Notes under the pieces: model-generated
The model's input: the letters and a program-made list of their open reading frames with translations, nothing else
Database searches by the model: none
What the model was told of the DNA's origin: nothing
Shown: piece after piece, positions 1-64,000 of the stretch
Layout: every line of letters starts with the position of its first letter
Numbering within the stretch: position 1 is the first letter of the stretch
Source of the DNA: an uncultured bacterium
Lineage (GTDB): Bacteria > Acidobacteriota > UBA6911 > RPQK01 > JADFOI01
NCBI GenBank assembly: GCA_965369785.1
Contig: CBDUTA010000001.1
Coordinates: 4,779-68,778, forward strand
DNA length: 64,000 nt
Direction of reading: 5' to 3'
Made by a program: the position numbers and the translations under genes

Positions 1-185
1 CACCAGGTAGGGTGCCGATCATCCCCGGCGTTCGAGCCAACCACTACCCAGTTCGAACTCTCCTCCAAATAGAGCAAGGGGCTGGTTCGTGCCTTTCCTG
101 TCTTCCTGCCTTTGGTGGTCAATAGCAGCACCGGAGCACCGAAAAGTTGAAAGCCGACGCGTCCTCCTGATAATCGGTACACAAC
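1..185 (-). CDS. F420/deazaflavin-dependent nitroreductase family (Ddn/PPOX-like) protein, 5' part only (gene runs off the window start)
   Basis: My translation of the minus strand is open from about nt 212 to the window edge: ...FNFSVLRCCYLTTKGRKTGKARTSPLLYLEESSNWVVVGSNAGDDRHPTW. This matches the conserved core of Ddn-family proteins (LLTTTGRKSG.PR..PL.Y......vVvaS.gG...P.W). It has no in-frame ATG; a TTG near 185 or a GTG near 140 is a possible start. It is absent from the ORF track because it is partial. Confidence 0.4.
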
Positions 186-617
186 CCGGTGAATCCATGA
201 GAACAGTCGAATCAATAGACGGATCTTAAGCACGTTTCGTTTCACTGTACCTGAGATCCGATGGAGTTGAAAGTAGGAGCTGTCAGTGGCGAAAATGACA
301 ATGTAAAAAGCCCTGAAACTGTAGAGGCCAAGGAGAGGGACGAAAATACCTACGTGATGTATCTCCTCGTCTGGTCTAGGGTCTAAGTTCATCCGCCGCA
401 ATAAGTCGTGGAAGCGAGGGTCGTCGTGGAGGGGTGGAACAACACCCTAGATTCTTGGGCAAAACGCGCAGGCGGGTAAGACCTGTATTGCGACATCCAT
501 TATCTCGGAAGTAGTGACAGGCGAACTCACTGGCACACCAGGTGCTTGAAGAATCAATAAGGAGATCAATATGAAAAGACACCTTTTAGGCCCCACGGCG
601 GGCTAGGAGGATCGAGA

Positions 618-1532
618 ATGGCCAGAAAACATTTTCATGTGCTATGGGCGGTGGATGCGATCCAGGAGCATAAAGAGATTCAAATGAAGACAGCCCAGGT
701 GCTAAAGGCCCTCCTCAAGAACTTGGATGCGGAAGTGGAGCCTGTGACAGTTCTCAGCCCCGACCAAATCCTGGTACCGGCGGCTGCTTTCCGAAAGCAC
801 TCTGACGATCAGCGGCTGCAAGGGGAGAAGATCCTTGCAGGCTGGAGCCGGGAAGCGGGCTTTTCCCACACCCTGAAGCCCACCTTACTCGTGCAGCAAG
901 AGTTTTCGATAAGTCGTAGCACCGGATCCCTGCTGAGTTACGCCAAAGAGGTGGAGGCAAACCTTATCGCCCTGGGAACCCGCGCCAAGAAGGGGTTTAA
1001 GAGGGTGGTGATGGGCAGCTTTGCCGAAACCCTGGTTCTCCAGTCGGAGACACCCCTGTTCGTAGTAAACCCCGAAACCCGCCCCCTTACGGAGATCAGT
1101 GAGGTTTTGTTCCCCACAGATTTTAGCGATTCCTGCCGCGAGGCCTTTGACAGGCTCCTGCCCGTGGCAGCCGCCAAGGGTGCCAGAATCACCCTCTTCT
1201 ACAAACTGGAATACATCGTGCCCCAGACCCAGGATGTGATCGCCATGTACTCCCCATATCGGGAATACATGGAACAGGACGTAGAGCAGAAGCGGAAAAA
1301 AGCTGAAGAGTGGCAAGGCATTGCAGCGAAGGAAGGGGTTACAGTGGACATCGTGTTCAACAGGAAACCTGCTTATGTGGTTGACTCCCTGCTCGAAGCG
1401 GCCGAACAACTGAAAGACGGGATGATCGCCATGGCCTCCCAAAGAGGCCGGGGCGCGGTCTTGTTGGGGAGCATCACACGGGATCTGATCCGCCGGTCCC
1501 CGAACCCTGTGTGGGTCATCCACCCCAACTAG
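618..1532 (+). CDS. tandem-domain universal stress protein (UspA family)
   Basis: 304 aa with two USP-like halves (HVLWAVD... and VLFPTDFSD...GSITRDLIRRSPNPVWV). An AGGAGG Shine-Dalgarno sits 9 nt upstream of the ATG. Confidence 0.8.
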   Translation: MARKHFHVLWAVDAIQEHKEIQMKTAQVLKALLKNLDAEVEPVTVLSPDQILVPAAAFRKHSDDQRLQGEKILAGWSREAGFSHTLKPTLLVQQEFSISRSTGSLLSYAKEVEANLIALGTRAKKGFKRVVMGSFAETLVLQSETPLFVVNPETRPLTEISEVLFPTDFSDSCREAFDRLLPVAAAKGARITLFYKLEYIVPQTQDVIAMYSPYREYMEQDVEQKRKKAEEWQGIAAKEGVTVDIVFNRKPAYVVDSLLEAAEQLKDGMIAMASQRGRGAVLLGSITRDLIRRSPNPVWVIHPN

Positions 1533-1697
1533 GCTGGACGTAGCGGCTTCAATTCCCGTCTCGTTCAATACACTGGAGGGTATTAACCTTTGGCGTTTCC
1601 CCTGAATAGATATCCTGGGTTTCCAAGCCACCCTCTTCCAGCTGAGACAATTGACGAAACCTTGGTGGAGGGGCATGTTAAGTAAGGAGTTCCTCAT

Positions 1698-2708
1698 ATG
1701 AAAGCAATGGTCCTAACAAAGATTGTTTCTCTAGGTGAAGTGGATACACCCTTGGCATTGGTTAACTTACCAGTTCCACAACCGAGGCAACGGGAAGTTC
1801 TCGTGAAAGTTTTGGCCTGTGGGGTTTGTCACACAGAACTGGACGAGATCGAAGGAAGAACGGCTCCACCGAAGCTACCCGTGGTATTAGGACATGAAAT
1901 CATCGGAAGAGTCGAAAGTTTAGGCGGAGGCGTAACCAAGCTTAAGAAAGGAGATAGAGTTGGCGTTGGTTGGATTCACTCTTCTTCAGGTAAGCGGGAC
2001 GAAAACCTCAGTCCAGAGTTTAGAGCCACAGGGAGAGATGTCAATGGGGGTTATGCCGAATTCATGACAGTTCCTGAAGACTATGTCTACATCATTCCCA
2101 AAGTCTTCTCTGATGAACAGGCTGCACCACTTTTGTGTGCGGGAGCTGTAGGCTACCGAGCGCTTAAGTTAACCAATGTTCAGGATGGAGACCTCCTTGG
2201 ACTTACGGGCTTTGGCGGGTCAGCTCACTTGGTGTTGCAGTTGGCACGCCACATGTTTCCAAGTACGAAGGTCTATGTCTTCGCGAGAGACCCTGGGGCA
2301 AGAGAATTCGCCCTGGAGCTTGGAGCAGAATGGGCAGGGGATACGATTGATCGCTCACCCAAAAGGCTTCATGCAATTATTGATACCACCCCAGCCTGGA
2401 AACCTGTCGTTGAAGCACTCAACAACCTTCGGCCAGGAGGACGACTAGTCATTAACGCTATCCGAAAAGAGGACATCGATAAAGACTACTTATTGAACTT
2501 GAGCTATGACAAGCATCTCTGGTTGGAAAAAGAGATCAAGTCCGTTGCCAATGTCACGCACCAAGACATTGGCGAATTCTTGCCGCTTGCTGCTGAAATC
2601 CCCATCAATCCAGCCATAAAAACATACAAACTTGAAGAGGCAAATAGAGCTTTAGTCGAACTCAAACGGAACAGGATTAGAGGCGCCAAGGTCCTTGTGA
2701 TGGATTGA
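1698..2708 (+). CDS. zinc-dependent alcohol dehydrogenase (MDR superfamily)
   Basis: A CGVCHTELDE zinc-ligand motif near the N-terminus and a GxGxxG-type Rossmann region (LTGFGGSAHL). An AAGGAG Shine-Dalgarno is present. Confidence 0.85.
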   Translation: MKAMVLTKIVSLGEVDTPLALVNLPVPQPRQREVLVKVLACGVCHTELDEIEGRTAPPKLPVVLGHEIIGRVESLGGGVTKLKKGDRVGVGWIHSSSGKRDENLSPEFRATGRDVNGGYAEFMTVPEDYVYIIPKVFSDEQAAPLLCAGAVGYRALKLTNVQDGDLLGLTGFGGSAHLVLQLARHMFPSTKVYVFARDPGAREFALELGAEWAGDTIDRSPKRLHAIIDTTPAWKPVVEALNNLRPGGRLVINAIRKEDIDKDYLLNLSYDKHLWLEKEIKSVANVTHQDIGEFLPLAAEIPINPAIKTYKLEEANRALVELKRNRIRGAKVLVMD

Positions 2709-2716
2709 TGGTTTTT

Positions 2717-2750
2717 TGACATTTGCGTGGCGCAAAGTCAATTTTCAACT
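2717..2750 (+). terminator. rho-independent terminator after the adh-like gene
   Basis: TTGACATTTGCG-tgg-CGCAAAGTCAA inverted repeat directly after the stop, followed by TTTT. Confidence 0.5.
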
Positions 2751-3009
2751 GGAACTGTGTCCAGTTTTCGAGAAAAACTCATCGGGACAATTTCGTCCTA
2801 TAGACTCCAGTGGTCTCCGGCCGGACGCTTCGACTCAGAAACGAGAAAACTTACAGCAGGATATACCTTCAACCTATCTCTCGTTTAGTTGTCATCGTCT
2901 GGACCCCAAAAACTTCAGGAACCTATGACCTCTGTGGTTCAGGGTTGACCCGCAGCTCTGGATTTCCTTAAATGAGGTTGTCAACAGAAGCAACAAATAA
3001 GGTGTTCTA

Positions 3010-4038
3010 ATGTACGAATACGAAAATACATTGAGAGAGACGGCCCGGGCCCTGGTAGCCCCGAACAAGGGTATCTTGGCAGCCGACGAGAGCTTCGGCA
3101 CCATTGAAAAACGATTGGAGACGATCAATGTGGCTTCTACGGCGGACAGTCGTCGAGCCTATCGCGAAATCCTTTTCACCACTTCCGGGTCCAACGAGTT
3201 CATCAGTGGCGCCATTTTATTTGATGAGACGATCCGACAGACCACCTCGGAGGGCCAAGCCTTTGCCGATGTTCTCCTGAAACAGGGGATCATTCCAGGC
3301 ATCAAGGTAGACAAGGGCACCACACCCTTACCCTTCAGCCCTGGAGAGAAGATCACTGAAGGGTTGGACGGTCTCAGAGCCCGTTTGAAAGAATATCGGC
3401 AGCTGGGGGCCAGATTCGCCAAGTGGAGAGCGGTTCTTGCCATTGGAGAGGAGATTCCATCCCGCCACTGCATTCATTGCAACGGGCATGCTCTGGGCAG
3501 GTATGCTGCCCTCTGTCAGGAAGAAGACCTGGTTCCCATTGTGGAGCCCGAAGTTTTGATGGAAGGAGCTCATAGCATAGACCGTTGTGAAAAGGAGACC
3601 AGCAAGACCCTGGAAGCCGTCTTTGACGCCCTGGATGAAAGTGGCATACTCCTGGAAGGAATCCTATTGAAACCCAATATGGTTCTGCCTGGGAAAGACT
3701 GCACCATTCAGGCGCATCCAGAGGAAGTTGCGGAGGCCACTCTGCGATGTTTTCTCCGTCATGTTCCAGCGGCTGTTCCCGGCGTGGTCTTTCTCTCAGG
3801 CGGGCAGTCTGACGTACAGGCCACGAAGAATCTAAATGCCATGAATGCCATGGGCAAATTCCCATGGGAACTCAGCTTTTCCTTCGGCCGCGCCCTCCAG
3901 GCCCCGGTTCTCGAGGCCTGGCAGGGGAATAGCCGGAACATCGAAGCAGCCAAGAAGGCCTTCTACCACCGCGCCAGCTGCAATGGGGCTGCTCGCAGTG
4001 GAAGCTACAATGAAGCAGTGGAAAAGGAAGTGGCCTGA
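3010..4038 (+). CDS. fba: fructose-bisphosphate aldolase, class I (Schiff-base type)
   Basis: The GILAADES active-site region typical of class I FBA; 342 aa; an AAGGTG Shine-Dalgarno. Confidence 0.85.
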   Translation: MYEYENTLRETARALVAPNKGILAADESFGTIEKRLETINVASTADSRRAYREILFTTSGSNEFISGAILFDETIRQTTSEGQAFADVLLKQGIIPGIKVDKGTTPLPFSPGEKITEGLDGLRARLKEYRQLGARFAKWRAVLAIGEEIPSRHCIHCNGHALGRYAALCQEEDLVPIVEPEVLMEGAHSIDRCEKETSKTLEAVFDALDESGILLEGILLKPNMVLPGKDCTIQAHPEEVAEATLRCFLRHVPAAVPGVVFLSGGQSDVQATKNLNAMNAMGKFPWELSFSFGRALQAPVLEAWQGNSRNIEAAKKAFYHRASCNGAARSGSYNEAVEKEVA

Positions 4039-4104
4039 TTTGGGCCCTGAGGCTTGCGACCGCCGGCCTGAAGGCCCGGCCTCAGCCACCCGCGCACAAA
4101 GCTT

Positions 4105-4180
4105 CTAGCCCGCGTTTCTCACACCCAATCTACTGCGGCGGCGGATCTAGCTGCGATCAGGTGTGAGAAATGCGGGCTAG
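4105..4180. terminator. 21-bp perfect inverted repeat between convergent fba and pfk genes (bidirectional terminator candidate)
   Basis: CTAGCCCGCGTTTCTCACACC ...34 nt... GGTGTGAGAAATGCGGGCTAG. The right arm overlaps the pfk stop codon. Confidence 0.4.
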
Positions 4181-5349
4181 ACGTGGTCAAGGAGTATAGG
4201 GGCGCCTAGTTTATTGTCGTAGAGCGGCCGAAAGCGGGAGGTGTCGTAGAGCCTCTCCACGTTGACCCGACGAGGAGGAGATGAGGGATCGGGTAAGGTG
4301 GTATGGTGATAGCGGCCATCTCGGACCGAGACCATCTGACCTGTCATTCCCTTCCTGATTAGGTCCATGGCGTTGTTGGCAAAAGTCGTGGCAATGAGAC
4401 TGTCCAGTGAGTCGGGATCCCCGCTGCGTAGATCATAGGTGAGATCGGAGGTCATAGTCTCCTCTCCAGTTCGGCGTCGAATCTCCGCCGCCAAAGCATA
4501 ACCGATGTCCACCGTCTTGCGGTGACCGTAGGCATCAGCCTCGCCGACCTCTGCCTTCTGTTGTCCTCGCCAGGTGGCCCCCTCAGAAATTACGATCAGG
4601 GAGTAACGACTGGGGGCATTGTATTTGTCCTCGACCATCAAGCGACAGATCGTCTCCAGGTCGAAAGGGGATTCTGGTATCAGACAGCGGGTGGATGTAA
4701 CGTAGGCCGTATAAAGGGCCGTAAAGCCTGACTCGCGTCCGAATATCCGAAACACGGCGATGCGTTCATGCGAGCCCAGAGTCGTGCGTTGGCGGGTGAT
4801 CAACTCTTTAGCCCTGGTGATAGCAGTGGAAAAGCCAATACAGTATTCCGTGCCGGGTACGTCGTTGTCCATGGTCTTTGGAATGCCAATAACGGGAAAC
4901 CCCTCGCCACTCAGGTGCGCAGCATAGCCCAGGGTATCATCTCCTCCGATCACGATGAGGATCTCGATCCCCAGCTGCTCCAGATTTCGAATCACGATCG
5001 GCGTGAGATCATAGGCGTCTTCGCCAACCTGGAGGGGACGCAACTCTTCCGCGGAAAGATGCGCAGGCAGTTTGGATTTGCTCGTCATGGCGGGGTTGGT
5101 GCGGGAGGTATGGAGAACCGTACCTCCGGTTCGGTCAATGGTGCGAGTGTTCACTCGGTTTAGAGGCATGATGAACCCGGGGTCCTGGTGCTGAGAGAGG
5201 TTGACATCGGTGAGACCCTGCCAGCCTCTGCGAATTCCAATGACCTCGCGATCAAGATGTTTGGCCCCGTAGACCACCGACTTGATCACCGAATTTAAGC
5301 CGGGTACATCGCCGCCACCCGTTAGGATGCCAATACCGGACTTTTTCAT
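4177..5349 (-). CDS. pfk: 6-phosphofructokinase, probably pyrophosphate-dependent (PPi-PFK)
   Basis: GIGILTGGGDVPGLN and GGDDT (Asp instead of the ATP-PFK Gly) plus PKTMDND (Lys instead of Gly) point to a PPi-type enzyme. The start is moved to the internal ATG (MVNRIMKKSG), which has a GGTGA upstream; the ORF-track N-terminal extension looks spurious. Confidence 0.75.
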   Translation of the reverse strand: MKKSGIGILTGGGDVPGLNSVIKSVVYGAKHLDREVIGIRRGWQGLTDVNLSQHQDPGFIMPLNRVNTRTIDRTGGTVLHTSRTNPAMTSKSKLPAHLSAEELRPLQVGEDAYDLTPIVIRNLEQLGIEILIVIGGDDTLGYAAHLSGEGFPVIGIPKTMDNDVPGTEYCIGFSTAITRAKELITRQRTTLGSHERIAVFRIFGRESGFTALYTAYVTSTRCLIPESPFDLETICRLMVEDKYNAPSRYSLIVISEGATWRGQQKAEVGEADAYGHRKTVDIGYALAAEIRRRTGEETMTSDLTYDLRSGDPDSLDSLIATTFANNAMDLIRKGMTGQMVSVRDGRYHHTTLPDPSSPPRRVNVERLYDTSRFRPLYDNKLGAPILLDHV

Positions 5350-5982
5350 GATTCTGTTCACCATTATACAATGACAGCTGCCGCACTGGCCTGGCGGTCC
5401 AGGACGAACAGCGCCCCGAATGTGAGCAGCATCCTCATCCACAGCATAGATAAAAAGCCTATAGGCGATTAGGTTTAGTCAAGAAAGGAGCGTATTCACC
5501 CGTTAGTTTTACCCAGAATTCACCTGTTTTAGCCCCAAATGAACGATATGGTCGATTTCAGGAAGAGTTTGGAGTATACTGGTGCTTGGAGGGAACCAGT
5601 TGCGGCTTCTCTCTTCTCTCCTCCTCTGCAGTAGAAGAAGTCCGGACACGCCCCGTGTCGCTGGCTCCCCCCTTGTCTCAGGGTACGTTCACTGTCGGTA
5701 AGTGGTAAGTTGAATTTTTGCGAACTTGACCCCAAGCCCAATGTATTGACATCAACGTCAACCCTTGTGATTCACACTCGAATAAAAGCGATCTTGCATG
5801 CAAGCTAAGGCTGGGATGCAGGCGAGTCACAAAGTAACAGTTGAGTTAGTCCAGAAGCAAAAACTGACAAGCCTAGGAATCCTACCTTCTCGCGGTCCAA
5901 CAGGGCTCGCAGGCTTGTGACTCCCGGCGATCAAAATATTTGTGGAATATTTTCAGGATATGGGAGGCCCTTCAAAACCTGC

Positions 5983-6648
5983 TTACGACTGAGCAACCAA
6001 CTCCAGAAAACGGTCCACGTCGGTGAAGTCTTCTATTACATGTTTGGCACCGCAGTCCAGTAAGCGCTGCCGACCGCTGCCAATGCCCACGAACTGATGT
6101 TGCAAGTTGGTCGCTACCTGAAAATCCCATGGACCATCACCAACGAGAGTGACTGGAGTGTCTGAGGGCAAATGATATTGAGACTGAGCACGTTCAATGG
6201 ACATCCGGACAACTTCCTCCCGCTGAGAGGAATCGTCGGAGGTAGCTAGCGGCAAATGTTCGATAACGAGGCCAGCAGAGCGAGTTTTGAAGAGTACAGA
6301 TTCGCGCCATGCTCCTGAAGCGATTGCGCACTCGAAGTCCGGATGCTCACGAAGAACCGAAAGTATCTTTTTAGCTCCTGGGACTTCCCGACATGGAGTC
6401 TCAACCAAGTCTGACCGAAGAAGAGTAGTGACCCGATCATGAACCGATTGAACAGTCCCCCTCAGGCCATTTCTTTCGATTAGCTCTGCCGTAACTCCAG
6501 CGTCAGTCACAGTGCGATATGTGGTCCAATCGGTATTAACATTTTCGATACCGAGGACCTCTTCAACAGCCTGAGCGAAGAGTTCATCGTGAGATTCCGT
6601 CGTAAGCGTCAGCGTACCATCAACGTCGAAGACGACCAGTCGTTTCAT
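5983..6648 (-). CDS. HAD-superfamily hydrolase (subfamily IA, phosphatase/beta-phosphoglucomutase-like)
   Basis: An N-terminal VVFDVDGTL motif; 221 aa; an AAGGTAG Shine-Dalgarno. Confidence 0.75.
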   Translation of the reverse strand: MKRLVVFDVDGTLTLTTESHDELFAQAVEEVLGIENVNTDWTTYRTVTDAGVTAELIERNGLRGTVQSVHDRVTTLLRSDLVETPCREVPGAKKILSVLREHPDFECAIASGAWRESVLFKTRSAGLVIEHLPLATSDDSSQREEVVRMSIERAQSQYHLPSDTPVTLVGDGPWDFQVATNLQHQFVGIGSGRQRLLDCGAKHVIEDFTDVDRFLELVAQS

Positions 6649-6746
6649 TGGCTTCTACCTTGTAAAATTCGCCCTCTAGGGAGCCATGGCTGAACAGTCT
6701 TATAAACGTGGAATCATGTTGGGCTAGCTCATCTAGTGCATTACTT

Positions 6747-7330
6747 CTAGTCAGTGTTTTCATGTGACCCCCTAGACTGCTTCCGCACCTTGTCCCCAAC
6801 CTTCACAGTTCCAGCTTGAACAATCTTGGCGTATATCCCCCTAAGATTCAGTCTGCTTCCTTCTGGAGAATTAACAAACCTCCTCGCGTCTTCTCCAAAC
6901 CGCTTGGCAAACTTGCCACACTCAGTATGAGGCTTATCAGTAACCTCTAGGACAACTGAACCAATGGACAAGCGTTGACCGCACGGAACGTTCTCATCAC
7001 TGAGGCCCAAACTGAGGTCCAAATCAACGTAGAGGTTGTCCCCAGCAAGTGACCAGCGGCTTTCCTGCTGGACAATTAAGGCAATCACCCGTACGTTCAT
7101 TCGCGTGACCTGTGTGTCAGGGTGTGGGCGATTGGACCCTTTGCCCAATGGTCGCCCTCTAGTCCAAGCTCAGGGCTAAGGTGACATTGGGTTAGAGAAA
7201 TCTGCTGGTTCTCCTGTGGGCAAATACCAATGGCCTTCAGAATGCCCTGGTCTTTAGGTGACTGGCGAACCTCTGGCAGTCCCTCATCTAGCTCGTCCAA
7301 GAGGAGCGGTTCCAAGCCTTCAGTCTGCAT
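6747..7330 (-). pseudogene. MOSC-domain protein (YiiM-like) split by a frameshift
   Basis: The upstream 77-aa ORF carries ELGLEGD (the YiiM N-terminal motif). The downstream ORF carries DNLYVDLDLSLGLSDENV ... LEVTDKPHTECGKFAKRFG (the MOSC conserved-Cys region). The two overlap in different frames around 7097-7148, with the upstream TGA overlapping an ATG (ATGA). Confidence 0.55.
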
Positions 7331-7450
7331 GGCAAGTGGATGATATCACTGGAGAGACCGCGGAGATCCTCAGTTGATGCCGGTATCAAGCGCAATGCGT
7401 GTCTGTGGGAGGCCGAAAGAAAAGAGAAATCGGGTTTTGTCAGTTTCTTC

Positions 7451-7819
7451 TTAGGCTCTTCTCCAGTCCCGTAAGTTCAACCAAATGGAACCGCCGAATG
7501 CCGCTAAACCAAAGACCGCCACGACAAGATCCAGTACGAACGCACTCAAGTCCAGACCTGTCAACCGATCCGCATAGTATTTAACATAAGACATCGGTAA
7601 GTCCGTCTCCCCCAATTTGGTCTTCACCAGCCAATGCCAGTCGGTACAGGGACAGTACCCGAACCCGTACCAGATGCCCAGCCCGAACCATGAGCACATC
7701 GTCAGGCTGAGGACAAGCAGATGTGCTCTACGGGTTTCCTTCCAGATCCAACCAACCAGGGTAAAGACAACCAGGGACGAGTGGAATAGGAGGAAAAAGA
7801 TGTCCAGAAGCGCGTACAT
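7451..7819 (-). CDS. DUF2784-family small membrane protein
   Basis: The CPCTDWHW motif plus 3-4 hydrophobic helices. The start is set at the internal Met (MYALLDIFF). Confidence 0.55.
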   Translation of the reverse strand: MYALLDIFFLLFHSSLVVFTLVGWIWKETRRAHLLVLSLTMCSWFGLGIWYGFGYCPCTDWHWLVKTKLGETDLPMSYVKYYADRLTGLDLSAFVLDLVVAVFGLAAFGGSIWLNLRDWRRA

Positions 7820-8075
7820 CAACTCGTTCAGTGCCAGCGTGCTGTTTCGTCCCGACCCTTGAAAACGCTGCCGGGCCGAGATAGCCGTCATTCAGGAACA
7901 GGATCTGACCGAGTTAAGAAACGGGTCAGCGTCAACGCTAAACTGTGATGCCCACGATGTCGATCCTGTACTTCCGACGCAGAAGAGCCACTTCTTCTGA
8001 TTCCGCACGACGAGCAGCATCCCTCGGCGGTCATTTTTCCCGACTCCGTACTGCAGTCATCTTGAGGACATCAAA

Positions 8076-8723
8076 TCACCCTCGTCCGATGGGTTTCGAG
8101 TACTTCTTGAGTATTCCTGCTACGTCATCGTCGGAGACCTGACTAAAGTCCAGGAAGAATTCCCCGACGGCACGGAAGGTGGCAGGCGTTTCCAGACAGA
8201 CCACTTCATCGGCCTCCTGCTCCATCTGCGGCAAGGACTCAGGCGGAGCAACTGCCAGGGCCGCCACTACCTTTTTAGGGTGTTTCACCCGAACCGCGCG
8301 GAGAGCAGCGATCATGGTGGAGCCAGTGGCGATACCATTGTCCACAACAATGAGGATGCGCCCTGCTGGGTCGATAGGTGGATAAAGAGAGGTATACCTC
8401 TCACGTCGCCTTCGGAGCACCTCCAGTTGAACCTCTCTCTCCTTCTGGATGTAACTCTGGCCAATGCCTAGAGTTGTTACCGACTCTGACAGATACGTAC
8501 TTCCAGTTTCATCGATTGAACCGATAGCCAGTTCCGGTTGTCCTGGAGCTCTCAGTTTGTGAACCAGGACCACATCGAGTTCTCCTCGTAAGGCTTCGGC
8601 AATGATAGACGCCATGGGGACACCACCCCGTGGGATACCCAAGACAAGGGGATTCTTGCCTTTGTATGTTGACAGGCGCACGGACAGTAGATTCGCGGCT
8701 TGTTCACGGTTTTGATAAATCAT
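8076..8723 (-). CDS. phosphoribosyltransferase-domain protein (predicted PRTase, COG1926-like)
   Basis: The LGIPRGGVPMA...DVVLVHK...IVVDNGIATGSTM PRPP-binding loop. The start is moved to the Met (MIYQNREQ) that has a GAGGA Shine-Dalgarno. Confidence 0.7.
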   Translation of the reverse strand: MIYQNREQAANLLSVRLSTYKGKNPLVLGIPRGGVPMASIIAEALRGELDVVLVHKLRAPGQPELAIGSIDETGSTYLSESVTTLGIGQSYIQKEREVQLEVLRRRRERYTSLYPPIDPAGRILIVVDNGIATGSTMIAALRAVRVKHPKKVVAALAVAPPESLPQMEQEADEVVCLETPATFRAVGEFFLDFSQVSDDDVAGILKKYSKPIGRG

Positions 8724-9362
8724 GCCTCTATCCTCACGATCCTCACGGGCATTAGATCGAAGATTGTCTGCTTTCATTTTTTTCAAGGCTGGTCGGAAAC
8801 TCTTTAGTGGCAGGGTGTTCTGAACGTGCTTTTTCTCCAGCCAAGCCCGGCATTCCTTCTCCTTTCTAGTTCAAGGATCTCGTCTAAGGATTTCCTTGTG
8901 CTCTCTGATTCCAGGAAGGCGACGAACCTGTTGCAGGTTTCACGGATATAGCCAACGCTTCTTAACAAAGGCGCTTTAACCCGGAACATTCCTGAACCCT
9001 TTACGAAGGCTCGCGAGGGCCCACTGTTGAATTACTTTTTCGTCCATCTTCAAGACAGCGGACACCCAGAATAAGCTTCCGGGTTGAGACTCGTCGGACA
9101 GGAACCACTGGAGCGCATCTCGCTGCCACTTTTTTGACTCAAGATTCTTCTGGGATCGTGGCATTAAATCGAGGAAAGCCCGATTAAGAATTCCCAGAGC
9201 CAATCTGCTCACTGAGGCATCCGGTCGCTTTGCCGGTGGCCAGAGCCCTTCAGATGCTAGTTCTGACCTTCTCAAAGTGCGACTCCTTTCCGGCCAATCT
9301 CATCGAAGCAACCCACCGAAAACAATGGCTGCAGCTGGGCTTCTCCCTTGAAGAGGCCCCCA

Positions 9363-9596
9363 TCAAATACGGTCCTGAAGCCCCTTGATTCCCTCTTGGG
9401 CAGCACAGTAGACGCAGCAAAAAAGAGAACCTTCAGCCTCCACTCCGTGGCCCACAATCCTGCAGCCGCAATGCTGGCAGGTGGGAGCGAGAGCGTGGAT
9501 GGCGCATTCGAAGCTATCGAAAATGTGGGATTTTTCATTCATTCTGAGTTCAAAGCTCTTGTCGTACTCATTTCCACAAACCTCACATTGGGCCAT
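9363..9596 (-). CDS. small cysteine/histidine-rich TRASH/YHS-like metal-binding protein
   Basis: 77 aa from the ATG with an AAAGGAGAG Shine-Dalgarno. CEVCGNEY...FDSFECAIHA and CQHCGCRIVGHG...LFCCVYCAA fit the C-x2-C...(F)C-x-x-C TRASH pattern twice. Confidence 0.55.
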   Translation of the reverse strand: MAQCEVCGNEYDKSFELRMNEKSHIFDSFECAIHALAPTCQHCGCRIVGHGVEAEGSLFCCVYCAAQEGIKGLQDRI

Positions 9597-9759
9597 TTTC
9601 GTCTCTCCTTTCAAAACGACCAGATTAAATGCCCAAAACCTTAAAATGTCACCGCTCCCAGATGACTGTGACAGGCGACTTCAGGACGCAGTCACCGTCG
9701 AAAACTCAACTGGTGTCAGCCAGTTAGATCTGGTGCTAGCTGCCTTTTGAAAATTGCAG

Positions 9760-10239
9760 CTACACCGCTTGGGCCCGGGTTCGACGAGGTTCACAAATGA
9801 CGGCCATCGTGTGCCCTACTTCTGAATAATTGACTTGCCTGTCCTGGGCCCTCTTGTTCTCTTCTCTTGCTGCCATCGTAGCAATGTCGTTGAGAGAAAG
9901 CAGACCTTGAAGGTGTTGCTTGCGATCAATGACGGGAAGACGGCGCACCTTTTTGGTCTCCATCAGATTCTCGGCGGCGCTCACTTCCTGCTGGGGTGTA
10001 CAGGAATACAGCTCTGTGCTCATGACACTGGAAATAGGAATTTCCCCCAGAGTTTTGCCTTGCATGCAGGCTGCCATACAAATATCACGGTCTGTGAGCA
10101 TGCCGATGACCTGGGATTCCTCATCGGTGATAGGCACACAACCGAAGTCCAACTCCCACATGACCTGGGCTGCTTTCTGCAGGTTGTCGCTGGAGCGACA
10201 AGTAGCGACCTCTTTTGTCATTAATTGCTTGACTTTCAT
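9760..10239 (-). CDS. CBS-domain pair protein
   Basis: Two CBS repeats (VATCRSSDNLQKAAQVM ... VPITDEE; MSTELYSCTPQQEVSAAENLM ... LPVIDRKQHLQGLLSLNDI). A strong AAAGGAGGAG Shine-Dalgarno. Confidence 0.8.
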   Translation of the reverse strand: MKVKQLMTKEVATCRSSDNLQKAAQVMWELDFGCVPITDEESQVIGMLTDRDICMAACMQGKTLGEIPISSVMSTELYSCTPQQEVSAAENLMETKKVRRLPVIDRKQHLQGLLSLNDIATMAAREENKRAQDRQVNYSEVGHTMAVICEPRRTRAQAV

Positions 10240-10267
10240 AACTCCTCCTTTTTTGGTAAGGCCGAGA

Positions 10268-11248
10268 TTATCCCCGCCCTACAGCACCCGAAAAATGGGT
10301 TTCGAAACAAGAGACCGCTGTGAAGTTTGGTCGCTTTCCGAGCCGGTCCAGCGTTTCAAGTACCCGCGCTGGCCGGCCCCAGTCACTCCATTCCACATCG
10401 GTCATGGGAAGAACCACCGCCTGCTTGGCTGCGCGCTGAAGCAGGTCGCGTGAAAAGTTCGCTGACGGCATGTCCCTGTAGATGTGGCACAGCGCGATTT
10501 GCTCCTGCTCTTCACCGACTCGACCCTGCTGGATTCCCTTCAGCACCCGACGCAGTGTTTCAAATCGGTTCATCATGGCTGGAAAGAACTTTTGACCCAG
10601 TGCCCAAAGGGTCCTGATTTGCACAGCCATGATCATCGTGTTCCACAGATAACCGAGACCGAGAAACTTCTCGGCGCCACTGGCTGAAGGCTTTTCCTGA
10701 AAGCTCAAGACATCCCTTGCCGCCTCCCGCGAACTCCAGACCCAGCCTTTCTTGAGCGCGCCTGGTTCGATCCAGCCATAGTCTGGTTCTGGACAATCTG
10801 GCCTGGCCCCAAGCAGGACCACCCGATCCTGCAAAGCTTGAGCGAGCAATCCAGCTCGAAGGAGGTGGGCCAGAAATTGCTCCTCCGGAAAGACAAAATG
10901 ATCGGATGGGAAGATGAAAACGGTCGCCGAGGGGTCTGCGGCCATGATGTAGGTGGCGGGAAGAAAAATCCCGGGACCCGTATCCCGGTTGTGCGGCTGC
11001 TCAATGACGAGCCCAGGAATCTGTGAGCTGAGAAAAGCACGATGCCCCCGACCAACTACGGTTACAATGCGTTGAGGATCGACCACTTTCCGAGCGCGAT
11101 CGATGGTGTGCTCCAACATCGAGCGCGTTCCTACAAAGCTACAATACTGTTTGGGCCGCGGGGATCCCAGCCAGCCTTCCGTGAACGAGTGCATACGTGT
11201 TCCGTTGCCACCCGAAAGAATGATTGTCCACTGCTTCCTAGAATCCAT
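10268..11248 (-). CDS. sugar-1-phosphate nucleotidyltransferase (mannose-1-phosphate guanylyltransferase-like)
   Basis: An N-terminal ILSGGNGTRMHS...PKQY signature of GDP-mannose pyrophosphorylase-type NTP transferases. Confidence 0.7.
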   Translation of the reverse strand: MDSRKQWTIILSGGNGTRMHSFTEGWLGSPRPKQYCSFVGTRSMLEHTIDRARKVVDPQRIVTVVGRGHRAFLSSQIPGLVIEQPHNRDTGPGIFLPATYIMAADPSATVFIFPSDHFVFPEEQFLAHLLRAGLLAQALQDRVVLLGARPDCPEPDYGWIEPGALKKGWVWSSREAARDVLSFQEKPSASGAEKFLGLGYLWNTMIMAVQIRTLWALGQKFFPAMMNRFETLRRVLKGIQQGRVGEEQEQIALCHIYRDMPSANFSRDLLQRAAKQAVVLPMTDVEWSDWGRPARVLETLDRLGKRPNFTAVSCFETHFSGAVGRG

Positions 11249-11291
11249 GATCTCCTCCGTGACTTATCAATGAGTGCGTTAGTATTTGGTT

Positions 11292-11576
11292 TTACCTCTG
11301 GGCTCCACTTCCTGACATAGGGCTGTCTTTAACATCCAACTCCGCCAAGTCCACCTCTCGGCAAGCCAAGTAAAGTCCATCCTGGGTCTGGATCTCATAG
11401 AAAGCACTCGCTCTCCCCCGTTGAGCTGAAACACCACCCGTGACGGTCCCCGCAACTGTTTCCCTCGCAACTCCCTTTCCGTTCTTAAGCCTAAGCAAGA
11501 CCTTGTCACCCAATTTGAAGCCGAAGTTTGCCCCGTTGGTTTCTGTGAGTTGTATATATTCGTCATTGCTTCTCAT
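11292..11576 (-). CDS. hypothetical small protein
   Basis: A 94-aa ORF with a protein-like composition and no recognisable motif. Confidence 0.3.
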   Translation of the reverse strand: MRSNDEYIQLTETNGANFGFKLGDKVLLRLKNGKGVARETVAGTVTGGVSAQRGRASAFYEIQTQDGLYLACREVDLAELDVKDSPMSGSGAQR

Positions 11577-11760
11577 ACTTTGGCTCAGCAGCGTGGTTTT
11601 GGAACCGTCCTCCGATATTTAGCGAGTTAACACTCTTTTGAGACGTCTTCTCGACCTTAATTGAGCAGCGCAGGCTCGCACAACTGGGAACAATACGGGT
11701 TATCCGGAAAAAAAGTTACAGGTGCAGATACAAACGGATTCTTGGAGCTTGAAAGGGTAA

Positions 11761-12186
11761 CTACTCTTGTAGGAGAGGTGAGACGTAAGCGCGCCCCTGG
11801 AGTGCCTCGCGAACTGCGACCACCAGGTCCGTATCCGCACACATCTTCAGCACATAGCCCAAGGCCCCGGTAGCCAAAGCAGCGTCTACAATGAACGGGT
11901 CGTGATGTATGGTCAAAAAGATCATCTTTGCGTTGAATTTGTCTTTCCTGAGTTGCCTGACAGCCTCGATGCCGCTGAGGACCGGCATCGAGATGTCGAC
12001 GACGATAAGATCGGGTTTTAACCTCTCCGCAGCCTCCAGGAGCGATTGCCCATCTCCCACCGCCCCAACCACTTCGAACTCGTCTTCCAGCAAGCACCGA
12101 ACTCTATCAAGCACCGCTTCTGCGTCATCAGCCAATAGGACGCGAGGTCGCTTGGTATCTGTTCCCAAAAGCTGCCGGCCAAGCAA
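11761..12186 (-). CDS. response-regulator receiver domain only (NarL/FixJ-type REC lacking the LuxR HTH); truncated paralogue of the RR at 12647..13288
   Basis: VLLADDAE...GAVGDGQSLL...PDLIVVDISMP...KMIFLTIHHD...GALGYVLK aligns residue-for-residue with the N-terminal 2/3 of the downstream full-length RR, but it stops before any HTH. Confidence 0.6.
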   Translation of the reverse strand: MLGRQLLGTDTKRPRVLLADDAEAVLDRVRCLLEDEFEVVGAVGDGQSLLEAAERLKPDLIVVDISMPVLSGIEAVRQLRKDKFNAKMIFLTIHHDPFIVDAALATGALGYVLKMCADTDLVVAVREALQGRAYVSPLLQE

Positions 12187-12646
12187 TAGAGCCCCCCCTA
12201 AAATACAGCAACCATAAAGTGGTCTGCGAGAAGAAGCCTCTCTAGTCAGCCCAAGAGCCTCCTAACCTGGCTCCACAGGATCGATCGCAGCTTCTTCAAC
12301 CTCCCACGACTGGCATCTACTAGCTTAGCTAGCTAGGCCATGACGTCTACTCGGAAAAGTCCCAGGTTCTGCGACGAATATTGCGGGCCAGCCAAGGGAA
12401 GGAGCTCGCTTAGTACTCACTTTCAAAAATACGATAACGTTTGTTGGGAGCGCGACGGAGCCCAGATCGAGACGAGACGACGAGTCGATGCAGGGACATC
12501 GGCGAGGAGGAGCAACAAAGAGATGGGCCCGTCCCGCTCCAACCCTTCGGGCGGATGGGGGTTGCGGGCGATCTCTTTGTCTCTCGTCGCGACCTCGCCT
12601 CGTAAGCCCCATCCGCAAACGTTACCGTATTTATGAAAGGGAGTAC

Positions 12647-13288
12647 TTAGAGGGAGACAACGCCATGCTTGATGGCGTAACGGACCAAGGCGGCGGTGGT
12701 GTGAAGGCCCAGTCTTTCCATGATGGCATACTTGTGAAATTCGGCCGTTCTGGTGGAAACGTTCAAAGTGGTAGCGATTTGCTTCACAGATTGTCCTTCG
12801 GCTAGCAACTGTAGTACCTCTCGCTGGCGGGGGCTAAGCTTCACGGAAGGCTTGTCGTGCTGGTCCCTGCCCTCCATGAACGAATACAGTACACCTTTCG
12901 CAACCAGTGGACTTAGATAGACTCGCCCCTTCAGCACCTCTCGAATTGCCGTTAAGAGCTCCTCAGCTGCGGATTGTTTTAAAAGATAGCCGGAGGCCCC
13001 CGCTTGAAAAGCCTCGGCAGAATAATTGACATCTGCGTGCATCGTCAGGAAGATGATTTTCGTTCTCCGGTCGGCTTTCATTATCTGTCGGGTGGCTTCA
13101 AGACCATTCAATGAAGGCATCGAGATATCCGTTATGACCACATCCGGGTGGAGCTTCTCGGTGGCCGCGACCAGAGCTCGCCCATCTCCCACCGCCCCAA
13201 CAAGTTCGAACTCAGGTTCCAGGATACGTCGCAGGCCTTCGACAACGATAGTATGGTCATCCGCCAGCAGGACCGTTGGGCGCTTCAT
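12647..13288 (-). CDS. NarL/FixJ-family response regulator (REC + LuxR-type HTH)
   Basis: An LLADDH receiver with an Asp pocket. The C-terminal LSPRQREVLQLLAEGQSVKQIATTLNVSTRTAEFHKYAIMERLG is a LuxR HTH. Confidence 0.85.
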   Translation of the reverse strand: MKRPTVLLADDHTIVVEGLRRILEPEFELVGAVGDGRALVAATEKLHPDVVITDISMPSLNGLEATRQIMKADRRTKIIFLTMHADVNYSAEAFQAGASGYLLKQSAAEELLTAIREVLKGRVYLSPLVAKGVLYSFMEGRDQHDKPSVKLSPRQREVLQLLAEGQSVKQIATTLNVSTRTAEFHKYAIMERLGLHTTAALVRYAIKHGVVSL

Positions 13289-15057
13289 GGTCCCTCCTTG
13301 CTCAGTGGTACGAACACTTCCAGTTTCGTCCCACTTCCAGGAATAGATTCCACTGAGAGATTGCCGTTTACCAGTCGGACCCGCTCCTCCATGCTGATCA
13401 AGCCCAGGGTTTCTTTCTTGTAGGCCTTCTCCATATCGAAGCCGACACCGGCGTCAGAAATGGAAAGCTGCAGCCCGGCATTAGCTCCTTTGAGTACCAT
13501 CCTACACTCTTGAGTGCCGGAATGCCTGGCTACGTTGTGGAAACACTCTTGAGCAACGCGATACAAACACAGCGCCACATCCTGAGGAATGGCTTCCGGT
13601 AGATTTCGGATAGTCAGTTTGACTTGCAGCCCTATACCCTTGGAAAGCTCGGCACAGTGAGCTTTCAGCGCTGAAGGCAACCCCAGATGCTCCAGTGCTG
13701 AGGGGTGAAGGTCGTGAGACATGGAGCGGACGTCATCTGAGAGGTTCATGGCCAGACGTTGAAGCCGGATCAGTTCCACGCACACGCAGTCCCGGTCAGG
13801 AACCTGTTTCTTGAGCATTCCAATATCAACGGCCAACATGGCCAACCGTTGATTCAAACCGTCATGCAATTCGCGGGCTAGGTATCTGCGTTCTTCTTCC
13901 TGAGCCGTGATCAATCTACTAGCGAGACTACGGATCTCTTGACGACTACTCCCAAGAGCCTGCTCTCGCCGACGAAGTGTATCCTCCGCCTGCTTGCGCT
14001 CGGTGATGTCCTGAGTAGTTCCTATCATCTGAGGACCAGAAGCCTCATCGAGGGTAAGCTCTCCCCGCGCGTGAACAATGCGTTCCTGCCCGTCTGAACG
14101 AACGATTCGATACTCAGTTTCGAAGGGTTGACCATTATCGACGGTCTTTCTGATTTCTTCTGTAACACGTTCACGGTCCTCAGAATGGACACATTTTAGA
14201 AACTCTTCATAAGCGTTTTCATCGAATTGTTCAGAGGTTACTCCAAATATCCGATAGAGTTCATCTGACCAGACGGTTTTGTCGGAACCGAGATCCCACT
14301 CCCAACTTCCCAGCTGGGCTACCCGTTGGGCCCGGGTAAGCTTCTGCTGACTGTTCCGCAGCGAGTCCTCCACCAGCTTGCGCTCCTCAATTTCTCTTTC
14401 CAGATTCTTTGCGCTGGCTTGCAGCTGCGTAATCACCGGTTTGCTGACCTTACGAAACAAGCCCGTCGCAACTATGACAATGAAGAATGTGAGAGTGGTG
14501 GCTAGCAAACCTGATCTAACGAACGGTGCCCGAATCTCCGCCAGATCGATCTTTGCAACAATCCCCAGATCAAGCTCCTGAACCGGTTCATAGCCGGCCA
14601 GAACTGTTACTCCACGATAGTCCGGTCCAATCACTGAACCAGAGAGTTTATCGAGTGCTCGTCGCATCGGCTCGGCCAGTTGGGAATCAATTGGAATCGG
14701 TTCTGGATGCTCAACTGTGCCGTGACGGTGTCTGAGCAGGAAAACGATCAGATTTCCTTCGCGCCGCGCAAGCGTGAACTCTCCCGTCTCACCAAACCCT
14801 TCGTACTGCTCATGGGCATCGAAGACCTGCTTTAAGGTTGCAGCGGTCGTTCCCTCTGGATAGTCCTTGCTCCAACGAGTGTCAAAGCGGGCAATCGCTT
14901 CAATCAAACGGGCTTGACTTTCAGCCGTTTCTCGGAGTCGAGCGCGACTCTGTTCAATTTCCGTCCGGTATAGTAAAAGGATGGTAGTGGTAACGGCAAT
15001 CACGCAGGCGACGACCATGATCGCCGTCAGGAGAAAGATCCTTTGTCGTTCTGTCAT
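13285..15057 (-). CDS. sensor histidine kinase (TM - extracytoplasmic sensor - TM - PAS - HisKA_3 - HATPase_c)
   Basis: Two hydrophobic segments flank a roughly 150-aa periplasmic region. It has a PAS-like segment, an ELHDGLNQRLAML H-box of the NarX/DosS (HisKA_3) type, and a C-terminal ATPase (DAGVGF). Its stop overlaps the RR start by 4 nt. Confidence 0.85.
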   Translation of the reverse strand: MTERQRIFLLTAIMVVACVIAVTTTILLLYRTEIEQSRARLRETAESQARLIEAIARFDTRWSKDYPEGTTAATLKQVFDAHEQYEGFGETGEFTLARREGNLIVFLLRHRHGTVEHPEPIPIDSQLAEPMRRALDKLSGSVIGPDYRGVTVLAGYEPVQELDLGIVAKIDLAEIRAPFVRSGLLATTLTFFIVIVATGLFRKVSKPVITQLQASAKNLEREIEERKLVEDSLRNSQQKLTRAQRVAQLGSWEWDLGSDKTVWSDELYRIFGVTSEQFDENAYEEFLKCVHSEDRERVTEEIRKTVDNGQPFETEYRIVRSDGQERIVHARGELTLDEASGPQMIGTTQDITERKQAEDTLRRREQALGSSRQEIRSLASRLITAQEEERRYLARELHDGLNQRLAMLAVDIGMLKKQVPDRDCVCVELIRLQRLAMNLSDDVRSMSHDLHPSALEHLGLPSALKAHCAELSKGIGLQVKLTIRNLPEAIPQDVALCLYRVAQECFHNVARHSGTQECRMVLKGANAGLQLSISDAGVGFDMEKAYKKETLGLISMEERVRLVNGNLSVESIPGSGTKLEVFVPLSKEGP

Positions 15058-15094
15058 TTACACTCGCCCCATTGGGCGTCCAACAACACGCTCG

Positions 15095-15568
15095 TCAGTC
15101 TGAATCCGAACAACACTCCATCTCACGCTCACTCTTGCCGCCCGGTTTACCGGGGCCGAGCAATTGGGAGGCAGCAACCAGCGCAGCCCTTAATAATAGC
15201 TCCAAGGGAACGGCCTCGTAAACATCGTCTCCCAATTCGAGCGTCCGGCATTCGGAATCACCACAGACGGAACAACAAGGGCTGCTTGTCACGCGCGCGC
15301 CAAGCCACTCCTCAAGAGGCTTCCCAGAAATCCAGACGCGGTTCGATTGGAAAGGATCCGCTTTGAATGAAATTAGGTCTATCTTCTTGATTTCAAGGGT
15401 TGGCTCTATGCCCAAGGGTCGGAGCACCTCCTTGAGCTTCGCTACAGCTTGCTGCAGCGCCTCATTTGTGGCACCGCATCGATCGCACGTCTGCCCGCTG
15501 GTGTCAACCAAGCGCTGCCAGATGATCGGCAATGACTTCATCGGTTTCGGCTCCTCTATGTCTGGCAT
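15095..15568 (-). CDS. DUF2703-like Cys-motif protein
   Basis: IIWQRLVDTSGQTCDRCGAT...SPCCSVCGDSEC. It lies immediately upstream of the HK and is co-oriented with it. The start may be the internal MKSLPIIW. Confidence 0.45.
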   Translation of the reverse strand: MPDIEEPKPMKSLPIIWQRLVDTSGQTCDRCGATNEALQQAVAKLKEVLRPLGIEPTLEIKKIDLISFKADPFQSNRVWISGKPLEEWLGARVTSSPCCSVCGDSECRTLELGDDVYEAVPLELLLRAALVAASQLLGPGKPGGKSEREMECCSDSD

Positions 15569-15707
15569 CTAACAGTCCAGATGAGCGGCGTGGCCAGCCT
15601 TGACGCTGGCAAAGTGCAACCCGAGGACTCCGGTGCCCATCTCAGTTTCGATACTACCCGAAGAATGAGGCCACGTCCGCTCCATCTGAGGGTTAGACCA
15701 CGCCCAT

Positions 15708-16184
15708 TTAGACCGACGGTGCGGAGTTCCTCTCCGCGGACAGGAGAGCTCGTAAATTGACGCCCACTTCTCTCATGTGCTGCCGGATCGCCTCAATAGG
15801 TTTGGAAAGCAGGGCTTTGAGAGCGGCGTCCAATAAGGCTCCTATGAGAGGAATTGACCAACCAAGGAAGATCTCAGCGACGAGCTCCGTGCCTCCCTCG
15901 GTCGGCCGCATGCGAAATCGGCCGCGGACACCCGGACGGACCCGATATTTGAACTCACGTCCAGCTCCAACCTCCGTTAGCGTGAACTTAAGTCTATGGA
16001 GTCGGCCGTCGAGATACTCTTCCGCATAGAGCACGGAGCCGTCTTCGAGTGCACGCCCACGGACGTAGCTACATGATACGTGAGCTGGATGCCACGAGCA
16101 ATAGTTATCCTCCAAGTGCCTAAACCAATCAAAAACACGCTCCGATGATGCCTCTATTTCGACGACGTCACGCAAGCTAAGCAT
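15708..16184 (-). CDS. SRPBCC (START/Bet v1-like, polyketide cyclase/dehydrase-type) protein
   Basis: 158 aa with an N-terminal IEASSERVFDWF and the general SRPBCC pattern. Confidence 0.6.
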   Translation of the reverse strand: MLSLRDVVEIEASSERVFDWFRHLEDNYCSWHPAHVSCSYVRGRALEDGSVLYAEEYLDGRLHRLKFTLTEVGAGREFKYRVRPGVRGRFRMRPTEGGTELVAEIFLGWSIPLIGALLDAALKALLSKPIEAIRQHMREVGVNLRALLSAERNSAPSV

Positions 16185-16746
16185 GGTCGAGTGGTCTCAC
16201 ATGTATTGAATCGTTGGGCCCTGTTTAGAGTGCTGTCAGCGTAGACTTAACAGAGCCCTTGCGTATAACACTTTCTTTAACACTCTTTCCGGGTCTGTTA
16301 TTCATTTCTTCGGAGATTATCCCGCTCGAACGTTGTGGATTATGGATAGCCTCAATATAGCAGCGGAGAAAAGGCCGGTCCACAACTTTTGGGAGAAGCG
16401 CCATGGGCAAACTGAGAGTTGCTGGATCAGGCTCGAAACCTGATCCAGGGACACCCTCCGCGACGACCCACGATTCCAAGACCTGCTGCGCATGAATTTA
16501 GAACTCTAGAGCAGCCAATGAGGCATTTTTCTCTCCTATTCGTGTTGCGACGTTCAACCTAAACAAACTGTTCGATCGGTTTAACTTCCATGCAGCGATC
16601 CCGGAGCGCTCCCGGGAGGGAATCAAGGAGGGTCGAGGTTTCACCACTACTGGTGTAGGCGAGTTCGTGTGGGTGTTTGGTAAGAAGGGTGTCGATACTT
16701 TTGCGGGTGATGGTGAAGTTGTTACCCGTGTGCGGAGGCGTACTCC

Positions 16747-17784
16747 CTATCTTCCCATCTCTTTCAAAACTCGCTCACGTCGCTGCTGGGCTAGCTCTCG
16801 GAGGTCTACAACCTGGTCAAACTCATCCACAATCTCACGACCCAGGATTTCCTCCAGCACATCCTCTAAAGTCACCACGCCAACCCATTCCCCGAATTCA
16901 CCGATGACCATGAACAGGTGTTGCCGCCTTTCAAGGAACTGTCTCAGAAGGGTGTCTAAGGCAAGCGAGTCGGGGACAAAATGAACCGGACGTAGGAGCT
17001 TTATCAAGCGTACTTCTCTCGGATCTTCCACCTGGCTTGACAACACTTCGCGCCGGTGGATGATCCCCACAACGTCTTCGGAGTCCTTATCATAAACTGG
17101 AATTCGACTGTAATTGAGAATACCTTCCGTCTGGCGCACCTCCTCAACAGACAGGCGAATACTTAAGGAAAAGGCCACACTCCTAGGTGTCATGATGGAT
17201 CGGACCTTCTTCGATTCCAGGGAAAGAATGTTCTGAATCACTTCTGCTTCATCCGGCTCTATGGAACCCGCCTGGAGGCCAAGACGGGTCATCAGGACTA
17301 ATTCTTCCTCAGAAACGGTTTTCTCCAGACTCTCTTTGGACACGAACCGAGTAGCGAGTTGGCACAGCCAAATCATGGGAGTAAAAAACCAGACCAGAAA
17401 CTGAAGAGGCTGGGCAATCAGTGTCGCAAGAGGTCGACTGTAAACCACCCCTGCTGTTTTGGGTATTACCTCAGAGAAAATCAGAATCGCCAAAGTGAAG
17501 AAAACGGAAAAATATCCGATCCACTGAGATCCAAAAACGGCTACGGCAAAGGCGCCCGAGAGAGCTGCACCTGCAGTGTGGGCGATGGTGTTCAGAGAGA
17601 GAATTGCCGCTATGGGTCGGTCGATTTCCTGGCGAAATCCTTTCAACAATCTCCCCGACGCAGAACCCGTCTGGGCTAAGGATTCAATGTGGGTTCTTGG
17701 GACGGTATACAGAACCGCTTCAAATAGAGAACACAGGGCGGAAACGACTAAAACGAAGCTGACGGAAATCACTAGTTCGATCAT
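16747..17784 (-). CDS. CNNM/HlyC-CorC family transporter (DUF21 membrane domain + CBS pair)
   Basis: An N-terminal 4-helix DUF21 region, then two CBS motifs (IMTPRSVAFSL... and VGVVTLEDVLEEI). Confidence 0.8.
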   Translation of the reverse strand: MIELVISVSFVLVVSALCSLFEAVLYTVPRTHIESLAQTGSASGRLLKGFRQEIDRPIAAILSLNTIAHTAGAALSGAFAVAVFGSQWIGYFSVFFTLAILIFSEVIPKTAGVVYSRPLATLIAQPLQFLVWFFTPMIWLCQLATRFVSKESLEKTVSEEELVLMTRLGLQAGSIEPDEAEVIQNILSLESKKVRSIMTPRSVAFSLSIRLSVEEVRQTEGILNYSRIPVYDKDSEDVVGIIHRREVLSSQVEDPREVRLIKLLRPVHFVPDSLALDTLLRQFLERRQHLFMVIGEFGEWVGVVTLEDVLEEILGREIVDEFDQVVDLRELAQQRRERVLKEMGR

Positions 17785-17854
17785 GACTAAAAATTAACTC
17801 CATTTGATAAGATCCAGAGTTGAGAACTCAAGAGAATCGGTGCCAGATCAGTCT

Positions 17855-18439
17855 TTAACCCAACCTAGGTACAAACCGGGGTACTCTACGGCAATACTCT
17901 TCATACTCCTTCCCAAAGCGACCACGCAGTTCCCTCTCCTCCAGTACTACAATCACGTACATGACAGGAAGCCATACGAGGAAAACTGCATAGACCACCA
18001 GATAGTTGGTGAATACGGCGTAACCAAGCAAGGCTAGAGCTATCTGAACATAGCAAGGATGCCGGATCTTTGCGTAAAGCCCTTGTGTCACGAGCTGGCT
18101 CGGATGTCCCTCGGGATCTAACTCAGGTAGGCCCATGAGTACCTTGGTTGTAATGTGTCGATGCAACATGGCCCGTAGTTTGCCTGCCAAAGCCAGACAC
18201 ACCACTCCCACGGCCAGAAGAAAATAATGGGTTCCAAACTCGACGGCTAATAGGGACTGGCGAATGCGAAAAACAGCTACCATTCCAAGCACTAAAGATC
18301 CCCAAACAATGCTGTAGGTCCAGACTGGTCCGAGCTTTCGCCAAAAGCGGATGAAGGTGTGAATCAAGATCCAGAAGAGGAGTGCAACCGGGAACGTTAC
18401 GACTAGTATTAAAGCTAGAAAGTAACGGATAGAGTCCAT
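17855..18439 (-). CDS. isoprenylcysteine carboxyl methyltransferase / phospholipid methyltransferase-family membrane protein
   Basis: LVTQGLYAKIRHPCYV...EERELRGRFGKEYEEY is the ICMT/PEMT C-terminal signature. The start is moved to the internal Met (MDSIRYFLAL), since the upstream extension is non-membrane and Arg/Gly rich. Confidence 0.65.
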   Translation of the reverse strand: MDSIRYFLALILVVTFPVALLFWILIHTFIRFWRKLGPVWTYSIVWGSLVLGMVAVFRIRQSLLAVEFGTHYFLLAVGVVCLALAGKLRAMLHRHITTKVLMGLPELDPEGHPSQLVTQGLYAKIRHPCYVQIALALLGYAVFTNYLVVYAVFLVWLPVMYVIVVLEERELRGRFGKEYEEYCRRVPRFVPRLG

Positions 18440-19007
18440 AGGGTCCGGAATCGAAGTTACTTGGTCAGGAATTTCAAGGCCACATTGCGGCCCAGGCGAG
18501 TGTCCTCCACCTTGTAGACCACACCCATCTCTCCGCCGCCGGACGGTAGGCTTCGCCCATGCATCCCTGGCGATCTTTTCGATGACTTTGTAATGGCTGA
18601 TGGTCTGTCCGACCATGAAGTCCTCCCAGCTGTGTTCTAAATCTTAGACCGCCAGGCACCTAAAGACAATAGGAAGGGGTTAAGGTTAGGGTCGGCTGTC
18701 TTTCGAAACGGCCATGACGCAACTCCATGGCCATGCCATTAATTACTACACGATTCACTCGCCATGGGGAGACTACGGAGAATCTAGCTTCTACTGTGTC
18801 AGTCACTCTGATTCGCCATGGATCAATGGCACAGAAAATGCGACGTTATCGGCAGAGAGTTTTTGTAATGGGCAGGTTGCGACCAGAAAGGTGCAATCTC
18901 GGCCCACTGCGTTGAACCTGATGAAGACAACTCAGCCTCGGCGGTGAATCTCCGACGGGAGGCCTGACGAATCTGTTTGACGATGTCTGTAGTCATAGCT
19001 TTCTCCT

Positions 19008-19973
19008 TTGGGTTGTGCCATGACCAGCATCGGCTGGCTCGGATGGACTGTCAAGGACAGCCCTCTCAGGGGGTGGGATCCCACCCCCTCAAGCCTCTCA
19101 ACTGTCTCTTCACTCTCGATCCTTATCTGTCCCACTTTCGCTGACGGGATACATCAGGAGGGTCACATCGTCACCAATCTTCATGTAATTCGCAATGCTA
19201 ATGCCGCTAGAGTGACGCTCGCCAACCAATCCAGTTGGGAGGCTCAACTGGTTGGGACCGCTCCGAAAAAGGACCTCGCGGTACTACGCATCGAAACTCC
19301 AACAGAAGCTCTACGGCCTATCCCCCTCGGCTCTTCCTACGACCTGAAAGTGGGACAGAAAGTTTTTGCTATTGGCAATCCCTTTGGACTCGATCAGAGT
19401 CTCACTACAGGAGTCGTCAGTGCCCTAGGTCGTGAGATCGAGTCGATGGCGCAGATTCCAATTCGCAATGTTATCCAAACTGACGCTGCCATCAACCCCG
19501 GCAATTCAGGAGGTCCTCTTTTAGATAGTGCTGGCCGCCTTGTCGGAATCAACACAGCTATTTACAGTCCTTCGGGTGCGTATGCAGGCATCGGCTTTGC
19601 GATACCCGTGAACACTGTGAACTGGGTGGTTCCCGACCTGATTGCCCATGGAAAGCTCAAACGCCCGGCTCTTGGTATTCAGGCTTCTGGTAATTATGTC
19701 ACGCGTCGTCTCGGCATCGATGGAGTGCTTGTCCTGGAGGTTCTGGAGGGTAGTGGAGCACGACAGGCTGGTCTCCGTCCCAGGCGCCGCAATCGCTTTG
19801 GTCAGGTCGAGTTGGGAGATGTTATCGTTGATGTTGACGGTCAAACGCTCCATTCAACAGCCGCTCTGATCCTGTTGCTTGAGAAACGGCAATTGGGTGA
19901 CAGGGTGACGCTTTCCATCCTGAGAAATGGTGCAAAACAGCAGGTTATTTGCACTCTTGAAGAGGCCCGATAG
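19008..19973 (+). CDS. HtrA/DegP-family trypsin-like serine protease with a C-terminal PDZ domain, N-terminally truncated or degenerate
   Basis: HIVTNLHV (His), DLAVLRI (Asp), GNSGGPL (Ser) and a PDZ region. It has no signal peptide and no GSGFI block. The ORF begins at a TTG only about 30 codons before the catalytic His. Confidence 0.6.
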   Translation: MGCAMTSIGWLGWTVKDSPLRGWDPTPSSLSTVSSLSILICPTFADGIHQEGHIVTNLHVIRNANAARVTLANQSSWEAQLVGTAPKKDLAVLRIETPTEALRPIPLGSSYDLKVGQKVFAIGNPFGLDQSLTTGVVSALGREIESMAQIPIRNVIQTDAAINPGNSGGPLLDSAGRLVGINTAIYSPSGAYAGIGFAIPVNTVNWVVPDLIAHGKLKRPALGIQASGNYVTRRLGIDGVLVLEVLEGSGARQAGLRPRRRNRFGQVELGDVIVDVDGQTLHSTAALILLLEKRQLGDRVTLSILRNGAKQQVICTLEEAR

Positions 19974-20300
19974 TGGTCTCTAGAGAAGAAAAAGCCCCAT
20001 CCCATTATCGAAAGCAACGTGGTCATCGGCGCCGGAGCAATACTCCTGGGGCCTATTCGCGTAGAAAACAACGCCAGAATAGGTACTGGAAGTGTTGTCA
20101 TCAAACCCGTACCTGCGGGAGCTACCGTGGTGGGTGTTTCGGGCCGAACAGTAGAAGAAACGGGCAGAATTCTACCGCTTTTAGAACATGCTGAGTTGCC
20201 GGATCCACTCACTGAGATCATTCGGGATATCGCAAAGGAACAAGAACAAATCAAGCAACGCCTCAGCTCTCTCGAGCGGCGGGACAGAATGAAGGTGTGA
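19974..20300 (+). pseudogene. cysE: 3' remnant of serine O-acetyltransferase (cysE), hexapeptide-repeat C-terminus only
   Basis: HPIIESNVVIGAGAILLGPIRVENNARIGTGSVVIKPVPAGATVVG matches the CysE C-terminal left-handed beta-helix. The frame opens immediately after the htrA stop, with no start codon and no N-terminal 2/3. Confidence 0.6.
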
Positions 20301-20388
20301 CAGTCCTGCACCTCTTACCTTAATTCCGTACGGGCTAGCTCTTCTGGAAGACCCCCGGGGTTGGGGCTTCCCGCTTGGACATGCAAAC

Positions 20389-20904
20389 TCACGGCGAGGG
20401 TTCGGTAACTGCCGGTAAGACTCGAAATGCGCTGTGACAAGCGCTGCAGGTGGCACCGATGCTCTCCAACGTTTCGGAAACCCCGGACAAGGACTGTTGT
20501 TCTGCCTGCCTGTGTAGTTCCTCCGCCTGATTCCCCAGCTTTTCTGCCAGGTCAACGAACACCTGCAGTTTCTCATCACTCAGCTCCACCTCTTCGAGCA
20601 CGTCGGGAATGTGGAGGGCTGCTTCAGCCATTGCCTGGGCAACAGGGGACATCTGGCCGATTTGACGTTGACGCTCAGCCTCCACGTCCATTTCCTGGGG
20701 AAGCTGATTCAGGGACAATCGCTCCAGCTCTGCCATGATTTGCCTGAGCCTTTCGCTGTGAACCGCGTGTAAAGCTGCCTTGTCCGTCCTCTCCAGGCGT
20801 CGCCTGTATTCTTCCATGGGTCTCTGCCGACACGAGGGTCCCACCAACAGCAAAAACAACGTCACTGCAAAAACAATTCGGAGAAAATGAGTCGTCTTAA
20901 GCAT
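20389..20904 (-). CDS. periplasmic class II cytochrome c (cytochrome c'-like four-helix bundle)
   Basis: A signal peptide and a single CSACH heme motif at the extreme C-terminus, as in cytochrome c'/c556. Confidence 0.6.
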   Translation of the reverse strand: MLKTTHFLRIVFAVTLFLLLVGPSCRQRPMEEYRRRLERTDKAALHAVHSERLRQIMAELERLSLNQLPQEMDVEAERQRQIGQMSPVAQAMAEAALHIPDVLEEVELSDEKLQVFVDLAEKLGNQAEELHRQAEQQSLSGVSETLESIGATCSACHSAFRVLPAVTEPSP

Positions 20905-20934
20905 GACTATCTCCTCGATACCCTTTTGCCTGAT

Positions 20935-22218
20935 TCAAAAAGTAACTCGCGCACGCAATCCGAACAGCAAAACGTCCCGAGCCGACTTGAGCCCACCTGG
21001 CTGATCGATAAACTGCACATCCGGGGTAAGTGTCAACCACGGCATCGCCTGAATGTTGTAGTACAGCTCCAGTCCGGTCTCTCGCACGAAGTCCGAGTTA
21101 ACATAGGTGCGAAACAGGTCCGAACCGTGAGCGGAATAAAAGCCCAGTCCGAGAACATCCTCATCCCGTCGCGGCAGCAGTCCCTGATACTGAAACCCGG
21201 CAGACCAAAAATGAGAGATTTGATTCACTTCGTCATCGCGGTATCCTAAACGTAGAAACACCCCTAATCCCTGGAGATCCTCTTCTGCTGCACGATATAA
21301 AGCCTGGTCAAAGCTCAAATAGAACCCCACGTCTCCGCCACGCAATTCGGCTAAGTCTGGATCGGGACTTTCGGACCGAAATACCGTCTTTTTACGGGGG
21401 TCGTAAAAGATTCCGAAACGGTAGTTACCCGGCATTGCCCCCCCCTGCGGGCTGGCCCATTGCCCTTTTAGATCGGCCGCGAAGTACAGCATGAGGCTCC
21501 CAAAATCGTCAAACGCAGTATTGAAGCCGGCCTGCCGGACCTGATTGTCCGCATCGGCCGTTCCCAAAATCAATCTCAACCACTCGGTCGGATTGACGAA
21601 TAGCGTTGCACCCAGGCCGATTTTCAGTGGAATGCTGGCGTTATTGTTGTCGAGAAAGGTCGACATGAACTGTCTGTCTTCGGCGTTCGCGTAAATGTTG
21701 CGGTCGAGAATCGTCTGCTGGTCGATATATCCAAAACGCAGCTGAAGTTTTTGATTCAGGAAACTCTTTTGAAACCAGAACTGATCGATGTAAACGAACT
21801 GGTCAAAATCTGCGTCATCAAAGGGATCGGAAAGAGCACCGACCTCGGGATTCACGTTCCTGCCCTGGGTGCTTTTCAACTGCAGGAGAGATTCGGCGCC
21901 CGCCATCCACCCCATTCTTTCGAAATCCAGGTGGAAAAAAAAATCAGCACTACCGCTGTGACGATGTACTCCGTCCCTGGTGAGGATCCCAAAGTAGTGG
22001 TTGTAGTACGGACTCACTTTCAGGCCTGCATTTTCCAGATCCGTACGAGTTCCCTTCCAATCGCCCAGCAGGCGGCGACGGGGTTGTGGTCTCTGGGCAT
22101 TCTGGAGGTCTTCGTTCTGAGACAGGGAATCGTTTTCGACAGACGCATGGGCCCATCCGGGCTGAAGGAGCACAACCAGAAGCGCGGCGAGGAGAGGCAG
22201 TGAATGCCAAGACGGCAT
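20935..22218 (-). CDS. carbohydrate-selective porin, OprB family
   Basis: A signal peptide, 427 aa, an aromatic-rich beta-strand periodicity and a C-terminal F. Resembles OprB-type porins. Confidence 0.65.
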   Translation of the reverse strand: MPSWHSLPLLAALLVVLLQPGWAHASVENDSLSQNEDLQNAQRPQPRRRLLGDWKGTRTDLENAGLKVSPYYNHYFGILTRDGVHRHSGSADFFFHLDFERMGWMAGAESLLQLKSTQGRNVNPEVGALSDPFDDADFDQFVYIDQFWFQKSFLNQKLQLRFGYIDQQTILDRNIYANAEDRQFMSTFLDNNNASIPLKIGLGATLFVNPTEWLRLILGTADADNQVRQAGFNTAFDDFGSLMLYFAADLKGQWASPQGGAMPGNYRFGIFYDPRKKTVFRSESPDPDLAELRGGDVGFYLSFDQALYRAAEEDLQGLGVFLRLGYRDDEVNQISHFWSAGFQYQGLLPRRDEDVLGLGFYSAHGSDLFRTYVNSDFVRETGLELYYNIQAMPWLTLTPDVQFIDQPGGLKSARDVLLFGLRARVTF

Positions 22219-22246
22219 TTGATTTTCCCCCCTTTACAAACACTGG

Positions 22247-23494
22247 TTAGACACTAGGCCAAAACAACAACACAGCAATCACCACCATAGTCCCTACCAC
22301 ATTGAAAACTGTCACCTTGTGCAAGAGACGTTTGTGTCCCAGGACCGCAACGATGACCCCTTTGAAGAACAGATTAGCCATCACCGCCACCAGAATCAGT
22401 CTCCACCCCGTCTGTCCATCCACTCGGCCCGTGTTCACCAGTTGAGAAGTGGACAGCGTAATAGCATCAAGCTTGGTCAAACCGGAGAGTGCAGCTGCCA
22501 CATACAGACCGCGGTTCCCGAAATGTTCACTCGCTGCGGCGACTCCGAGAAGGACAAGAGCGTAGGACAAACCAAACAACAGGGCCGACTTCATTTCGCA
22601 TGGATTCTCCACAGCAGGTATCTCATCTTGCTCCTTTCGACCTCGAAACCACAGCCACAGGGAAAACAGGCCGAGAACCGTCAACAGGGTGAGGATGGGT
22701 GGACCCGCAACTGCCCAAAATGGGGGTGCCACCACGGCAATCTCCAGCAGCAGGCGGAGCAGGACAATCGTGGAGGCGATCATGATCACAACTCCTGCTA
22801 CACCCGAACTCAGTGGCGAGGCAGCAGAACGTCTGGCGTAGGAAACCGTCGTTGCAGTACTGGAGACGAATCCCCCCAATAGGCCACCCATCAACGTTCC
22901 AGCTGAAGGCGCGAGAAACTTGTAGATGACGTAACCCACCAGACTGAGACCCACCACAAGCACCACCATCAACCAAATGTGTCTCAGGTTGAGGACTCCA
23001 TAGGGACCAAAGAACCGGTCAGGGAGTACGGGGAGGATAACCAGGGAAATGAGAGCGAACTGCATGACTGCTTTGACGTCGGTCTCCTTCAATTTGGCTG
23101 TAACGCCATGCAGGGATTCCTTGAGATACAGGAGAACGGCGACAAGAGCACCTACCGCCACTGCGATTTCCGTCAGGCCAACCACTAAATAGGCGCCCAA
23201 AGCGAACATGAGCAGAAGGGCGACTTCGGTCGTGCGGCCTGGGTCGACGGTTCCGGCCCTATACTCGGCTATGTTTCCAATGATGATCAGGCCGGCCAAG
23301 GCCAGAAACCCGGCCGCCACGACTCCGCCCCCGAATGACTGAGCGAGGGTAGCGCAAAAGACTCCCAATATAGTGACCAGCGGGAAGGTACGCACTCCGG
23401 CTAAACGAGATGCAACGCGTTCCCGCTGCAGACCCACCAGAAGTCCCAGACCTAATGCGATCAAAAGTCTTTGAAAGAGAAGGGCAAATTCCAT
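22247..23494 (-). CDS. MgtC/SapB-family N-terminal domain + DUF4010 membrane protein
   Basis: LIALGLGLLVGLQRERVASRLAGVRTFPLV is the MgtC signature. It is followed by about 10 further TM helices. Confidence 0.7.
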   Translation of the reverse strand: MEFALLFQRLLIALGLGLLVGLQRERVASRLAGVRTFPLVTILGVFCATLAQSFGGGVVAAGFLALAGLIIIGNIAEYRAGTVDPGRTTEVALLLMFALGAYLVVGLTEIAVAVGALVAVLLYLKESLHGVTAKLKETDVKAVMQFALISLVILPVLPDRFFGPYGVLNLRHIWLMVVLVVGLSLVGYVIYKFLAPSAGTLMGGLLGGFVSSTATTVSYARRSAASPLSSGVAGVVIMIASTIVLLRLLLEIAVVAPPFWAVAGPPILTLLTVLGLFSLWLWFRGRKEQDEIPAVENPCEMKSALLFGLSYALVLLGVAAASEHFGNRGLYVAAALSGLTKLDAITLSTSQLVNTGRVDGQTGWRLILVAVMANLFFKGVIVAVLGHKRLLHKVTVFNVVGTMVVIAVLLFWPSV

Positions 23495-23557
23495 CGAACT
23501 CAGCCTATAGCCGCTTCCTTATCGCACAGATCAAGTCGCATCGGATTCTCAAAAGAT

Positions 23558-25594
23558 TTATTTGCCTTGGCGCTTTACCTGCGAAACACCTTTCACCGCA
23601 GGCCAAACGGCCCGCTGCTTCAGAGCCTTTTCCCTCCTTTGTCGACTCTCCCGACCGTCCGCAGTAATCTTTAATAGTGCAAGAACCTGATCTCCAGTGA
23701 TCTCTTCCTCTTCCAGAAGAAGCTGGGCGAGTTGCTCCAAGCCTTCGCGATGTTGGCGCAGAGTGTCGAAGGCTCGCTTGTAGGATCCATTCAAGATCGA
23801 CTTGATCTCCTCATCAATCTCTCTGGCGGTTCCTTCACTGTACTCTCTTTTCTGAACAATTTCCTCCCCCAAGAAAACCTGTTCTCGTCTACCGCCCGGG
23901 ACCATATGTCCGAGTCGTTCGCTCATTCCCCAATCGAGTACCATCTGGCGCGCCAGTGCCGTGGCCAGTTTCAGATCGTTTTCCACTCCGCTGGTCGCGG
24001 TATCGAAAACAATAGTCTCGGCGGCTTGTCCGCCCATCATGACGGCCAATCGATCCAGTAGGAACTCGCGACTATAGATATACTTGTCTCGCTTGGGCAG
24101 CTGTTGGGTGCTGCCCATCGCACTCCCACGTGGGACAATCGTTACCTTGTGGATGGGGTCGGCATGTGGAAGCACCGCTGCCACAACGGCGTGGCCGGCC
24201 TCGTGATACGAGAGAATCAGGCGTTCCTCGGTGGTCAGGACCAGGCTTTCCCTGGCTGGTCCCATCAACACCTTGTCACGGGCTTCTTCAATATCCTCGG
24301 ACTCAATGCTCTTTTTCTGTTTGCGAGCAGCCAAAAGAGCAGCCTCGTTGAGCAGGTTTTCCAGGTCAGCTCCACTGAAGCCGGGAGTTCCGCGAGCCAG
24401 TCGCTCCAGGTCAACATCGTCGGACTGGGGCTTGTTTCGAGCGTGGATTTTGAGAATTGCGATCCGATCTCGCAGGGTGGGTAGGTCAAGAGTGATCCGA
24501 CGGTCGAAACGTCCTGGCCGAAGTAAGGCAGGATCCAGGATGTCGGGGCGGTTGGTGGCGGCCAGTAACACAACACCGTGACTGGGTTCGAAGCCATCCA
24601 TTTCCGAAAGGAGCTGATTGAGCGTTTGCTCCCGTTCATCATGACCTCCACCCAGGCCAGCACCACGTCGCCTTCCGATTGCATCGATTTCGTCGATAAA
24701 AATAATGCTGGGAGCGTTTTTCTTGGCTTCTCTAAACAGATTTCGAACCCGGGAAGCTCCCACTCCCACGAACATTTCCATAAAGTCCGAGCCGGTGATG
24801 CTAAAAAACAGGACGTTTGCCTCCCCGGCAACGGCGCGCGCCAGCAGAGTCTTCCCTGTTCCTGGAGGTCCTAGAAGCAGGACCCCACCAGGAATTTCTG
24901 CCCCCAGACTGCGAAAACGACTGGGATCCTTGAGGAACTCAATCATTTCACGGAGTTCGGTTTTTGCTTCTTCCACTCCGGCTACATCCTCGAAAGTCGT
25001 TCGCTCGAAGCTGCGGTCATAGGTTTTGGCTGGGCTGCTGCCCATGCCTAGAATATTGCCTCCTTGAGTTTGGGCGCGACGCATGAGGAGAACAATTAAC
25101 CCTATGAAAAGTAAAAACGGCAACAAGTTTAAAAGTACGATTCTCCACGAGGCATCCTGCTCAGGTTCCGTCTGAACCTCGACACCTTGTGACCTTAATT
25201 GAGAAAATAACTCCTCGTCACCGAATGAAGGTAAATAAGTGACAAATCGTGAGTAACTTATGATCTCGCCCGGTGAAACTTCCTGCTCACTAGGTTTTTT
25301 TAAAAAGCCTTGGACTTTTTCCCCGGTCACAGTAATCCAACTGACGTTCCCGTCTTCCAGCTGTCTATGAAAGGTGCTGTAGCTGATGCGAACTTCATCG
25401 TCAAGGCGGGTACTCAATGGGCTCCATATCCAGATGATCATAAAAATCAACACCAGCAGCCAAATGAAAAACCCTGCCCCCCTGATGAGCGGGTTCTGAC
25501 GGTTGCCTGCATCCATTGGACCCTCAGATCCATTGTCTTGTTTTGGATTCACTTTGAGATACATCAGATTTTCACGGTCCAGTGCCCGTCGCAT
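23558..25594 (-). CDS. ftsH: ATP-dependent zinc metalloprotease FtsH
   Basis: Walker A (GPPGTGKT), SRH, the HEAGH zinc site and N-terminal TM helices. The start is set at the first ATG, which is preceded by GGAAG; the ORF-track start is a TTG. Confidence 0.9.
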
Positions 25595-27932
25595 GTACAA
25601 CTTCCAACTCTGAAATCACTGATAGGAGCACCTCTTCAATGCGTTCTACAAAAACGAATTCCATTTCATCCCGGACCTGATCCGGTATCTCTCTTAAGTC
25701 CTTTCGATTCTCCCGGGGTAGAATCATGCGCTTGATCTCAGCGCGTCGGGCCGCCAATACTTTTTCCTTAATCCCTCCCACAGGCAACACCAACCCGGTC
25801 AGTGTGATTTCTCCCGTCATGGCGGTATCTTTGCGAGTAGCAATGTTGGTATAGAGTGAAGCGAGCGCTGCAGCAATCGTGATTCCCGCTGACGGACCAT
25901 CTTTGGGAATCGCACCTGCCGGGACGTGGACGTGAAGACCTGAATTTGTGAACAGTTCTGGGTCAATACCCATCTCACCGGCATGTGACCAAATGTAGCT
26001 TTGTGCCGCCTTGGCGGACTCCTGCATGACCTCACCTAGTTGTCCGGTCAGTGTTAGATCTTTTCCGCCTGGCAAGAGTGTTGCTTCCACGTAAAGCACA
26101 TCGCCTCCAGTTTCGGTCCAGGCGACACCCGTACTCACACCTGGCGGCAGCTCTTCTCTGGCCTGCTCGAGAAAGAACTGTCCCGGTCCAAGCAGCTCCA
26201 GAAGATCTTTGGTTGCAATTTTTATGGCAGCGGTCTCGCCTTCTGCAAACTTCAATGCGATCTTGCGAAACACTCTGGCTATGGCCCGTTCCAGTTGGCG
26301 CACACCTGCCTCGCGTGTATAGCAGGAAATGATCTGTTTCAATGTGTCCTCTTTGAGAGCACATTGTTCAGTCTTTAATCCAGCCTCACCGATCTGGCGG
26401 GGGACCAGGTATCGTTTTGCGATCTCTAACTTTTCCTCCTCGCTGTATCCCGGCAGTCTGAGCTTCTCCATACGATCCAGCAGGGGCCGCGGAATGGACT
26501 CCAGCGTATTGGCGGTGGTGATGAAAAAAACACTCGAGAGGTCGAAGGGTAGATTAAGATAATTGTCTCGGAAGTTGGAATTCTGTTCCGGATCAAGAAT
26601 TTCCATCAGGGCAGCAGCTGGATCACCTCGAAAGTCACGACCGAGTTTGTCCACTTCATCCAGCATCAGGACGGGGTTGTTGACCTCAGCACGGCGGATG
26701 GCCTGAATGATTCTCCCGGGCATTGCACCGATGTAGGTTCGGCGGTGACCTCGAAGCTCTGCTTCGTCGTGCATGCCTCCCAGGCTCATTCGTTCGAACT
26801 TTCGTTTGAGTGCTCGGGCAATGGACTGTCCTAATGAGGTCTTTCCGGTTCCCGGTGGACCGATGAAACACAGAATGGGCGACTTGGCACCGGGATTGAG
26901 TTTGAGGACTCCGAGATGCTCGAGGATCCGCTCCTTAACTTCTTTTAAGTCGTAATGATCCTTCTCGAGCACCCGTCTGGCCCGTGGAATGTCCAGCAGC
27001 TTTTCAGGCGTCTTCTTCCAGGGCAATTCCAGCACCAGATCAAGATAGCTGCGGATCAAACCGTGCTCGGGTGAAGCAGAGGGCAACCTTTCCAATCTGG
27101 CCAGCTCACGCTCCGTTTCTTTGTATACATCGTCGGGAAGATCTGCTTTCTCGAGGCGCTCGTGAAGCAGATCGAGCTCAGCATGTTCTGGGTCTTGTTC
27201 TCCGAGTTCCTGCTGAATTGCGCGCAGCTGTTGCCGCAAAAAGTATTCACGCTGCTCGTTACTCATCTCAGAGACGGCATGACTCGCGATTTTCTTGCGC
27301 AGCTCCAGAACCTGAATCTCATGATTGAGATAGGTATGAAGTAAACGCAGCGCGTCGGCCACCGTCTGGGCCTCCAGCAGGTCCTGCTCCTTCTGTATCT
27401 CCAGGCTAAGAATTGAGGCCGCGAGATAGACAAATTGTAAAGAGTCCTCAGTGGTACTCAATAAAGGAAGAATCTCCAGCTTGGCTTGATGACCAAAAAG
27501 GGCTATGGCCTTGCCTGCCAGGTCCAGCACGGCAAGATGCAGAGCTTCTACTTCGGTTCCCTTATCCTCTGGTAGGGGTAAACGGCGGACGCGAGCCTCC
27601 AAAAAGGGCTCAGTCTTTTCCATTTTTATCAGGACCACACGTTCCATTCCTTGGGCAATGAGTTCCATGAAGTCTTCTCTGGGTCGCAGAATCTTCTTGA
27701 TGATGGCTTTGGTCCCAATGGTGTAGAGATCATCTTGCCCGGGAACCTCAACCGAAGAGTCCCGCTGGGCGAAGACCACCATTTCTTTTGCCTCCGTTGA
27801 GACGGCAGCCTCGACTGCCGCCACGGAAGGGGGACGACCCACCGAAAGAGGCATACGTATGTGAGGAAAGAAGACCTTGCCCTTCAAAGGCACGACTGGC
27901 AGGGTGTCTACCTGATTCTCTGCTTCACTCAT
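25572..27932 (-). CDS. lon: ATP-dependent Lon protease
   Basis: A Lon N-terminal domain, AAA+ (GPPGTGKTS) and a C-terminal Ser-Lys protease domain (PKDGPSAG). The start is moved to MSEAENQV, which has a strong GAGAGGAAG Shine-Dalgarno. Confidence 0.9.
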
Positions 27933-27956
27933 CGTTCTTCCTCTCTGTGGACAGCT

Positions 27957-28125
27957 AGCCCGGATAATGCATAAGTTCTCTACTGCAGCGACGAAATCAT
28001 CCGCCCTGTCTGCGTTGCACTCGGTCGGCCTCCTCAACGTACTGCAGAGAGTACGTTTGCGGGGACCTCTGTCGCGCGCCTTGCAAGGTCGGCGTTTTCG
28101 TCGCTTCGTGACAAGAACCAATGCA
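27957..28125. repeat. inverted pair of the AGCCCGGA-TAAT-GCAT motif flanking the lon 5' leader
   Basis: GCCCGGATAATGCAT at about 27957 and ATGCATAATCCGGGC at about 28110 form a 15-bp inverted repeat about 140 bp apart. The same motif occurs at 36626 and 38060. Confidence 0.4.
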
Positions 28126-28235
28126 TAATCCGGGCTGGCCCCTCCCCACGCCGCGCTCAACCGAGCGGTTGTTGTGCGTCCTTCTTTTCGAAAGCGTTCC
28201 TGAAGAGAGTGTCGATCAGCAAGGCATCGTCGTCA

Positions 28236-28586
28236 TTAGTGAACCAGGTGTCGGGCACGTTCGATCTGGCGGGAGATCAAGTCCTTACTGGTATGAAGTG
28301 TGGAAAGGAAATCCTCTTGTACCTTTTCGGTGATTCCCTTGCCCTTATCGAGTCCTTGTTCAGCAATGGCTAAGGCATCTTCAACTAAAGCTGCCACCCG
28401 TTCACTGAAGTCCTCTTGTAATGCTTCAGCTCTATCGACTAGATCTTCGCCTGCTCCCTGGATAGCCTGCCGAGTCTTCTTGCCGGACTGCGGGGCGAAC
28501 AGTAGCGCAAGCGCGGCACCGGCCATTCCCGCTGCCATGAAAGTCAGAGCCGCTTTTTTCATGTGTCTTTCTTCTTTTTTCTTCAT
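28236..28586 (-). CDS. YtxH-like (DUF948) membrane-anchored protein
   Basis: An N-terminal TM (ALTFMAAGMAGAALALLFAP), then a coiled, Glu/Ala-rich region with GKKTRQ. Confidence 0.55.
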   Translation of the reverse strand: MKKKEERHMKKAALTFMAAGMAGAALALLFAPQSGKKTRQAIQGAGEDLVDRAEALQEDFSERVAALVEDALAIAEQGLDKGKGITEKVQEDFLSTLHTSKDLISRQIERARHLVH

Positions 28587-28755
28587 TTTTGTCCCCCTTT
28601 TCCAATATTAAATAAGGCAAATCTCATGCCAGAACAACGGCTAGAAGAGGCCGCTAAAAGCTTGTAACGGTGCTAGCGGTCACTCAACGCTTGGGGGATA
28701 TGCCTCCCCTCCGGGGGCATTTACCACCGCCGCGAATTCCACTACAGAATCAGAT

Positions 28756-29637
28756 TCAAGTAGTGTTAGAACTTTCCACTTTCTTCTTCGAGGGGCTGGC
28801 ATAGTATGCACGACATTGGAATTCACGGCCTCGTATCACGCGTCTACCGACAAGTGGCCCCCGAGTCTCCGTGACAATGGTGTGCTGCCCTTCCCGATGG
28901 TCCTGGTCGTAAAAATAGACCACGACCCAATCACGGGTACGTCCAAGGTCGTGGGCTCGAGCGGTGTTGGAGTACAGTGCGGTGAAATTCCATTCACCCT
29001 GGTGCGTGTGCAATATCGGCAGCCAAGCCTCGTTTGTAGGATTAAACCGCTTCGGGGCAATGGTGGGCAGCTCTCCAGTTCTTGATCTTCGGCAGTACTC
29101 GCGATCAACCTTCAATAGTTCCGGCACACCCGGTCCTTCTAAAGGGTCCAGGCGAGGCTGAAAAACGCGACCCAGCATGTTGTTGAGAATAGCGCGAACA
29201 GCTGCCGTACGCCGAGGTCCAATACCCATGACAGTCTGCAACCTTCCATCATGAGCCGCTGTCTCCAGTCCTTCCAGCGTGTCAATATCCAGTGTGTCGT
29301 GGATGCGCTTCGCTAGTTCCGGACCAATGCCGGAAACGGTTTGAAACAGATGCTCCGGATCGAGGGTTCCTCGAAGGCGTTCTAGCTTGCTCCAGCGGCG
29401 AGTGTGCAAAATCTCATAAATTGCAGCGGCGATGCCCCGACCAATACTGGGCAGAGCAAGAAGCCCTTCCAAGCCTTCCTCTGCCACAATCTTGCTCAGT
29501 TCACGGTCTAAACCCGAAACAGTGTCTGCCGCCCGTCGATAGGCATTGGCCCGAAAAGGATTGGCGCCCTGTAGCTGGAGCAGGTCACCGGCCTGGCGCA
29601 GTTTGCTTGCAATCTGCCGATTCAGTGAGATATTCAT
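28756..29637 (-). CDS. PolX-family N-terminal (8-kDa/HhH) domains-only DNA-binding protein
   Basis: FRANAYRRAA...LPSIGRGIAAAIYEIL and a second HhH (VMGIGPRRTAAV), with no polymerase palm. The start is at MNISLN, which has a GGAAGG Shine-Dalgarno. Confidence 0.45.
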   Translation of the reverse strand: MNISLNRQIASKLRQAGDLLQLQGANPFRANAYRRAADTVSGLDRELSKIVAEEGLEGLLALPSIGRGIAAAIYEILHTRRWSKLERLRGTLDPEHLFQTVSGIGPELAKRIHDTLDIDTLEGLETAAHDGRLQTVMGIGPRRTAAVRAILNNMLGRVFQPRLDPLEGPGVPELLKVDREYCRRSRTGELPTIAPKRFNPTNEAWLPILHTHQGEWNFTALYSNTARAHDLGRTRDWVVVYFYDQDHREGQHTIVTETRGPLVGRRVIRGREFQCRAYYASPSKKKVESSNTT

Positions 29638-29840
29638 CTCAATTCCTTCCAAGGTGGAAGACCCTGGCCTCGCCCAAGGTCTCAAATCTCGCTAACTCAA
29701 CTGGGTCACCGACATCCCCCCGATCTTCAGTCTCGTTCATCCCCTGAACGAGGAGCCAGACCTTATAGGTCTTCTTCATGCGTTGATCCTCCATCAACAA
29801 CTTCGACTCCTCACCACCTCACTTCTCTGACACGGATCAC

Positions 29841-30374
29841 CTAGTGCAGCAGCGAACGATCCAGGACGAAGAAAAGAATGACGTACACGAACCACCCCAA
29901 GCTACAAACTCCTACGGCTCGCCACACACTCGCATAGTCCAGAGCCTGGCGAACTGCCATGACAAAGGTAGCCAACATCCAGATCGTGCAAATCAAGAAA
30001 ACAATTCTCGCGAGACCCGGAAAAACACCCAAGATCCGCAACACTCCGGGACTGGCAGAGAATCCCGTGGTACGCAGAAGCTGCCCCCAATCCGCATCTG
30101 TCTGCTTTGTCGGAAAGATCTGAACACCAATCACGTAGGTGACCCGGGCCCAAAAGATCCAACCCATCAAACTGACGACCGTGACAGCAAAAGCAGCTTC
30201 AGCCGTCCCGCCGATACCTATACCAGCGGCAACACTCGATACCACCACCACGCCCAATGCCTGACCTAAAGCTGTGTGATCGGCTTCGACCTCTTCGTAG
30301 GTCTGTACGTCAAATCTACTAGCCCCTATGACTCGGTTAATAAAATTTAAGCGCCTGGCAAGACTCATGATCAA
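29841..30374 (-). CDS. Yip1-family membrane protein
   Basis: 177 aa with 4-5 TM helices and a topology and composition typical of the Yip1 domain. Confidence 0.55.
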   Translation of the reverse strand: MIMSLARRLNFINRVIGASRFDVQTYEEVEADHTALGQALGVVVVSSVAAGIGIGGTAEAAFAVTVVSLMGWIFWARVTYVIGVQIFPTKQTDADWGQLLRTTGFSASPGVLRILGVFPGLARIVFLICTIWMLATFVMAVRQALDYASVWRAVGVCSLGWFVYVILFFVLDRSLLH

Positions 30375-30392
30375 ACCTATCCATGAAACAGG

Positions 30393-30848
30393 CTACTTCC
30401 CTGCCGGTACAGTTACCGTCGTTCTTGGCTTGACCACCATCACATGGCAGGGGGCCTGACGAAGCAGGGCTTCGGCTGTGCTGCCCATGAACAGCCTTCC
30501 CAAGCCGGTTCGTCCATGAGTTCCCACAATGATCAGATCGGCGTCCTTTGCTCGCGCAAATTTGGCTATGGTCGCAGGCGGTGCTCCCTGGATTACCACT
30601 GGGCGAATCGTCATACCCTCTGGAGTGTTCTCCGGAACCAAGCTGTCCAGCTGGCTCTTCGCCTCCTTCTCTAGGTCAGGGATCGAAGGCGTTACCGAAC
30701 CCATGGGGTCCATCCCTACCGGGGGATTCAAGACGTGCAGAAAATGCACCACCGCCTCACTGTCCTGAGCTAGCGTGAAGCCCGTTTCCATGGCCAGGAG
30801 CGAAGCTTCTGAAAAGTCGATTGCGATAACGATCGTCCTATATCTCAT
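30393..30848 (-). CDS. universal stress protein (single domain)
   Basis: IVIAIDFSEAS...LIIVGTHGRTGLGRLFMGSTAE...VMVV. Confidence 0.8.
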   Translation of the reverse strand: MRYRTIVIAIDFSEASLLAMETGFTLAQDSEAVVHFLHVLNPPVGMDPMGSVTPSIPDLEKEAKSQLDSLVPENTPEGMTIRPVVIQGAPPATIAKFARAKDADLIIVGTHGRTGLGRLFMGSTAEALLRQAPCHVMVVKPRTTVTVPAGK

Positions 30849-30947
30849 GATGGCCCTCCTGTATGTCCCTATACAAGTTGGATTCCTTTCTCAGGTTCTC
30901 AACTCTTGTCAGTCCGAAGTTGCTCAAGGGCGGCTCTGTGCCTGGGT

Positions 30948-31391
30948 TCAGAAAACGGGTTGAGGTGTAGGAAGAACGCTATACCGAGACTGGAGAAAAG
31001 CCACCAAGTCAACCAGTTGGTGCACCGTCATGGAATTTCCGTGGTTGGGCATTCGTGAGACACCTTCACTCATGGCGATCTGCCTCTTCGAGTAGCCACG
31101 CGCCAGCCTGTATGAGGGATGAATGATTGAAGTGACTAGATAGCCGTCTGTCACCCCTCGAAAGATCTCCCCTCCTAAAACAACCGGCTTGGCGAGATAT
31201 TCGGTGAGAGGCGGCAGCTCTACCCCATCTACCCTGTGACAGCCATAGCACTGCAGCTCAAGAAATGCGGCTTTTCCTCTTTCAGTATTCCCCTCCGGTA
31301 GACGAAAGCCGACCGGCGATCTGGGTCCTGAGTCACAGGCCACAACACCCATGAGAAGAACCGCGGTGACCCATAAGATGTGACGCTTCAT
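30948..31391 (-). CDS. monoheme c-type cytochrome (probable lipoprotein)
   Basis: A signal peptide ending in ...VVAC and a single CYGCH. Confidence 0.6.
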   Translation of the reverse strand: MKRHILWVTAVLLMGVVACDSGPRSPVGFRLPEGNTERGKAAFLELQCYGCHRVDGVELPPLTEYLAKPVVLGGEIFRGVTDGYLVTSIIHPSYRLARGYSKRQIAMSEGVSRMPNHGNSMTVHQLVDLVAFLQSRYSVLPTPQPVF

Positions 31392-31511
31392 AGCTAGGTC
31401 CTCCTTTCGCTTCTCCTATTTCTTAACCATGCAATCTACAGACCCATTTCCTCACTTTTCTATTCAAAAGTTGGAAGAAAACGCCACCTGAAAGCATTGG
31501 GTTGACGATCT

Positions 31512-32402
31512 TTGGCAAAGACCATTCGTCTAGCTGTCTGTCATGACCCTGGTGGCTGGAGGAGGAGTGAGTCATTTAACCTAGATCTTGGTGAATATAC
31601 CCCATGTAAAGGTGTCTTTGCTGGTGCTCCGCTGGCATCTCAATTGCGTCACTTTGCCGTGGATCCGCAAGAAAACAAAGAAAGGTCAAACGTGACCACT
31701 ACGTTGGAAATATTACTGGCTACCGCTGTCACACTTGGCTTTTTGCACACACTGATCGGCGTTGATCATACCCTGCCCTTTGTGGTGTTGGCCCGGGCGC
31801 AAAAATGGTCTTTACAAAAGCTTTTAGTCGTGACCAACCTCTGTGGTGTGGGCCACGTCCTTTCTTCCTTGTTACTGGGATGGGTTGGAATTTCCTTTGG
31901 GACAGCAATTGAGCAGCTGGAACTGATCGAAACTCAACGCGGCCAACTGGCTGCCTGGCTGCTCATCGGCTTTGGCTTCGCCTATACCCTATGGTCTGTT
32001 TATAGAAAACCCCGCAGGATGTCTCCCGGACATCACCGTGTGGGGCATCTCGTTACAGGTCATCTTGACCTGGGGGAGCGAAAGAGTCATTCCTCCGCCT
32101 CTCAGGGACTTCCAAAATCCACCTTAACCGTTTGGGCACTCTTCATCATCTTTGTGTTTGGTCCTTGTGAGCCTTTGATTCCTCTGCTGATGGCCCCTGC
32201 GTTTGAGCATCATTGGCTTTCGGTTATCGGTGTAGCACTGGCATTTGGTTTTGTGACTCTGAGCACGATGTCTATTCTAGTCACGTTGGGATACTATGGT
32301 CTGAAGGTTTCCCCTTTTCTTTTTCTTGAACGCCACATGCACACTGCCTGTGGAATGACGATCGCCGCCACCGGGTGTGCCATAAGAGTTCTTGGGATCT
32401 AG
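31512..32402 (+). CDS. HupE/UreJ-like (H-x5-D-H) membrane protein, putative Ni/Co transporter; start uncertain
   Basis: An LHTLIGVDHTLPF motif in the first TM, and 6 predicted TM helices. The first roughly 60 aa are not membrane-like, so the real start may be internal. Confidence 0.35.
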   Translation: MAKTIRLAVCHDPGGWRRSESFNLDLGEYTPCKGVFAGAPLASQLRHFAVDPQENKERSNVTTTLEILLATAVTLGFLHTLIGVDHTLPFVVLARAQKWSLQKLLVVTNLCGVGHVLSSLLLGWVGISFGTAIEQLELIETQRGQLAAWLLIGFGFAYTLWSVYRKPRRMSPGHHRVGHLVTGHLDLGERKSHSSASQGLPKSTLTVWALFIIFVFGPCEPLIPLLMAPAFEHHWLSVIGVALAFGFVTLSTMSILVTLGYYGLKVSPFLFLERHMHTACGMTIAATGCAIRVLGI

Positions 32403-32414
32403 CACTGACCCGGA

Positions 32415-33713
32415 CTATGAAGGAGCCTCAACTTTGACTTCTTGCTCCTCCAGGACTTCTTGAAAGAGAGGGACGAGTCGGGTGCGATAAATGCTATCCC
32501 AAAGATGACTGCTTTTCGTCCTGCGGAAAAATCTACGGTGTTTCCCTGCGGCGAAATTCAGTATCTTGGTGACGATCTGAGAGGGGGTATCCTGGAGATC
32601 AAAATAACAGACATCCTCTCTGGCTAATTCTGTAAATGGGGCGATCTTTGAGCACACAATGGGTAATCTCGTCAATGCGGCTTCCAGTAAAGGCAAACCG
32701 AAACCCTCGGCTTGACTGGGTAAAAACAAAACATCTGAGATGAGATAAAAATCCCGAGTGGTGAGTCGATCCGCTGAGATTCGATCGCCATTCTGAAATT
32801 GATATTTACCAAGGAAAAGCACGTTTTTTTCTACATCCAACTGTCGAACCAAACGAAGTAAATTCCTGTAGTAATCCAGCGATTCGGGTTCATGTGGATC
32901 ATGAGCCGCAGTCACCAGCAAGCGTACCGGGACGCCCCGATCTCGGAGCGCACGCGTCACCCGGATGGATAATTCCACATTCTTGCGGGGATGGAGACGA
33001 CAGGGATGAAAGATGAGAAAGTCCTCTTCCAAAAGCCCCTCCTCTTCAACAAGCCGCACTGTGGTCGGATCCAAATTGAGAAATGAGGCGGGGTCAATAC
33101 CGTTGTTCACGACATGAATACGATGGGCTTTCTCGTACAGTCGCAAGAACTGTTCGCGGCGATTCTCAGAAATCGTCGCGTAGTGGATTTTAGGATGGAT
33201 CTCTTTGAGTACGGTCCATGGCGAATGGTCCAGGTGGGGCGGATAATCGGCGTAGAAATAAGGAGAGTCGTGCCCCCAACTGACAATTCTCATCGACTCC
33301 GACTCAGCCAACTTCCGCAGGGCGGAGGTCAAGGGAAGATTGTAGGGCATAGTGAGGACATTGTGGGCAAGAAGAATGTCAAAATGTCGTAACTGCTCTC
33401 TCAGATACCCCTCAATCTCGCTCACGAGTGTTTCTATGCCTCGAGAGTTGTTCTCTTCTACCAGTAATCGATGGGCCTGTAAGACGTGTCTGTTTCTAGA
33501 TCCCAGTAAGGGATTGATCTCAATCGGATAATCGCGGTTAGGCGCCCTGCCAGCGCCCGCCAGAACCTTGACAGGGTAGGAATAGCGATCCAGCAGAGAA
33601 GATTGCTGATCCAGAACTTCTTCCACGCCTCCTACAACGGGAAGACAGGAGTAGTGCAACAAACCGATGGCTAGATTCCTCACCTGGTTCCTTCCTGTAG
33701 GCCGTTCGGTCAT
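32415..33713 (-). CDS. glycosyltransferase family 4 (retaining GT-B)
   Basis: An N-terminal LHYSCLPVVGGVEEVL and a C-terminal EGFGLPLLEA (GT4 E-x7-E region). Confidence 0.65.
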   Translation of the reverse strand: MTERPTGRNQVRNLAIGLLHYSCLPVVGGVEEVLDQQSSLLDRYSYPVKVLAGAGRAPNRDYPIEINPLLGSRNRHVLQAHRLLVEENNSRGIETLVSEIEGYLREQLRHFDILLAHNVLTMPYNLPLTSALRKLAESESMRIVSWGHDSPYFYADYPPHLDHSPWTVLKEIHPKIHYATISENRREQFLRLYEKAHRIHVVNNGIDPASFLNLDPTTVRLVEEEGLLEEDFLIFHPCRLHPRKNVELSIRVTRALRDRGVPVRLLVTAAHDPHEPESLDYYRNLLRLVRQLDVEKNVLFLGKYQFQNGDRISADRLTTRDFYLISDVLFLPSQAEGFGLPLLEAALTRLPIVCSKIAPFTELAREDVCYFDLQDTPSQIVTKILNFAAGKHRRFFRRTKSSHLWDSIYRTRLVPLFQEVLEEQEVKVEAPS

Positions 33714-33903
33714 GCCGTCTCAATGCGAGACTAGAGCTACCCACCTGCCACTTCACTGGGCAACTTACGTGCCAGTGCTCAACCGGGTTGGGAAAGAGGA
33801 AGTGGAGCTCAGCTGTTAACAGGTGGTGTTGTCGTGATCCCTGCTCGTGCGGTTGGACTCAAGAAGAGTCTACCATGCGTGACAGCACCCAGCAAAGAGT
33901 CAA

Positions 33904-34320
33904 ATGCCACTTTGTGGGAGGTCCATGCCTTGCGCTGGCAGGTTTAGGAAATGGGTAAACGGCAGAGGATCAACCGGTACTCAGACGGTGCCAGGAAAGC
34001 CCCAGTTGGTCAGGGACTGGAACACTTATTGCCTCTATTTATTTTGGAAAGGAGGAAAGCCATTGAAGCCAGCAGAACTGGAAAGAGTGAAACAAAAACT
34101 GGGCTTGTTTGATTTTCTGACACCCAACGAATGCCAGGCTCTCATCATGGCTATTGAGCAGCTTCATGAGGAATTGAGGGATATCATCGATCTGACGATC
34201 GCACTCCAACAGCGCTTGCCAACAGATGAACGATCTTTAGCAGAGGAAGAACGAATAGAGAATGCCTGCTCAATACTTTCCGAGGAAGAAGAAAACATCT
34301 TTCTGAAAGTAGCTTCCTAG
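33904..34320 (+). CDS. hypothetical acidic coiled-coil protein; start uncertain
   Basis: A C-terminal Glu-rich helix (EQLHEELRDIIDLTIALQQRL...EEERIENA). The N-terminal 50 aa are of low complexity. Confidence 0.25.
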   Translation: MPLCGRSMPCAGRFRKWVNGRGSTGTQTVPGKPQLVRDWNTYCLYLFWKGGKPLKPAELERVKQKLGLFDFLTPNECQALIMAIEQLHEELRDIIDLTIALQQRLPTDERSLAEEERIENACSILSEEEENIFLKVAS

Positions 34321-34362
34321 CCTGCCGCGATCCTCCGGAGGTGCCCAAATCCAATGTAGGCC

Positions 34363-35733
34363 CTACGTACATATTTGCTGGGAAAGTTGGTAGAGTAGAT
34401 TGAGCAAATCCCGTTCCAGCACTTCATAGGAATAGTACTGAAGTCCCAGCTCATAATTTTTCTGAGCCCTCTCTTCTCGCAGCTTCTCGTTTTCCAGAAC
34501 CTCTCGGATGTTGCGAGCCGCCTCCCGGGATGCGAAGCCGTCAATGGTAATGACTTGAAAACCCTTCGGCTCGATATCGACGATATAAATCGAGTAGCGG
34601 TTCAGAACGATGGGTTTCCGATAATAGATGGCTTCCAGGAAAGCGTTGCCGAAACCCTCGTAGCCAGAGGGATACGTCACCAGATCTGCACACTGGTAAA
34701 TGTCTCTGATGGAATATTGTTTTTCTCCGTTCGGCCCCTTTCCTCTGCGCGCTCCAATAAGATGCTCGATGGCACGAATCTGAACTCCCCAGTGCTCGGC
34801 ATACTCCAGGATGCGCCGGTAGTAATGGTCTCCTTCATCACCGCTGGCGTGAGAGATGACCAAGACAGGATTTTCCAGATTCATTAAAGAGACAATTTCA
34901 ATGGAACGCTCTATCAGCTTACGCGGGACCACTCGGGTGGGCTGCAGGACAAAAACGTCATTTTCTCCGAGTCCGATGTGCTCTCGCAGATCCGAGGCAT
35001 AGTCATCGGGAGGCGTTGGAAGCAACGCGTAATCATAGACATTGGGAATCAACGTATTGGATATGCCCTGACGGTGACTCAACTGTTCGCTGGCAATGGA
35101 GTTAATCACAACGTGGCACATGTTGTGAAGATCGGGAGGAAAAGCACAGGTGAGGTAATCTTTCGCACTATTGACCAGAAAGCGTTCCCTCTCCCAATAG
35201 AAATCGTGGTGATGAGCAATCGTGGGCAAACAAGTTTCAGCAATAAACTGGGTCAGTGCCAACCCCAAGGGGATGTTCATCGGAATAGCCAGCGCATTTT
35301 CGGCAACAATCAAATCGATACCAAACTGCTTTACAAACAGATACAGCTTTGATTTGAGGTGAGTCTTAATGTCTTCAATGGACTGAGTCACTTCAGGACT
35401 GCGATGGTGCCTGCCGAAACAGCCTGCACTAATTGCTTCAATACCAGGATGACCGAAATAGGCCTCTTCAACGACAAGGCTTTTCTCAACAGGTCGATCG
35501 CAAAGTCCAGCAAAATAGAAACATTCATACCCGTTTCGCTCTAATACTGCAGTCCACTTTTCGATCTCCAAAGAGACTCCATCCGTGCCTGCAATTCGTG
35601 TGGATACGAAACCCACCCTCTTATACCGCTGTCCTTGAAAAAGATCATTCATCGAAATATGCTCCACCGGGCTGACACATGCTCTAGCACTTCTGGATAA
35701 TAAACTATCCGGTTGCAAGTTATGGGTCAACAC
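34363..35733 (-). CDS. glycosyltransferase family 4 (TreT/sucrose-phosphate-synthase-like)
   Basis: GFVSTRIAGTDGVSLEIEKW near the N-terminus and EGFGNAFLEA near the C-terminus. Confidence 0.65.
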   Translation of the reverse strand: MLTHNLQPDSLLSRSARACVSPVEHISMNDLFQGQRYKRVGFVSTRIAGTDGVSLEIEKWTAVLERNGYECFYFAGLCDRPVEKSLVVEEAYFGHPGIEAISAGCFGRHHRSPEVTQSIEDIKTHLKSKLYLFVKQFGIDLIVAENALAIPMNIPLGLALTQFIAETCLPTIAHHHDFYWERERFLVNSAKDYLTCAFPPDLHNMCHVVINSIASEQLSHRQGISNTLIPNVYDYALLPTPPDDYASDLREHIGLGENDVFVLQPTRVVPRKLIERSIEIVSLMNLENPVLVISHASGDEGDHYYRRILEYAEHWGVQIRAIEHLIGARRGKGPNGEKQYSIRDIYQCADLVTYPSGYEGFGNAFLEAIYYRKPIVLNRYSIYIVDIEPKGFQVITIDGFASREAARNIREVLENEKLREERAQKNYELGLQYYSYEVLERDLLNLLYQLSQQICT

Positions 35734-35879
35734 GTTGTTCTCTAGGCCCCCTATTTACATCCGTTCACCCATGGTTGACCTTCAGATCGGTTCGAATCAC
35801 TCACTACGGAGCACGGATCGCCGGGCAGTGATACTAAGTGTCTCTTGTAAAAGATCAGGCAAAGAGGTATTTCTTGTGA

Positions 35880-36395
35880 GTGATGTCGCCGATGAACCTT
35901 CTCATTGTTTACTTTTCTTTCACATCAACGGTTCGCACACTGGCTCAAGCCGTGACATCCAAGTTGGAAATGAACGCTCAGGTTACCACCTGCACAATCG
36001 AACCACGGACCTCGCGCGGCTATTGGGGATGGCTCCCTCGCTCTTTCCTTCCCCACTGGCGCGTCCCCATCAAACCCACTACCACAGATTTAGAACCCTA
36101 TGATCTGGTTTGTCTGGGATTCCCGAAGTGGACGTTCGCCTGTCCTCCGGTGAACCAGTACATCAAAATGATGAAAGGCTGCCAGGGAAAGAAGATTGCC
36201 CTCTTCATGTGCAATAGGGGGTTTGACGAGAAGCGCTACCTGAACCATATGATCCGAAAGGTCTCCAAAAGGGGATCTCTGGTGGTAGCAACGCTTTCAG
36301 TGAAACAAGATGTGGTCCGAAAGGGGACCTATCAGGAGGCACTCGACTCGTTCTGTCGGCAGGCCAGGTCTGGTGACCGAATAGTTTTTCCCTGA
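35880..36395 (+). CDS. flavodoxin-like fold protein
   Basis: LLIVYFSFTSTVRTLAQAV is a flavodoxin-type N-terminal strand plus phosphate loop. 171 aa. Confidence 0.45.
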   Translation: MMSPMNLLIVYFSFTSTVRTLAQAVTSKLEMNAQVTTCTIEPRTSRGYWGWLPRSFLPHWRVPIKPTTTDLEPYDLVCLGFPKWTFACPPVNQYIKMMKGCQGKKIALFMCNRGFDEKRYLNHMIRKVSKRGSLVVATLSVKQDVVRKGTYQEALDSFCRQARSGDRIVFP

Positions 36396-36439
36396 GTTTA
36401 ACGAACACAACGTTAGGGGGCAGCCGGTGGGTTTTCCTG

Positions 36440-36535
36440 GTTACGCAGTCAGAGCCGCAGGCTTCAGCCTGCGGGCCATTGAGAGCTACCTTCTCGGGCC
36501 CCGTGGGCTAAAGCCCACGGCTCTGACTGCGTCTT
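36440..36535. other. nested multi-hairpin element in the convergent intergenic region
   Basis: The outer stem CGCAGTCAGAGCCG/CGGCTCTGACTGCG encloses two inner hairpins (GCAGGCttcaGCCTGC and CCGTGGGCtaaaGCCCACGG). More hairpins follow up to about 36600. Confidence 0.35.
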
Positions 36536-36625
36536 ACCACGAGAGAGTGCCATCCTAACTGTTCGGCGAGCCACTTGTGGCGAGCCACCGACTCGCCCCG
36601 ACGTCACCTGGTCACGAGGAAGCAG

Positions 36626-36643
36626 GCATAATCCCGGCTAAGG
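36626..36643. repeat. copy of the CATAATCC(C/G)GGCT motif overlapping the HAO-like gene stop
   Basis: GCATAATCCCGGCTAAGG, compared with CATAATCCGGGCTAGCC at 38071 and CATAATCCGGGCTGGCC at 28110. Confidence 0.35.
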
Positions 36644-38038
36644 GGACTGCCCATAGCGCTCCCGATAGAACTCATCGATCTGTTCTCTTTCCTCTGGTGA
36701 CATGCCCTGCTTCCAAACGTGCTCTGGTCGTCCCAGGATCTCGTCGACGACTCTCAGCACTCTGGAATCACCCTGGGCCAGTTCCCGAGCCTGAGGGATG
36801 AGCTCGAAGTAGAAGCGATGGGCAACTTCAAAAAATCCGTGCCACTGGGTGTAATCGGGGCCCTGCATGGAAACACCCATCCGAGCCCGCCGGCCTTCAT
36901 GGTGCCAGAGGTGATAGAACGTCCACTCAATTTCGTCATCAAACGGGTCGGGCGTAATCTTTCCCCTCTGCCGAAGGACATCCATGATTTCTTGGGCAGG
37001 GCGGCCGAATTTGTCATTGTACATTTCCACCGTACTATCAAACTGGACATAAAAGGCATTCACGAAATCCGGAGCATGACACTGGAAACAGACATCCTTC
37101 ATGTCCTGTCGGCGCTCCTCCCAGTTTTCCAGCTTGTTGGAAATAACGGGACGGAGAGTCCAGGAAATCCGAGCCCCTACATCGTGGGTGACGGGCTGAT
37201 TGGGTGTGGCACTCATGTGGCAGGTGGCACAGGTGGGAGCTGCTGAGTAGTCCTCTCCCAACACCCAACTGTCGCTCTCCAGATTCATCTCGGCCAACCG
37301 GGTTCGATAGGCGATGCCATGCTTGCTTTCCTCATAAATCTCGATCTGGGGATGATCCGGCCCCATGTGACACTTCCCGCACACCTCAGGCTGGCGGGCC
37401 ATGGCCTTGGAGAAGACATGGCGCGAGTGACAGGCCCCACAAGAACCATTGGAACCGTCCAGATTCACCCGTCCAATTCCGGTATTGGGCCAGGTGAGAG
37501 GGTCAATGAGGGGCTTACCCTCGTCATTGCGTTGCGGGTTCCCCTCGTCGTCAACCAGGAACTGCACGGTTGAACCGTGGCACTGCCAACAGCCATTGGC
37601 GGCCGCCAGGGGACCCTCCGCCATCTCGCCCAGTACGTTGTCCAATGACCCGACGAATTGGGAGGCTTTGGCGTGGTGGCTGGCATCGAACTCCTCGACG
37701 ATTCGTTCGTGGCACTGGGCACAGTCCTTGGGCGTGACGATGGTGGCAATCATTTGTCCTTCGTGCAGGAAGGCATCCACATCGTTTTCCTCAGACCGGT
37801 GGCATTCATAGCAACCCACGCCCAGGACGGCATGGGCGCTATCGGCCCACTGGGCCCCCACAACCGGCGTTTTTTCCAGGTGGCAGTCGTAGCACTTGGC
37901 ACTCTCACCCGTGACCACGGGTTCAGGTCCAGACTGAAAGCGCTGCTTCCCTCCTTCCACCCAGGCCACGATGATGAGTGCGACCAGCAAAAGCAGACTT
38001 AAGCTGGCAACGATGATGCGCTTCATTTCCAAACTCAT
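36638..38038 (-). CDS. octaheme c-type cytochrome, hydroxylamine-oxidoreductase (HAO) family
   Basis: 8 CxxCH motifs (CYDCH, CYECH, CAQCH, CWQCH, CGACH, CGKCH, CATCH, CFQCH), a signal/anchor helix, and the TWPNTGIGRVNLDGSNGSCGACHSRH block typical of the HAO/ONR family. The start is at the first ATG (MSLEMKR), which has an AGGAGG Shine-Dalgarno. Confidence 0.8.
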   Translation of the reverse strand: MSLEMKRIIVASLSLLLLVALIIVAWVEGGKQRFQSGPEPVVTGESAKCYDCHLEKTPVVGAQWADSAHAVLGVGCYECHRSEENDVDAFLHEGQMIATIVTPKDCAQCHERIVEEFDASHHAKASQFVGSLDNVLGEMAEGPLAAANGCWQCHGSTVQFLVDDEGNPQRNDEGKPLIDPLTWPNTGIGRVNLDGSNGSCGACHSRHVFSKAMARQPEVCGKCHMGPDHPQIEIYEESKHGIAYRTRLAEMNLESDSWVLGEDYSAAPTCATCHMSATPNQPVTHDVGARISWTLRPVISNKLENWEERRQDMKDVCFQCHAPDFVNAFYVQFDSTVEMYNDKFGRPAQEIMDVLRQRGKITPDPFDDEIEWTFYHLWHHEGRRARMGVSMQGPDYTQWHGFFEVAHRFYFELIPQARELAQGDSRVLRVVDEILGRPEHVWKQGMSPEEREQIDEFYRERYGQSP

Positions 38039-38059
38039 GCCCAATACCTCCTATTTTTA

Positions 38060-38090
38060 GCCCGGACTATTCATAATCCGGGCTAGCCGG
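38060..38090. repeat. palindromic hairpin AGCCCGGActattcataaTCCGGGCT between cyt b and the HAO-like gene
   Basis: An 8-bp stem with a 10-nt loop, directly upstream of the HAO-like Shine-Dalgarno. It shares 14 nt with the motifs at 28110 and 36626. Confidence 0.4.
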
Positions 38091-39177
38091 GAGCCATGGC
38101 TTCCCAGAGGGTCAAGACGATCAAAAAGAATACAGCCGCAACTCCCACCCACACACTGATCTCACTTGCCGGATTGCGACGGCGAATCCTGGCGTCGATA
38201 AAAGGCCAGATGAGGGCCGTGAGGCCCATGAGTCCAATGGTGATCACGGCAACTTGCAGTCCGGTGAGCTGAAGCCAGCGGAAGGTCCAGTAAAAGTACC
38301 ACTCTGGTTTGATGTGAGAGGGGGTCTGAAGGGGATTGGCTTTCTCACCCAGCTCGGCCGGGAAGATGAGGGCCAGGCAAGTCAGCAAAATAGTCAGACT
38401 CAGGGCGAGGATCAGTTCAGTCAGAAAATGATCGGGATACAAGGGAAAAGTCTTCGATTCAGAATCGCTCTGTAAATCTGCTTTGAACTCGAAGGCAGTG
38501 ACCTCATGGAGTCGTACCAGCAAGATGTGACCGAAAATGAGCAGGGTGATGACGGTAGGCAGGATTCCAATGTGAAGGATAAAGAATCGAGTCAGCGTAT
38601 TGTCGCCGATGGTTTCTCCACCTCGTAACAATCGAGCCAACTGGTCTCCAATCAGGGGGACCGCTTCAGTCAAATTTCCGGCAACAGTAATTCCCCAGTA
38701 GCTGAGTTGCTCATAGAGGAGTGAATAGCCGGTGAATCCAAAAAATAGAGTCACCCCGACCAATCCGATCCCGATCATCCAATTGAGTTCCCGGGGCTTT
38801 CGGTAGGCACCGGTAAAGAAGACCCGCATCATATGCAGGATGACCGCCACAATCATCAGATTGCTGGACCACTTATGGATACTGCGTACAAACCAGCCGT
38901 AGGGCACCATCGTGCCGATTCTCTGAACACTTTCATAGGCCTCATTTGGGGCGGGCACATAGTAAAGGGTCAGAAGAATCCCAGTCACAACCTGAACGAT
39001 AAAAAGGTAGCCAGCCGTCCCTCCCAGGCACCACCACCAACTCTTCAGGTGGTGAGGCACCGGTTCGCTGGTAAAGTGGCGTAAAGAATCCAGATCTACG
39101 GGGATTCGTTCCTGCACCCATTCCAGGCGTCCTGTTGATGACGAGGATGAGGATTGAGAAGGCAGGGAACGACTCAT
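38083..39177 (-). CDS. cytochrome b of a Rieske/cytochrome b (bc1/b6f-type) complex
   Basis: The heme-ligand His pairs in helices B and D (HKWSSNLMIVAVILHMMRVFFTGAYRKPRELNWMIG ... FFILHIGILP...HILLVRLHE) and the PEWYFYW quinol-site motif. Confidence 0.85.
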   Translation of the reverse strand: MSRSLPSQSSSSSSTGRLEWVQERIPVDLDSLRHFTSEPVPHHLKSWWWCLGGTAGYLFIVQVVTGILLTLYYVPAPNEAYESVQRIGTMVPYGWFVRSIHKWSSNLMIVAVILHMMRVFFTGAYRKPRELNWMIGIGLVGVTLFFGFTGYSLLYEQLSYWGITVAGNLTEAVPLIGDQLARLLRGGETIGDNTLTRFFILHIGILPTVITLLIFGHILLVRLHEVTAFEFKADLQSDSESKTFPLYPDHFLTELILALSLTILLTCLALIFPAELGEKANPLQTPSHIKPEWYFYWTFRWLQLTGLQVAVITIGLMGLTALIWPFIDARIRRRNPASEISVWVGVAAVFFLIVLTLWEAMAPG

Positions 39178-39653
39178 AAACTCACAATCTCCTCCACTTC
39201 CAGAAAGAGATTGTTTCCGATCCTGCGAATGGGGAACTTTGTCAGGTTCTTTCCTTCAGCCGCCGGTGGGCCCTCTGTGGCTACTCCGTTGTTGTCAAAA
39301 ACCCCTTGATGACAGGGACAAAAGAATCGCTGGTTGCGAATTTCCCAGTGCACCTTGCAACCCAGGTGCGGACAGGTGTTGGAGAGGGCAACCACCTCTC
39401 CGCCTATGTTCGTGACCAAAGCCTGGTTCCCGTCAGGCAACGTGTAGGTCTTACTTTCTCCCGTCAGAAGGTCAGCCGCTGGGGCCAGAAAGATGGTGCG
39501 CAGACGACGCTGACCGCGCAGGGGATACACGTATCGGAGTGCAAACAGAAGGCCTGTCCCGTAGCTGAGAACTAACCCACCCCACATGAACAGGTTAATC
39601 AGTGCCTGACGGCGACTCTGTTTCCTGGTTGATCCTGGTTTCGTCGTTTCCAC
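39174..39653 (-). CDS. Rieske [2Fe-2S] iron-sulfur protein
   Basis: Box I CPHLGCKV and box II CPCHQGVF, an N-terminal TM anchor, and a stop that overlaps the cyt b start (ATGA). Confidence 0.8.
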   Translation of the reverse strand: METTKPGSTRKQSRRQALINLFMWGGLVLSYGTGLLFALRYVYPLRGQRRLRTIFLAPAADLLTGESKTYTLPDGNQALVTNIGGEVVALSNTCPHLGCKVHWEIRNQRFFCPCHQGVFDNNGVATEGPPAAEGKNLTKFPIRRIGNNLFLEVEEIVSL

Positions 39654-39792
39654 GTCTTCCCCCTCACAGAGTTGATTCGGGAAAGATTTTACCTGCCAGC
39701 CCTGATCATTAATCAGTTCTCGTCACGGAGGGGATCTTCATCGAATGGATGAAGGAGGCACTAGCCGAGGATCGGGTGGTCTTCCCCGCATT

Positions 39793-40689
39793 TTATTCGT
39801 TGTCGAGTTTGAAGGTGAGAACCGGGCAAGAGGCCGTTCGAACGAGTCGCTCCGTGGTGCTTCCCAATAACATCCGGTCCAGACCGGAGAGGCCGTGGGT
39901 ACCCATGACAATGAGGTCCACCTGGTTTGCACGGGCAAACTTACTGATTTCTGCGTGAGCTTTTCCGTCTCCGATCTCGACGTGAACATCGAGGTCTCGG
40001 AGACCCTCCTCTCCCAGAGTCGATCTCAGCGACTCTTTGGCTTCTTCAGCGATTTGAGGCAGCTCCCGGGCCATCGACTCCCTCCATTTGAGGTAAAAAG
40101 CAGGGTGCACTTCCTGTTCAACGACGTAAAGGACTTGAAGATGAGCGCTATACCGGGCTGCCATAGCCCTTGCTTTACGCGCCGCCTTCTTCGAGTGCTC
40201 CGAAAAATCGAAAGCCACCAGAATTTCTTGGTAATCAGGATTATTTCGATACTCCTTCCGATCCTGGGCCACAGTAAGGACGGGACAGGAAGCATGTCGC
40301 ACCACCCGTTCAGCCACACTGCCTACAAAGAACTGCGCCAAGGCCGAATGCCCATGAGTGCCCATCACCGTCAGGTCGATCCCCTTCTCTTCAATGAAGT
40401 CGAGTATACCCCTGGCTGGAGCGACTTCCCGGACGACTTCAGTCGTGACTTTCTGAGAGGCTTCCGTCGCCTGGGAAATTTCACCCAGGCTCTTTTCGAT
40501 ATACCCCCTGAAATTTCCCTCATCTAACTGTTGATACTCCGGTGCACTGGGATCATCACTGTACGGAGTAGCCACATGGAGTATGTTGATGTCCGCTTCG
40601 TATTTCTGGGCGATCTTCAGAGCATGCGGTAACGCAGTGTTGGCGGCTCGAGAGAAGTCAGTAGGAAAAAGGACCTTTCTTATTCCCAT
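39793..40689 (-). CDS. tandem-domain universal stress protein
   Basis: Two USP halves (VLFPTDFSRAA... and ILVAFDFSEHS...LIVMGTHGLSGLDRMLLGSTTERLV). Confidence 0.8.
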   Translation of the reverse strand: MGIRKVLFPTDFSRAANTALPHALKIAQKYEADINILHVATPYSDDPSAPEYQQLDEGNFRGYIEKSLGEISQATEASQKVTTEVVREVAPARGILDFIEEKGIDLTVMGTHGHSALAQFFVGSVAERVVRHASCPVLTVAQDRKEYRNNPDYQEILVAFDFSEHSKKAARKARAMAARYSAHLQVLYVVEQEVHPAFYLKWRESMARELPQIAEEAKESLRSTLGEEGLRDLDVHVEIGDGKAHAEISKFARANQVDLIVMGTHGLSGLDRMLLGSTTERLVRTASCPVLTFKLDNE

Positions 40690-40861
40690 TATTCAGGGCC
40701 TTTCCAATATCAGTCACCCTGCCTGCAGGAGGCCGGCTACAAGGACAATGCTCTGGCTATCATAGCACCTTCCTGACGGTATTACTGTTATGTAGGCACC
40801 CATCCGAATAGGGGGACAGCCTGTTCCGAAATCAGGACGAAACGGCCCATCGATTGGGGCA

Positions 40862-40910
40862 TATACCCGAACCGAATGAGTCGGCTGCCCCTCATTCGAC
40901 AGCGAATCCC
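40862..40910. promoter_or_regulatory. two GAAT...ATTC palindromes in the divergent USP / CbcL-like promoter region
   Basis: GAATGAG-N10-CTCATTC and GAATCC-cct-GGATTC lie within 50 bp of each other, between divergently transcribed genes. Confidence 0.3.
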
Positions 40911-40976
40911 CTGGATTCCCCGGTGGCCTCCAACCGCACCTGTTGGCACACCGTGTGCTCGGTATAAGATAGTGTT

Positions 40977-42989
40977 ATGCGGAGGACTTCTCCAACTTAT
41001 CCCAGATGGAGAAAAGGAGAGCTCATCTCAGTATTGACTGGATTGTTTATATTCCGTCTGCTTCTTGTTTCGCGGGCATTTGCCCTAGGTCTGGGCGTAC
41101 TCAGCACTGCTTCGGCCATGTCCCTCGCAGCACCCCAGGAAATGCCTTGTGACGGGTGTCATGAAGTGTCAGCAAGTTCCCTTCATCGTGACTTTGGATG
41201 CATCAGTTGCCACTCGAATGTCCAGGATTTTCCCCATCAAGATTCTGTACTTGAAGAACTCTCCGGCAGCGAACTCTGTTCTCAATGCCATGACTCTACT
41301 GCCAGTCTGCTCAAAGAGAGCGTTCATGGGGAAATACTGGATTGTCAGACTTGCCACGGCGAAGCACACTCCCTCTTGCCGGTCACCGACCTGGCTTCTC
41401 CGGTATCCCCCTTAAGACAGATTCAATTGTGCAGCCAATGCCATGATACTCCGGAAGTAGTAGACGACTACTTAGGCAGTGTTCACGGTCGGGCGTTGGT
41501 CGTTTCAGGCCTCATCATCGCTCCGTCATGCACCGATTGTCACGGCAGTCATGCCATCTTCCCGCCTTCTGATACTCGAGCCACCGTTTCCCACAACCAG
41601 GCACCCCAAACATGCGGAACCTGTCACGCCTATATACTCGATGTCTGGGTCAAGGAAAGCGCTCACGGTCAAGCTTGGCAACAGAGTGAGGAGGGACCCG
41701 GATGCCCCACTTGTCACGGTTCCCATCAAGTGATGGAACCGCGCAACGCCGACCAACGACTGCAGTTTCCGGAAAGCTGCGGAGGCTGTCACGAAGATCG
41801 CTACACGACCTATCGCGACAGTTTTCATGGCCAGGTAACAGATCTGGGATTCCAGACTGCAGCCATCTGCTCGGATTGCCATACGCCCCATGCCAACCTT
41901 CCCGCCGATAGTCCACAATCGTCAGTCCACCCGACCCATCTCAAGGACACTTGTGGGAAATGCCACGCAGAGGTAAGCCCAGGGTTCCTAACCTTCGACC
42001 CTCACCTTGACCCCTCTGACCCCACGGGGAATCGAGAAGTCTACTTCGTGTGGCTTTTCATGACCGGTCTTTTGATCTCTGTGTTCGGGTTTTTTGGACT
42101 CCATGATCTGCTCTGGTTCCAGCGCTCACTGGTAGCCTATTTCAAAGGAGAGTTCGCCAGTGTCAGAAAGACAAATGGACCTTACATTAAGCGTTTTACT
42201 TCCGTTGATGTATGGGTTCATGTTGCTATTGTGGTGAGTTTCTTGATCCTTGCCATGACCGGTTTGCCCTTGAAATTCCATTTTGCCGATTGGGCAAAGA
42301 ATCTCACTGGTGCAATGGGTGGGGTTGGTTTGACTCGTTCCTTACACCGCTTTGCCGCTGTGGTGACCTTTGGCTATGCTTTTTTTCATTTGGGCCACCT
42401 TGTTCAGAAGATCGTTTTCAGAAAAGACTTTGGCCTGCTGTGGGGATGGCGCTCCATGGTGCCCAGGCCAAAGGATTTCGTGGACGTCTGGCACAATCTC
42501 CGCTACTTTCTCTATCTTGGACCGCGTCCCCGTTTGGATCGTTGGACTTATTGGGAAAAGTTTGATTACTTTGCGGTTTTCTGGGGGATCATCATCATCG
42601 GAGTCTCCGGATTAGCTCTTTCGTTTCCCAGCTTTTTCACCCGCTTCTTCCCGGGATGGTTTCTGAACGCGGCTTTCCTTATTCACAGTGATGAAGCGCT
42701 CCTGGCAGTGGGCTTTATCTTCATGTTTCACTTCTTCCACACTCATCTTCGTCCTGAGAGCTTCCCATTGGATCCCGTCATCTTCACCGGCCGGGTACCT
42801 CTCGAAAGGTTCAAAGAGGAAAGGCCCGTCGAATACCAGCGTTTGGTGCAGACCGGTCGCTTGGAAACTCTCATCGTCGGTCCTCCTTCCCGTAAGCAGA
42901 TTCGAATGGCTGGCATTTTCGGTTTTGCTGCCATGGCGGTGGGCATAGGATTGATGCTGGCCATTCTTTGGAGCTTCTTTGCTTATTAG
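40977..42989 (+). CDS. CbcL-like inner-membrane cytochrome: 11-heme c-type domain fused to a HydC/FdnI-type diheme cytochrome b
   Basis: 11 CxxCH motifs in residues about 55-330, then 4-5 TM helices with conserved His (GLHDLLWF, WVHVAIVV, SLHRFAAV, MFHFFHTHL), as in the formate dehydrogenase/hydrogenase gamma subunit. Confidence 0.7.
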   Translation: MRRTSPTYPRWRKGELISVLTGLFIFRLLLVSRAFALGLGVLSTASAMSLAAPQEMPCDGCHEVSASSLHRDFGCISCHSNVQDFPHQDSVLEELSGSELCSQCHDSTASLLKESVHGEILDCQTCHGEAHSLLPVTDLASPVSPLRQIQLCSQCHDTPEVVDDYLGSVHGRALVVSGLIIAPSCTDCHGSHAIFPPSDTRATVSHNQAPQTCGTCHAYILDVWVKESAHGQAWQQSEEGPGCPTCHGSHQVMEPRNADQRLQFPESCGGCHEDRYTTYRDSFHGQVTDLGFQTAAICSDCHTPHANLPADSPQSSVHPTHLKDTCGKCHAEVSPGFLTFDPHLDPSDPTGNREVYFVWLFMTGLLISVFGFFGLHDLLWFQRSLVAYFKGEFASVRKTNGPYIKRFTSVDVWVHVAIVVSFLILAMTGLPLKFHFADWAKNLTGAMGGVGLTRSLHRFAAVVTFGYAFFHLGHLVQKIVFRKDFGLLWGWRSMVPRPKDFVDVWHNLRYFLYLGPRPRLDRWTYWEKFDYFAVFWGIIIIGVSGLALSFPSFFTRFFPGWFLNAAFLIHSDEALLAVGFIFMFHFFHTHLRPESFPLDPVIFTGRVPLERFKEERPVEYQRLVQTGRLETLIVGPPSRKQIRMAGIFGFAAMAVGIGLMLAILWSFFAY

Positions 42990-43055
42990 ATCGGGGCTAT
43001 AGGAGTCAGCCATCTTCCGGTTCGCCATTTCAAGGAGCACCACCACGCCTGGTTG

Positions 43056-44765
43056 TCATGGGTGGCACATTGCACAAAGCTCGCGGTTCAAGGAAACAGG
43101 TTGTCCAGCCGCAAGTTGATGACAGTCGGCACAGGCATTTCCCATCCCCAGGTGCAGTGAGTGAGAGAATTCTCCTCGAAAAGACTGCACCACACCCTCC
43201 ATCATTCCAGAATGGCATTGCTGGCAATCCAGCTCAGTCTCCTGGTGGTGACAATTTGCGCAGCCTTCGGCTTCAAAGCGAACCACTTCTCCCACAGGTT
43301 TTTCTTCATGGGGCCGATGGCAAGCCTGGCATTGGAGTTCCTGCTCCACGGCGTGTATTGAATGGCTGAACTCTCGACCGAATTGAGGTCCGCTCTGTCC
43401 TTCGATGCCCTGGTGACACTGGATACAACTCGATTCGTAGGGGACTTCCGGCCAGGGTATGGTGAGTTCAGAGCGACCGATTTGCCCTCGTGCCTGATTG
43501 AGAAATTCATGGGCCCGAGACAGTAAGGCAAAGGAATACCTGACGTTGTGCACACCTTTGCCTTCCTCCACCAGAGTAAGGTTGTGGTACGCATCCGCCA
43601 GTGCTTGTGGTTCAGCACCTGAGAAAAGAGAATCGGTCTCTTGCAGCTGTCGTTTCAAAAGCCCTGTGCGCTGGCTTACCCCTTCTTTCCAGCGCAAGTA
43701 AGTCGCACGATAACGGGCGCCGTGGCAGGACATGCAGGAGACCTCTGTTGCCCGTGCCGTCTCTTTCTCCTGCCCGGGTATCTGAAAATGACAACCCTCG
43801 CAAGACACTCCGGCAGTAAACATGGAGGCAGGCATGGGAGGCACTCCCCGTCCCCCTATGCCGGCATAGAGGTCACGCTGAGGGGAATGTCCGGCCCGGT
43901 GGCAGCTTTCACAGTCTGTTTGAGCTGCTTCCAGGTTCGGCGGTTGGCCATGCTGGATCTCGAGGTGGCAGTCCATGCAATTCACCTTATGTTCTGTCAC
44001 GTGCATCTGGTGCATGAGAGCCGTATTCTCATACTGAGCCAGTCGTGGGGGATCGTTGTGACAGGTAAAGCAACGCTCTTGAGGAACGTTTCCGCCTGAT
44101 CCGGTTAACTCGTGAGAATGGCACCAGCTACAATCCATGTCGAAGCGTTTCACATCACCGTGGTCAAACGTCATCATTTCCTTCTGGACCACCATTTCAG
44201 GGATAGCGTGGCACAGGGTGCAGCGGCTAGTGCTTTCTCCGGGTCCTTCTCCTTTGAAATGGCACAGGATACAGGTTGAAGTCGTCACCGTAATGTGCAG
44301 ACCCTGGACGATCTGGCTGTGACAGGAAGTGCAGCGTAGTTTTATGCCGTGACGCAGTTCCGTGAGATGGGGCCGATGATCAAACACAACATCAGCGAAC
44401 AGTTCTCGTCCAGAAAGAAGTCGTCTCTGGTGGCAGCGAAGACAGGCCGCGTCGTCGATTTCAGTCCATGGGTTAGTTCCGTAGGTGCCGGTGAAATAGG
44501 AGGCAACCATGGAAAGCGCTTCCCATTTCTTGCGGATTTCGTTGGTCACTCCAGGGGGGATGTGGCAATCCACGCAAGGCACATCGCTGTGACTCGAGTT
44601 TTGCCACGAGTCAAAATAGGGCTTCATCACGTGGCAGGTTCCACAGAACTGGGGCTGGCTGGAGGCCTCCGCGCCCAGAACAATGGCAATCACCCCTAGA
44701 CCTAGAAGGAGGCTTGAGGAGTAGATCACCCAACGAATCCTGGCAGACGGGATGAATCGTTTCAT
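43056..44765 (-). CDS. membrane-anchored 18-heme c-type cytochrome with an N-terminal NapC/NirT/NrfH-type quinol-dehydrogenase module
   Basis: A TM helix, then FCGTCHVMKPYFDSWQNSSHSDVPCVDCHI (the NrfH/NapC signature), and 18 CxxCH in total (the last is CAMCHP at the C-terminus). The start is at the Met whose ATG overlaps the upstream stop (ATGA). Confidence 0.75.
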   Translation of the reverse strand: MKRFIPSARIRWVIYSSSLLLGLGVIAIVLGAEASSQPQFCGTCHVMKPYFDSWQNSSHSDVPCVDCHIPPGVTNEIRKKWEALSMVASYFTGTYGTNPWTEIDDAACLRCHQRRLLSGRELFADVVFDHRPHLTELRHGIKLRCTSCHSQIVQGLHITVTTSTCILCHFKGEGPGESTSRCTLCHAIPEMVVQKEMMTFDHGDVKRFDMDCSWCHSHELTGSGGNVPQERCFTCHNDPPRLAQYENTALMHQMHVTEHKVNCMDCHLEIQHGQPPNLEAAQTDCESCHRAGHSPQRDLYAGIGGRGVPPMPASMFTAGVSCEGCHFQIPGQEKETARATEVSCMSCHGARYRATYLRWKEGVSQRTGLLKRQLQETDSLFSGAEPQALADAYHNLTLVEEGKGVHNVRYSFALLSRAHEFLNQARGQIGRSELTIPWPEVPYESSCIQCHQGIEGQSGPQFGREFSHSIHAVEQELQCQACHRPHEEKPVGEVVRFEAEGCANCHHQETELDCQQCHSGMMEGVVQSFRGEFSHSLHLGMGNACADCHQLAAGQPVSLNRELCAMCHP

Positions 44766-45931
44766 GTTCTTTCTCTTAAAACCTTTTGCCGAAAACGCAA
44801 GAGAATCCAGATGGTTAACACGACGTAAAACCAAAAAATCACCAGACCCAGACGACGAATCCTTCGTTCTCCCAACTTCCCCTGGATCTCTCCCTGGACC
44901 TCCTCTCCCAAAGAGCGAGCGGTCCGGGTGAAATTTTCCATCGCTTCGAGCGACACGGTGTGCACGGCAGGTTCGGCTTCCAACAGGTACGTTCGGGCCT
45001 CTTGCAAACGAGCCTGGTAGTCTTCAACGTAAATCGGAATTTCCTCCGCTTCCGCGATCAGTTGGCGAGCTTGATCTATCTCCTCTTGGGCACGCTGGAA
45101 CAGAACCTCCATTTTTTCTCCCAGGGTGACCTGCGACGAATCCTGTCCATGACAACCGGCACACAACAGCGCCAAATCTTCCCGATCCGCCACCTGTACA
45201 GAGTGGTTTCCGTGACATGAGATACACTCGGGCAATCCAGCCTCGAGCATTCCGGCCAGATGCGGACCTGCCTGGAAGGCTGAACGGGCGGCCGTGTGAC
45301 AGCTCCCGCAGACCTTGTCCACGTCTCCCACACCAGGCGGTGCCGCCCCGTGGATCCCGTGGCAGCGGGCACATTCCGGGGCGTTGTCGTTCCCCCTCTC
45401 GAGTAGCTCTTCTGCATGTATGCTTTGCAGGTAGTCGTGGTATGGGGCTGTGTCTTTCCCGTAGTGGGCCATCAGTTCCGTATCTCCATGGCAGCGCCCG
45501 CAGGTATCCGGTATGTTCTCAACAAACACCCGACTTTCCGGGTTTTCTGGAGAAAGGATATTGTGTGTGCCGTGACAATCCGTGCACACCGCAATCCGGG
45601 AATCGCCATCGGCCAACCGCATTCCATGCTGGCTAATTTGGTAAAGCGCATACTGGTCGGTGGGCAGATTGTAGGGACGCATGCGCTGAGGATCCGAATG
45701 ACACTCAGCACAGAATCGAGGAACATCCCGTCTAGAGATGGTGCCTCGAAAACTCCCCCTGTGGGCCGCCTCTGTGGACACCGTGTTGGGGTTGCCGCCG
45801 TGACAATCTGTACAGCTGGTAGACTCTTGAGCATGAATGGAGGATTGGTAAAGAGCACGCACGTCGGGGTGGCACAAACCGCATTGTTCGCTCTGCATGG
45901 GAACCACAAGAATCAGCAGTAGAAGGATCAC
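44762..45931 (-). CDS. nonaheme c-type cytochrome with a C-terminal membrane anchor
   Basis: 9 CxxCH motifs, a short N-terminal signal, a C-terminal hydrophobic helix (LGLVIFWFYVVLTIWILL), and a GTG start 4 nt after the cyt b stop. Confidence 0.75.
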   Translation of the reverse strand: MILLLLILVVPMQSEQCGLCHPDVRALYQSSIHAQESTSCTDCHGGNPNTVSTEAAHRGSFRGTISRRDVPRFCAECHSDPQRMRPYNLPTDQYALYQISQHGMRLADGDSRIAVCTDCHGTHNILSPENPESRVFVENIPDTCGRCHGDTELMAHYGKDTAPYHDYLQSIHAEELLERGNDNAPECARCHGIHGAAPPGVGDVDKVCGSCHTAARSAFQAGPHLAGMLEAGLPECISCHGNHSVQVADREDLALLCAGCHGQDSSQVTLGEKMEVLFQRAQEEIDQARQLIAEAEEIPIYVEDYQARLQEARTYLLEAEPAVHTVSLEAMENFTRTARSLGEEVQGEIQGKLGERRIRRLGLVIFWFYVVLTIWILLRFRQKVLRERT

Positions 45932-45935
45932 CCTG

Positions 45936-47072
45936 TCAGACCCTCACATCCAGGATCAGGCCATAATAAGAAAAAAAGAGCCACAGCAAGAAGACTGCGA
46001 AGCCGAAGCCGAGTGCGATTTTCCTTTTTCGCTGAGGTGCCCCGGACCGAAAATCGAGGGCAGGCAAGAAAATAAACACCAGCAGCACAATCATCAGGAG
46101 ACTACTCCTGACCCAAAGAGGAATCCACGTCGGAAAGAGTTCGATGAAACCGTAGGGTGCCAGCAAATACCAAGGCATTCGGGTTCCCACGGCCGTTTGG
46201 TAGGGATTGACAGGCTCCCCAAAGGGCGTGGCCCAGAGAACTGATAACGTTACTAAAACCCCAAAAATCGCCAAGGTGAGGATCAAGATACTATAGAGAT
46301 GGGCCAGGTAAGCGCCCGATCCTCCCTTCTGTTCCTCTCCCGGGATCTCACTGAGACCTACACGCCGGATCCCCGAAAAGTTGATATAGAGAACACACCA
46401 AAAGACTAAAGGCAGAATCGCAACGTGCAAGAAGTAGAAGCGAGTCAGCATGACGTTCTCCCCCGGCAACCCACCCACCAAGAAGGCGGAAAGCGCGCCG
46501 ATCACCGGTATGGAGAAAAGCACCTCAAGAGCTCGTATGCTGGACCAGTAGGATTGGTTGGTCGACGCTAACAGACGGCCGGAGAATTCAAGATGAGTTG
46601 CCACCAGAAAGAGTACGGCTCCGGCGACCCAAATCAATTCTCTGGGAGACCGGTAGAGTCCACGAAAGTAGAAACGGATCAAACGAATAATGAGGAGCAT
46701 CAACAAGAGTTGCGCACCCCAATTGTGCATTTGATGTACAAACCAGCCAAAGGGAATATCTCTGACAATAGTGAGGACACTTGGATAGGCTTCTTGGGCC
46801 GTCGGACGATAGTAGAAGGCCAGAAGCCCTCCTGTGATCAACTCGATGACAAACAGAATAAGAGTCAGCAGGCCCAGCACTCGAGGCCACCGTGAATAAG
46901 AAGGTAGGGGCTTTGCCAAAGCCTCTTTCAGGGCCTCCTTGAGCGGCTTGCTAGTATCTACTTCTGTATAGAAAAGGCCAGAGATAGTGAGCAGGGAGAA
47001 GATCTCTGTCAGATTGATACGCTGCTCCAACCACCTGACAACCTGGCTTGTCCTGCTTGGGCGTTGTGCCAT
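45936..47072 (-). CDS. cytochrome b of a second Rieske/cytochrome b complex
   Basis: WFVHQMHNWGAQLLLMLLIIRLIRFYFRGLY and FYFLHVAILP His-containing helices, and a PWYLL motif. The start is at MAQRPS, which has an AGGAAGG Shine-Dalgarno in the gap after the Rieske stop. Confidence 0.8.
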   Translation of the reverse strand: MAQRPSRTSQVVRWLEQRINLTEIFSLLTISGLFYTEVDTSKPLKEALKEALAKPLPSYSRWPRVLGLLTLILFVIELITGGLLAFYYRPTAQEAYPSVLTIVRDIPFGWFVHQMHNWGAQLLLMLLIIRLIRFYFRGLYRSPRELIWVAGAVLFLVATHLEFSGRLLASTNQSYWSSIRALEVLFSIPVIGALSAFLVGGLPGENVMLTRFYFLHVAILPLVFWCVLYINFSGIRRVGLSEIPGEEQKGGSGAYLAHLYSILILTLAIFGVLVTLSVLWATPFGEPVNPYQTAVGTRMPWYLLAPYGFIELFPTWIPLWVRSSLLMIVLLVFIFLPALDFRSGAPQRKRKIALGFGFAVFLLWLFFSYYGLILDVRV

Positions 47073-47097
47073 CACACCTACCCTTCCTGGAACTTTC

Positions 47098-47547
47098 TCA
47101 CATGTGAACCAAGATCTCCCCACGCCGGATCTCAGTTGGATAGCTGGTCAGTGGCTTGGTGGGCAAACCCGACATCACCGAACCCGTGGAGCTGAACACT
47201 CCATTGTGGCAGGGGCAAACCAGGTTTCGATTCTGGCTGTTCCAGTTCAACACGCAGCGAAAGTGAGTACACAAGGCGGACACTGCGACAAGTTCATCAT
47301 TGCTCAACCGGACAAGATAGAGAGGAGCACTCCCATGACGGATCAGGCGAGCTTCCCCCGCCTTTAGAGATTCTGCGTCTCCGGCCTGAACAATATTCTG
47401 CCCTGCCCAACGAGTTGAAGGAGGAACCTTCAAAAAACTGGCTACTACACCCACCAGACCCACACCCCACAAAGACAAGAAAAAGAGGGTCAGCGACTGG
47501 AAAAGAGTTCTACGCTCTGTATCCATGGCTTCGACCTTTTCTGTCAT
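47098..47547 (-). CDS. Rieske [2Fe-2S] iron-sulfur protein (second copy)
   Basis: CTHFRC ... CPCHNGVF boxes and an N-terminal TM/Tat-like region (RRTLFQSLTLFFLSLWGV). Confidence 0.8.
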   Translation of the reverse strand: MTEKVEAMDTERRTLFQSLTLFFLSLWGVGLVGVVASFLKVPPSTRWAGQNIVQAGDAESLKAGEARLIRHGSAPLYLVRLSNDELVAVSALCTHFRCVLNWNSQNRNLVCPCHNGVFSSTGSVMSGLPTKPLTSYPTEIRRGEILVHM

Positions 47548-47734
47548 CGTCCCAATCCCAATTCCTTCAAGTCCCTTTTCAGGGCCTATTATGCAGTAAA
47601 AAGGGCAACTCAGATACCCATCAAAAGATTCTCCGGAAAACAGAAGGGGGCAGACAGGTCTCAGCCAAGAGGGAAACTTTTCGCTTTACCACCTCTACAC
47701 GCAGAGCTGACCATCGTGGGCCAAGGCAGTGCAA

Positions 47735-48097
47735 TCATTCCTCAATCTTAGAAAGCCTGCGGGTATATTCAGCTACCGCCTTGAGATCCTCATCGCTGAT
47801 CTTGCCCTCATACTTCGGCATCTTACCCAGGCCTTCACTCAAGGTCTTCACCAATTCGGCAACGGAAGTTCCCTGCTTCCACGACCCGGCAGTCAGGTCG
47901 GGAGTCTTCATCATCTTTCCTGCTTTTGTGTCTGCCTTGCCATCATCTCCATGACACATGAGACACTTGGAATCGTAGACTTTCTTTCCGGGCGAGTCTT
48001 CTTCGGCAAAAACCAGTGAGAGGGCCGCCAGTGTAAAAAAACCGATCACCAGGATGAAACTTGAGTAAAGGGCCTTTCTCTTTGTTGGGTCAAACAT
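47735..48097 (-). CDS. monoheme class I c-type cytochrome (c552/c6-like)
   Basis: A signal peptide, a single CLMCH and a distal Met (GKMPKY). The start is at the ATG after an AAGGAGGGA Shine-Dalgarno. Confidence 0.65.
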   Translation of the reverse strand: MFDPTKRKALYSSFILVIGFFTLAALSLVFAEEDSPGKKVYDSKCLMCHGDDGKADTKAGKMMKTPDLTAGSWKQGTSVAELVKTLSEGLGKMPKYEGKISDEDLKAVAEYTRRLSKIEE

Positions 48098-48146
48098 ACA
48101 TCCCTCCTTTTTCAATCTGTGGTGTCCGTTGTAAGGCCGTCATCCC

Positions 48147-48668
48147 TTACACCGGAAGACCCACCTGGGCCAGGAGTTCGTCGGCCAGGTTACCGTAGTG
48201 TTGGTGGCACTGCCCCGAGAGCTCCACTTCGTCGAACTTGACGCGGAGACCTTCCAATTCGGCTTTCGAAAGCACACCGCGTCCCATCGGAAACAGAACG
48301 TTGTCCTCCTTCTGAATATGGCTGCGCAAAAGCTCTACATAGTTGAGGGATTCGCGGCGCAGGCCGGCCAAATCACCCCCTTTGATCAGCTCTCGCATAG
48401 ACTGGACATGGCCACGACCGATCTCGTGTTCCTCGCACATACACCCGATCGGGCCGGCCTCGCGAGGAATTCCCTTTTCTTCCAGGACGGGAAAGAGGCG
48501 CTCCTCTTCCTTTCCATGGTGACACTTGTCGGCAAAATTGGCAATGAAATCCACCGCCTGCTCGTAAAACTCAAGGGGCAGCTCTTGTTCGGCAGCAGCG
48601 CTGAGAGCTGTGAGGACCTTTTCAATGATGCGGTGCTCATCCATGAGTTCCTGGATGGGGTCTAGCAT
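48147..48668 (-). CDS. hemerythrin-like (HHE cation-binding) domain protein
   Basis: The H-HxxxE / H-xxxE patterns (MDEHRIIEKVL, CHHGKEEERLFP, CEEHEIGRGHV, LRSHIQKEDNVLFP). Confidence 0.7.
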   Translation of the reverse strand: MLDPIQELMDEHRIIEKVLTALSAAAEQELPLEFYEQAVDFIANFADKCHHGKEEERLFPVLEEKGIPREAGPIGCMCEEHEIGRGHVQSMRELIKGGDLAGLRRESLNYVELLRSHIQKEDNVLFPMGRGVLSKAELEGLRVKFDEVELSGQCHQHYGNLADELLAQVGLPV

Positions 48669-48916
48669 GGAGAATCTCCTTTCTAATGGTAAAAAGGGCA
48701 GTAATACTTGTTATTCACAGAATCTTCAGGAGCAAAACCTGTGCCAACAGAAGGTTTCCCTATCACACGCCGGTGCTTGACTGAAAAGGACGTCAATTCA
48801 CCCGTAAGTGAGCCAAATAGCCCAGTTTTCCTCGTGGATGCCATTGATTTATGGGCGCCACCTGTTGGATTTCAAATTGCAATACCAATAAATGTTATGA
48901 TCCAGGAGTGGATAAG

Positions 48917-49285
48917 ATGACTGCCGTACTGGTTGCTTTCTTGATCGTGTTCGCCCCCATGGGCGTCAATGGTGCGATCTGTCACTCCCTTATGTCTCAG
49001 CAGTCGGATCAGAACTGCCAGGGTTTGGCGAGTGAGCAGGCCTCCCCGTCTTGCGATCTGAGCCATTGCGACACTCCATGCCAGGTCACCTCACAGGAAA
49101 AACCCTTTTCTCTGCCGAAGTTCACTGAGCGGACACCCGTGAACCCAGTCACAGTCGCTCCTGCCCTCAAGACTGAGGTAGCCGAAGGTTTCTTTTCCAC
49201 CCCCTTGCTCTGGACCAAGGCAGCCAAAGAGCCCCACAAGCTTGGCGTCAAGGTCTATCTTCTGAATACCTCCTTCCTGATTTAA
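48917..49285 (+). CDS. secreted Cys/His-rich small protein of unknown function
   Basis: A signal peptide (MTAVLVAFLIVFAPMGVNGA), then ICHSLMSQQSDQNCQ...SPSCDLSHCDTPCQ. It lies immediately upstream of the cus-type operon. Confidence 0.4.
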   Translation: MTAVLVAFLIVFAPMGVNGAICHSLMSQQSDQNCQGLASEQASPSCDLSHCDTPCQVTSQEKPFSLPKFTERTPVNPVTVAPALKTEVAEGFFSTPLLWTKAAKEPHKLGVKVYLLNTSFLI

Positions 49286-49414
49286 CTCCCGGTTTTCATT
49301 TCGTGTCGACTCGATTCGGAACCAGAGGACCTCACTCGGATTTTTGAGGCCCACTGAGTCTCTGAATCTCTACAGTTGCCCGTTGTATCCAGCAAGAAAG
49401 GACGAACTTCTCGT

Positions 49415-49505
49415 GGAGTCTGACAGCTGTCAATTGTGACAGTTTACAGCGGTTCGTACCCTTCCACACAGTGTACGAATACCTGACAGTGTACGATTAC
49501 CTGGG
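49415..49505. promoter_or_regulatory. operator-like repeat array upstream of the TolC-CusB-CusA operon
   Basis: A perfect 12-bp palindrome TGACAGCTGTCA, a second TGTGACAGTTTACAG, and a tandem 18-bp-period direct repeat ACAGTGTACGAATACC / ACAGTGTACGATTACC. TGACAG occurs three times in about 70 bp. Confidence 0.4.
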
Positions 49506-49590
49506 GTGCGGTTCCTTCAGATGGGTCTCGACACACGATTCGCATCCGGGATTATAATCACAGGAGGGGGCCAAATTGGGAGGATCATCC

Positions 49591-50904
49591 ATGAAAAAAA
49601 GCAGCGGAGTCCTGGTGATGTTTCTGCAGATGTTCTTGACAGGGAGTCTCTATGCGGAACAACTCCAGACCGTTGATGACGCCGATTTCTATGCCGGGGA
49701 CCCCCATTTGCAAAGCTATATTGAGGCAGCTTTGGCGGGCAATCCGGCTCTTGCGGAAGCGTTGGCTGGCTATCGGGGTGCGTTACAGAAGGTTCCTCAA
49801 GTGACCTCTCTTCCGGATCCCATGCTGAGCTTTACCCAGTTCCTTCGCAGCGTGGAAACACGCGTGGGGCCCCAATTGAACACACTGATGCTCACTCAGA
49901 AGTTTCCCTGGTTTGGAAAGCTCGATCTCAAGGGAAAAATCGCCTTTAAGGAAGCGGCAGCACAGCATCAGGCCTACCGCGCACGGGAAAGAGACATCAT
50001 TGGCCAGGTCAAACGGGCCTTTTACAATCTGGGCTACGTGGATCGGGCAGTGGAGATCAGTCAGGAAGATCAGTTACTACTGGAGCATTACGAGGAACTG
50101 GCTCAGATTCGCTACAGCACGGGTCAAGGTCTGCAGCAGGCGGTGATCAAAATCCAGGCGGAGATCACTAAAATCATCAATCGCCTGAAAATTCTGGATC
50201 AACAGAGAGTGTCCCTGGTGGCCCGGTTGAATACCTTAATGAATCGTCCCCCGGAAGAGTCTTTACCCACGGTGGGACAACTCGTCTTGCCCCAGATGAC
50301 CTTGAATTTGGAGGAGCTTTACCATCTGGGTGAGCGAAACCGGCAAGAACTCAAAGTAGTCATGGCTCGAATCGAGAAAAGCGAACAGTCCATCGATCTG
50401 GCCAGAAAAGACTACTGGCCCAATGTGACTTTGAGTGCCGGTATGATCAATGTCGGGGGGCGGAACGACCCTGCCGGCCTCCTGCTGCCTCCCCCCGACA
50501 ATGGGAAAAATGCTTACAACTTTTCCGTAGGGATCAATATTCCCATTCGTCGAGCCAAATACAACGCGGGCGTCCTTGAGGCCACTGAAGGACTCATCGC
50601 CAACCGTAAACAATACCTCAATATCCGTAACGAGATGGAGTTCTCGATCCGGGATCAATCCATCCGCATCGAGACGCTCCAGGAACAGGTTAAGCTGTTT
50701 GAAGAGGTGTTGATTCCTCAAGCGGAAGAGGCTTTGCGCTCCACCGAGTCCGCTTATGGAACGGGCCAGCTGGGCGCATTGGACTTGCTGGACAGTGAGC
50801 GCGTGTTGCTGGAGTTGCGTCTGATCAACGCACGCTATTACGCGGACTATCTGGGGGCTCTGGCCAATTTAGAGCGGGCCATTGGAACCAAGTTTCCAAG
50901 ATGA
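49591..50904 (+). CDS. TolC-family outer-membrane efflux protein (CusC-like)
   Basis: A signal peptide and a two-repeat alpha-helical/beta-barrel OEP architecture. The start is at MKKSSG, which has a GGGAGGA Shine-Dalgarno. Confidence 0.8.
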   Translation: MKKSSGVLVMFLQMFLTGSLYAEQLQTVDDADFYAGDPHLQSYIEAALAGNPALAEALAGYRGALQKVPQVTSLPDPMLSFTQFLRSVETRVGPQLNTLMLTQKFPWFGKLDLKGKIAFKEAAAQHQAYRARERDIIGQVKRAFYNLGYVDRAVEISQEDQLLLEHYEELAQIRYSTGQGLQQAVIKIQAEITKIINRLKILDQQRVSLVARLNTLMNRPPEESLPTVGQLVLPQMTLNLEELYHLGERNRQELKVVMARIEKSEQSIDLARKDYWPNVTLSAGMINVGGRNDPAGLLLPPPDNGKNAYNFSVGINIPIRRAKYNAGVLEATEGLIANRKQYLNIRNEMEFSIRDQSIRIETLQEQVKLFEEVLIPQAEEALRSTESAYGTGQLGALDLLDSERVLLELRLINARYYADYLGALANLERAIGTKFPR

Positions 50905-50915
50905 TGAGGTGACGC

Positions 50916-52412
50916 ATGAAAAAAGCCATTTTTTTCAGTTTATTCTTTTTTCTGATTGGGGTTTCGGCAACGGCCTTTTTCTTGGTGAATCCCTTTCATT
51001 GGGAGTGGGTTCACCGCCTGCATGAAAGGGTCCTGAGTGGCGTTGAGGGTTCAGCAGGCACTGCGGGAGAGGAGAAACACCAGCTCTGGACTTGTGGCAT
51101 GCACCCCGGGGTGATTCAGGAGGAGCCGGGCAGTTGTCCCATCTGTGGGATGACCCTGGTCCCTGTGAAGGATTCGGCCAGCGGCACAACCAGCTCTTCC
51201 ATGCCCCAAGAAGAGAGAAAGATCAAATATTGGCAAGCCCCGATGGATCCCACTTTCATTTCTGAAAAACCGGGCAAGTCCCCTATGGGAATGGATTTGA
51301 TTCCCGTCTATGAAGACGAAGCCGAAGCGGTGCCCGCAGGGACCGTGCGGATCGACCCCGTCTTTGTCCAGAACATGGGAGTCCAGTCTATCGAGGTCAA
51401 ACGCACGGACATTCCTTTTATCATCCGCACCGTCGGCAGTCTGAACTACAACGAGCGCCAGATCTATTGGGTGAACACCAAATATGAGGGGTGGATCGAG
51501 AAAGCCTATGTGAACTACGTGGGCGAAGCTGTGAAAGAAGGTCAAGAACTGTTCGAGATTTACAGCCCTGCGTTGGTCACGACCCAAAAGGAATACCTGC
51601 AGGCCATTCATTACGCGGAGCGACTGGCCGGCAGTGATTATCCGGATATTGCCGAACGGGCCGGTTCTCTGGTGGAGTCGAGCCGTGAGCGTCTTCGGTA
51701 CTGGGACATCACGGACGCGCAGATTCGGGACCTGGAGAAGTCGGGTGAAATTCGGCGGACTCTCACGATGGTCTCACCGGTCTCCGGTTTAGTGGTGGGG
51801 AAGATGGATCAGGCTCTGGAGGGCATGTACCTGAAACCAGGTATGAATATTTACAAGATCGCGGATCTATCGACCATCTGGGTGGAAGCGGAAATTTTTG
51901 AAAATCAGATTCCCTGGCTGAAGGTGGGGCAAAGGGCCGTGATCGAAATCCCTTACCAGCCCGGAAAACGCTACTCGGGGACCATCCGTTATATTTACCC
52001 CTTCTTAAATAACAAAACCAGGACACTCAAGGTCTCTATCGAACTGCCCAATCCGGGACAACAGCTTAGGGCCCAGATGTATGCCAACGTCACCTTTAAT
52101 GTCCCTTCGGCCCGAGGGGTGGTGGCGGTCCCCGAAGATGCGGTCATCCACAGTGGAGAGCGCAACATCGTGGTACTGGATCAGGGAAATGGGACATTTC
52201 AGGTCACAGAGGTGATTCTAGGTGTCAATGGAGACGGTCGTTGGGAAGTGAAGGAAGGTCTGGAAGAGGGAGATCGCGTGGTGATTTCCTCGCAGTTCCT
52301 GATTGATTCAGAGAGCAACCTGAAGGAAGCTATCCGCAAGATCATTTCCGAGAGAGAGGGCACTCAGGACCCGGATGATGCCGCCTTACCCATGCCTGCC
52401 TCTCAAGATTGA
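50916..52412 (+). CDS. cusB: efflux RND periplasmic adaptor (CusB-like) with an N-terminal CxxC...CxxCGM metal-binding domain
   Basis: CGMHPGVIQEEPGSCPICGM near the N-terminus, then membrane-fusion-protein beta-barrel and lipoyl regions. Confidence 0.8.
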   Translation: MKKAIFFSLFFFLIGVSATAFFLVNPFHWEWVHRLHERVLSGVEGSAGTAGEEKHQLWTCGMHPGVIQEEPGSCPICGMTLVPVKDSASGTTSSSMPQEERKIKYWQAPMDPTFISEKPGKSPMGMDLIPVYEDEAEAVPAGTVRIDPVFVQNMGVQSIEVKRTDIPFIIRTVGSLNYNERQIYWVNTKYEGWIEKAYVNYVGEAVKEGQELFEIYSPALVTTQKEYLQAIHYAERLAGSDYPDIAERAGSLVESSRERLRYWDITDAQIRDLEKSGEIRRTLTMVSPVSGLVVGKMDQALEGMYLKPGMNIYKIADLSTIWVEAEIFENQIPWLKVGQRAVIEIPYQPGKRYSGTIRYIYPFLNNKTRTLKVSIELPNPGQQLRAQMYANVTFNVPSARGVVAVPEDAVIHSGERNIVVLDQGNGTFQVTEVILGVNGDGRWEVKEGLEEGDRVVISSQFLIDSESNLKEAIRKIISEREGTQDPDDAALPMPASQD

Positions 52413-52430
52413 TCGAACTGGACAAAAGCT

Positions 52431-55400
52431 ATGCTGGAAAAAATAATCCACTGGTCGCTTCACAACAGGTTCTTCGTGATCCTGGCTTGCGTCTTTGCCA
52501 TTTTTTGGGGCCTCTTTGCCCTGCAACAAACGCCGCTTGATGCCCTTCCCGACTTGTCCGATGTGCAGGTGATCGTCTTCACCGACTTTCCGGGGCAGTC
52601 TCCTCAGGTCGTGGAGGATCAGGTCACCTATCCCATCACCACCCAGATGTTGGCTGTACCCTACGCCAAGATCGTGCGTGGCTACTCCTTTTTTGGCTTT
52701 TCCTTCGTCTACGTCATTTTCGAGGACGGCACCGACATGTACTGGGCACGAAGTCGCGTCTTGGAGTCTTTGAACTATGTCTCGGGCCAACTACCGAACG
52801 GGGTCACGCCGGCCTTGGGTCCTGACGCGACGGGCGTGGGATGGGCCTTCATGTACGCTTTGAAGTCGGATCAGCGAAATCTGGCCGATCTGCGGAGCAT
52901 ACAGGATTGGTTTTTGAAGTATGAACTGACCTCCGTGAATGGAGTTTCTGAAGTCGCCAGTATCGGCGGCTTTGTCAATCAGTATCAGATTACGGTTGAT
53001 CCCAACAAGCTGCGTGCCTACAACATTTCCATCTCCAAAATCCGAATGGCGGTTCAGCGCAGCAACAACGATGTGGGAGGGCGGATGCTGGAGATTGCGG
53101 AAACCGAATTCATGGTCCGTGGCCTCGGTTACATCAAGAACGTTGAGGATATCAAACAGATTGCCCTCGGAGCGGACGCCAATGGGACGCCTGTTCTTCT
53201 CAAGGACATCGCCACGGTACAAAGGGGGCCCGATATCCGCCGGGGGTTGGCCGAGCTCAATGGGGAAGGGGAGGTGGTGGGAGGAATCGTGATCGTTCGA
53301 TTCGGGGCCAATGCCTACCAGGTGATTCAGGATGTGAAGGAGAAGCTGGCTCAGCTGAAACAGGGCCTACCCGAAGATGTGGAAATCATGGCCGTCTACG
53401 ACCGTTCGGCATTGATCGAGCGCTCTGTGGCCACCCTCCAGGAAAAGTTGCTTGAAGAGGGCCTCATCGTGGCCCTGGTGTGCATCCTCTTTTTGTTACA
53501 TTTTCGCTCCGCAATGGTGGCTATCACTACCCTGCCGCTAGCAATTCTGATGGCCGTTACTGTGATGTACTACCAGGGGATTAACGCCAACATTATGTCC
53601 CTGGGCGGCATTGCCATTGCCATCGGAGCCATGGTGGATGCTGCCATCATCATGATCGAAAACGCCCACAAACACCTGGAACGCGATCAGGGCAAAAAGG
53701 AGCACTGGAAGATCATCGCTGAGGCCGCCACGGAGGTGGGCCCCACGCTTTTTTACGCCTTGCTGGTCATTACCGTGTCCTTCGTTCCCGTCTTTACCCT
53801 GGAGGCCCAGGAAGGAAGGCTTTTCAAACCGCTGGCCTTCACCAAAACCTATTCCATGGCCGCGGCCTCTCTCCTGGCCATAACCATCGTACCGGTGTTG
53901 ATGGGTTACTGGATTCGCGGAAAGATTCGGCCTGAAGGGCGTAATCCCATCAGCCGGTTTTTGACCTGGATCTACGATCCGATCCTGCATCTTCTGCTGC
54001 GCTGGAAATGGTCGGTCTTGCTAACGGCGTTTCTGGTGGTCGTGATCACCTGGTTTCCTTTCTCCCAGCTCGGATCGGAGTTTATGCCACCCCTGTGGGA
54101 AGGGGATCTTCTTTATATGCCCACTACGTTACCTGGAGTTTCCGTGACCAAGGCGCGGGAAATCTTACAGCAGACCGACAAGATCATCGCCACATTCCCG
54201 GAAGTTCGTCACGTCTTCGGAAAAGTTGGGCGAGCGGATACCGCTACCGATCCAGCGCCCTTGAGCATGATCGAGTCCACTATCATGCTTAAGCCTGAAG
54301 AGGAATGGCGGCCCGGTATGACTCCCGACAAGTTGATCACCGAGATGAATCAGGCCATCCAGTTTCCTGGACTGACCAACGCCTGGACCATGCCCATTAA
54401 AACCCGCATCGACATGCTCTCCACCGGAATCAAGACCCCTGTCGGGATTAAGCTTTCCGGCACGGACCTGACAATCCTGGAAGACTTGGGAAAGGAAGTA
54501 GAAGCAGTGATACGCGAGGTTCCTGGGACGCTTTCCGTCTATGCGGAGCGCGTTATGGGAGGCAATTATCTTGATTTCCAGATCAACCGCGCGGAGATTG
54601 CCCGCTATGCCCTCACGGTGGGCGATGTACAGGACGTGATCCAGACGGCAATCGGAGGAATGAACATCACCACCACTATCGAAGGGCTGGAGCGGTACCC
54701 TGTTAACTTACGCTACAGCCGTGAACTGCGAGACAACTTACCGGCACTGCGTCAGATCCTGGTGCCCACTCCCTCCGGACAGCAGATCCCCTTAGGATAC
54801 CTGGCCGATATCAACTTCAAGAAAGGTCCTCCTGCTATCAAAACCGAAGCCTCTCGGCCCAACGCCTGGATTTACGTGGATATCTCCGGTATCGATATAG
54901 GAACCTACGTCAAGATGGCGCAAAGAGCAGTAGCCGAGCAAGTGACGGTTCCCGTCGGTTATAACATCGCCTGGAGCGGGCAGTACGAGTACATGGTGCG
55001 TGCCCAGGAACGTATGGCGTACGTGGTTCCCATGACCTTCATGATCATTTTTGTGATTATTTTTCTCAATACCAGATCGGCCTTTGAGACCCTCATTGTG
55101 TTGCTGTCAGTTCCCGCTTCACTGGTGGGAGCTTTTTGGCTGCTTTACCTGTTGGATTACAACCTGAGCATCGCCGTGTGGGTGGGATTGATCGCCCTGG
55201 CCGGGTTGGCCGCGGAAACCGGGGTGGTCATGCTGCTGTATTTGGACGTGGCTTACAAGGAAGCCGTGGAAAAGGGCCTGATGCGACACAGGAAAGACCT
55301 GGTGGATGCCATTTACCATGGTGCAGTCACCCGGCTGCGTCCCAAGATCATGACCGCCAGCGTGATCATGGGGGGCCTGATCCCCATCATGTGGAGCCAT

Positions 55401-55535
55401 GGAACCGGCGCCGATGTCATGAAGCGAATCGCTACGCCTATGGTAGGGGGGATGGTCAGCTCGGTGATTCTGGTGCTCGGCGTGTATCCAGCAATTTACT
55501 ACATCTGGAAAGGATGGAGACTCGAAGATGAATAG
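52431..55535 (+). CDS. cusA: CusA/CzcA-family heavy-metal efflux RND permease
   Basis: 1034 aa, 12 TM plus two large periplasmic loops, with HME-RND motifs (e.g. AIGAMVDAAIIMIEN). Confidence 0.9.
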   Translation: MLEKIIHWSLHNRFFVILACVFAIFWGLFALQQTPLDALPDLSDVQVIVFTDFPGQSPQVVEDQVTYPITTQMLAVPYAKIVRGYSFFGFSFVYVIFEDGTDMYWARSRVLESLNYVSGQLPNGVTPALGPDATGVGWAFMYALKSDQRNLADLRSIQDWFLKYELTSVNGVSEVASIGGFVNQYQITVDPNKLRAYNISISKIRMAVQRSNNDVGGRMLEIAETEFMVRGLGYIKNVEDIKQIALGADANGTPVLLKDIATVQRGPDIRRGLAELNGEGEVVGGIVIVRFGANAYQVIQDVKEKLAQLKQGLPEDVEIMAVYDRSALIERSVATLQEKLLEEGLIVALVCILFLLHFRSAMVAITTLPLAILMAVTVMYYQGINANIMSLGGIAIAIGAMVDAAIIMIENAHKHLERDQGKKEHWKIIAEAATEVGPTLFYALLVITVSFVPVFTLEAQEGRLFKPLAFTKTYSMAAASLLAITIVPVLMGYWIRGKIRPEGRNPISRFLTWIYDPILHLLLRWKWSVLLTAFLVVVITWFPFSQLGSEFMPPLWEGDLLYMPTTLPGVSVTKAREILQQTDKIIATFPEVRHVFGKVGRADTATDPAPLSMIESTIMLKPEEEWRPGMTPDKLITEMNQAIQFPGLTNAWTMPIKTRIDMLSTGIKTPVGIKLSGTDLTILEDLGKEVEAVIREVPGTLSVYAERVMGGNYLDFQINRAEIARYALTVGDVQDVIQTAIGGMNITTTIEGLERYPVNLRYSRELRDNLPALRQILVPTPSGQQIPLGYLADINFKKGPPAIKTEASRPNAWIYVDISGIDIGTYVKMAQRAVAEQVTVPVGYNIAWSGQYEYMVRAQERMAYVVPMTFMIIFVIIFLNTRSAFETLIVLLSVPASLVGAFWLLYLLDYNLSIAVWVGLIALAGLAAETGVVMLLYLDVAYKEAVEKGLMRHRKDLVDAIYHGAVTRLRPKIMTASVIMGGLIPIMWSHGTGADVMKRIATPMVGGMVSSVILVLGVYPAIYYIWKGWRLEDE

Positions 55536-56214
55536 ATGGATCCCAACCCTTTTTTTGCTTGTTTTCTTAAATGCCTGGGGCCAGGCCCAAACCTTGAAGG
55601 TTCGCCACGACCACAATCCCTGGGGCAAGTGTACGGGTGAAGTGATTGTCAGCGAAAACGGAATCGAATATCGAACCGAGAAGAAGAAGCACAGTCACCA
55701 GTGGAAATGGGCGGATATCCAGAGCTTCGACCGCAAATCACCCACCGCTTTCAGCCTCTTGACCTATCAAGACCAAAAGTGGGCATTGGGAGCCGATCGC
55801 TCCTTCAATTTCACCCTCCTGCCCGAGCAGGAACCCTTGAACGAGGAAACCTTTCAGTTCATTTCCCAACACCTGGGCAAGCCCATCATTGATAGAATGG
55901 GTCGCAGAATCGAAGCGGATTACCAGGTTTCGGTTAAACATCTGCACACCTTCGGTGGCTGTGAGGGGACACTCTATTTTGGAAGTCAGTGGATCGTCTA
56001 TGAGACTGAACACCCAAAAGATGCTCGGACCTGGAAGCGGGATCAGGACGTGGAAAGCGTCTGGTCACTCAATCGCTACCAGCTGGAAATCCATGTTTTC
56101 GAGGAAAATCAACGAGCTTTTGACAAAACCCGCCGCTTTCGCTTCCAGCTCAAGGAACCGCTGGATGAAAGCTACTATGAACAACTCCGGCGTGAGTTTC
56201 TTCCCGGGAGGTGA
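55528..56214 (+). CDS. secreted protein with two roughly 100-aa internal repeats (conserved H-x-H and Cys); unknown function, translationally coupled to cusA
   Basis: A signal peptide. VRHDHNPWGKCTGE...IEYRTE... repeats as VKHLHTFGGCEGT...IVYETE... Its ATG overlaps the cusA stop (ATGAATAG). Confidence 0.45.
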   Translation: MNRWIPTLFLLVFLNAWGQAQTLKVRHDHNPWGKCTGEVIVSENGIEYRTEKKKHSHQWKWADIQSFDRKSPTAFSLLTYQDQKWALGADRSFNFTLLPEQEPLNEETFQFISQHLGKPIIDRMGRRIEADYQVSVKHLHTFGGCEGTLYFGSQWIVYETEHPKDARTWKRDQDVESVWSLNRYQLEIHVFEENQRAFDKTRRFRFQLKEPLDESYYEQLRREFLPGR

Positions 56215-56217
56215 ACT

Positions 56218-56697
56218 ATGAAAATGGCTCGATATTTGGTGGTACCCGTGATTGCGGCGATTTTGATTGGAGGGGTGTACTTCCTGTTTCTTGACCAACC
56301 CATTGTTTGTGACCACTGTGGGCGCCCCCTGCACCAGGAAACACTGTACAGGATCCACCTGCGAGACGGTGAAGTGAGGCACTCCTGTTGTCCTCGCTGC
56401 GGTTTGAATTTCCAGCAAGGTCGGGACGACGTCGTGGCCGTGGAGGTGGCTGATTTCAGGACAAGCAAGCTCCTGGACGCCACTCAAGCGATTTATGTCG
56501 AGGACAGTTCGGTCAATATGTGCTATCTGGACAGCCCGGTGCACAGACACATCGAAGGAATCGAATCCACCCTGGCCTGGGATCGCTGTATGCCGGGTCT
56601 ACTGGCCTTTGAATCGCGTGAAGATGCAGAAGAATTCAGGCGTGAAAAAGGCGGTTCTATAAGGACTTACAATCAATTACTTAAGGAAATACTCTAG
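56218..56697 (+). CDS. membrane-anchored TRASH-domain (C-x2-C...C-C-x2-C) metal-binding protein with a NosL-like C-terminal region
   Basis: An N-terminal TM, then CDHCGRPLHQETLYRIHLRDGEVRHSCCPRCGLNF (the TRASH pattern). The C-terminal ...AFESREDAEEFRREKGG resembles NosL. A GGAGGTGA Shine-Dalgarno lies 4 nt after the preceding stop. Confidence 0.45.
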   Translation: MKMARYLVVPVIAAILIGGVYFLFLDQPIVCDHCGRPLHQETLYRIHLRDGEVRHSCCPRCGLNFQQGRDDVVAVEVADFRTSKLLDATQAIYVEDSSVNMCYLDSPVHRHIEGIESTLAWDRCMPGLLAFESREDAEEFRREKGGSIRTYNQLLKEIL

Positions 56698-56764
56698 ATC
56701 TATTTCCAAGAGAGTCCCAGGCCGGTAAAATTCAAGTCTACTGTCTTTACTATCCCTTACCTCT

Positions 56765-58051
56765 TCAGAAATCAAAGCGAACCGACAAATAAATGTTGTC
56801 GTTTTTATCAAACTGTCCCAGAGACGTTGTATCCTTTTCTCCCCCAAAAAGGTTGCCTCCCAGTGCGCAGGTGAGCTTATCCGAAAACTTATAGGATATT
56901 TGAGGCTGGACCAGGTAGTCGCCCTCCGCGGGACTGTAAAAAGTGAACACCGACAACTTCCAGGTCTGATGACTTAGCAACTGCTCAAGCCGCAGCGTAA
57001 CAGTATCCCGATACTGTCTCTGAGAAGGAAAATCGAGAGGAAGGGCCTGGAGGTAAGCGCTGTAGTTCTTCATAATTTCCGCATAGTACTGGGTCCCCAA
57101 AATGAAGTCTTCCCAAAGCTGTCGCTGGTAGCCGAACAGGAAACGCAGCTGGGAGTTCGGTACCGTGGGATCGTTTCCAAATTTGTCGTCCCGGGAATGG
57201 TAGTAACCCGATTCGAAGCCCAGAATGCCTCCCAGCGCGCTTCCCTGGGCACTGAACCCATACACAGACAGCCTTGAATAGGAGTTTGTCACACTTATGG
57301 GGGCGACAAAGCTATCGGGCCTAATGCTCGGCGTTCGCCAGAAACCCCGGTAAGCGGAGACCGAGACATCGACTTCTCCGATATTTCGGTAGAGTCGCAA
57401 AGCGAGTTCAGTATTACCCAATGTCTTTGCGGGCAGCTGCTCATCTCGGACCGGCACTTCGGAAAAGGGATCAAACAGGAAGAAACGCTCTGGGGTTGGG
57501 AGATTATCCGGCTCGAAAACAGGTATCAGGAGCAATTCCAGGTTGAGCGCATTTGATGAGTAGAGGGTACGAAATCCGTCCACCCCAATCTTAAGGTACT
57601 CCAATGGTCTGCCCGAGAAGAAAGACACCCAATCCTTGGGGAAGACGTCGTTGATGAAGAGAAGATCACCCACTCCCCAAGTGGCAATTTGCCGTCCCAG
57701 GCGGAAGTCAAAATCACCTGCGGTGTAGTCCACGTACGCCTCGCGCAAATCGAGGTCGAACTCGCCAGCCACCGCGTCGTGAAAAAAGTCAACCTTGACC
57801 CGCGCGGACAACTCGACGGATTCCGACCAGGTGCTGATGTCCAGTCGCAACCGCTCTTCGGCAAGGAGAAATGCTTTACCTTCCGGTCCGCTCGGCCTTT
57901 GTCCGCTGGTACGGCCTGTGAAATTGCCCAGGAGGAAACCGTGCACCTCTGTGTTGTCGAAATTTTGGGCCCAGGCAGGCCGGGTGGCTATCGTGAGAAT
58001 AAGAGCCGTTAAAAGCAGGCAGGGAAGGAAAGCCATCTTTGGGCAAGACAT
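56765..58051 (-). CDS. putative outer-membrane beta-barrel protein (DUF1302/FadL-like class)
   Basis: A signal peptide, alternating amphipathic strands, a terminal ...RFDF, and aromatic-rich composition. Confidence 0.5.
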   Translation of the reverse strand: MSCPKMAFLPCLLLTALILTIATRPAWAQNFDNTEVHGFLLGNFTGRTSGQRPSGPEGKAFLLAEERLRLDISTWSESVELSARVKVDFFHDAVAGEFDLDLREAYVDYTAGDFDFRLGRQIATWGVGDLLFINDVFPKDWVSFFSGRPLEYLKIGVDGFRTLYSSNALNLELLLIPVFEPDNLPTPERFFLFDPFSEVPVRDEQLPAKTLGNTELALRLYRNIGEVDVSVSAYRGFWRTPSIRPDSFVAPISVTNSYSRLSVYGFSAQGSALGGILGFESGYYHSRDDKFGNDPTVPNSQLRFLFGYQRQLWEDFILGTQYYAEIMKNYSAYLQALPLDFPSQRQYRDTVTLRLEQLLSHQTWKLSVFTFYSPAEGDYLVQPQISYKFSDKLTCALGGNLFGGEKDTTSLGQFDKNDNIYLSVRFDF

Positions 58052-58054
58052 GGC

Positions 58055-58894
58055 TCACTCAATCCAGGACCGGGGCGGCCTTCGCATACGACGCTCGCTG
58101 AAATCCTTATCCTCGAGGCCCAAGTTGTAAGTGACCGAGCCGTAGGTGACCTCGGTCCGGTGTCCGCTTTTCACGTTCTTCATGGTGCGCTTCACTACGG
58201 TCGGGAATGTCTTGCTGCTATCGCCTTCCACCTCGGCGATGTTCTTGATTTCGTCGGCCGTGAAGACCCGATAGAGCTCCTTCTGGGCGTCGTAGTATTC
58301 TTCCTTGAGCGGAAGGAAGTTTTCTTTGTCAATCCAGGAAAGCTGCTTCGTGTAATTCGTGGTTGTCTTGGGGATGCTTTCGATCACATAGCAATCCCTG
58401 TCCAGGAACTGTTCCTCAGGCAGGAGGCTGTGTGAGTCCGAGTCCACATCTCGCCCCGATATGTCCTCATAGGTGAAATCTGACCCTACGAAACTGGATC
58501 GTTTGTCATCGGACGCGATGCGTCGGATCAGGTCCAGGGCGGGAATGTAGATCCATCGGGTGTCCTCCTTTTGCGGGTATTTCCAGACCATGAACGTCAT
58601 GCGGCGAACGTCGCCGGGCTCATGAAAATAGATAAAGTACTTCTGGTTCTCCCCTTCATCCTGGTCACGCCGAAGCATGGTCATGACGCGCCTTCTCTTT
58701 CCGCCGTCTTGATTGATGAGCTCCATGGTCATTCTGGCCTTCATGTCCTCGCCCTGGTAGTAGAACGCCAGTCGTGATTTTTCGATAATCTCAGCAGCCG
58801 TGAGGAGCTTGTCCTGGTTCAGTGACTCTTGAGTCAAAGCTAAAGAAAACCCCAAAAACGCACATACCACTGCAATGCCCGCTGTCCGTTTCAT
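58055..58894 (-). CDS. LolA-like outer-membrane lipoprotein-sorting family protein
   Basis: A signal peptide. 279 aa with the fold-family composition seen next to MMPL/RND exporters. Its start overlaps the RND stop (ATGA). Confidence 0.5.
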   Translation of the reverse strand: MKRTAGIAVVCAFLGFSLALTQESLNQDKLLTAAEIIEKSRLAFYYQGEDMKARMTMELINQDGGKRRRVMTMLRRDQDEGENQKYFIYFHEPGDVRRMTFMVWKYPQKEDTRWIYIPALDLIRRIASDDKRSSFVGSDFTYEDISGRDVDSDSHSLLPEEQFLDRDCYVIESIPKTTTNYTKQLSWIDKENFLPLKEEYYDAQKELYRVFTADEIKNIAEVEGDSSKTFPTVVKRTMKNVKSGHRTEVTYGSVTYNLGLEDKDFSERRMRRPPRSWIE

Positions 58895-61209
58895 CTATCA
58901 CCTCCGCGAAGGATGTGCGCTCCTGCGATACGCAGGGCCGCTGGCAGAATACATAAAGTTGCTAGGGTGCTACAGAACATGAGCAGGGCGAAAAACAAGC
59001 CCACAGTGACGTACGGAGTCAAGGATGAGGCAACGAGAGGCAGAAATCCAAGGGATATCACAATGGCATTGCGCCCGATCGCCCTCCCGGGTTCACCGAA
59101 CATGTAGCGGTTGGTCTCTTCCAGATCGCCGCTTTCTCGGTAATGCTCCCGAAATCGCTGCAGGAAATGGATAGCAAAATCGATACCCAGTCCCAAGGCG
59201 AGCGAGGAGCACACTGCGATCGGCATGTCGTAGTCCTTTCCCATCCAGCCTATGAGCCCGTAAGAAAGGAGGATTGCCAGGGAAAGGGGTACCATGGAGA
59301 GCCCGCCCAGGATGAAGGAACGAAACTCCACCAGCATGAGAACAAACACCACCACAAAACTTCCCAGGATGGCCTTGAGCATCCCAAAGACCATCAAATC
59401 CTGCCAAACCTTGTTGATGTAGGTGAGGCCGGACCATTGCAGCGTCAGTCCTTCCGGGGGCGAGTTTTGCGCAACAAAGTCAGCCAGCCGATCCTCCACA
59501 GCCTGCATTTGCTGGTTGTCACCACCCTTCATTTGAACCCAGATGTTGGCTTTTCGGGCCTCCCGGTCCAGGAAGTTGTCGAGATCTTCCGGGTCGCCCG
59601 AGGACTCAAAGAGAAAGAGGAACTGCCCGACGGCCTCTTGTGTTTCCGGTACCTTTTGGTACTGCAGGTCGCCATCGTGTAGCACCCGATTGATGCGCTT
59701 GACGATGTCCGCCAGTGAGGAGGTTTTGCCGACCAGCTGATCCTCCTCAAGATGAGACTGCAGTCGAGCAATGTACTCGACCGCCTGGGGTTGCTTCACC
59801 GCCTCAGGTTGGTCGCCTTCGACCACGATGTAGGCCATGTAGGTCCCACCAAAGAGACGGTTCATCACCGTATCCGCCACCCGCATGGGGTGATTGGCCT
59901 TAAACCACTTCACCGGGTTGTCGTTAATCTGTATCTGCGGCAAACCCCAGGCGCCCACGGCCACTAGCACTCCGCCCGCTAGTAAAACCGTCTTTGCTCG
60001 CGAAAACACGAAGCGCTCCAGAGGCCGAAGACAGCGATCCAGAAGTGATCTGGGTGCTGTCCCCTGCTCCGGAAGGATCTTTGCAAGTCGTTCATCGCTC
60101 ATCAGACTGATGAGGGCTGGAACCATGGTCATCGAGAAGAGCCATGCGGCCAGAACACCGAAGGCTACGAACAGGCCAAAAACGCGCACGGGGGGGATGT
60201 CAGCGAGTGCCAGGGAGGCAAAACCTACGGCCGAAGTCAGCGATGTAAAAAGCATCGGCCGGTACAAGGGTCGCATCCCTTCCAGAAGTGCGCGGCGTTT
60301 CTCTCCTATCACGCGATAGCGGTCGAAGAACTCACTCAGCACGTGGACATCGTCCAAGACGGCGATAGGCATAAGAAAGACCGGAATCATGGAACTCATA
60401 ATGTGGACCGTGTGACCCGTTCCAATGAGCAGGCCCATGGCCCAGATCACCGCAAACATGGCGTCCATCCCAACGGGTAGGAGAAAGGCTGTCATACGAA
60501 AAAGCAGGAACAACAGGATCATGATCGCAATGAAAGCCAGGGGCGCAACCAGGGCCATCTGGAGAAACATCTCGTGGCCGAAGGTGTCCTCTGCAACAGG
60601 CAGCCCGGCCAGGTGATAGGTCTGGTCTGGAAGGAGTTCACGCTGGAGTATTTCTTCGATCTCTCCGGCGATCCGGTAGCTCATATCCTTCTGCTGGATT
60701 GGAATGTACAGGGCAACCGCCGTGCCGTCAGCCGAGGCGATCTTGTCATGAAGGAACGGGTTGTCGGCGATATCGCGCTGAAGTTCAGCAATGGCCTCCG
60801 GCGTCCTCGGCACTTCCCGCATCACGGGGTGAATATCGAGCAACCCTCCTAAAGATTTCACGTTATTCGTGGTGGTGAGGCTCACCACGTCCGGGATGAT
60901 GACACCCTGAACCTTGAGGATCTCTTCAGTGGCCCGTGCCACCCGCTCCAGGGATTCGGTCCGGAAGATACCCCTCTCATCGACAATCCCTACCACGATG
61001 AGGTCGTTGATACCAAACTCCTTCTTGAGGCGGTCATAAAGCACACGGTCGGGCTGATCCAGCTCCAGCATGTTCTCCGGATCGGTATCAATTTTTATTC
61101 CTGGGAATTGAAGGCCGAACAGGACCGTCAGTAAAAGTACTGCGGCGATTACTGTTTTCGGGTAATCCAGGGAGAAGATGGTTAAGCGTTCAAGCGCGGA
61201 ACTTTTCAT
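58891..61209 (-). CDS. RND-superfamily exporter, MMPL/HpnN-like (12 TM, two periplasmic loops)
   Basis: 772 aa with two 6-TM bundles (SSD-like), each followed by a large loop, and RND motifs (GLGIDFAIHFL). Confidence 0.75.
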   Translation of the reverse strand: MKSSALERLTIFSLDYPKTVIAAVLLLTVLFGLQFPGIKIDTDPENMLELDQPDRVLYDRLKKEFGINDLIVVGIVDERGIFRTESLERVARATEEILKVQGVIIPDVVSLTTTNNVKSLGGLLDIHPVMREVPRTPEAIAELQRDIADNPFLHDKIASADGTAVALYIPIQQKDMSYRIAGEIEEILQRELLPDQTYHLAGLPVAEDTFGHEMFLQMALVAPLAFIAIMILLFLLFRMTAFLLPVGMDAMFAVIWAMGLLIGTGHTVHIMSSMIPVFLMPIAVLDDVHVLSEFFDRYRVIGEKRRALLEGMRPLYRPMLFTSLTSAVGFASLALADIPPVRVFGLFVAFGVLAAWLFSMTMVPALISLMSDERLAKILPEQGTAPRSLLDRCLRPLERFVFSRAKTVLLAGGVLVAVGAWGLPQIQINDNPVKWFKANHPMRVADTVMNRLFGGTYMAYIVVEGDQPEAVKQPQAVEYIARLQSHLEEDQLVGKTSSLADIVKRINRVLHDGDLQYQKVPETQEAVGQFLFLFESSGDPEDLDNFLDREARKANIWVQMKGGDNQQMQAVEDRLADFVAQNSPPEGLTLQWSGLTYINKVWQDLMVFGMLKAILGSFVVVFVLMLVEFRSFILGGLSMVPLSLAILLSYGLIGWMGKDYDMPIAVCSSLALGLGIDFAIHFLQRFREHYRESGDLEETNRYMFGEPGRAIGRNAIVISLGFLPLVASSLTPYVTVGLFFALLMFCSTLATLCILPAALRIAGAHILRGGDR

Positions 61210-61389
61210 GATCTGCTTCGCTTTATCTTATTGTCCAGCCAAATCGGATGGGGGCCGAAAGATTCTCCACGAAAAGAGAGCCGCCAGCCGCTTGCGACGG
61301 ATCCGCAAGGGGAGCTTCCGATTGGCGATCTCTGGGAAAATTTCATCTCCCTCCACCTGGCTGAGGAGTTTCTCTACAGGGGGCTGTAT

Positions 61390-61725
61390 TCAAAAATAGA
61401 CCACGGAAGGCCGCGACGTCAAGGTCAACGGGAGCAGAAGTTTGGCCAAGAGAATTTTGTTCTGATACAGGGAAGTCCAGGGCAAACCGGTGAGCGGAAT
61501 AAGCAGGATCCCGGTGAGGGCAGCAGTCAACGGGTAGACATAGCATCTGAGAGAATTCCCCTTGATGACATCCTCAAAGTAGCGGTCCACTGCGAAAGGG
61601 GCTTTGCCAAAGGCCGCCCTCTCGTTAACCACGATCAGGTTGTATAGCGGTGCCGCCATAAAGACAACCGCTAGAATGTGAAGAAATTTGAATACTTCGT
61701 ATCCCATCTCGGTGTCTCCTCCCAC
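61390..61725 (-). CDS. small membrane protein, unknown function
   Basis: 111 aa with three hydrophobic helices, co-oriented just upstream of the RND gene. Confidence 0.3.
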   Translation of the reverse strand: MGGDTEMGYEVFKFLHILAVVFMAAPLYNLIVVNERAAFGKAPFAVDRYFEDVIKGNSLRCYVYPLTAALTGILLIPLTGLPWTSLYQNKILLAKLLLPLTLTSRPSVVYF

Positions 61726-61787
61726 CCTGGCGATTCTGCTTTAGTGCCTCGTTTCACAAATACGGTGACGTTTGTGAAGTGAGGCAC

Positions 61788-62891
61788 TTAATGATTCCGG
61801 TTGCCGAAGCCGTGCATTCCGCCACACAGCTTGCAATAGGTGGGGGACTCGGTATTGTTCACCCAGTGCACGACTGGCTTGAGCATGCCGAGGTAAGCAA
61901 AAATGGCTTTCAGATCTTCGTCTGCCATATTCCCGTAGAAGGACCAGGGCATGATCGGCTTGAGTTCGCGGGCTCCCACCCACCCCGTGCGCATGACCTG
62001 AACAAAAAGCTCTTCATCATAGTAAGAGATACCCGACGGATCGGGCGTAATGTTGGGAGTTGTCACCTGGCCCCACGGTTCTACTAACAAGGCTCCGCCG
62101 GCGAACGCCAACCCGGGGATGGGCTGAGAGTCCTGGTCGAAGGCATTGTGGCACCCCATACAATCGCTCAGACCCACAAGATATGCGCCCCACTCGACTG
62201 AGTCGAAGTGATCCGGCGACGGCACCGGCTCAGTAATGGGTTCCGAGGCCTGAAGGCTCTGCCGGATTTCTTTCGGCAGCACGGTTACCGGCAGAGGGTT
62301 GCGTACGGCCGGAATCGAGCGCAGGTAAACAATAATAGAAGCCAGATCCTCGTCCGACAGCTTCCGGAACTGCCGATGCGGCATGCCCGGAAACAAGACA
62401 CGTCCGTCGTGACCCATACCCTGGCGGATGGCCTGGACCAGGATATCATCGCTCCAGTCACCGGCGCCCGTCTCCCGATCGGGCGTGATATTGGGTGATA
62501 CCAACAACTGTCCCCACAGCCCCAGCCACCCGCTCCGACGCTCTAGATCACTACGCTGAGGCAACCAGGGAAGCTCCTCATCGATCCAGATATGCCCTGC
62601 CCCTTTTCGTCCCTTCTGAGGTTGGCCTCCCGGCTGTGTCCAATCGATGTCCGAGTGGCACATGAAACAACGGGCGGGGCCTTCTACCAGATAGCGACCA
62701 CGTTCCAGACGCGCCTGCGTCCGCTCAAACGGGTGATCATTCTGGGCTGGACCCTGTCCAGTAGAAACCACACCAGAAGCATCATCTGCCGGACTCTCTG
62801 GCCGATCGAACCCACCTTGACAGCCCACAGTCAAGCCAGTGGTGACTGCCAATAGGATGAACCCGAGATTGCGATTCATGGCGTTGACCAT
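61788..62891 (-). CDS. diheme c-type cytochrome (probable lipoprotein)
   Basis: CFMCH and CMGCH motifs, each followed by NITPD. The start is set at MVNAMNRNLGFILLAVTTGLTVGC (a lipobox) so it does not overlap hemA; a GGGGTG Shine-Dalgarno. Confidence 0.6.
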   Translation of the reverse strand: MVNAMNRNLGFILLAVTTGLTVGCQGGFDRPESPADDASGVVSTGQGPAQNDHPFERTQARLERGRYLVEGPARCFMCHSDIDWTQPGGQPQKGRKGAGHIWIDEELPWLPQRSDLERRSGWLGLWGQLLVSPNITPDRETGAGDWSDDILVQAIRQGMGHDGRVLFPGMPHRQFRKLSDEDLASIIVYLRSIPAVRNPLPVTVLPKEIRQSLQASEPITEPVPSPDHFDSVEWGAYLVGLSDCMGCHNAFDQDSQPIPGLAFAGGALLVEPWGQVTTPNITPDPSGISYYDEELFVQVMRTGWVGARELKPIMPWSFYGNMADEDLKAIFAYLGMLKPVVHWVNNTESPTYCKLCGGMHGFGNRNH

Positions 62892-62923
62892 CGGTTCACA
62901 CCCCAAATTTTCTTCAAGGACCT

Positions 62924-64000
62924 TCAATGAGAGAGGAGCTGACTCATCGTGTTCTTTGCCCGTTGGGACGAGGACGCCCGGGGAACCTGTAGCCTGGGGA
63001 AAGCTCTTTTGGTGTTCATTTTTCTCCATAACGAATGGGCCGATCGCCTGATGAGCTTTTCGGCCTTCTTCGCCTCCTCGATACGAACGGAGTGATGGGC
63101 TGCGGTGATGCTTTGCACCTCGTCAACATCAAAAAGAAACACAGATTCCAATCGGGCGACATCGGGATCCACATTCCGGGGTACCGACATGTCCAACAGA
63201 AGAATAGGCCGATTCCGCCGCAACTTCATCATCTCGTTCATTTCTTCACAAGTGAGCAAAGGATGAGGAGACTGAGTGGCAAAGGTCACAACATCTACAT
63301 CACTCAGCAGGGATTTCCACTGGTCGAAATCGATGGTCTGCCCACCCAGTTTGGCACTAAGGACCTCGGCTCTGGCTCGAGTCCGGTTAGAAATCGTCAA
63401 GTCGATCCCTCGCTTGAAGAAGTGTTTTGCCACCGTTGCTCCAATCTGCCCTGCACCCACGACCAGCAACTTGTGTCCTTCAAGCTCACCCAGGATCTTT
63501 TCTGCTAAAGCGGCAGCACAACTACCTGTGGACACCGGTAAAAGAGCAATGTCTGTTTCGGTTCGCACTTTCTTGGCCACTTGAAAGGATTTTTGAAAGA
63601 AAGTGTTGAGCCACTTGGCTGTGGCGCCGTCCTGCCGAGCTCTCTCGTAACTTTCTTTCACTTGACCCAGTATGTGAGTCTCTCCAACCATCTGTGAATC
63701 CAGACTGCTGGCAACCCTGAACAGGTGCTCCAGGGCCCGACTGTCTCGATAGAGATAGAAACTGGAGCTCTCTATAGAAACTACTCCTGCGGCTGAACGG
63801 AGGAACTCTACGATCTTTTCTTGGGCAATAGCTTGTGGTGAAATCCCGTAAACTTCAAATCGATTGCAGGTACACAGCACGACGGCTTCCTTCACAAAAC
63901 CGCTGGCCAACAGCCGAGCCAGGACATTACCTTGTTCCTGAGGATGGAGTGAAAGCCGCTCCCTCAGGGCGATGCCAGCCGTACGGTGATTGGCACCGAG
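62924..64000 (-). CDS. hemA: glutamyl-tRNA reductase (HemA), 5' end beyond the window
   Basis: AVVLCTCNRFEVY (the catalytic Cys motif) and an NADPH Rossmann (LVVGAGQIGATVAKHF). The frame stays open upstream of the ORF-track TTG start to the window end (...LGANHRTAGIALRERL), so the true start lies outside. Confidence 0.85.
   Translation of the reverse strand, partial: LGANHRTAGIALRERLSLHPQEQGNVLARLLASGFVKEAVVLCTCNRFEVYGISPQAIAQEKIVEFLRSAAGVVSIESSSFYLYRDSRALEHLFRVASSLDSQMVGETHILGQVKESYERARQDGATAKWLNTFFQKSFQVAKKVRTETDIALLPVSTGSCAAALAEKILGELEGHKLLVVGAGQIGATVAKHFFKRGIDLTISNRTRARAEVLSAKLGGQTIDFDQWKSLLSDVDVVTFATQSPHPLLTCEEMNEMMKLRRNRPILLLDMSVPRNVDPDVARLESVFLFDVDEVQSITAAHHSVRIEEAKKAEKLIRRSAHSLWRKMNTKRAFPRLQVPRASSSQRAKNTMSQLLSH

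Follow-up and report, generated by a model that had tools for sequence, protein, structure and literature searches.

Eleven open reading frames (ORFs) in a genome of an uncultured Acidobacteriota are, on balance, best read as two autonomous quinol-oxidising modules lying side by side and not as one complex (Table 1). The cytochrome b of module 2, H, lacks both ligands of haem bH, and module 2 is apparently a widespread, undescribed complex predicted to carry 27 c-type haems. The window, which is the whole stretch of DNA that we analysed, is 64,000 nucleotides long.

Table 1 Modules, genes and promoter-like sites of the island.
Feature	Position	Strand	Description	Support
Module 1	39653-36638	-	Rieske C, b6-type cytochrome b B, IhOCC/HAO-family octahaem A	
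A	36638..38044	-	octahaem c-type cytochrome, HAO/IhOCC family, N-terminal hydrophobic helix	8 CxxCH
B	38083..39177	-	canonical cytochrome b, b6 and subunit IV fused	PF00033, PF13631, PF00032
C	39174..39653	-	Rieske [2Fe-2S] protein, overlaps B by 4 nt	PF00355
D	39793..40689	-	tandem universal stress protein (USP), upstream of C-B-A	PF00582 twice, E 3e-70
Site 5' of E, TGGCACACCGTGTGCT	40944..40959	+	sigma-54-type promoter-like site, 18 nt 5' of annotated E ATG	
E	40977..42989	+	CbcL-like fusion, 11 c-haems and C-terminal FdnI/HydC-type b-cytochrome membrane domain	11 CxxCH
Module 2	48668-43056	-	order K-J-I-H-G-F; plus E, 40977-42989 (+)	
F	43056..44765	-	18-haem cytochrome, one N-terminal TM helix, NrfH-type head	PF03264, 52.6 bits
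G	44762..45931	-	nonahaem cytochrome, C-terminal TM anchor	9 CxxCH
H	45936..47123	-	cytochrome b of module 2	PF00033, E 1e-32
I	47098..47547	-	Rieske [2Fe-2S] protein of module 2	PF00355
J	47735..48115	-	monohaem class-I cytochrome c, signal or anchor sequence	PF13442, PF00034
K	48147..48668	-	hemerythrin-domain protein, first gene of K-J-I-H-G-F	PF01814, E 7e-23
Site 5' of K, TGGCACAGGTTTTGCT	48731..48746	-	perfect sigma-54 consensus, 63-78 nt 5' of K ATG	

All 11 ORFs were intact at these coordinates and none was frameshifted. For the CxxCH-rich ORFs, A aligned over 100% of its length to P0001 with 94% identity, and 18/18 CxxCH motifs of F were invariant across 20 homologues. Recounting gave 8 + 11 + 18 + 9 = 46 CxxCH motifs in A, E, F and G, the number claimed by a sequence-only reading of this DNA; J adds one, making 47 among the c-type cytochromes. 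Pfam matches agreed with the gene content given in that reading, including two complete Rieske/cytochrome b operons (the C-B and I-H pairs, both real) and the embedded monohaem cytochrome c (J), hemerythrin (K) and tandem USP (D). The hemA gene (62924-63910) and three further cytochromes (20389-20904, a cytochrome c'; 30948-31391; and 61788-63029) that it had placed elsewhere in the window were also present.

The same reading had recognised the Rieske/cytochrome b modules but missed the loss of both bH ligands in H. This protein, the start of which is probably at approximately 47072, aligned without gaps to the solved b6 structures 2ZT9_A and 1VF5_A. It has R147 (codon 46683-46685) at the position of b6 His100 and N248 (codon 46380-46382) at that of His202, and keeps the equivalents of the bL ligands His86 and His187 in a full-length protein of eight helices. 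Its Qo motif, MPWY, belongs to the xPWY type of the family (PPWY/MPWY), with Pro and not Glu/Asp at position 2. The His-to-Arg change was seen in approximately 63 loci/species, and all four His (HHHH) were kept in the 10 most distant loci, mostly from Binatia, Bipolaricaulota and Fraserbacteria. On this alignment module 2 would be unable to run a textbook Q cycle, because with haem bH lost the Qi site would be absent. Approximately half of the bH-less family retains the His202 equivalent, so the bH pocket may hold a non-canonically ligated cofactor. We found no published description of bH-ligand loss in such a cytochrome b.

The gene order Rieske, cytochrome b, 9-haem and 18-haem protein was intact in 64/64 GTDB species loci with enough flanking sequence, the taxa being Acidobacteriota, Eisenbacteria, Binatia and Bipolaricaulota, and 80 species loci had this set without any HAO-like gene. 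The Rieske protein I contains CTHFRC...CPCHNGVF; under the predictor cited in PMC4122944, its G-x-F signature, which is common to the family, would go with a menaquinol-type cluster of low potential. G, with a C-terminal hydrophobic segment at 360-378, has the gene position and predicted topology of cytochrome c1/f, and among its relatives nine haems were found in 74/79 and the C-terminal anchor in 78/79. Correcting the start of F from 44834 to the ATG at 44765 gave a product of 569 aa, the start codon of which overlaps the G stop (ATGA). The first haem motif of F, CGTCHVM, is CxxCHxM as in NrfH (motif as defined in bioRxiv 10.1101/2023.05.03.539133), and its profile matched NrfH 2J7A_C (E 8e-11) and OcwA 6I5B (E 5e-21). 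Of 80 relatives, 69 had 18 haems and 70 had CxxCHxM. The gene order around K was conserved in L005, and J-like genes lay 5' of the module in Blastocatellia loci.

We also found that the CbcL likeness claimed for E stands: a profile search placed a multihaem c domain ahead of an FdnI-type dihaem b domain (family profile against FdnI 1KQF_C, E 1e-12; PF01292 in 21/25 relatives). Conserved His residues are at 343, 376, 415, 457, 570 and 585, with hydrophobic peaks at 357-375, 412-430, 532-550, 566-584 and 646-664. An E-like gene lay directly 5' of the Rieske gene in 24/80 loci and just 3' of F in 11/80 (35/80 in total). The likeness to CbcL (GSU0274) of Geobacter sulfurreducens is one of architecture, an N-terminal multihaem c part and a C-terminal dihaem-b-type membrane domain; the haem count is 11 in E and 9 in CbcL (bioRxiv 10.1101/2023.05.03.539133). 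F had been called ImcH-like, which holds for its NapC/NirT/NrfH-type membrane-proximal haem head but not for its architecture: F has one TM helix and 18 haems, whereas ImcH (GSU3259) has three and seven, and the first haem of F is of the NrfH CxxCHxM kind, whereas haem 1 of ImcH is His/Gln (bioRxiv 10.1101/2023.05.03.539133). Unlike ImcH, F always occurs within a Rieske/cytochrome b operon. The Geobacter cluster GSU2930-2937 (ext/Cbc; PMC2825233, PMC5877670) likewise has large multihaem proteins (10 and 12 haems) instead of a monohaem c1, as part of a conserved Rieske/cytochrome b cluster with 2-, 10-, 12- and 5-haem cytochromes (PMC2825233), but lacks the NrfH-headed 18-haem protein and the fixed 9 + 18 composition. 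NCBIfam ExtP was the best-scoring curated model for B and H, below its cutoff (230 and 148 versus 290 bits), and G and F showed weak haem-motif similarity to ExtM, ExtN and ExtS and no match beyond that.

The arrangement of module 1 is already known as a genomic prediction and is not new. B aligned to cytochrome b6 7R0W_I (E 9e-57) and also to subunit IV; its haem His are complete (4/4: H101, H115, H202 and H217), and it has the CxGG Cys50 of the haem ci site and PEWY at 291. C contains the motif CPHLGC...CPCHQGVF and, as read from the sequence, a hydrophobic stretch after an N-terminal RR motif. A scored 98 bits against PF13447 (cutoff 21.9), and more than 8000 homologues with 60-94% identity occur in several phyla. 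Its nearest solved relative was the HAO-family octahaem protein IhOCC of Ignicoccus hospitalis (Igni_0955, 4QO5; E 6e-42), with HAO, HDH and Kuenenia HAO-like proteins ranking next; 4QO5 was also the top match of the A family profile (E 3e-58) and by Foldseek. Identity between A and IhOCC is approximately 24%; IhOCC is archaeal and occurs in soluble and membrane fractions, and the available part of that report mentions no Rieske/cytochrome b link (PMC4429474).

Orthologous trios with 69-73% identity lie directly 3' of napD-napA-napB, and in L090 the trio occurs by itself on a contig of 3.9 Mb. In a metagenome sample, the Rieske/cytochrome b pair was present in 22/52 loci with enough upstream DNA; NapA(B) was adjacent in seven metagenome loci, all with the pair, and in none of the loci without it. 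USP genes adjoin the trio in L001, L002 and L003 too, and hemerythrin genes are also found near nap-linked trios (L003 and L172). In the 64-kb window itself, neither nap nor any other gene for an N-oxide reductase is present. In Caldithrix abyssi, a nitrate ammonifier without NrfA, a nap-linked trio of Rieske protein (Cabys_2558), cytochrome b (Cabys_2557) and octahaem epsilon-Hao (Cabys_2556) has been proposed to act from quinol to nitrite reductase (PMC5317091). The window's trio shares this order of Rieske, b6-like cytochrome b and HAO-family octahaem genes, and its orthologues share the nap linkage; it differs in having no adjacent nap and a tandem USP ahead of it. Given this precedent and the trios in napDAB operons, module 1 is probably a quinol:nitrite/hydroxylamine/NO reductase with A as the proposed terminal N-oxide reductase; an equal role is proposed for the Caldithrix trio, where it is likewise a genomic prediction, and the likeness is one of gene order. 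Such clusters had been described as known mainly from anammox bacteria, which the Caldithrix (PMC5317091) and Geobacter (PMC2825233) examples contradict. Kuste4569-4574 of Kuenenia stuttgartiensis, for which a non-canonical fate of the bL electron was proposed, also combines a b6-like Rieske/cytochrome b, multihaem proteins replacing cytochrome f and an HAO-like octahaem protein, but it also includes an NAD(P) oxidoreductase subunit and a hexahaem subunit, and its b6/SUIV is split, features with no counterpart beside C-B-A (PMC12954380). Anammox Rieske proteins have high potentials of +303 and +335 mV (PMC12954380), whereas the window's signatures are of the low-potential G-F type.

The sequence-only reading took the island for an uncharacterised supercomplex. 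Module 2 does appear uncharacterised, but the island is not one conserved supercomplex. That the whole island forms a single high-haem assembly for extracellular electron transfer, its CbcL- and ImcH-like quinol oxidases and both Rieske/cytochrome b units together delivering electrons to extracellular metals, seems to us rather unlikely. It would fit the CbcL architecture of E, the 47 haem motifs, and the kinship of a domain in F and E with OcwA, a terminal reductase on the cell surface of Thermincola. It would also fit the paralogous 9-haem protein and second, canonical Rieske/cytochrome b that adjoin module 2 in 15-17 other species, on which basis the recurrent pairing of two such units may be functional rather than accidental. 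However, the supercomplex is only partly supported because its modules are found apart in other genomes, the trio alone or in napDAB operons and the Rieske-cytb-9-18 set without an HAO-like gene, and the trio is associated with nap and NO-stress genes, not metal-reduction genes. The annotated ORFs of the window include no outer-membrane porin-cytochrome gene, as had been stated; an OprB-type porin (20935-22218) was rejected as a conduit, being unrelated to MtrB. As for a porin beyond the window, clustering the flanks of 80 loci revealed no conserved outer-membrane partner, but in the relative locus L002 an MtrB_PioB porin and a multihaem protein lie approximately 8 kb from the trio, and a candidate beta-barrel protein of 776 aa lies near module 2 in three loci; both observations favour the supercomplex. 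Against it, the putative sigma-54 sites would serve only K-F and E. The site 5' of K is the sole zero-mismatch match in the window (calculated chance expectation, with 11 specified bases all matching and 128 kb scanned, approximately 0.03); that 5' of E has one mismatch to TGGCAC-N5-TTGCT, and the same variant occurs 5' of E in the relative L001. No site was found on the minus strand 5' of C or D. Since a promoter and terminator scan was not above chance, we drew operon boundaries from spacing alone.

It is improbable, in our view, that module 2 runs in reverse, with a donor outside the cell or in the periplasm, for example Fe(II), reducing F and G and electrons reaching quinone through the Rieske/cytochrome b core or the FdnI-type redox loop of E. 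The petI complex of Acidithiobacillus ferrooxidans operates in reverse, and the FdnI-type subunits of formate dehydrogenase-N (1KQF) carry out menaquinone reduction on the N side. This N-side activity would suit such a direction, as would Pro at position 2 of the Qo motif, given the precedents collected by Kao and Hunte (PMC4122944): APWY is tied to complexes proposed to work in reverse, and PPWY is found in A. ferrooxidans. However, H lacks haem bH and Qi, which would have to supply the second electron if the Q cycle ran backwards; the Rieske signature points to a menaquinol-type cluster; and genes for carbon fixation or for an oxidase are not linked to the module. It is scarcely credible that H is decaying and module 2 a relic whose haem proteins act without it: two of four canonical haem ligands are gone, but Arg is fixed in approximately 63 species, the bL ligands, xPWY-type Qo motif and full eight-helix length are kept and synteny with the Rieske gene, G and F is perfect, a pattern that points to purifying selection for an altered function rather than to decay.

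From the gene content, motifs, ligand loss, synteny and nap linkage of module 1, all observed directly, we infer the electron paths, substrates and acceptors of two separate modules; AF2 models were of low confidence, leaving haem-to-haem distances without structural support. In module 1, menaquinol would be oxidised by a canonical, Q-cycle-competent b6-type Rieske/cytochrome b core, from which electrons would pass to the IhOCC/epsilon-Hao-type A, which has an N-terminal hydrophobic helix and would reduce an N-oxide in the periplasm, be it nitrite, hydroxylamine or NO. In module 2, the core that has lost haem bH would feed a fixed set of 27 c-haems, in which the C-terminally anchored G (9 haems) would replace cytochrome c1/f and F (18 haems) has an NrfH-like head; E would be an associated second membrane redox module. 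With haem bH and Qi absent and no Q cycle, both electrons of the quinol would go to the periplasmic side through module 2.

The island comprises eleven intact ORFs by ORF calling, and every domain assignment among them is backed by Pfam and NCBIfam matches. We refer to the Rieske protein, cytochrome b and octahaem cytochrome (C, B and A, preceded by D) as module 1, and to the six genes from the hemerythrin to the 18-haem cytochrome (K to F), together with E, as module 2. Judged by its housekeeping genes, the window comes from an uncultured member of the Acidobacteriota: Lon shows 100% identity to a protein of a 90.7 kb NCBI/ENA contig, and the closest relatives that carry a name (~70% identity) are mostly from the same phylum. 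The sequence-only reading had taken the island for a single supercomplex containing 46 haem-binding motifs in four large cytochromes. The gene content and the motif total were borne out: A, E, F and G carry 8, 11, 18 and 9 CxxCH motifs, and J adds one more. The hemA gene and the three further cytochrome genes reported elsewhere in the window are also present. The possibility that the ORFs are frameshifted or are pseudogenes was rejected, because A can be aligned over its full length, at 94% identity, with a metagenome protein (P0001, its closest relative), and each of the 18 haem motifs of F is preserved without change in 20 homologues. C and B overlap by 4 nt, and the true start codon of F overlaps the stop codon of G as ATGA. 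Neither an Rfam nor a tRNA scan gave any match in the window, a sigma-70 promoter and terminator scan remained at chance level, and a scan for FNR boxes showed no enrichment. The observation of the island was confirmed, and its interpretation was supported in part.

Features of the island and of its surroundings in the window
Feature	Position	Strand	Description
Island	36638-48668		Eleven ORFs, A to K
Module 1	39653-36638	-	C, B and A
A		-	Octahaem cytochrome
B		-	Cytochrome b
C		-	Rieske protein
D		-	Tandem USP, module 1 side
E	40977-42989	+	11 haems and membrane domain
F	start ATG 44765	-	18-haem cytochrome
G		-	9-haem cytochrome
H		-	Cytochrome b
H residue 130	46734-46736	-	Codon of second substitution
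I		-	Rieske protein
J		-	Monohaem cytochrome c
K		-	Hemerythrin
Sigma-54 site	40944-40959	+	One mismatch, upstream of E
Sigma-54 site	48731-48746	-	Perfect consensus, upstream of K
Cytochrome c'-like gene	20389-20904	-	171 aa, PF01322
Cytochrome c' and porin genes	20389-22218	-	Porin of OprB family
Cytochrome gene	30948-31391
Glycosyltransferase	34363-35733	-	GT4
Flavodoxin-like ORF	35880-36395	+	Weak, below Pfam cutoff
CusC/B/A-type efflux genes	49576-55535
MMPL transporter	58891-61209
Cytochrome gene	61788-63029		Dihaem cytochrome c
hemA	62924-63910

The main finding concerns H, the cytochrome b of module 2, which aligns without gaps with solved cytochromes b6 (2ZT9_A and 1VF5_A). H133 and H233 retain the positions of His86 and His187, which in b6f structures are the ligands of haem bp (bL). 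The positions of His100 and His202, the two ligands of haem bn (bH, the second haem of cytochrome b), are occupied by Arg147 and Asn248. B has all four of the His residues that characterise bc1/b6f-type complexes; H has only the bL pair, and the loss is confined to module 2. Among the 80 loci examined, Arg occupies the His100 position in about 63 of the cytochromes b that precede G and F, and the His202 position of these proteins holds His, Thr, Asn, Ser or Gly. All four His residues are kept in the ten most distant loci, seven of them labelled Binatia, Bipolaricaulota (or Bipolaricaulia) or Fraserbacteria and one a delta proteobacterium. Because Arg recurs in about 63 loci and the four-His form is found in the most distant ones, the loss of the bH ligands appears to be derived and fixed rather than a sign of decay. 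Comparison of these sequences suggests that module 2 is a variant of the Rieske/cytochrome b kind from which haem bH has been lost. The Qo motif is PPWY in most Arg-bearing relatives and MPWY in H; PPWY and APWY occur naturally in catalogued cytochromes b, and MPWY is absent from that catalogue (PMC4122944). We also observed a second substitution that is conserved across the bH-less family: the Arg three residues ahead of the first bL ligand is replaced by His (WLIRSIH in b6, WFVHQMH here). Literature searches, with the Dibrova 2013 and ten Brink 2013 reviews outside their reach, returned no description of a bH-less Rieske/cytochrome b complex or of the 9+18-haem module.

F has more than 1500 homologues, and a search restricted to one genome per GTDB species yielded 174 loci with F, the best of which is only 60% identical to it. 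Detailed analysis covered the best 80 of these 174 species loci. All 80 are from metagenome-assembled genomes (MAGs), labelled mainly Eisenbacteria, Acidobacteriota (Polarisedimenticolia, Blastocatellia and Thermoanaerobaculia), Binatia, Bipolaricaulota, Fischerbacteria and Fraserbacteria. The order Rieske–cytochrome b–G–F is intact in all 64 of the best 80 loci with enough upstream sequence. Nine haems are present in 74 of 79 G relatives and a C-terminal transmembrane (TM) anchor in 78 of 79; 18 haems are present in 69 of 80 F relatives, and the first haem motif is CxxCHxM in 70 of 80. The Rieske protein I contains both cluster boxes (CTHFRC...CPCH) and matches PF00355. The Rieske proteins of module 2 share a G-x-F signature, which has been cited as a predictor of low-potential, menaquinol-type clusters (PMC4122944), and this signature predicts a cluster of that type in module 2. 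Six MAGs labelled Patescibacteria, Hyphomicrobiales, Bacteroidota or Clostridia (L017, L020, L022, L032, L045 and L065) carry the 18-haem module at the same level of identity as the Acidobacteriota and Eisenbacteria MAGs; mis-binning or mislabelling seems as likely an explanation as lateral transfer. In one locus among L010–L089, as assembled, G and F are apparently fused into a single 27-haem ORF.

F begins with a TM helix followed by a NapC/NirT/NrfH-type tetrahaem region whose first haem motif is CxxCHxM (PF03264, 52.6 bits against a cutoff of 24.1). The N-terminal part of a profile of the F family matched NrfH (2J7A_C, E 8e-11), and its central part matched OcwA, a surface reductase of Thermincola. 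F itself fell below the NCBIfam cutoffs for NrfH, NapC and TorC equivalogs, and its AF2 model (pLDDT 52) was too poor for structural inference. The c/b fusion protein E belongs to a large family (783 clusters at 50% identity, E <= 1e-30). At its C-terminus lies a dihaem cytochrome b domain of the FdnI/HydC type: the family profile matched FdnI over its whole length (1KQF_C, E 1e-12) and PF01292 was found in 21 of 25 relatives, with E alone matching FdnI weakly (E ~1e-4). This combination of a multihaem c domain and a dihaem b membrane domain is the architecture of CbcL (bioRxiv 10.1101/2023.05.03.539133). The island had been proposed to pair a CbcL-like with an ImcH-like cytochrome, and only the first half of that pair stands. 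ImcH has three TM helices and seven haems (its homologues, one or two helices and five to nine haems), whereas F has one helix and 18 haems, and we rejected F as a member of the ImcH family on these numbers.

In 24 of the 80 loci the gene immediately upstream of the Rieske gene is E-like, and 11 loci have an E-like gene shortly downstream of F. Clustering of ORFs flanking the module in these loci, which suffered from antisense shadow ORFs because many of the genomes are GC-rich, revealed no conserved partner that stands out beyond the E-type b domain. An outer-membrane conduit was neither conserved within 10 kb in the 80 loci nor present in the window. Two related loci, L001 and L005 (77–94% identity gene by gene), jointly reproduce the gene order of the window across the island. 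L005 (77–90% identical) has ccmE and hemA directly upstream of the hemerythrin gene (L005 2780–4854), unlike the window, in which hemA lies ~14 kb from K. This difference reflects a rearrangement or insertion; the intervening block holds the efflux and MMPL transporter genes, LolA-like and DUF1302 genes and the dihaem cytochrome c gene.

Module 1 is canonical in its Rieske/cytochrome b pair. B is a b6 protein fused to subunit IV with all four haem ligands (H101, H115, H202 and H217), a CxGG motif that supplies the haem ci cysteine, and a PEWY Qo motif, and C has both cluster boxes (CPHLGC...CPCH) and a PF00355 match. A matches PF13447 (98 bits against a cutoff of 21.9), and its significant PDB matches are exclusively HAO-family chains. 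The best solved relative in both sequence and Foldseek searches is the Ignicoccus octahaem cytochrome IhOCC (4QO5); Nitrosomonas HAO comes next, together with the HAO-like, HOX and HDH proteins of Kuenenia. The AF2 model of A (pLDDT 59) was too poor for structural inference, and the Foldseek search mirrors the sequence result. A is not an NCBIfam-curated hydrazine dehydrogenase/HAO equivalog, as it scored only 73 bits with NF052343 (cutoff 900). A Tyr cross-link divides oxidising HAO from reductive forms. Alignments of A with HAO end at chain residue 404, short of the cross-link region, and in the alignment with IhOCC, GPDY of A faces GQDW.

The A family (more than 8000 matches; mean column identity of 72% in 20 sequences) spans Acidobacteriota, Binatia, Myxococcota and Planctomycetota. 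A Rieske/cytochrome b pair accompanies the octahaem gene in 22 of the 52 loci with enough upstream DNA, out of 80 metagenome loci. NapA(B) adjoins the octahaem gene in seven loci, all with that pair, and in none without it. Two loci show the order napD-napA-napB-Rieske-cytb-octahaem, with proteins ~72% (A) and ~70% (B) identical to those of the window and with USP and hemerythrin genes in the vicinity. In Caldithrix abyssi, a cultured nitrate ammonifier without NrfA, a nap cluster is found with a Rieske protein (Cabys_2558), a cytochrome b (Cabys_2557) and an octahaem epsilon-Hao (Cabys_2556), proposed as a quinol-to-nitrite route (PMC5317091). Because C. abyssi has the same arrangement, module 1 is a further member of an arrangement already described, whose function is a prediction.

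Several neighbouring genes were noted. One of the nap-linked metagenome loci, L002, also encodes a MamS/MamX (magnetochrome) domain protein, a cytochrome bd oxidase, a CbcL-like protein beside ResB/CcsA, as well as a multihaem cytochrome whose gene precedes that of an MtrB_PioB porin (L002 1–160 and 19384–21407). A is flanked by the GT4 glycosyltransferase gene and the flavodoxin-like ORF; the same positions in L001 hold a Glycos_transf_1 (GT4-type) gene and a 180-aa ORF without Pfam matches. By eye, from N-terminal sequence and without HMM support, some stand-alone octahaem copies adjoin ScdA/RIC-like or TorD-like genes, and in L124 and L128 ScdA/RIC-like genes lie directly upstream of octahaem homologues that have no Rieske/cytochrome b pair. 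ScdA/RIC proteins repair iron centres and are associated with NO stress. Immediately downstream of the OprB-family porin gene in the window is the cytochrome c'-like gene. Since cytochrome c' binds NO, this gene may also be connected with N-oxide chemistry.

The distribution of the two modules argues against one system. The trio of module 1 occurs elsewhere either nap-linked or bare, as on a 3.9 Mb contig (ERZ25074053) where it lies among housekeeping genes and its octahaem falls in the same 90% cluster as P0001. Module 2 occurs in 80 loci with no close HAO-like gene, the only A-like matches (26–28% identity) being in L084 and L087. Sigma-54 sites lie upstream of K and E (the variant before E recurs in L001, 1087–1102 (-)), whereas the minus strand upstream of D or C yielded no such site; among the annotated ORFs of the window, none was identified as a sigma-54 activator. 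A canonical four-His Rieske/cytochrome b unit with a paralogous 9-haem cytochrome lies beside the bH-less module in 15–17 other species, so the pairing of canonical with bH-less units is recurrent; in the lineage of the window, the trio with the octahaem is the canonical unit of the pair. Since the modules are found apart elsewhere and the sigma-54 sites precede K and E and not D or C, we read the island as two autonomous modules lying side by side, with a small remaining chance that they are functionally paired.

Among known systems, module 2 is closest to the Geobacter GSU2930–2937 cluster, which encodes a Rieske protein, a cytochrome b and 2-, 10-, 12- and 5-haem cytochromes (PMC2825233); E is closest to CbcL, and the head of F to NrfH and ImcH. 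Equivalence to Geobacter ExtMNOPQS (GSU2930–2935) was rejected because none of ExtP, ExtQ, ExtM, ExtN and ExtS gave an equivalog-level match: ExtP gave 230 bits for B and 148 bits for H (cutoff 290), and ExtM and ExtS reached only E 1e-5 to 1e-6 with G, well short of their cutoffs. Module 1 is closest to the Caldithrix nap–Rieske/cytb–epsilonHao cluster and, more distantly, to Kuenenia Kuste4569–4574. The latter complex has an NAD(P) oxidoreductase subunit (PMC12954380), whereas every ORF of the island is assigned and none encodes such a protein, and an anammox-type NAD(P)-linked complex was rejected on this ground.

These comparisons suggest a route for each module. In module 1, whose gene content and nap linkage are observed, menaquinol would be oxidised by a b6-type core able to run a Q cycle, and the Rieske protein would pass electrons to A, which has an N-terminal hydrophobic helix. 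As to substrate and product, we infer that A acts in the periplasm as a reductase of nitrite, hydroxylamine or NO, a reaction that the Q cycle would make electrogenic. For module 2, we place putative electron paths on its motifs, predicted topology and synteny. Menaquinol would be oxidised at a Pro-type Qo site, with one electron passing through the Rieske protein to G, which would stand in for c1/f. If haem bH is absent, there is no path to a Qi site and a Q cycle is impossible; the bL electron must therefore exit sideways, perhaps to a haem close by on the P side, for which the NrfH-like haem of F and the b haems of E are the candidates. Both electrons would then end in a 27–38-haem periplasmic network. 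A bolder proposal, which we regard as unlikely, is that the complex is a periplasm-directed, electron-bifurcating quinol oxidase, in which the Rieske–G branch runs at high potential and a low-potential electron is handed sideways, to the NrfH-type haem of F at the membrane surface or to the b haems of E, because bL has no bH to pass it to. If true, this complex could power the reduction of acceptors of very low potential or the energising of a transmembrane loop separate from it. The bc superfamily would then have a third way of operating, in addition to the Q cycle and to the NAD(P)H-directed bifurcation that has been proposed for anammox.

Module 1 contributes little novelty, although its Rieske/cytochrome b/octahaem route is very common, highly conserved across phyla and a candidate NrfA-independent pathway of nitrite reduction. 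Module 2 is of wider interest. In mechanistic terms, what defines Rieske/cytochrome b complexes is the Q cycle, and the Q cycle requires haem bH; here both bH ligands are replaced, yet the module retains its Rieske protein and haem bL, as well as a Qo-type motif and the rigid 9+18-haem partners. The module occurs in at least 174 species-level genomes, with the replacement in about 63 of the best 80 examined, and the predicted loss of bH is a surprising and testable property. It offers a natural experiment in what a Qo site can do without a Qi site, for which the four-His versions of Binatia and Bipolaricaulota provide a built-in comparison. The finding is of direct relevance to the unsolved question of how Rieske/cytochrome b complexes of anammox bacteria might bifurcate electrons in a non-canonical way, and also to the respiration of abundant uncultured soil and sediment phyla such as Acidobacteriota and Eisenbacteria.

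Follow-up and report, generated by a model that had tools for sequence, protein, structure and literature searches.

What does an octaheme cytochrome do at the end of a Rieske–cytochrome b operon? In a 64-kb stretch of DNA from an uncultured bacterium (the window, meaning the full 64,000 nucleotides analysed), a sequence-only reading had coupled an HAO-family octaheme to a Rieske/cytochrome b module and proposed a quinol:nitrogen-oxide oxidoreductase. The genetic coupling is borne out by gene order and the proposed activity proves to be the best-supported function. More specifically, we assign a probability of about 0.68 to the three genes encoding a membrane-bound menaquinol:nitrite oxidoreductase, most likely one that forms ammonium. 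This reading is built on gene content, sequence motifs, family membership, conserved synteny and the nap and amtB neighbourhoods of relatives, from which we infer the substrate, the product, direct electron transfer from the Rieske protein to the octaheme, and electrogenicity.

All three open reading frames lie on the minus strand in the order originally described, with the Rieske gene (39174..39653, 159 aa) followed by cytochrome b (38083..39177, 364 aa) and an HAO/IhOCC-type octaheme cytochrome c (36638..38038, 466 aa from its ATG). The Rieske stop and the cytochrome b start overlap as ATGA, the coupling noted before, and the octaheme gene is indeed terminal, as the gene that follows it (35880..36395) runs convergently. 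Read directly, the 44-nt spacer between cytochrome b and the octaheme (38039..38082, minus strand) holds a 6-bp hairpin (CCCGGA-ttatgaatag-TCCGGG), which is not a terminator because it lacks a T-run, and then an AGGAGG Shine–Dalgarno sequence 8 nt before the ATG at 38038. This distance, together with the fact that homologues begin at the same Met, favours that ATG, the start used in the sequence-only reading, over the alternative TTG at 38044; residue numbers of octaheme features are nevertheless counted here on the 468-aa TTG reading frame. A scan for promoters and terminators gave a result no better than chance, and the three genes are presumably co-transcribed. Their order is more than chance, as it recurs in L081, a metagenome contig with 94% identity, in the metagenome relatives L082 and L083 and in the P0064 contig; of 80 related loci taken at species level, 41 share it with strand conserved, and these come from more than 15 phyla. 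The view that this layout is essentially confined to anammox bacteria therefore has to be given up, all the more since it is already published for Nitrospira and Caldithrix: the three-gene module is real, widespread and already described, and the present operon is one more member.

The Rieske protein matches PF00355 (E 8e-13) and carries a Tat-like SRRQ motif (39606-39617, minus strand) with a single N-terminal transmembrane helix. Both cluster boxes of the CxHxGC...CxCH type expected of bc1/b6f complexes are present, as CPHLGC (39357-39374) and CPCHQGVF (39297-39320), both on the minus strand. The second box has Gly and Phe at the positions held by Ser and Tyr in high-potential Rieske proteins; mutant data cited in PMC12954380 link the absence of this hydrogen-bonding pair to a low-potential, menaquinol-type cluster, which is therefore predicted here. 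The closest solved relatives are b6f-type or green-sulfur-type domains (8hn2, E 1e-13; 5cxm, E 8e-12), with weaker matches, around 1e-6, to the Kuenenia Rieske proteins 9rk3 and 9rk4.

Cytochrome b matches both PF00033 and PF00032 within one reading frame, and thus fuses a b6-like N-terminal half to a subunit-IV-like C-terminal half, with seven predicted transmembrane helices. It aligns to cytochrome b6 (7r0w, E 9e-57) and retains the four-His bL/bH ligand set and the PEWY motif expected of bc1/b6f complexes. The ligands are His101/His115 (38875-38877, 38833-38835) and His202/His217 (38572-38574, 38527-38529), the latter pair with the b6 spacing of 14 intervening residues; PEWY, the Qo motif, occupies residues 291-294 (38296-38307), and the heme-cn Cys of b6 (YCLGG) has its aligned counterpart in Cys50 of WWCLGG (39028-39030), all on the minus strand. 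A gene for a monoheme cytochrome c1 or f is absent from the three-gene operon, whose third gene is the octaheme. The operon is therefore a variant within the Rieske/cytochrome b superfamily, one known from the published Nitrospira and Caldithrix modules.

The assignment of the octaheme to the HAO family holds: it scores 98.2 bits against PF13447 (cut-off 21.9), and its matches in the PDB are led by IhOCC of Ignicoccus (4qo5; E 6e-42 by sequence, 1.5e-58 by profile), the nearest solved structure, followed by 1fgj (E 1e-21), 6t5e, 6hif, 6h5l and 4n4j, so that IhOCC, NeHAO, HOX, HDH and HAOr are among the proteins matched. HAOr (Kustc0458) itself is matched at E 2e-17. Foldseek searches with an AlphaFold2 (AF2) monomer model built without hemes return 4qo5 (best, 1e-13) and 6t5e at the top. 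We rejected a TvNiR-type ONR (8rv0, E 0.68, not significant), and also OTR and MccA, neither of which appears among the PDB matches. The protein has exactly eight CxxCH motifs, starting at residues 51, 78, 108, 152, 202, 222, 272 and 319, and no CxxCK. By homology with HAO and IhOCC, the fourth (C152-WQ-C-H156; 37577..37591, minus strand) would bind the catalytic, five-coordinate heme 4. The distance from heme 4 to heme 5 is 50 residues, as in IhOCC, compared with 10 in N. europaea HAO. A hydrophobic N-terminal helix (residues 5-31, LEMKRIIVASLSLLLLVALIIVAWVEG; 37952..38032, minus strand), modelled by AF2 with pLDDT of about 80-95, is predicted to anchor the octaheme in the membrane and so tie it to the Rieske/b module. 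Its sequence is kept in close relatives as MxLxxKRxxVAxLSxLFL..VAWVEGGKQR, and tblastn similarity reaches back to query residue 10 or further in 30 of the 41 loci linked to Rieske/b genes, as against none of 38 unlinked ones.

Whether the octaheme is built to oxidize or to reduce had been left undecided by eye, pending an alignment that would place the cross-linking Tyr of oxidative HAOs. Around the putative active site, Asp230-His231 in CGKCHMGPDHPQ (37352..37357, minus strand), which follows the heme-6 motif, pairs in HMMER alignments with the distal Asp267-His268 of NeHAO in CATCHSGVDHNN and shows no variation across the 80 relatives. Arg298 in RISWTLRP (37151..37153, minus strand), likewise invariant, aligns to the distal Tyr334 of NeHAO, so the Tyr of the oxidative subgroup is absent; an Arg here would suit a pocket for an anionic ligand such as nitrite. 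For the cross-link itself, using Tyr467 as located in the verified 4fas sequence and the Tyr in QTYGNG of Kustc1061 as references, two candidate positions emerge, both in regions of low alignment confidence. Candidate A is Tyr398 (36851-36853) in the loop MQGPDYTQWH (residues 393-402; 36839..36868, minus strand), which hhalign against a NeHAO plus Kustc1061 profile places within one residue of Tyr467 and HMMER aligns to the Trp of the IhOCC motif GQDWTTF. Its column holds Tyr in 63 relatives, Phe in 16 and Trp in a single one; on the tree the position has changed at least 11 times, also within Nitrospira. Residues 395-401 have pLDDT below 50 in the AF2 model. Candidate B is Trp444 in PEHVWKQGMSPEER (36713..36715, minus strand; compare WTYTEGWGPMNR in NeHAO), put at the cross-link site with low confidence by global hhalign against NeHAO alone, and invariant in all 80 relatives. 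Neither column thus shows the conserved Tyr expected of an oxidative P460 HAO/HDH among these 80 relatives, which points towards the reductive type although Tyr398 is present here. Judged by its sequence, the octaheme has the HAO fold without a conserved cross-link Tyr, as in reductive HAO-type nitrite reductases.

The neighbourhoods of relatives add functional context. NapA is encoded directly downstream in 16 of the 41 linked loci, with NapB in 12 of those 16, as against 0 of 39 unlinked loci with NapA nearby. In L082, whose octaheme is 72% identical, napA-napB lies directly upstream of the Rieske gene and its NapA scores above the NCBIfam equivalog cut-off. A nearby amtB occurs in six linked loci, including all four from Nitrospira, one of which (L077) reads amtB-Rieske-cytb-octaheme-amtB-...-glnE. 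Seven unlinked gammaproteobacterial relatives have no Rieske/b genes and carry a tetraheme NrfH/NapC-like gene downstream, a mark of quinol-dependent enzymes; a comparable alternation of petBC with NapC is seen in Nitrospirales (PMC12342949). In the present operon, the adjacent quinol-dehydrogenase module is the Rieske/cytochrome b pair directly upstream.

The closest described counterpart is found in Nitrospira moscoviensis and N. japonica, where a gene labelled ONR is co-expressed with two upstream Rieske/cytochrome b genes (PMC6606698, PMC5767232, PMC12342949). All three are expressed at high and similar levels on nitrite as sole nitrogen source, and the N. japonica ONR is expressed on nitrite but not once ammonium is added (PMC6606698). 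The two modules share gene order and strand, the upstream genes in Nitrospira being petBC; their octahemes are 52-53% identical over residues 33-460 (L066, L077-L079) and have in common the Asp-His and Arg pocket motifs and the N-terminal hydrophobic anchor, and quinol-dependent reduction of nitrite to ammonium has been proposed for Nitrospira. The Nitrospira module, however, lies among nitrogen-assimilation genes of the amtB/glnE type, whereas the present one adjoins universal stress protein (Usp) and multiheme respiratory genes, and the cytochromes b are only about 40% identical. The label ONR is misleading, as the Nitrospira protein is of the HAO/IhOCC type and not of the TvNiR type (8rv0, E 0.68). 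In the nap-Rieske/cytochrome b-epsilonHao cluster of Caldithrix abyssi (Cabys_2564-2556; PMC5317091), an HAO-type octaheme also adjoins Rieske and cytochrome b genes, the cross-link Tyr is reported absent, there is no c1 gene, and the Rieske/b module is proposed to be the quinol-oxidizing donor to the nitrite reductase. That cluster includes nap genes, whereas the window has none. A Calditrichaceae metagenome-assembled genome (L022) has the module with napA downstream, and its octaheme, at 53% identity, suggests orthology between the present protein and that of C. abyssi.

More distant systems help to delimit the family. IhOCC shares the long insertion between hemes 4 and 5 with its P-N-x-G-[IV]-G-R-V-N-x-D-G-S signature (WPNTGIGRVNLDGS here, YPNHGVGRVNPDGS in IhOCC) and an aromatic residue in the GxD[YW]T loop; it is listed as a nitrite reductase without P460 (PMC9250108) and called membrane-associated in the title of Parey et al. 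2016 (cited in PMC8840924). It is archaeal, however, only about 24% identical overall, and ends about 18 residues past a point from which the present octaheme runs on for 61; we found no report of a Rieske/b partner for it in the literature. The anammox R/b complex links a b6f-like Rieske/b module, both genetically and physically, to an HAO-type octaheme thought to reduce nitrite (PMC12954380, PMC12485887). Among its six genes, Kuste4569-4574, are one for an NAD(P) oxidoreductase and one for another cytochrome c with six or eight hemes (PMC12954380), whereas the present operon contains neither an FAD/NAD(P) protein nor an additional multiheme cytochrome c. Further differences are that b6 and subunit IV are encoded separately in anammox and fused here, that the anammox complex is proposed to bifurcate to NAD(P)H and to yield NO, that the anammox Rieske centre is of high potential (+303 mV) with the Ser/Tyr pair where ours has Gly/Phe, and that Kuste4574 is reportedly closely homologous to Kustc0458, from which the present octaheme is distant (E 2e-17, against 6e-42 for IhOCC). 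With the oxidative enzymes (N. europaea HAO, 1fgj/4fas; Kuenenia HOX, 4n4j; HDH, 6hif) it shares fold family, eight hemes, the Asp-His pair and similar gaps from heme 5 to heme 8 (20/50/47 residues, compared with 20/51/50). It differs from them in the membrane anchor, in Arg for Tyr334, in the missing conserved cross-link Tyr, in a heme 4-5 segment 40 residues longer and in the absence of c554/cM552 partners.

For the favoured menaquinol:nitrite oxidoreductase, the Rieske protein and b6-like cytochrome b would oxidize quinol at a PEWY-type Qo site, sending one electron per quinol by way of the Rieske cluster to the octaheme's chain of hemes. The octaheme, fixed to the membrane through its own N-terminal helix, would thereby substitute for cytochrome c1 or f. 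Electrons would reach heme 4, where nitrite would be reduced in the pocket formed by Asp230, His231 and Arg298, and the second electron would return to the b hemes in Q-cycle fashion. If so, nitrite reduction would build proton-motive force, unlike the NrfH route.

Three other readings have to be weighed against ammonium-forming nitrite reduction. Running the octaheme as an oxidative HAO, with Tyr398 cross-linked as P460 to heme 4 of the neighbouring subunit and electrons from hydroxylamine, hydrazine or NO leaving through Rieske/b, appears very improbable. The Tyr is present here and in 79% of relatives, in a loop that one profile alignment brings within one residue of NeHAO Tyr467, and the monomer model has two low-confidence segments, this loop and the Asp-His loop, probably at an interface or active site. 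Strictly oxidative HAOs, however, conserve the cross-link Tyr (PMC8042395, PMC9250108), whereas the candidate position, Phe or Trp in some relatives, has changed independently at least 11 times; IhOCC, with Trp there, lacks P460 (PMC9250108), the alternative alignment puts the invariant Trp444 at the site, and Tyr334 is replaced by Arg. Electron flow from a Rieske centre to quinone would also be energetically uphill, and haoB, cycA, cycB, amo and hydrazine synthase genes are absent from the 64-kb window.

The same architecture could instead release NO, with the octaheme as a one-electron nitrite reductase like HAOr that feeds denitrification or signalling. The sole purified bacterial HAO without the Tyr cross-link converts nitrite into NO (PMC8042395), Kuste4574 is proposed to do likewise (PMC12485887, PMC12954380), and the window encodes a cytochrome c' (20904..20389) and a hemerythrin (48668..48147), both often linked to NO handling. 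We nevertheless consider this unlikely: the octaheme is far nearer to IhOCC than to Kustc0458, the Nitrospira orthologues lie between amtB genes and are tied to nitrogen assimilation, which needs ammonium (PMC6606698), and no nor or nos genes are found nearby, the sole trace being a NosL-like fragment that falls short of the Pfam stretch threshold. There is also a small chance that nitrite is not a dedicated substrate, and that the octaheme mainly provides an electron output in place of c1/f, towards periplasmic acceptors such as NapAB or other multiheme cytochromes of metal or extracellular electron transfer, or that it serves as a detoxifying enzyme that reduces some different small molecule, for example hydroxylamine, NO or sulfite. 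This would suit the nap genes that directly follow the octaheme in 16 loci, the proposal that the Caldithrix Rieske/b module feeds Nap as well (PMC5317091), the window's wealth of multiheme proteins with a second Rieske/b module, and the stress-response context suggested by three Usp genes. A mere wire, however, has no need for a catalytic pocket and is therefore disfavoured by the invariance of Asp230, His231, Arg298 and the heme-4 motif across 80 relatives; moreover, in relatives without Rieske/b this pocket is retained and the partner is an NrfH-like donor, the arrangement of true nitrite reductases.

Within the 64-kb window there are no nap, nar, nir, nrf, amt or gln genes, and the neighbours therefore do not fix the physiological substrate here. 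As to the host, the best FtsH matches with a taxon name reach at most 70% identity and are scattered over mixed phyla. A tandem-domain Usp gene (39793..40689) lies on the same strand, 139 nt ahead of the Rieske gene, and may be transcribed together with the operon; the order Usp-Rieske-cytochrome b-octaheme also occurs in L081 and in the Binatia locus L060. The local context of the operon consists of other multiheme respiratory genes and stress genes, including proteins with 11, 9 and 18 hemes and a second Rieske/b module at 40977..47547.

The Rieske protein (39653..39174, minus strand; 159 aa, PF00355), the cytochrome b (39177..38083, minus; 364 aa, PF00033 and PF00032) and the octaheme protein (minus, from a TTG at 38044 to 36638; 468 aa, the numbering used here) are encoded in series, as a sequence-only reading of this DNA had proposed, and their open reading frames and domains bear this order out. 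The unit ends with the octaheme gene, since the next gene downstream of it, flavodoxin-like (35880..36395), is convergent. The ATGA coupling claimed in the same reading can be read directly as the overlap of the Rieske stop and the cytochrome b start, and its octaheme coordinates, 38038..36638, are right because an AGGAGG lies 8 nt before an ATG at 38038 and homologues start at the Met of that codon. The 44-nt spacer between the last two genes contains a short hairpin (CCCGGA-ttatgaatag-TCCGGG, 38059-38080, minus) between the cytochrome b stop and the octaheme Shine–Dalgarno sequence, with an A-rich tract and no T-run on its 3' side; it may act in processing or stabilizing the mRNA, or serve translational control. 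A promoter and terminator scan performed no better than on shuffled sequence and is therefore uninformative about the operon; the three genes are presumably co-transcribed. A tandem Usp gene (39793..40689, minus) lies on the same strand, 139 nt upstream of the Rieske gene.

CxxCH occurs exactly eight times in the octaheme protein and CxxCK not at all; the protein scores 98 bits against PF13447, the Pfam family of HAO-type multiheme proteins. Of the solved structures it best matches 4qo5, the octaheme IhOCC from Ignicoccus hospitalis (E 6e-42 by sequence, 1.5e-58 by family profile), followed by N. europaea HAO (1e-21), Brocadia and Kuenenia HOX, HDH and the reductive Kustc0458 (2e-17). Among solved structures, NrfA and the TvNiR-type ONR were not significant, and OTR and MccA were absent from the matches. 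The earlier assignment to the HAO family thus stands, and membership of the OTR, MccA or TvNiR-type ONR families was rejected for want of significant matches and of CxxCK. The AlphaFold2 monomer (pLDDT 81, pTM 0.79) retrieves 4qo5 first and 6t5e second in Foldseek, with poor TM-scores (0.34) because the heme-free model is distorted; we used the ranking and E-values and set the TM-scores aside. In this model, residues 5-31 form a confident hydrophobic N-terminal helix, a predicted membrane anchor. No identical protein is on record in the contig index searched.

For the tyrosine that cross-links the catalytic heme of HAO, the sequence-only reading had looked to alignment. The reference sites in PDB sequences are Tyr467 of N. 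europaea HAO (GGWTYTEGW) and the Tyr of QTYGNG in Kuenenia Kustc1061; the N. europaea sequence used was 100% identical to 4fas_A over residues 360-546 in a PDB search, and its other segments agreed with the alignments. With hmmalign, the family HMM left the C-terminal 140 residues of this sequence and of a fragment of Kustc1061 unaligned, so simple profile alignment does not settle the site, the C-terminal helical region being too diverged. Two low-confidence hhalign mappings conflict, and we chose neither: a profile of both references places MQGPDYTQWH opposite NPGGWTYTEGW, with Tyr398 at most one residue from Tyr467, whereas a global alignment of N. europaea HAO alone puts Tyr467 on Trp444 of PEHVWKQGMSPEER. 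In HMMER, Tyr398 lies opposite the Trp of GQDWTTF in IhOCC. Across the query and 79 genome relatives, column 398 is Tyr in 63, Phe in 16 and Trp in one, and column 444 is Trp in all 80, so that neither mapping yields a conserved tyrosine at the cross-link site. Oxidative HAOs strictly keep this residue, and the catalytic direction is taken to be set by whether it is there or not (PMC8042395, PMC9250108). The distal Asp267-His268 pair of HAO is retained as an invariant Asp230-His231, and the position of HAO Tyr334 is an invariant Arg298. Lacking a conserved cross-link tyrosine and with Arg298 for Tyr334, the family is, as judged from its sequences, of the non-cross-linked, reductive type. The octaheme protein itself does carry Tyr398, which may, as far as sequence tells, bond to heme.

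A contrary reading is that Tyr398 forms a P460-type Tyr-heme cross-link that is facultative within one orthologous family, of which about 79% have the Tyr, and that tunes or reverses catalysis between hydroxylamine or NO oxidation and nitrite reduction. The first mapping would agree with it, and a bc-type complex would then be wired to an oxidative HAO beyond nitrifiers and anammox bacteria. The second mapping points elsewhere, and a neighbour-joining tree requires no fewer than 11 changes at column 398, with Tyr/Phe variation even within Nitrospira; we regard such a cross-link as very improbable. Next to a family that reads as non-cross-linked and reductive, a mostly-Tyr aromatic in a loop possibly matching the HAO cross-link site is unexplained and may be of residual interest.

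The partner cytochrome b is b6-like (7r0w, E 9e-57), with helix-D histidines at b6 spacing, a PEWY motif and a subunit-IV-like half fused to the b6-like half, and it keeps the heme-cn-binding Cys of b6 (WWCLGG versus YCLGG). In the Rieske protein the cluster boxes are canonical and a Tat-like SRRQ motif is present; in its CPCHQGVF, Gly and Phe stand in place of the Ser/Tyr hydrogen-bond pair of high-potential Rieske proteins. On the strength of mutant data given in PMC12954380, the sequence predicts a low-potential, menaquinol-type centre. The operon contains no gene for cytochrome c1 or f.

At least 592 species, at one genome per species, encode an octaheme relative, and we surveyed the neighbourhoods of the best 80 of these species' loci (46-69% identity). 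These 80 span Acidobacteriota, Myxococcota, Planctomycetota, Bacteroidota, Ignavibacteriota, Chlorobiota, Calditrichaceae, Cloacimonadota, Binatia, Gemmatimonadota, Zixibacteria, Anaerolineales, Thermodesulfobacteriota, Nitrospira and cultured Gammaproteobacteria, among others. In 41 of the 80, from more than 15 phyla, the octaheme frame is immediately preceded on its own strand by a cytochrome b gene, at a median distance of about 39 nt; a Rieske gene comes before this cytochrome b gene in 38 of these 41 linked loci, the other three ending at a contig edge. Among close metagenome relatives, one 94% identical (L081) has the same gene order including the upstream Usp, and L082, L083 and the P0064 contig share the Rieske-cytochrome b-octaheme order. 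Similarity to the N-terminal anchor reaches into the first ten residues of the protein in 30 of the 41 linked loci, against none of the 38 unlinked ones that were scorable, so the anchor travels with its Rieske/cytochrome b partner. The linked state changes at least eight times on the neighbour-joining tree, which suggests that the module was repeatedly assembled or lost.

Published systems extend this picture. In N. moscoviensis and N. japonica, an 'ONR' follows two Rieske/cytochrome b genes, all highly and similarly expressed with nitrite as sole nitrogen source (PMC6606698, PMC5767232), and ONR expression in N. japonica is reported to stop on ammonium supply (PMC6606698). Most ONR-encoding Nitrospirales have adjoining petBC, and the rest a NapC gene (PMC12342949); the set is also described from Caldithrix abyssi, as nap-Rieske-cyt b-epsilonHao (PMC5317091). 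The order at our Nitrospira locus L077, amtB-Rieske-cyt b-octaheme-amtB-...-glnE, matches the published ONR neighbourhood, and the 'ONR' of that literature belongs to the HAO/IhOCC type, unlike the Thioalkalivibrio-type ONR. Together with the 41 of the best 80 loci, the Nitrospira and Caldithrix cases overturn the view of the sequence-only reading that the architecture is described essentially only for anammox complexes. The operon also differs from the six-gene anammox assembly Kuste4569-4574, whose Rieske protein is of high potential and which includes an NAD(P) oxidoreductase and an additional multiheme c (PMC12954380); the last two are absent here, and membership of that complex was rejected for this reason. 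The gene set is thus already known, and the window is one further instance.

A NapA homologue lies immediately downstream of the octaheme gene in 16 of the 41 linked loci, 12 of them with NapB too, and within the flank of none of the 39 unlinked loci among the best 80; amtB is nearby in six of the 41. A metagenome locus with a 72% identical octaheme (L082) reads napA-napB-Rieske-cyt b-octaheme, its NapA scoring above the NCBIfam equivalog cut-off, and the L083 module adjoins a type-II DMSO-reductase-family enzyme with a NarJ-like chaperone. Seven unlinked gammaproteobacterial loci instead have a tetraheme NrfH/NapC-like gene directly downstream. The 64-kb window itself contains no nap, nar, nir, nrf, amt or gln genes. 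By analogy with relatives, these neighbourhoods fit a putative periplasmic nitrite reductase that is quinol-fed through one of two interchangeable dehydrogenase modules, and where amtB is nearby the setting suggests that ammonium is formed; an earlier proposal of quinol-coupled nitrogen-oxide reduction is in outline supported.

From composition, motifs, family, synteny and neighbourhood statistics, all observed here, we infer the substrate, the product, direct Rieske-to-octaheme transfer and a Q cycle. Menaquinol would be oxidized at the Qo site, and the low-potential Rieske cluster would pass one electron to the membrane-tethered octaheme, standing in for cytochrome c1 or f. Electrons would run along the heme chain to heme 4 (C152-H156), where nitrite would be reduced in an Asp/His/Arg pocket, most likely to ammonium, while the second electron would pass through the b hemes, possibly including heme cn, making nitrite reduction electrogenic. 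To our knowledge, no Rieske/cytochrome b-octaheme complex has been purified outside anammox bacteria.

The module is widespread, with linkage in half of the best 80 loci and often fused into a nap operon. A global survey of nitrate ammonifiers restricts its count to nrfA and TvNiR-type onr and takes ihOCC and HAO as distant homologues solely to test for false positives (PMC10716430), and NCBIfam has no curated model for the octaheme family; the family goes uncounted in surveys and, with its at least 592 species, has probably been overlooked as a DNRA marker. If the Q cycle is real, nitrite ammonification through this complex would conserve energy, unlike the NrfH route, and energy-yield estimates for DNRA in soils and sediments would change. 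Residual interest lies in the breadth of the module, its absence from curated families and ammonifier surveys, and its possible Q-cycle energetics.

A second Rieske/cytochrome b module (43056-47547, minus) lies upstream of the first at a distance of about 3.4 kb (39653 to 43056), placing two multiheme-coupled complexes inside 11 kb. On the minus strand throughout, it comprises a Rieske gene (47547..47098), a cytochrome b gene (47123..45936; about eight TM helices) and genes for two multiheme cytochromes: one has nine hemes and a C-terminal TM helix (45931..44762), the other 18 hemes and an NrfH/NapC-like anchor at its N terminus (44834..43056). Divergent from the Usp/Rieske unit, a 670-aa protein (40977-42989, plus) combines 11 CxxCH motifs with about five TM helices at its C-terminal end; matching no curated family above cut-off, this multiheme-c/membrane-domain fusion is reminiscent of the quinol-oxidizing Cbc-type proteins. 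Genes for a hemerythrin-domain protein (48147-48668), a monoheme cytochrome c (47735-48115) and a cytochrome c'-like protein (20389-20904), all minus, are located near respiratory genes, and besides the copy upstream of the Rieske gene two further Usp genes occur (618..1532 and 30393..30848), three in all. In L082, the napAB-Rieske-cytb-octaheme operon is likewise bordered by a Usp and hemerythrin pair (L082 1721-3036), and such company may recur, with a role in regulation or in NO/O2 sensing. A CusCBA-type heavy-metal RND efflux operon (49576-55535, plus) encodes an AcrB-family pump together with its outer-membrane factor and a membrane-fusion protein that carries heavy-metal-binding domains, and is followed by a small NosL-like fragment protein (56218..56697). 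FtsH and Lon protease genes lie at 23558-28160 (minus), and the FtsH matches place the window in a lineage that lacks closely related sequenced representatives: the best taxon-named relatives of FtsH, from Thermodesulfobacteriota, Chloroflexota and Phycisphaerae, are at most 70% identical, and one further match reaches 91%.

Follow-up and report, generated by a model that had tools for sequence, protein, structure and literature searches.

Loss of haem bH ligands in a Rieske/cytochrome b unit encoded with nonahaem and 18-haem cytochromes c

Related complexes and layout of the unit

Complexes of the bc1/b6f type are recognised by a Rieske subunit carrying its cluster boxes and an N-terminal anchor or Tat signal, by a cytochrome b in which four axial histidines bind haems bL and bH and whose Qo motif is PEWY or a recognised variant, and by a monohaem cytochrome c1 or f (or a dihaem cytochrome c) as third core subunit. 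In Geobacter, GSU2930-2937 (Cbc6/Ext) encodes a Rieske protein and a cytochrome b together with 2-, 10-, 12- and 5-haem cytochromes, of uncharacterised function (PMC2825233). In the anammox complexes Kuste4569-4574 and Kustd1480-1485, hexa- and octahaem c subunits replace cytochrome f beside a b6-like cytochrome b. These complexes keep haems bP, bN and cN, the low-potential electron passes through the membrane and reaches an NAD(P) oxidoreductase subunit, and Qo bifurcation is proposed to serve a purpose other than the Q cycle (PMC12954380). A long haem wire has been proposed for the Geobacter and the anammox complexes alike. Natural loss of a bH histidine ligand is described for the cytochrome b of Pyrobaculum, where it was read as absence of the haem; this protein is archaeal, belongs to a different clade from the one studied here and has no described NrfH-type multihaem partner (PMC4122944).

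NapC/NirT/NrfH-family proteins combine a single N-terminal helix with a tetrahaem module (PF03264). In NrfH, the quinol-side haem 1 is marked by a CxxCHxM motif, whose methionine is the proximal ligand, and by a conserved lysine at the quinol site (Lys82 in D. vulgaris, Lys83 in W. succinogenes). NrfH has 4 haems and ImcH 7 in all, and the NrfH type is encoded beside a reductase such as NrfA.

The window, a stretch of 64,000 nucleotides from an uncultured member of the Acidobacteriota, carries four tightly packed genes on its minus strand at 43056-47547. Their products are, in this order, a Rieske protein, a cytochrome b and two multihaem cytochromes with 9 and 18 haems. The unit and its surroundings are as follows.

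38083-39653: first Rieske/cytochrome b pair of the window (from Pfam and the ORF list)
40977-42989, plus strand: convergent neighbour, CbcL-like; 11-haem cytochrome c fused to a dihaem-cytochrome-b-type membrane domain (about 5 transmembrane helices)
43056-44765, minus strand: 18-haem cytochrome c, 569 aa, N-terminal transmembrane anchor at residues 13-31, C-terminus CAMCHP
44762-45931, minus strand: nonahaem cytochrome c, 389 aa, 9 CxxCH motifs
45936-47072, minus strand: cytochrome b, 378 aa from the ATG (Pfam Cytochrome_B, 114 bits)
47098-47547, minus strand: Rieske [2Fe-2S] subunit, 149 aa (Pfam Rieske, 48.6 bits)
47735-48115, minus strand: upstream neighbour, monohaem class-I cytochrome c (Pfam)
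48147-48668, minus strand: upstream neighbour, hemerythrin-domain protein (Pfam)

The 9-haem and 18-haem genes share an ATGA overlap (AACATGAAAC, 44762-44765). With spacers of 25 nt between the Rieske and cytochrome b genes (counted from the ATG start) and 4 nt between the cytochrome b and 9-haem genes, the four genes are translationally coupled. A sequence-only reading of the window had described this packed, co-directional arrangement with its overlap, as well as the 9 and 18 haems, and both descriptions hold, the CxxCH counts being exactly 9 and 18. It had also rightly called the operon the second of its kind, the first Rieske/cytochrome b pair lying at 38083-39653.

The same gene order recurs in essentially all related loci with enough flank, a set drawn from 80 species-representative genomes of at least 10 phyla and from metagenome contigs. 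All hosts are uncultured and include Acidobacteriota, Eisenbacteria, Latescibacterota, Binatia, WOR-3 and Bipolaricaulota, among others. The view of the earlier reading that a NapC-type module next to a Rieske/cytochrome b pair is unusual is supported. Comparative genomics, which it had proposed, finds the four genes kept together in at least 10 uncultured phyla, and the pairing is no accident of the window's genome. That reading had also allowed for the 18-haem ORF being two genes or a mis-assembly. The ORF is uninterrupted, and 18 motifs are present in 72 of 78 orthologues, which come from independent assemblies. Full-length relatives in which all 18 motifs are kept number in the hundreds and, together with the recurring gene order, argue that the ORF is genuine and not a mis-assembly. 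We found no published description of the four-gene unit in the searchable literature.

Among the neighbours, the monohaem cytochrome c and hemerythrin genes also precede the unit in its closest relative (locus L084), and one or both lie near it in loci L001 and L002. Orthologues of the 11-haem protein carry PF01292 and are usually encoded directly upstream of the Rieske gene; the CbcL architecture has been described in a preprint (10.1101/2023.05.03.539133).

The unit resembles GSU2930-2937 in encoding a Rieske/cytochrome b core with several multihaem cytochromes, but the haem numbers differ, and the description of the Geobacter cluster reports neither an NrfH-type head nor loss of bH ligands (PMC2825233). 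Assignment to Ext would call for orthologues of ExtP, ExtM, ExtN, ExtO, ExtQ and ExtS above the NCBIfam cut-offs. Scores stayed below these for ExtP (148 bits against 290), ExtM (22 against 800) and ExtS (26 against 100), the last two giving only weak partial matches to the unit.

A cytochrome b without the haem bH ligands

The Rieske protein carries a twin-arginine motif (ERRTLF) at its N-terminus and a single transmembrane helix; its cluster boxes are CTHFRC (residue 93) and CPCHNG (residue 111). Across 59 orthologues, the RR motif and the boxes CTHxxC and CPCHxGxF are conserved. It is thus a Rieske subunit of the kind found in bc1/b6f-type complexes.

The cytochrome b ORF runs on to a GTG at 47123, the likeliest start being the ATG at 47072. 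The protein joins b6-like and subunit-IV-like parts in one chain with about 8 transmembrane helices, and homologues of 378 aa cover the query in full. Its AlphaFold2 model has a pLDDT of 91.5 and best matches bc1 cytochrome b chains (TM about 0.7). Apart from the ligand loss described below, the fold is predicted to be intact. The positions that matter for haem binding and for the Qo site are:

46725-46727, minus strand: His133 codon, ligand on helix B for the outer haem (bL), aligned with b6 His86
46683-46685, minus strand: Arg147 codon at the helix B bH-ligand site, aligned with b6 His100
46425-46427, minus strand: His233 codon, second bL ligand, aligned with b6 His187
46380-46382, minus strand: Asn248 codon at the helix D bH-ligand site, equivalent to b6 His202 and R. 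capsulatus His212
46167-46178, minus strand: Qo motif MPWY in place of PEWY

Both bL ligands are kept by all 121 homologues, and no other histidine of the protein is invariant. The four axial histidines of bc1/b6f cytochromes b are therefore reduced to two, with R147 and N248 at the bH pair. Arginine occupies the helix B site in all 121 close homologues; among 62 orthologues encoded by species-representative genomes, 47 have it. The helix D site is more variable (H 63, N 33, S 14, G 7, T 3, Y 1), its histidine being gone in 58 of the 121. Asn248 is the same substitution as H212N, the laboratory "haem bH knock-out" of R. capsulatus (PMC4807273). In addition, the cysteine of the CxGG motif for haem ci is a valine in this cytochrome b; it is present in the paralogue cytb1.

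The loss is specific to those cytochromes b that accompany the 18-haem gene: the helix B histidine is missing from 51 of 61 of them, against 3 of 19 in the other Rieske/cytochrome b units of the same loci. About one sixth of the orthologous units (in Bipolaricaulota, Binatia and Fraserbacteria) retain four histidine ligands and still carry the 18-haem gene. The 18-haem protein is thus not simply a replacement for haem bH. Moreover, the helix D histidine is kept in about half of the bH-deficient homologues, where a five-coordinate or otherwise ligated haem is possible.

In the lineage of the window, the ligand loss suggests that haem bH is absent. With the bH ligands and the ci cysteine missing, the second electron of quinol oxidation lacks its customary exit across the membrane. 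Proton translocation by a Q cycle is predicted to be impossible without the N-side haems, and the unit is probably unable to run the textbook cycle. The sequence-only reading had overlooked this loss, although its account of gene content, haem numbers, head and unusual pairing stands. The proposal it made, a bifurcating complex or a very long haem wire, is still hypothetical and gains a concrete basis from a cytochrome b without bH ligands and ci cysteine.

The Qo motif is PPWY in 84, APWY in 13 and MPWY in 8 of the 121 homologues. Such xPWY variants are recognised natural patterns (PMC4122944), so that MPWY still falls within the range of bc1/b6f-type complexes.

The nonahaem and 18-haem cytochromes

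The gene in the place of cytochrome c1 or f encodes the nonahaem cytochrome, and neither a monohaem nor a dihaem third subunit. In this protein, a short signal-like segment at the N-terminus and a long helical region are combined with a transmembrane anchor at the C-terminal end (residues ~360-378); its orthologues have clear signal peptides and a conserved C-terminal anchor, and 54 of 58 have 9 motifs. Neither cytochrome has a cysteine outside its CxxCH motifs, which take up all 18 in the 9-haem and all 36 in the 18-haem protein. Composition-preserving shuffles gave means of 0.04 and 0.14 motifs, respectively, with a maximum of 2.

The 18-haem ORF spans 43056-44834 and most likely starts with the ATG at 44765. 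In a public gene call, apparently on the same contig, the protein has 557 aa, implying a GTG start 12 codons downstream; the ATG start (569 aa) is the one common to most orthologues. The 18 motifs are invariant in an alignment of 32 sequences. Among 121 sequences this holds for 17 of them, while conservation of the first is at least 90%. The protein can be divided as follows.

44256-44765, minus strand: NrfH/NapC-type head, transmembrane helix and haems 1-4 (residues 1-~170)
44625-44645, minus strand: CGTCHVM, haem 1
44526-44531, minus strand: K79-K80
43446-44078, minus strand: middle region, haems 8-12 and three long helices (residues ~230-440)
43056-43427, minus strand: C-terminal hexahaem region, haems 13-18, c7/c3 type

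The NrfH/NapC-type start noted in the earlier reading is supported. Behind the single N-terminal helix, residues 19-153 match PF03264 (Cytochrom_NNT) at 53 bits against a cut-off of 24.1, with CxxCH motifs at residues 41, 64, 108 and 145 (numbered from the ATG), as in NapC/NirT/NrfH-family proteins. The head matches the NrfH structure 2j7a_C with an E-value of 5e-11 (5.5e-8 with phmmer). C41, C44, H45, M47, H59, K79, K80, E82 and M86 are invariant in 78 orthologues, and M47 also across 121 homologues, giving haem 1 the CxxCHxM motif of the NrfH type. This conservation points to strong selection on the NrfH-like head. When aligned without gaps, K80 falls on NrfH Lys82; in the HMMER alignment, whose posterior probability is low at this point, it is displaced by 2 residues. 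Models specific to single families scored well below their cut-offs: 58.7 bits against the equivalog cut-off of 134.2 for NrfH (TIGR03153), 20.6 against 310.6 for NapC (TIGR02161) and about 30 against about 455-478 for TorC. From these scores, the head is best described as an NrfH-like member of the NapC/NrfH family that is not an NrfH orthologue. In the AlphaFold2 model of the single chain, most of residues 36-170, the NrfH-like part, have pLDDT values below 50.

Unlike NrfH and ImcH, the protein continues with 14 further haems down to its terminal CAMCHP, both noticed before, and its gene lies inside a Rieske/cytochrome b operon. The middle region is similar to the C-terminal portion of OcwA and of NrfA-type cytochromes (profile match to 6i5b_A, E 1.4e-21; Foldseek match to 6i5b, E 7e-4). 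In OcwA it aligns with the haems near the C-terminus and the long helices, but it is only one module of a larger protein. Residues ~350-500 are modelled with pLDDT above 90. For the hexahaem region, weak profile matches were obtained to the ACIII subunit ActA (6btm_A), to c7-like domains (8k9e_A) and to GSU1996 (3ouq_A).

The 18-haem protein showed no haem with an open coordination site that might be catalytic. It has 17 conserved non-motif histidines plus Met47 for its 18 haems, and the 9-haem protein has 9 such histidines for 9 haems. Because ligands match haem numbers, both cytochromes look like pure wires.

Possible electron paths

The unit shares with bc1/b6f complexes the Rieske boxes and Tat signal, the cytochrome b fold, the bL ligands, the Qo loop and a C-terminally anchored c subunit. 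It differs in its Qo motif (MPWY or PPWY), in lacking bH ligands and ci cysteine, in a c subunit with nine haems instead of one and in the extra 18-haem subunit with its NrfH-type head. In the anammox complexes, the low-potential electron still crosses the membrane; here the N-side haems themselves are missing, and no NAD(P) oxidoreductase (FAD/FeS) subunit is encoded among the four genes or their immediate neighbours.

Synteny and translational coupling suggest that the four proteins form one complex. We tentatively favour, with somewhat less than even confidence, a membrane-bound quinol:multihaem-cytochrome oxidoreductase that works without a Q cycle and releases the second electron on the periplasmic side. 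A Qo-type quinol site would be formed by the Rieske protein together with cytochrome b. The nonahaem cytochrome, on its C-terminal helix, would stand in for cytochrome c1 or f, and the 18-haem cytochrome would be added to this core, held by its N-terminal helix, its first four haems making up the NrfH-type head. In the window's lineage bL would be kept, and bH and any haem ci lost, so that electrons would not cross the membrane to a Qi site. The first electron of quinol would pass from the Rieske cluster through the 9-haem protein to high-potential carriers, the neighbouring monohaem cytochrome c being a candidate. The second would reach bL and leave by a periplasmic-side exit, probably through the conserved NrfH-like head and most likely at its haem 1. 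From there it might travel down the 18 haems and be handed to a periplasmic or extracellular partner of low potential, which would make a two-outlet bifurcation, or return to the quinone pool at the NrfH-type quinone pocket. Such a device could also run backwards and take up electrons into the quinone pool. Because the transmembrane outlet is missing, a periplasmic outlet is likelier than an extra quinol dehydrogenase beside a normal bc complex. Against the single-complex reading, NapC/NrfH-family proteins function without a cytochrome b partner, and within the window no terminal reductase or outer-membrane conduit adjoins the unit.

The four genes may encode two co-expressed enzymes, a CymA/ImcH-type quinol dehydrogenase with its wire (the 18-haem protein) and a separate Rieske/cytochrome b/9-haem complex, sharing an operon because both feed the same periplasmic cytochrome pool. 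CymA and ImcH, of the same family, oxidise menaquinol on their own. The quinol-site residues of the head are invariant whatever the type of cytochrome b, units with four intact histidines included, and the CbcL-like and second Rieske/cytochrome b genes of these loci suggest a toolbox of parallel entry points. However, a fixed order with ATGA coupling in at least 10 phyla exceeds what loose co-regulation would lead one to expect, and with two enzymes the second electron of a cytochrome b without bH would have nowhere to go. This arrangement is possible but rather doubtful.

A further reading concerns direction only, its architecture being compatible with the single complex favoured above. Periplasmic or extracellular donors would feed the 27 c haems for quinone reduction at Qo, the high-potential electron arriving through the Rieske protein and the low-potential one through bL. 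The xPWY motifs fit this direction: Kao and Hunte link those of APWY type to a proposed reverse operation, and PPWY is present in the bc1 complex of Acidithiobacillus ferrooxidans (PMC4122944). Sites of NrfH type are, in principle, reversible. Yet the APWY clade holds no characterised complex, the hosts belong to MAG lineages with no characterised physiology, and neither an iron-oxidation marker nor an outer-membrane conduit was found near the unit. We regard electron uptake as unlikely.

A conventional Q-cycle complex with a long haem wire would require bH to be bound by unconventional ligation. The intact overall fold and the helix D histidine kept by 63 homologues would allow for it, His-Lys ligation sustains a functional bH in a laboratory revertant (PMC4807273), and other Rieske/cytochrome b cores with multihaem c subunits are known (PMC2825233, PMC12954380). 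We nevertheless consider it quite improbable. The replacement on helix B is arginine, not lysine, throughout the 121 homologues, and we know of no case of arginine as an axial ligand of haem b. The partner histidine has decayed in 58 homologues, in the window to the very residue of the knock-out, no other histidine is conserved, and the ci cysteine is missing. Finally, loss of two canonical haem ligands and of this cysteine could mark a decaying paralogue in a relic operon, which is hardly credible given full-length conservation across hundreds of proteins, the invariant arginine and bL ligands, the conserved Qo region, a confidently predicted fold and intact boxes in the partner Rieske protein.

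The four-gene unit and its multihaem cytochromes

The unit at 43056-47547 is a quinol:multihaem cytochrome module built on Rieske/cytochrome b; it is conserved and widespread and has apparently escaped characterisation. ORF calling gave four consecutive minus-strand ORFs. Together with motif counts, these confirm the operon of Rieske, cytochrome b, 9-haem and 18-haem genes with an ATGA overlap that had been described in the sequence-only reading:

47098-47547, minus strand: Rieske protein, 149 aa
45936-47123, minus strand: cytochrome b ORF (probable gene 45936-47072, 378 aa)
44762-45931, minus strand: nonahaem cytochrome (nine CxxCH), 389 aa
43056-44834, minus strand: 18-haem cytochrome ORF (eighteen CxxCH; probable ATG 44765, 569 aa)

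Motif counting found exactly 9 and exactly 18 CxxCH in the two multihaem cytochromes, and these motifs contain every cysteine of both proteins. Composition-preserving shuffles gave a mean of 0.04 (9-haem) and 0.14 (18-haem) motifs and never more than 2. The 18-haem gene most probably starts at the ATG at 44765, which forms an ATGA overlap with the 9-haem stop codon and yields the 569-aa length common to most orthologues. For cytochrome b, the ATG at 47072 (378 aa) is the most likely start. It is preceded by AGGAAGG, is located 25 nt past the Rieske stop and gives a length that fits the homologues. The cytochrome b stop and the 9-haem gene start are separated by 4 nt. A public gene call, apparently of the same contig, has an 18-haem protein of 557 aa, with a GTG start 12 codons downstream, and a cytochrome b of 379 aa instead of the 378 aa preferred here. 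Because gene callers differ on starts, the exact 569-aa and 378-aa sequences are absent from the protein collection. A promoter and terminator scan of 42.8-48.9 kb was uninformative, with counts no higher than in shuffled sequence.

The Rieske protein carries a twin-arginine motif, one transmembrane helix and the CTHFRC and CPCHNG boxes, all conserved in 59 orthologues. The 9-haem protein has a signal-peptide-like N-terminus, clearer in its orthologues, nine haem motifs (also found in 54/58 orthologues), nine conserved non-motif histidines, a long helical segment and a conserved C-terminal transmembrane helix. Its topology is that of cytochrome c1 or f.

The 18-haem protein has an N-terminal transmembrane helix (residues 13-31) and a tetrahaem head of the NrfH/NapC type. 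This head, already recognized in the sequence-only reading, is borne out by matches to PF03264 (53 bits, cut-off 24.1) and to the NrfH structure 2j7a_C (E-value 5e-11 for the family profile, 5.5e-8 for the sequence alone). Between the head and an OcwA-like region lie c3/c7-like haems. Residues ~230-440 align with OcwA, a cell-wall cytochrome, over its C-terminal haems and long helices (profile E-value 1.4e-21, Foldseek 7e-4), and the C-terminal hexahaem part has weak c7-like and ActA-like matches. The AF2 model is good in the C-terminal half and poor, with low confidence, in the head. A whole-chain fold search with this model matched only OcwA and the Carboxydothermus undecahaem cytochrome, over a sub-region. 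Orthology to NrfH, NapC, TorC or the Geobacter Ext proteins was rejected, as every score is under the curated cut-offs.

The head contains the sequence CGTCHVM. In NrfH, haem 1 on the quinol side has the CxxCHxM methionine as its proximal ligand, and Lys82/83 is essential (preprint 10.1101/2023.05.03.539133). Across 78 orthologues of the 18-haem protein, which span all the phyla, C41, C44, H45, M47, H59, K79, K80, E82 and M86 never vary. By alignment, the counterpart of NrfH Lys82 is ambiguous, being either K80 or a neighbouring residue. The 18 haems would be served by 17 conserved non-motif histidines plus Met47, so the protein appears to be a wire in which one haem is special, rather than a catalyst.

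More than 1,700 matches to the 18-haem protein were found in 5.8 billion proteins. The best 120 of these are full-length (521-640 aa), with 52-86% identity. HMMER, run exhaustively on 1.84 billion cluster representatives, gave 365 matching clusters at E <= 1e-30. All 18 CxxCH stay unchanged throughout an alignment of 32 sequences. When 121 sequences are aligned, 17 still never vary and the first is conserved at 90% or more. Eighteen motifs are present in 72/78 orthologues, and those with other counts are probably copies cut at contig ends. A mis-assembly or gene fusion was rejected because independent assemblies give equal length and 18 motifs. The orthologues agree on a single gene and a stable haem count; the sequence-only reading had named two genes, a mis-assembly or a collapsing haem count as what would refute it. 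In one-genome-per-species data, 548 stretches encode relatives, the top match being an Acidobacteriota MAG with 61% identity, so that the window itself probably stems from an uncultured acidobacterial lineage. The best 80 of the 548 are all metagenome-assembled genomes. According to record titles, they include Acidobacteriota (Polarisedimenticolia, Thermoanaerobaculia and Blastocatellia among them), Eisenbacteria, Latescibacterota, Binatia, WOR-3, Bipolaricaulota, Fraserbacteria and Fischerbacteria.

Haem ligands of the cytochrome b

The ligand sites of the outer haem bL and of the inner haem bH were placed by HMMER alignments to the cytochrome b6 structures 2zt9, 1vf5 and 6rqf:

Haem bL, helix B: b6 His86, H133 in the unit's cytochrome b
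Haem bL, helix D: b6 His187, H233 in the unit's cytochrome b
Haem bH, helix B: b6 His100, R147 in the unit's cytochrome b
Haem bH, helix D: b6 His202, N248 in the unit's cytochrome b

In the 121 closest cytochrome b homologues (45-90% identity), the bL histidine pair is invariant and no other histidine is. The helix B bH position is Arg in 121/121. The helix D position is His in 63, Asn in 33, Ser in 14, Gly in 7, Thr in 3 and Tyr in 1. The haem ci cysteine of b6-type proteins (CxGG motif) corresponds to Val, and the Qo motif is MPWY, the family having mostly PPWY. The protein otherwise has the fold of a complete cytochrome b (pLDDT 91.5; TM ~0.7 versus bc1 cytochrome b chains).

In Rhodobacter capsulatus, the helix D ligand variant H212N is the standard haem bH knock-out and H212K retains a functional His-Lys haem (PMC4807273). 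From the Asn at the helix D position and the Arg at the helix B position, we infer that haem bH would be absent, at least in the window's lineage. Homologues with the helix D His may have a differently ligated haem.

The helix B bH ligand is missing in 51/61 cytochrome b genes that precede 9- and 18-haem genes, whereas the four histidines are intact in 16/19 other Rieske/cytochrome b units of the same loci. The ligand loss is therefore tied to the 18-haem context. Ten of the 61 18-haem-linked units retain all four histidines; a per-locus list assigns them to Bipolaricaulota, Binatia, Fraserbacteria and one MAG labelled delta proteobacterium. These units suggest that the association with the 18-haem gene probably predates the loss of the bH ligands.

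Natural bH ligand loss has been noted in Pyrobaculum cytochrome b (PMC4122944). In the same work, the standard evolutionary survey of cytochrome b, the four haem ligands were taken as invariable and sequences missing any of them were removed (PMC4122944), so that a clade like that of the unit's cytochrome b would be filtered out.

The unit's cytochrome b also has a family-specific N-terminal extension (residues 1 to ~60, 378-aa numbering). It is nearly invariant, at W14, E16, R18, N20-L21-T22-E23, S26, G32 and other residues. The extension is predicted as short helices and is missing from cytb1, the paralogous cytochrome b of the window's first Rieske/cytochrome b operon. By cytochrome b topology, it should be cytoplasmic, near the vacated bH/Qi region.

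Possible electron routes and related complexes

The Q cycle is taken as defining Rieske/cytochrome b complexes. The unit has a Qo-type site (Rieske, bL ligands, Qo loop) and no N-side haem ligands; it also has 27 periplasmic c-type haem motifs and a single haem pocket of the NrfH type, which is under strict selection. We infer that a Q cycle would be impossible in its complex, and the bL electron would therefore have to exit on the periplasmic side. In the NrfH-like head, haem 1 at the membrane surface would be the obvious acceptor. From haem 1, the electron could enter the 18-haem chain. This would be a bifurcation with two outlets, with the high-potential electron going from the Rieske protein to the 9-haem protein and perhaps to the conserved monohaem cytochrome c. 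Alternatively, haem 1 could deliver it to the quinone pool again, at the NrfH-type pocket. The direction may be either way, including reverse operation. Kao and Hunte linked xPWY motifs to a proposed reverse operation, and PPWY is found in the bc1 complex of Acidithiobacillus ferrooxidans (PMC4122944).

We tentatively consider, as a rather doubtful possibility, an enzyme without a transmembrane b-haem pathway. Both quinol electrons would go periplasmically into two multihaem chains of different potential (Rieske to 9-haem; bL to NrfH-like head and 18-haem), forming a bifurcating or, in reverse, confurcating quinone-based module. The sequence-only reading had found a NapC-type head unusual beside a Rieske/b pair and had suggested either bifurcation or a very long haem wire; this suggestion has partial support, and the loss of the bH ligands makes it more specific. 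A serious alternative is that the 18-haem protein is an independent quinol dehydrogenase of the CymA/ImcH type, merely co-expressed with the other subunits. The NapC family functions alone, and the units with four histidines carry the 18-haem gene too. The conservation pattern of the cytochrome b speaks against a normal Q cycle with haem bH bound by unconventional ligation, and also against a decaying paralogue, so that both are disfavoured.

If the two-chain reading held, a periplasmic bifurcating or confurcating module would be widespread in uncultured Acidobacteriota, Eisenbacteria and other phyla, and would let the reduction of a good acceptor drive that of a poor one outside the cytoplasm. 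A broad bacterial clade that keeps the Qo site, Rieske protein and bL, drops the N-side haems and is always accompanied by 27 c-type haems and a quinone-site module of the NrfH type would represent a second way to use Qo chemistry. It would also offer a natural system for studying the fate of the low-potential electron once the b-haem chain is cut, a question addressed so far, to our knowledge, solely via laboratory knock-outs. The hosts are abundant uncultured lineages of soil, sediment and groundwater, and the module may be relevant to how their respiration interacts with metals, humics or other external redox partners.

Related Acidobacterial complexes may reportedly be treated by ten Brink et al. 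2013. Rieske/cytochrome b cores with multihaem c subunits are encoded by Geobacter GSU2930-2937 (PMC2825233) and by the anammox clusters Kuste4569-74 and Kustd1480-85, in which bP, bN and cN are retained and bifurcation towards an N-side NAD(P) reductase has been proposed (PMC12954380). In Caldithrix, a Rieske/cytochrome b pair adjoins epsilon-Hao (PMC5317091). The unit differs from the anammox complexes in having no NAD(P) reductase subunit, and its proteins are not orthologous to Geobacter Ext. The papers on these three systems describe no NrfH-type head and no bH loss (PMC2825233, PMC12954380, PMC5317091). We found no description of the four-gene unit, of a cytochrome with 18 haems and an NrfH head, or of a bacterial Rieske/cytochrome b complex without bH in the searchable full-text literature; subscription reviews were outside its reach and may hold an earlier mention. 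A preprint on peat multihaem cytochromes makes no mention of Rieske or cytochrome b.

Gene order and genomic surroundings

A tblastn search with the window's proteins against all retrieved loci recovered the Rieske, cytochrome b, 9-haem and 18-haem genes in this order in essentially all loci whose upstream sequence was long enough. Gene calls and Pfam labels on long contigs support the same order. Apparent Rieske-cytochrome b fusions (long ORFs) in Eisenbacteria were rejected, the extensions being other-frame upstream read-through without Rieske boxes. A frequent neighbour is a CbcL-type fusion of multihaem c and dihaem b, usually directly upstream of the Rieske gene. Others are a second Rieske/cytochrome b/multihaem operon, monohaem class-I cytochromes c and a hemerythrin-domain gene. 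In the closest relative (locus L084, 86% identity), a hemerythrin gene and a monohaem c gene are followed by the four-gene unit and a CbcL-like gene, exactly as in the window:

47735-48668, minus strand: monohaem class-I cytochrome c and hemerythrin-domain genes, directly upstream of the unit; the pair is likewise in L084
40977-42989, plus strand: 11-haem cytochrome c fused to a ~5-TM membrane domain, convergent to the unit

The 40977-42989 protein shares the architecture of Geobacter CbcL, with a membrane domain related to the dihaem cytochrome b found in formate dehydrogenase and in hydrogenase. A weak terminator-like hairpin is located at 47603-47619, between the monohaem cytochrome c and Rieske genes. 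Nothing convincing was found within the window for a terminal reductase or an outer-membrane conduit. In eight loci of WOR-3, Bipolaricaulota, Fraserbacteria and related lineages (L046, L050, L055, L058, L072, L076, L079 and L082), a further multihaem gene run lies downstream of the unit and enlarges the cytochrome cluster; it includes a distant second 18-haem paralogue (31-37% identity) and one more CbcL-like gene.

The unit had been called the second Rieske/cytochrome b operon, correctly, as a first pair is found at 38083-39653. The first operon reads:

36638-39653, minus strand: whole operon
39174-39653, minus strand: Rieske protein
38083-39177, minus strand: cytb1, canonical b6-type, with four His ligands, PEWY and the haem-ci motif WCLGG
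36638-38044, minus strand: HAO-like octahaem cytochrome at the operon end (8 CxxCH; Pfam Multi-haem_cyto; weak hydrazine-dehydrogenase match)

This layout recalls Caldithrix, with its Rieske/cytochrome b beside epsilon-Hao, and anammox Kuste4574. In most related loci, a 9-haem-like protein instead holds the position of the octahaem gene.

Other genes of the surroundings include:

39793-40689, minus strand: tandem-domain universal stress protein, between the two cytochrome gene groups
30393-30848, minus strand: single-domain universal stress protein, further upstream
20389-22218, minus strand: cytochrome c'-like gene adjoining an OprB-family porin gene, ~20 kb from the unit
49576-55535, plus strand: CusCBA-like heavy-metal RND efflux system (outer-membrane factor, HMBD membrane-fusion protein, AcrB-family pump)

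In another locus (L002), a Cu-ATPase and a cupredoxin are encoded near the unit.
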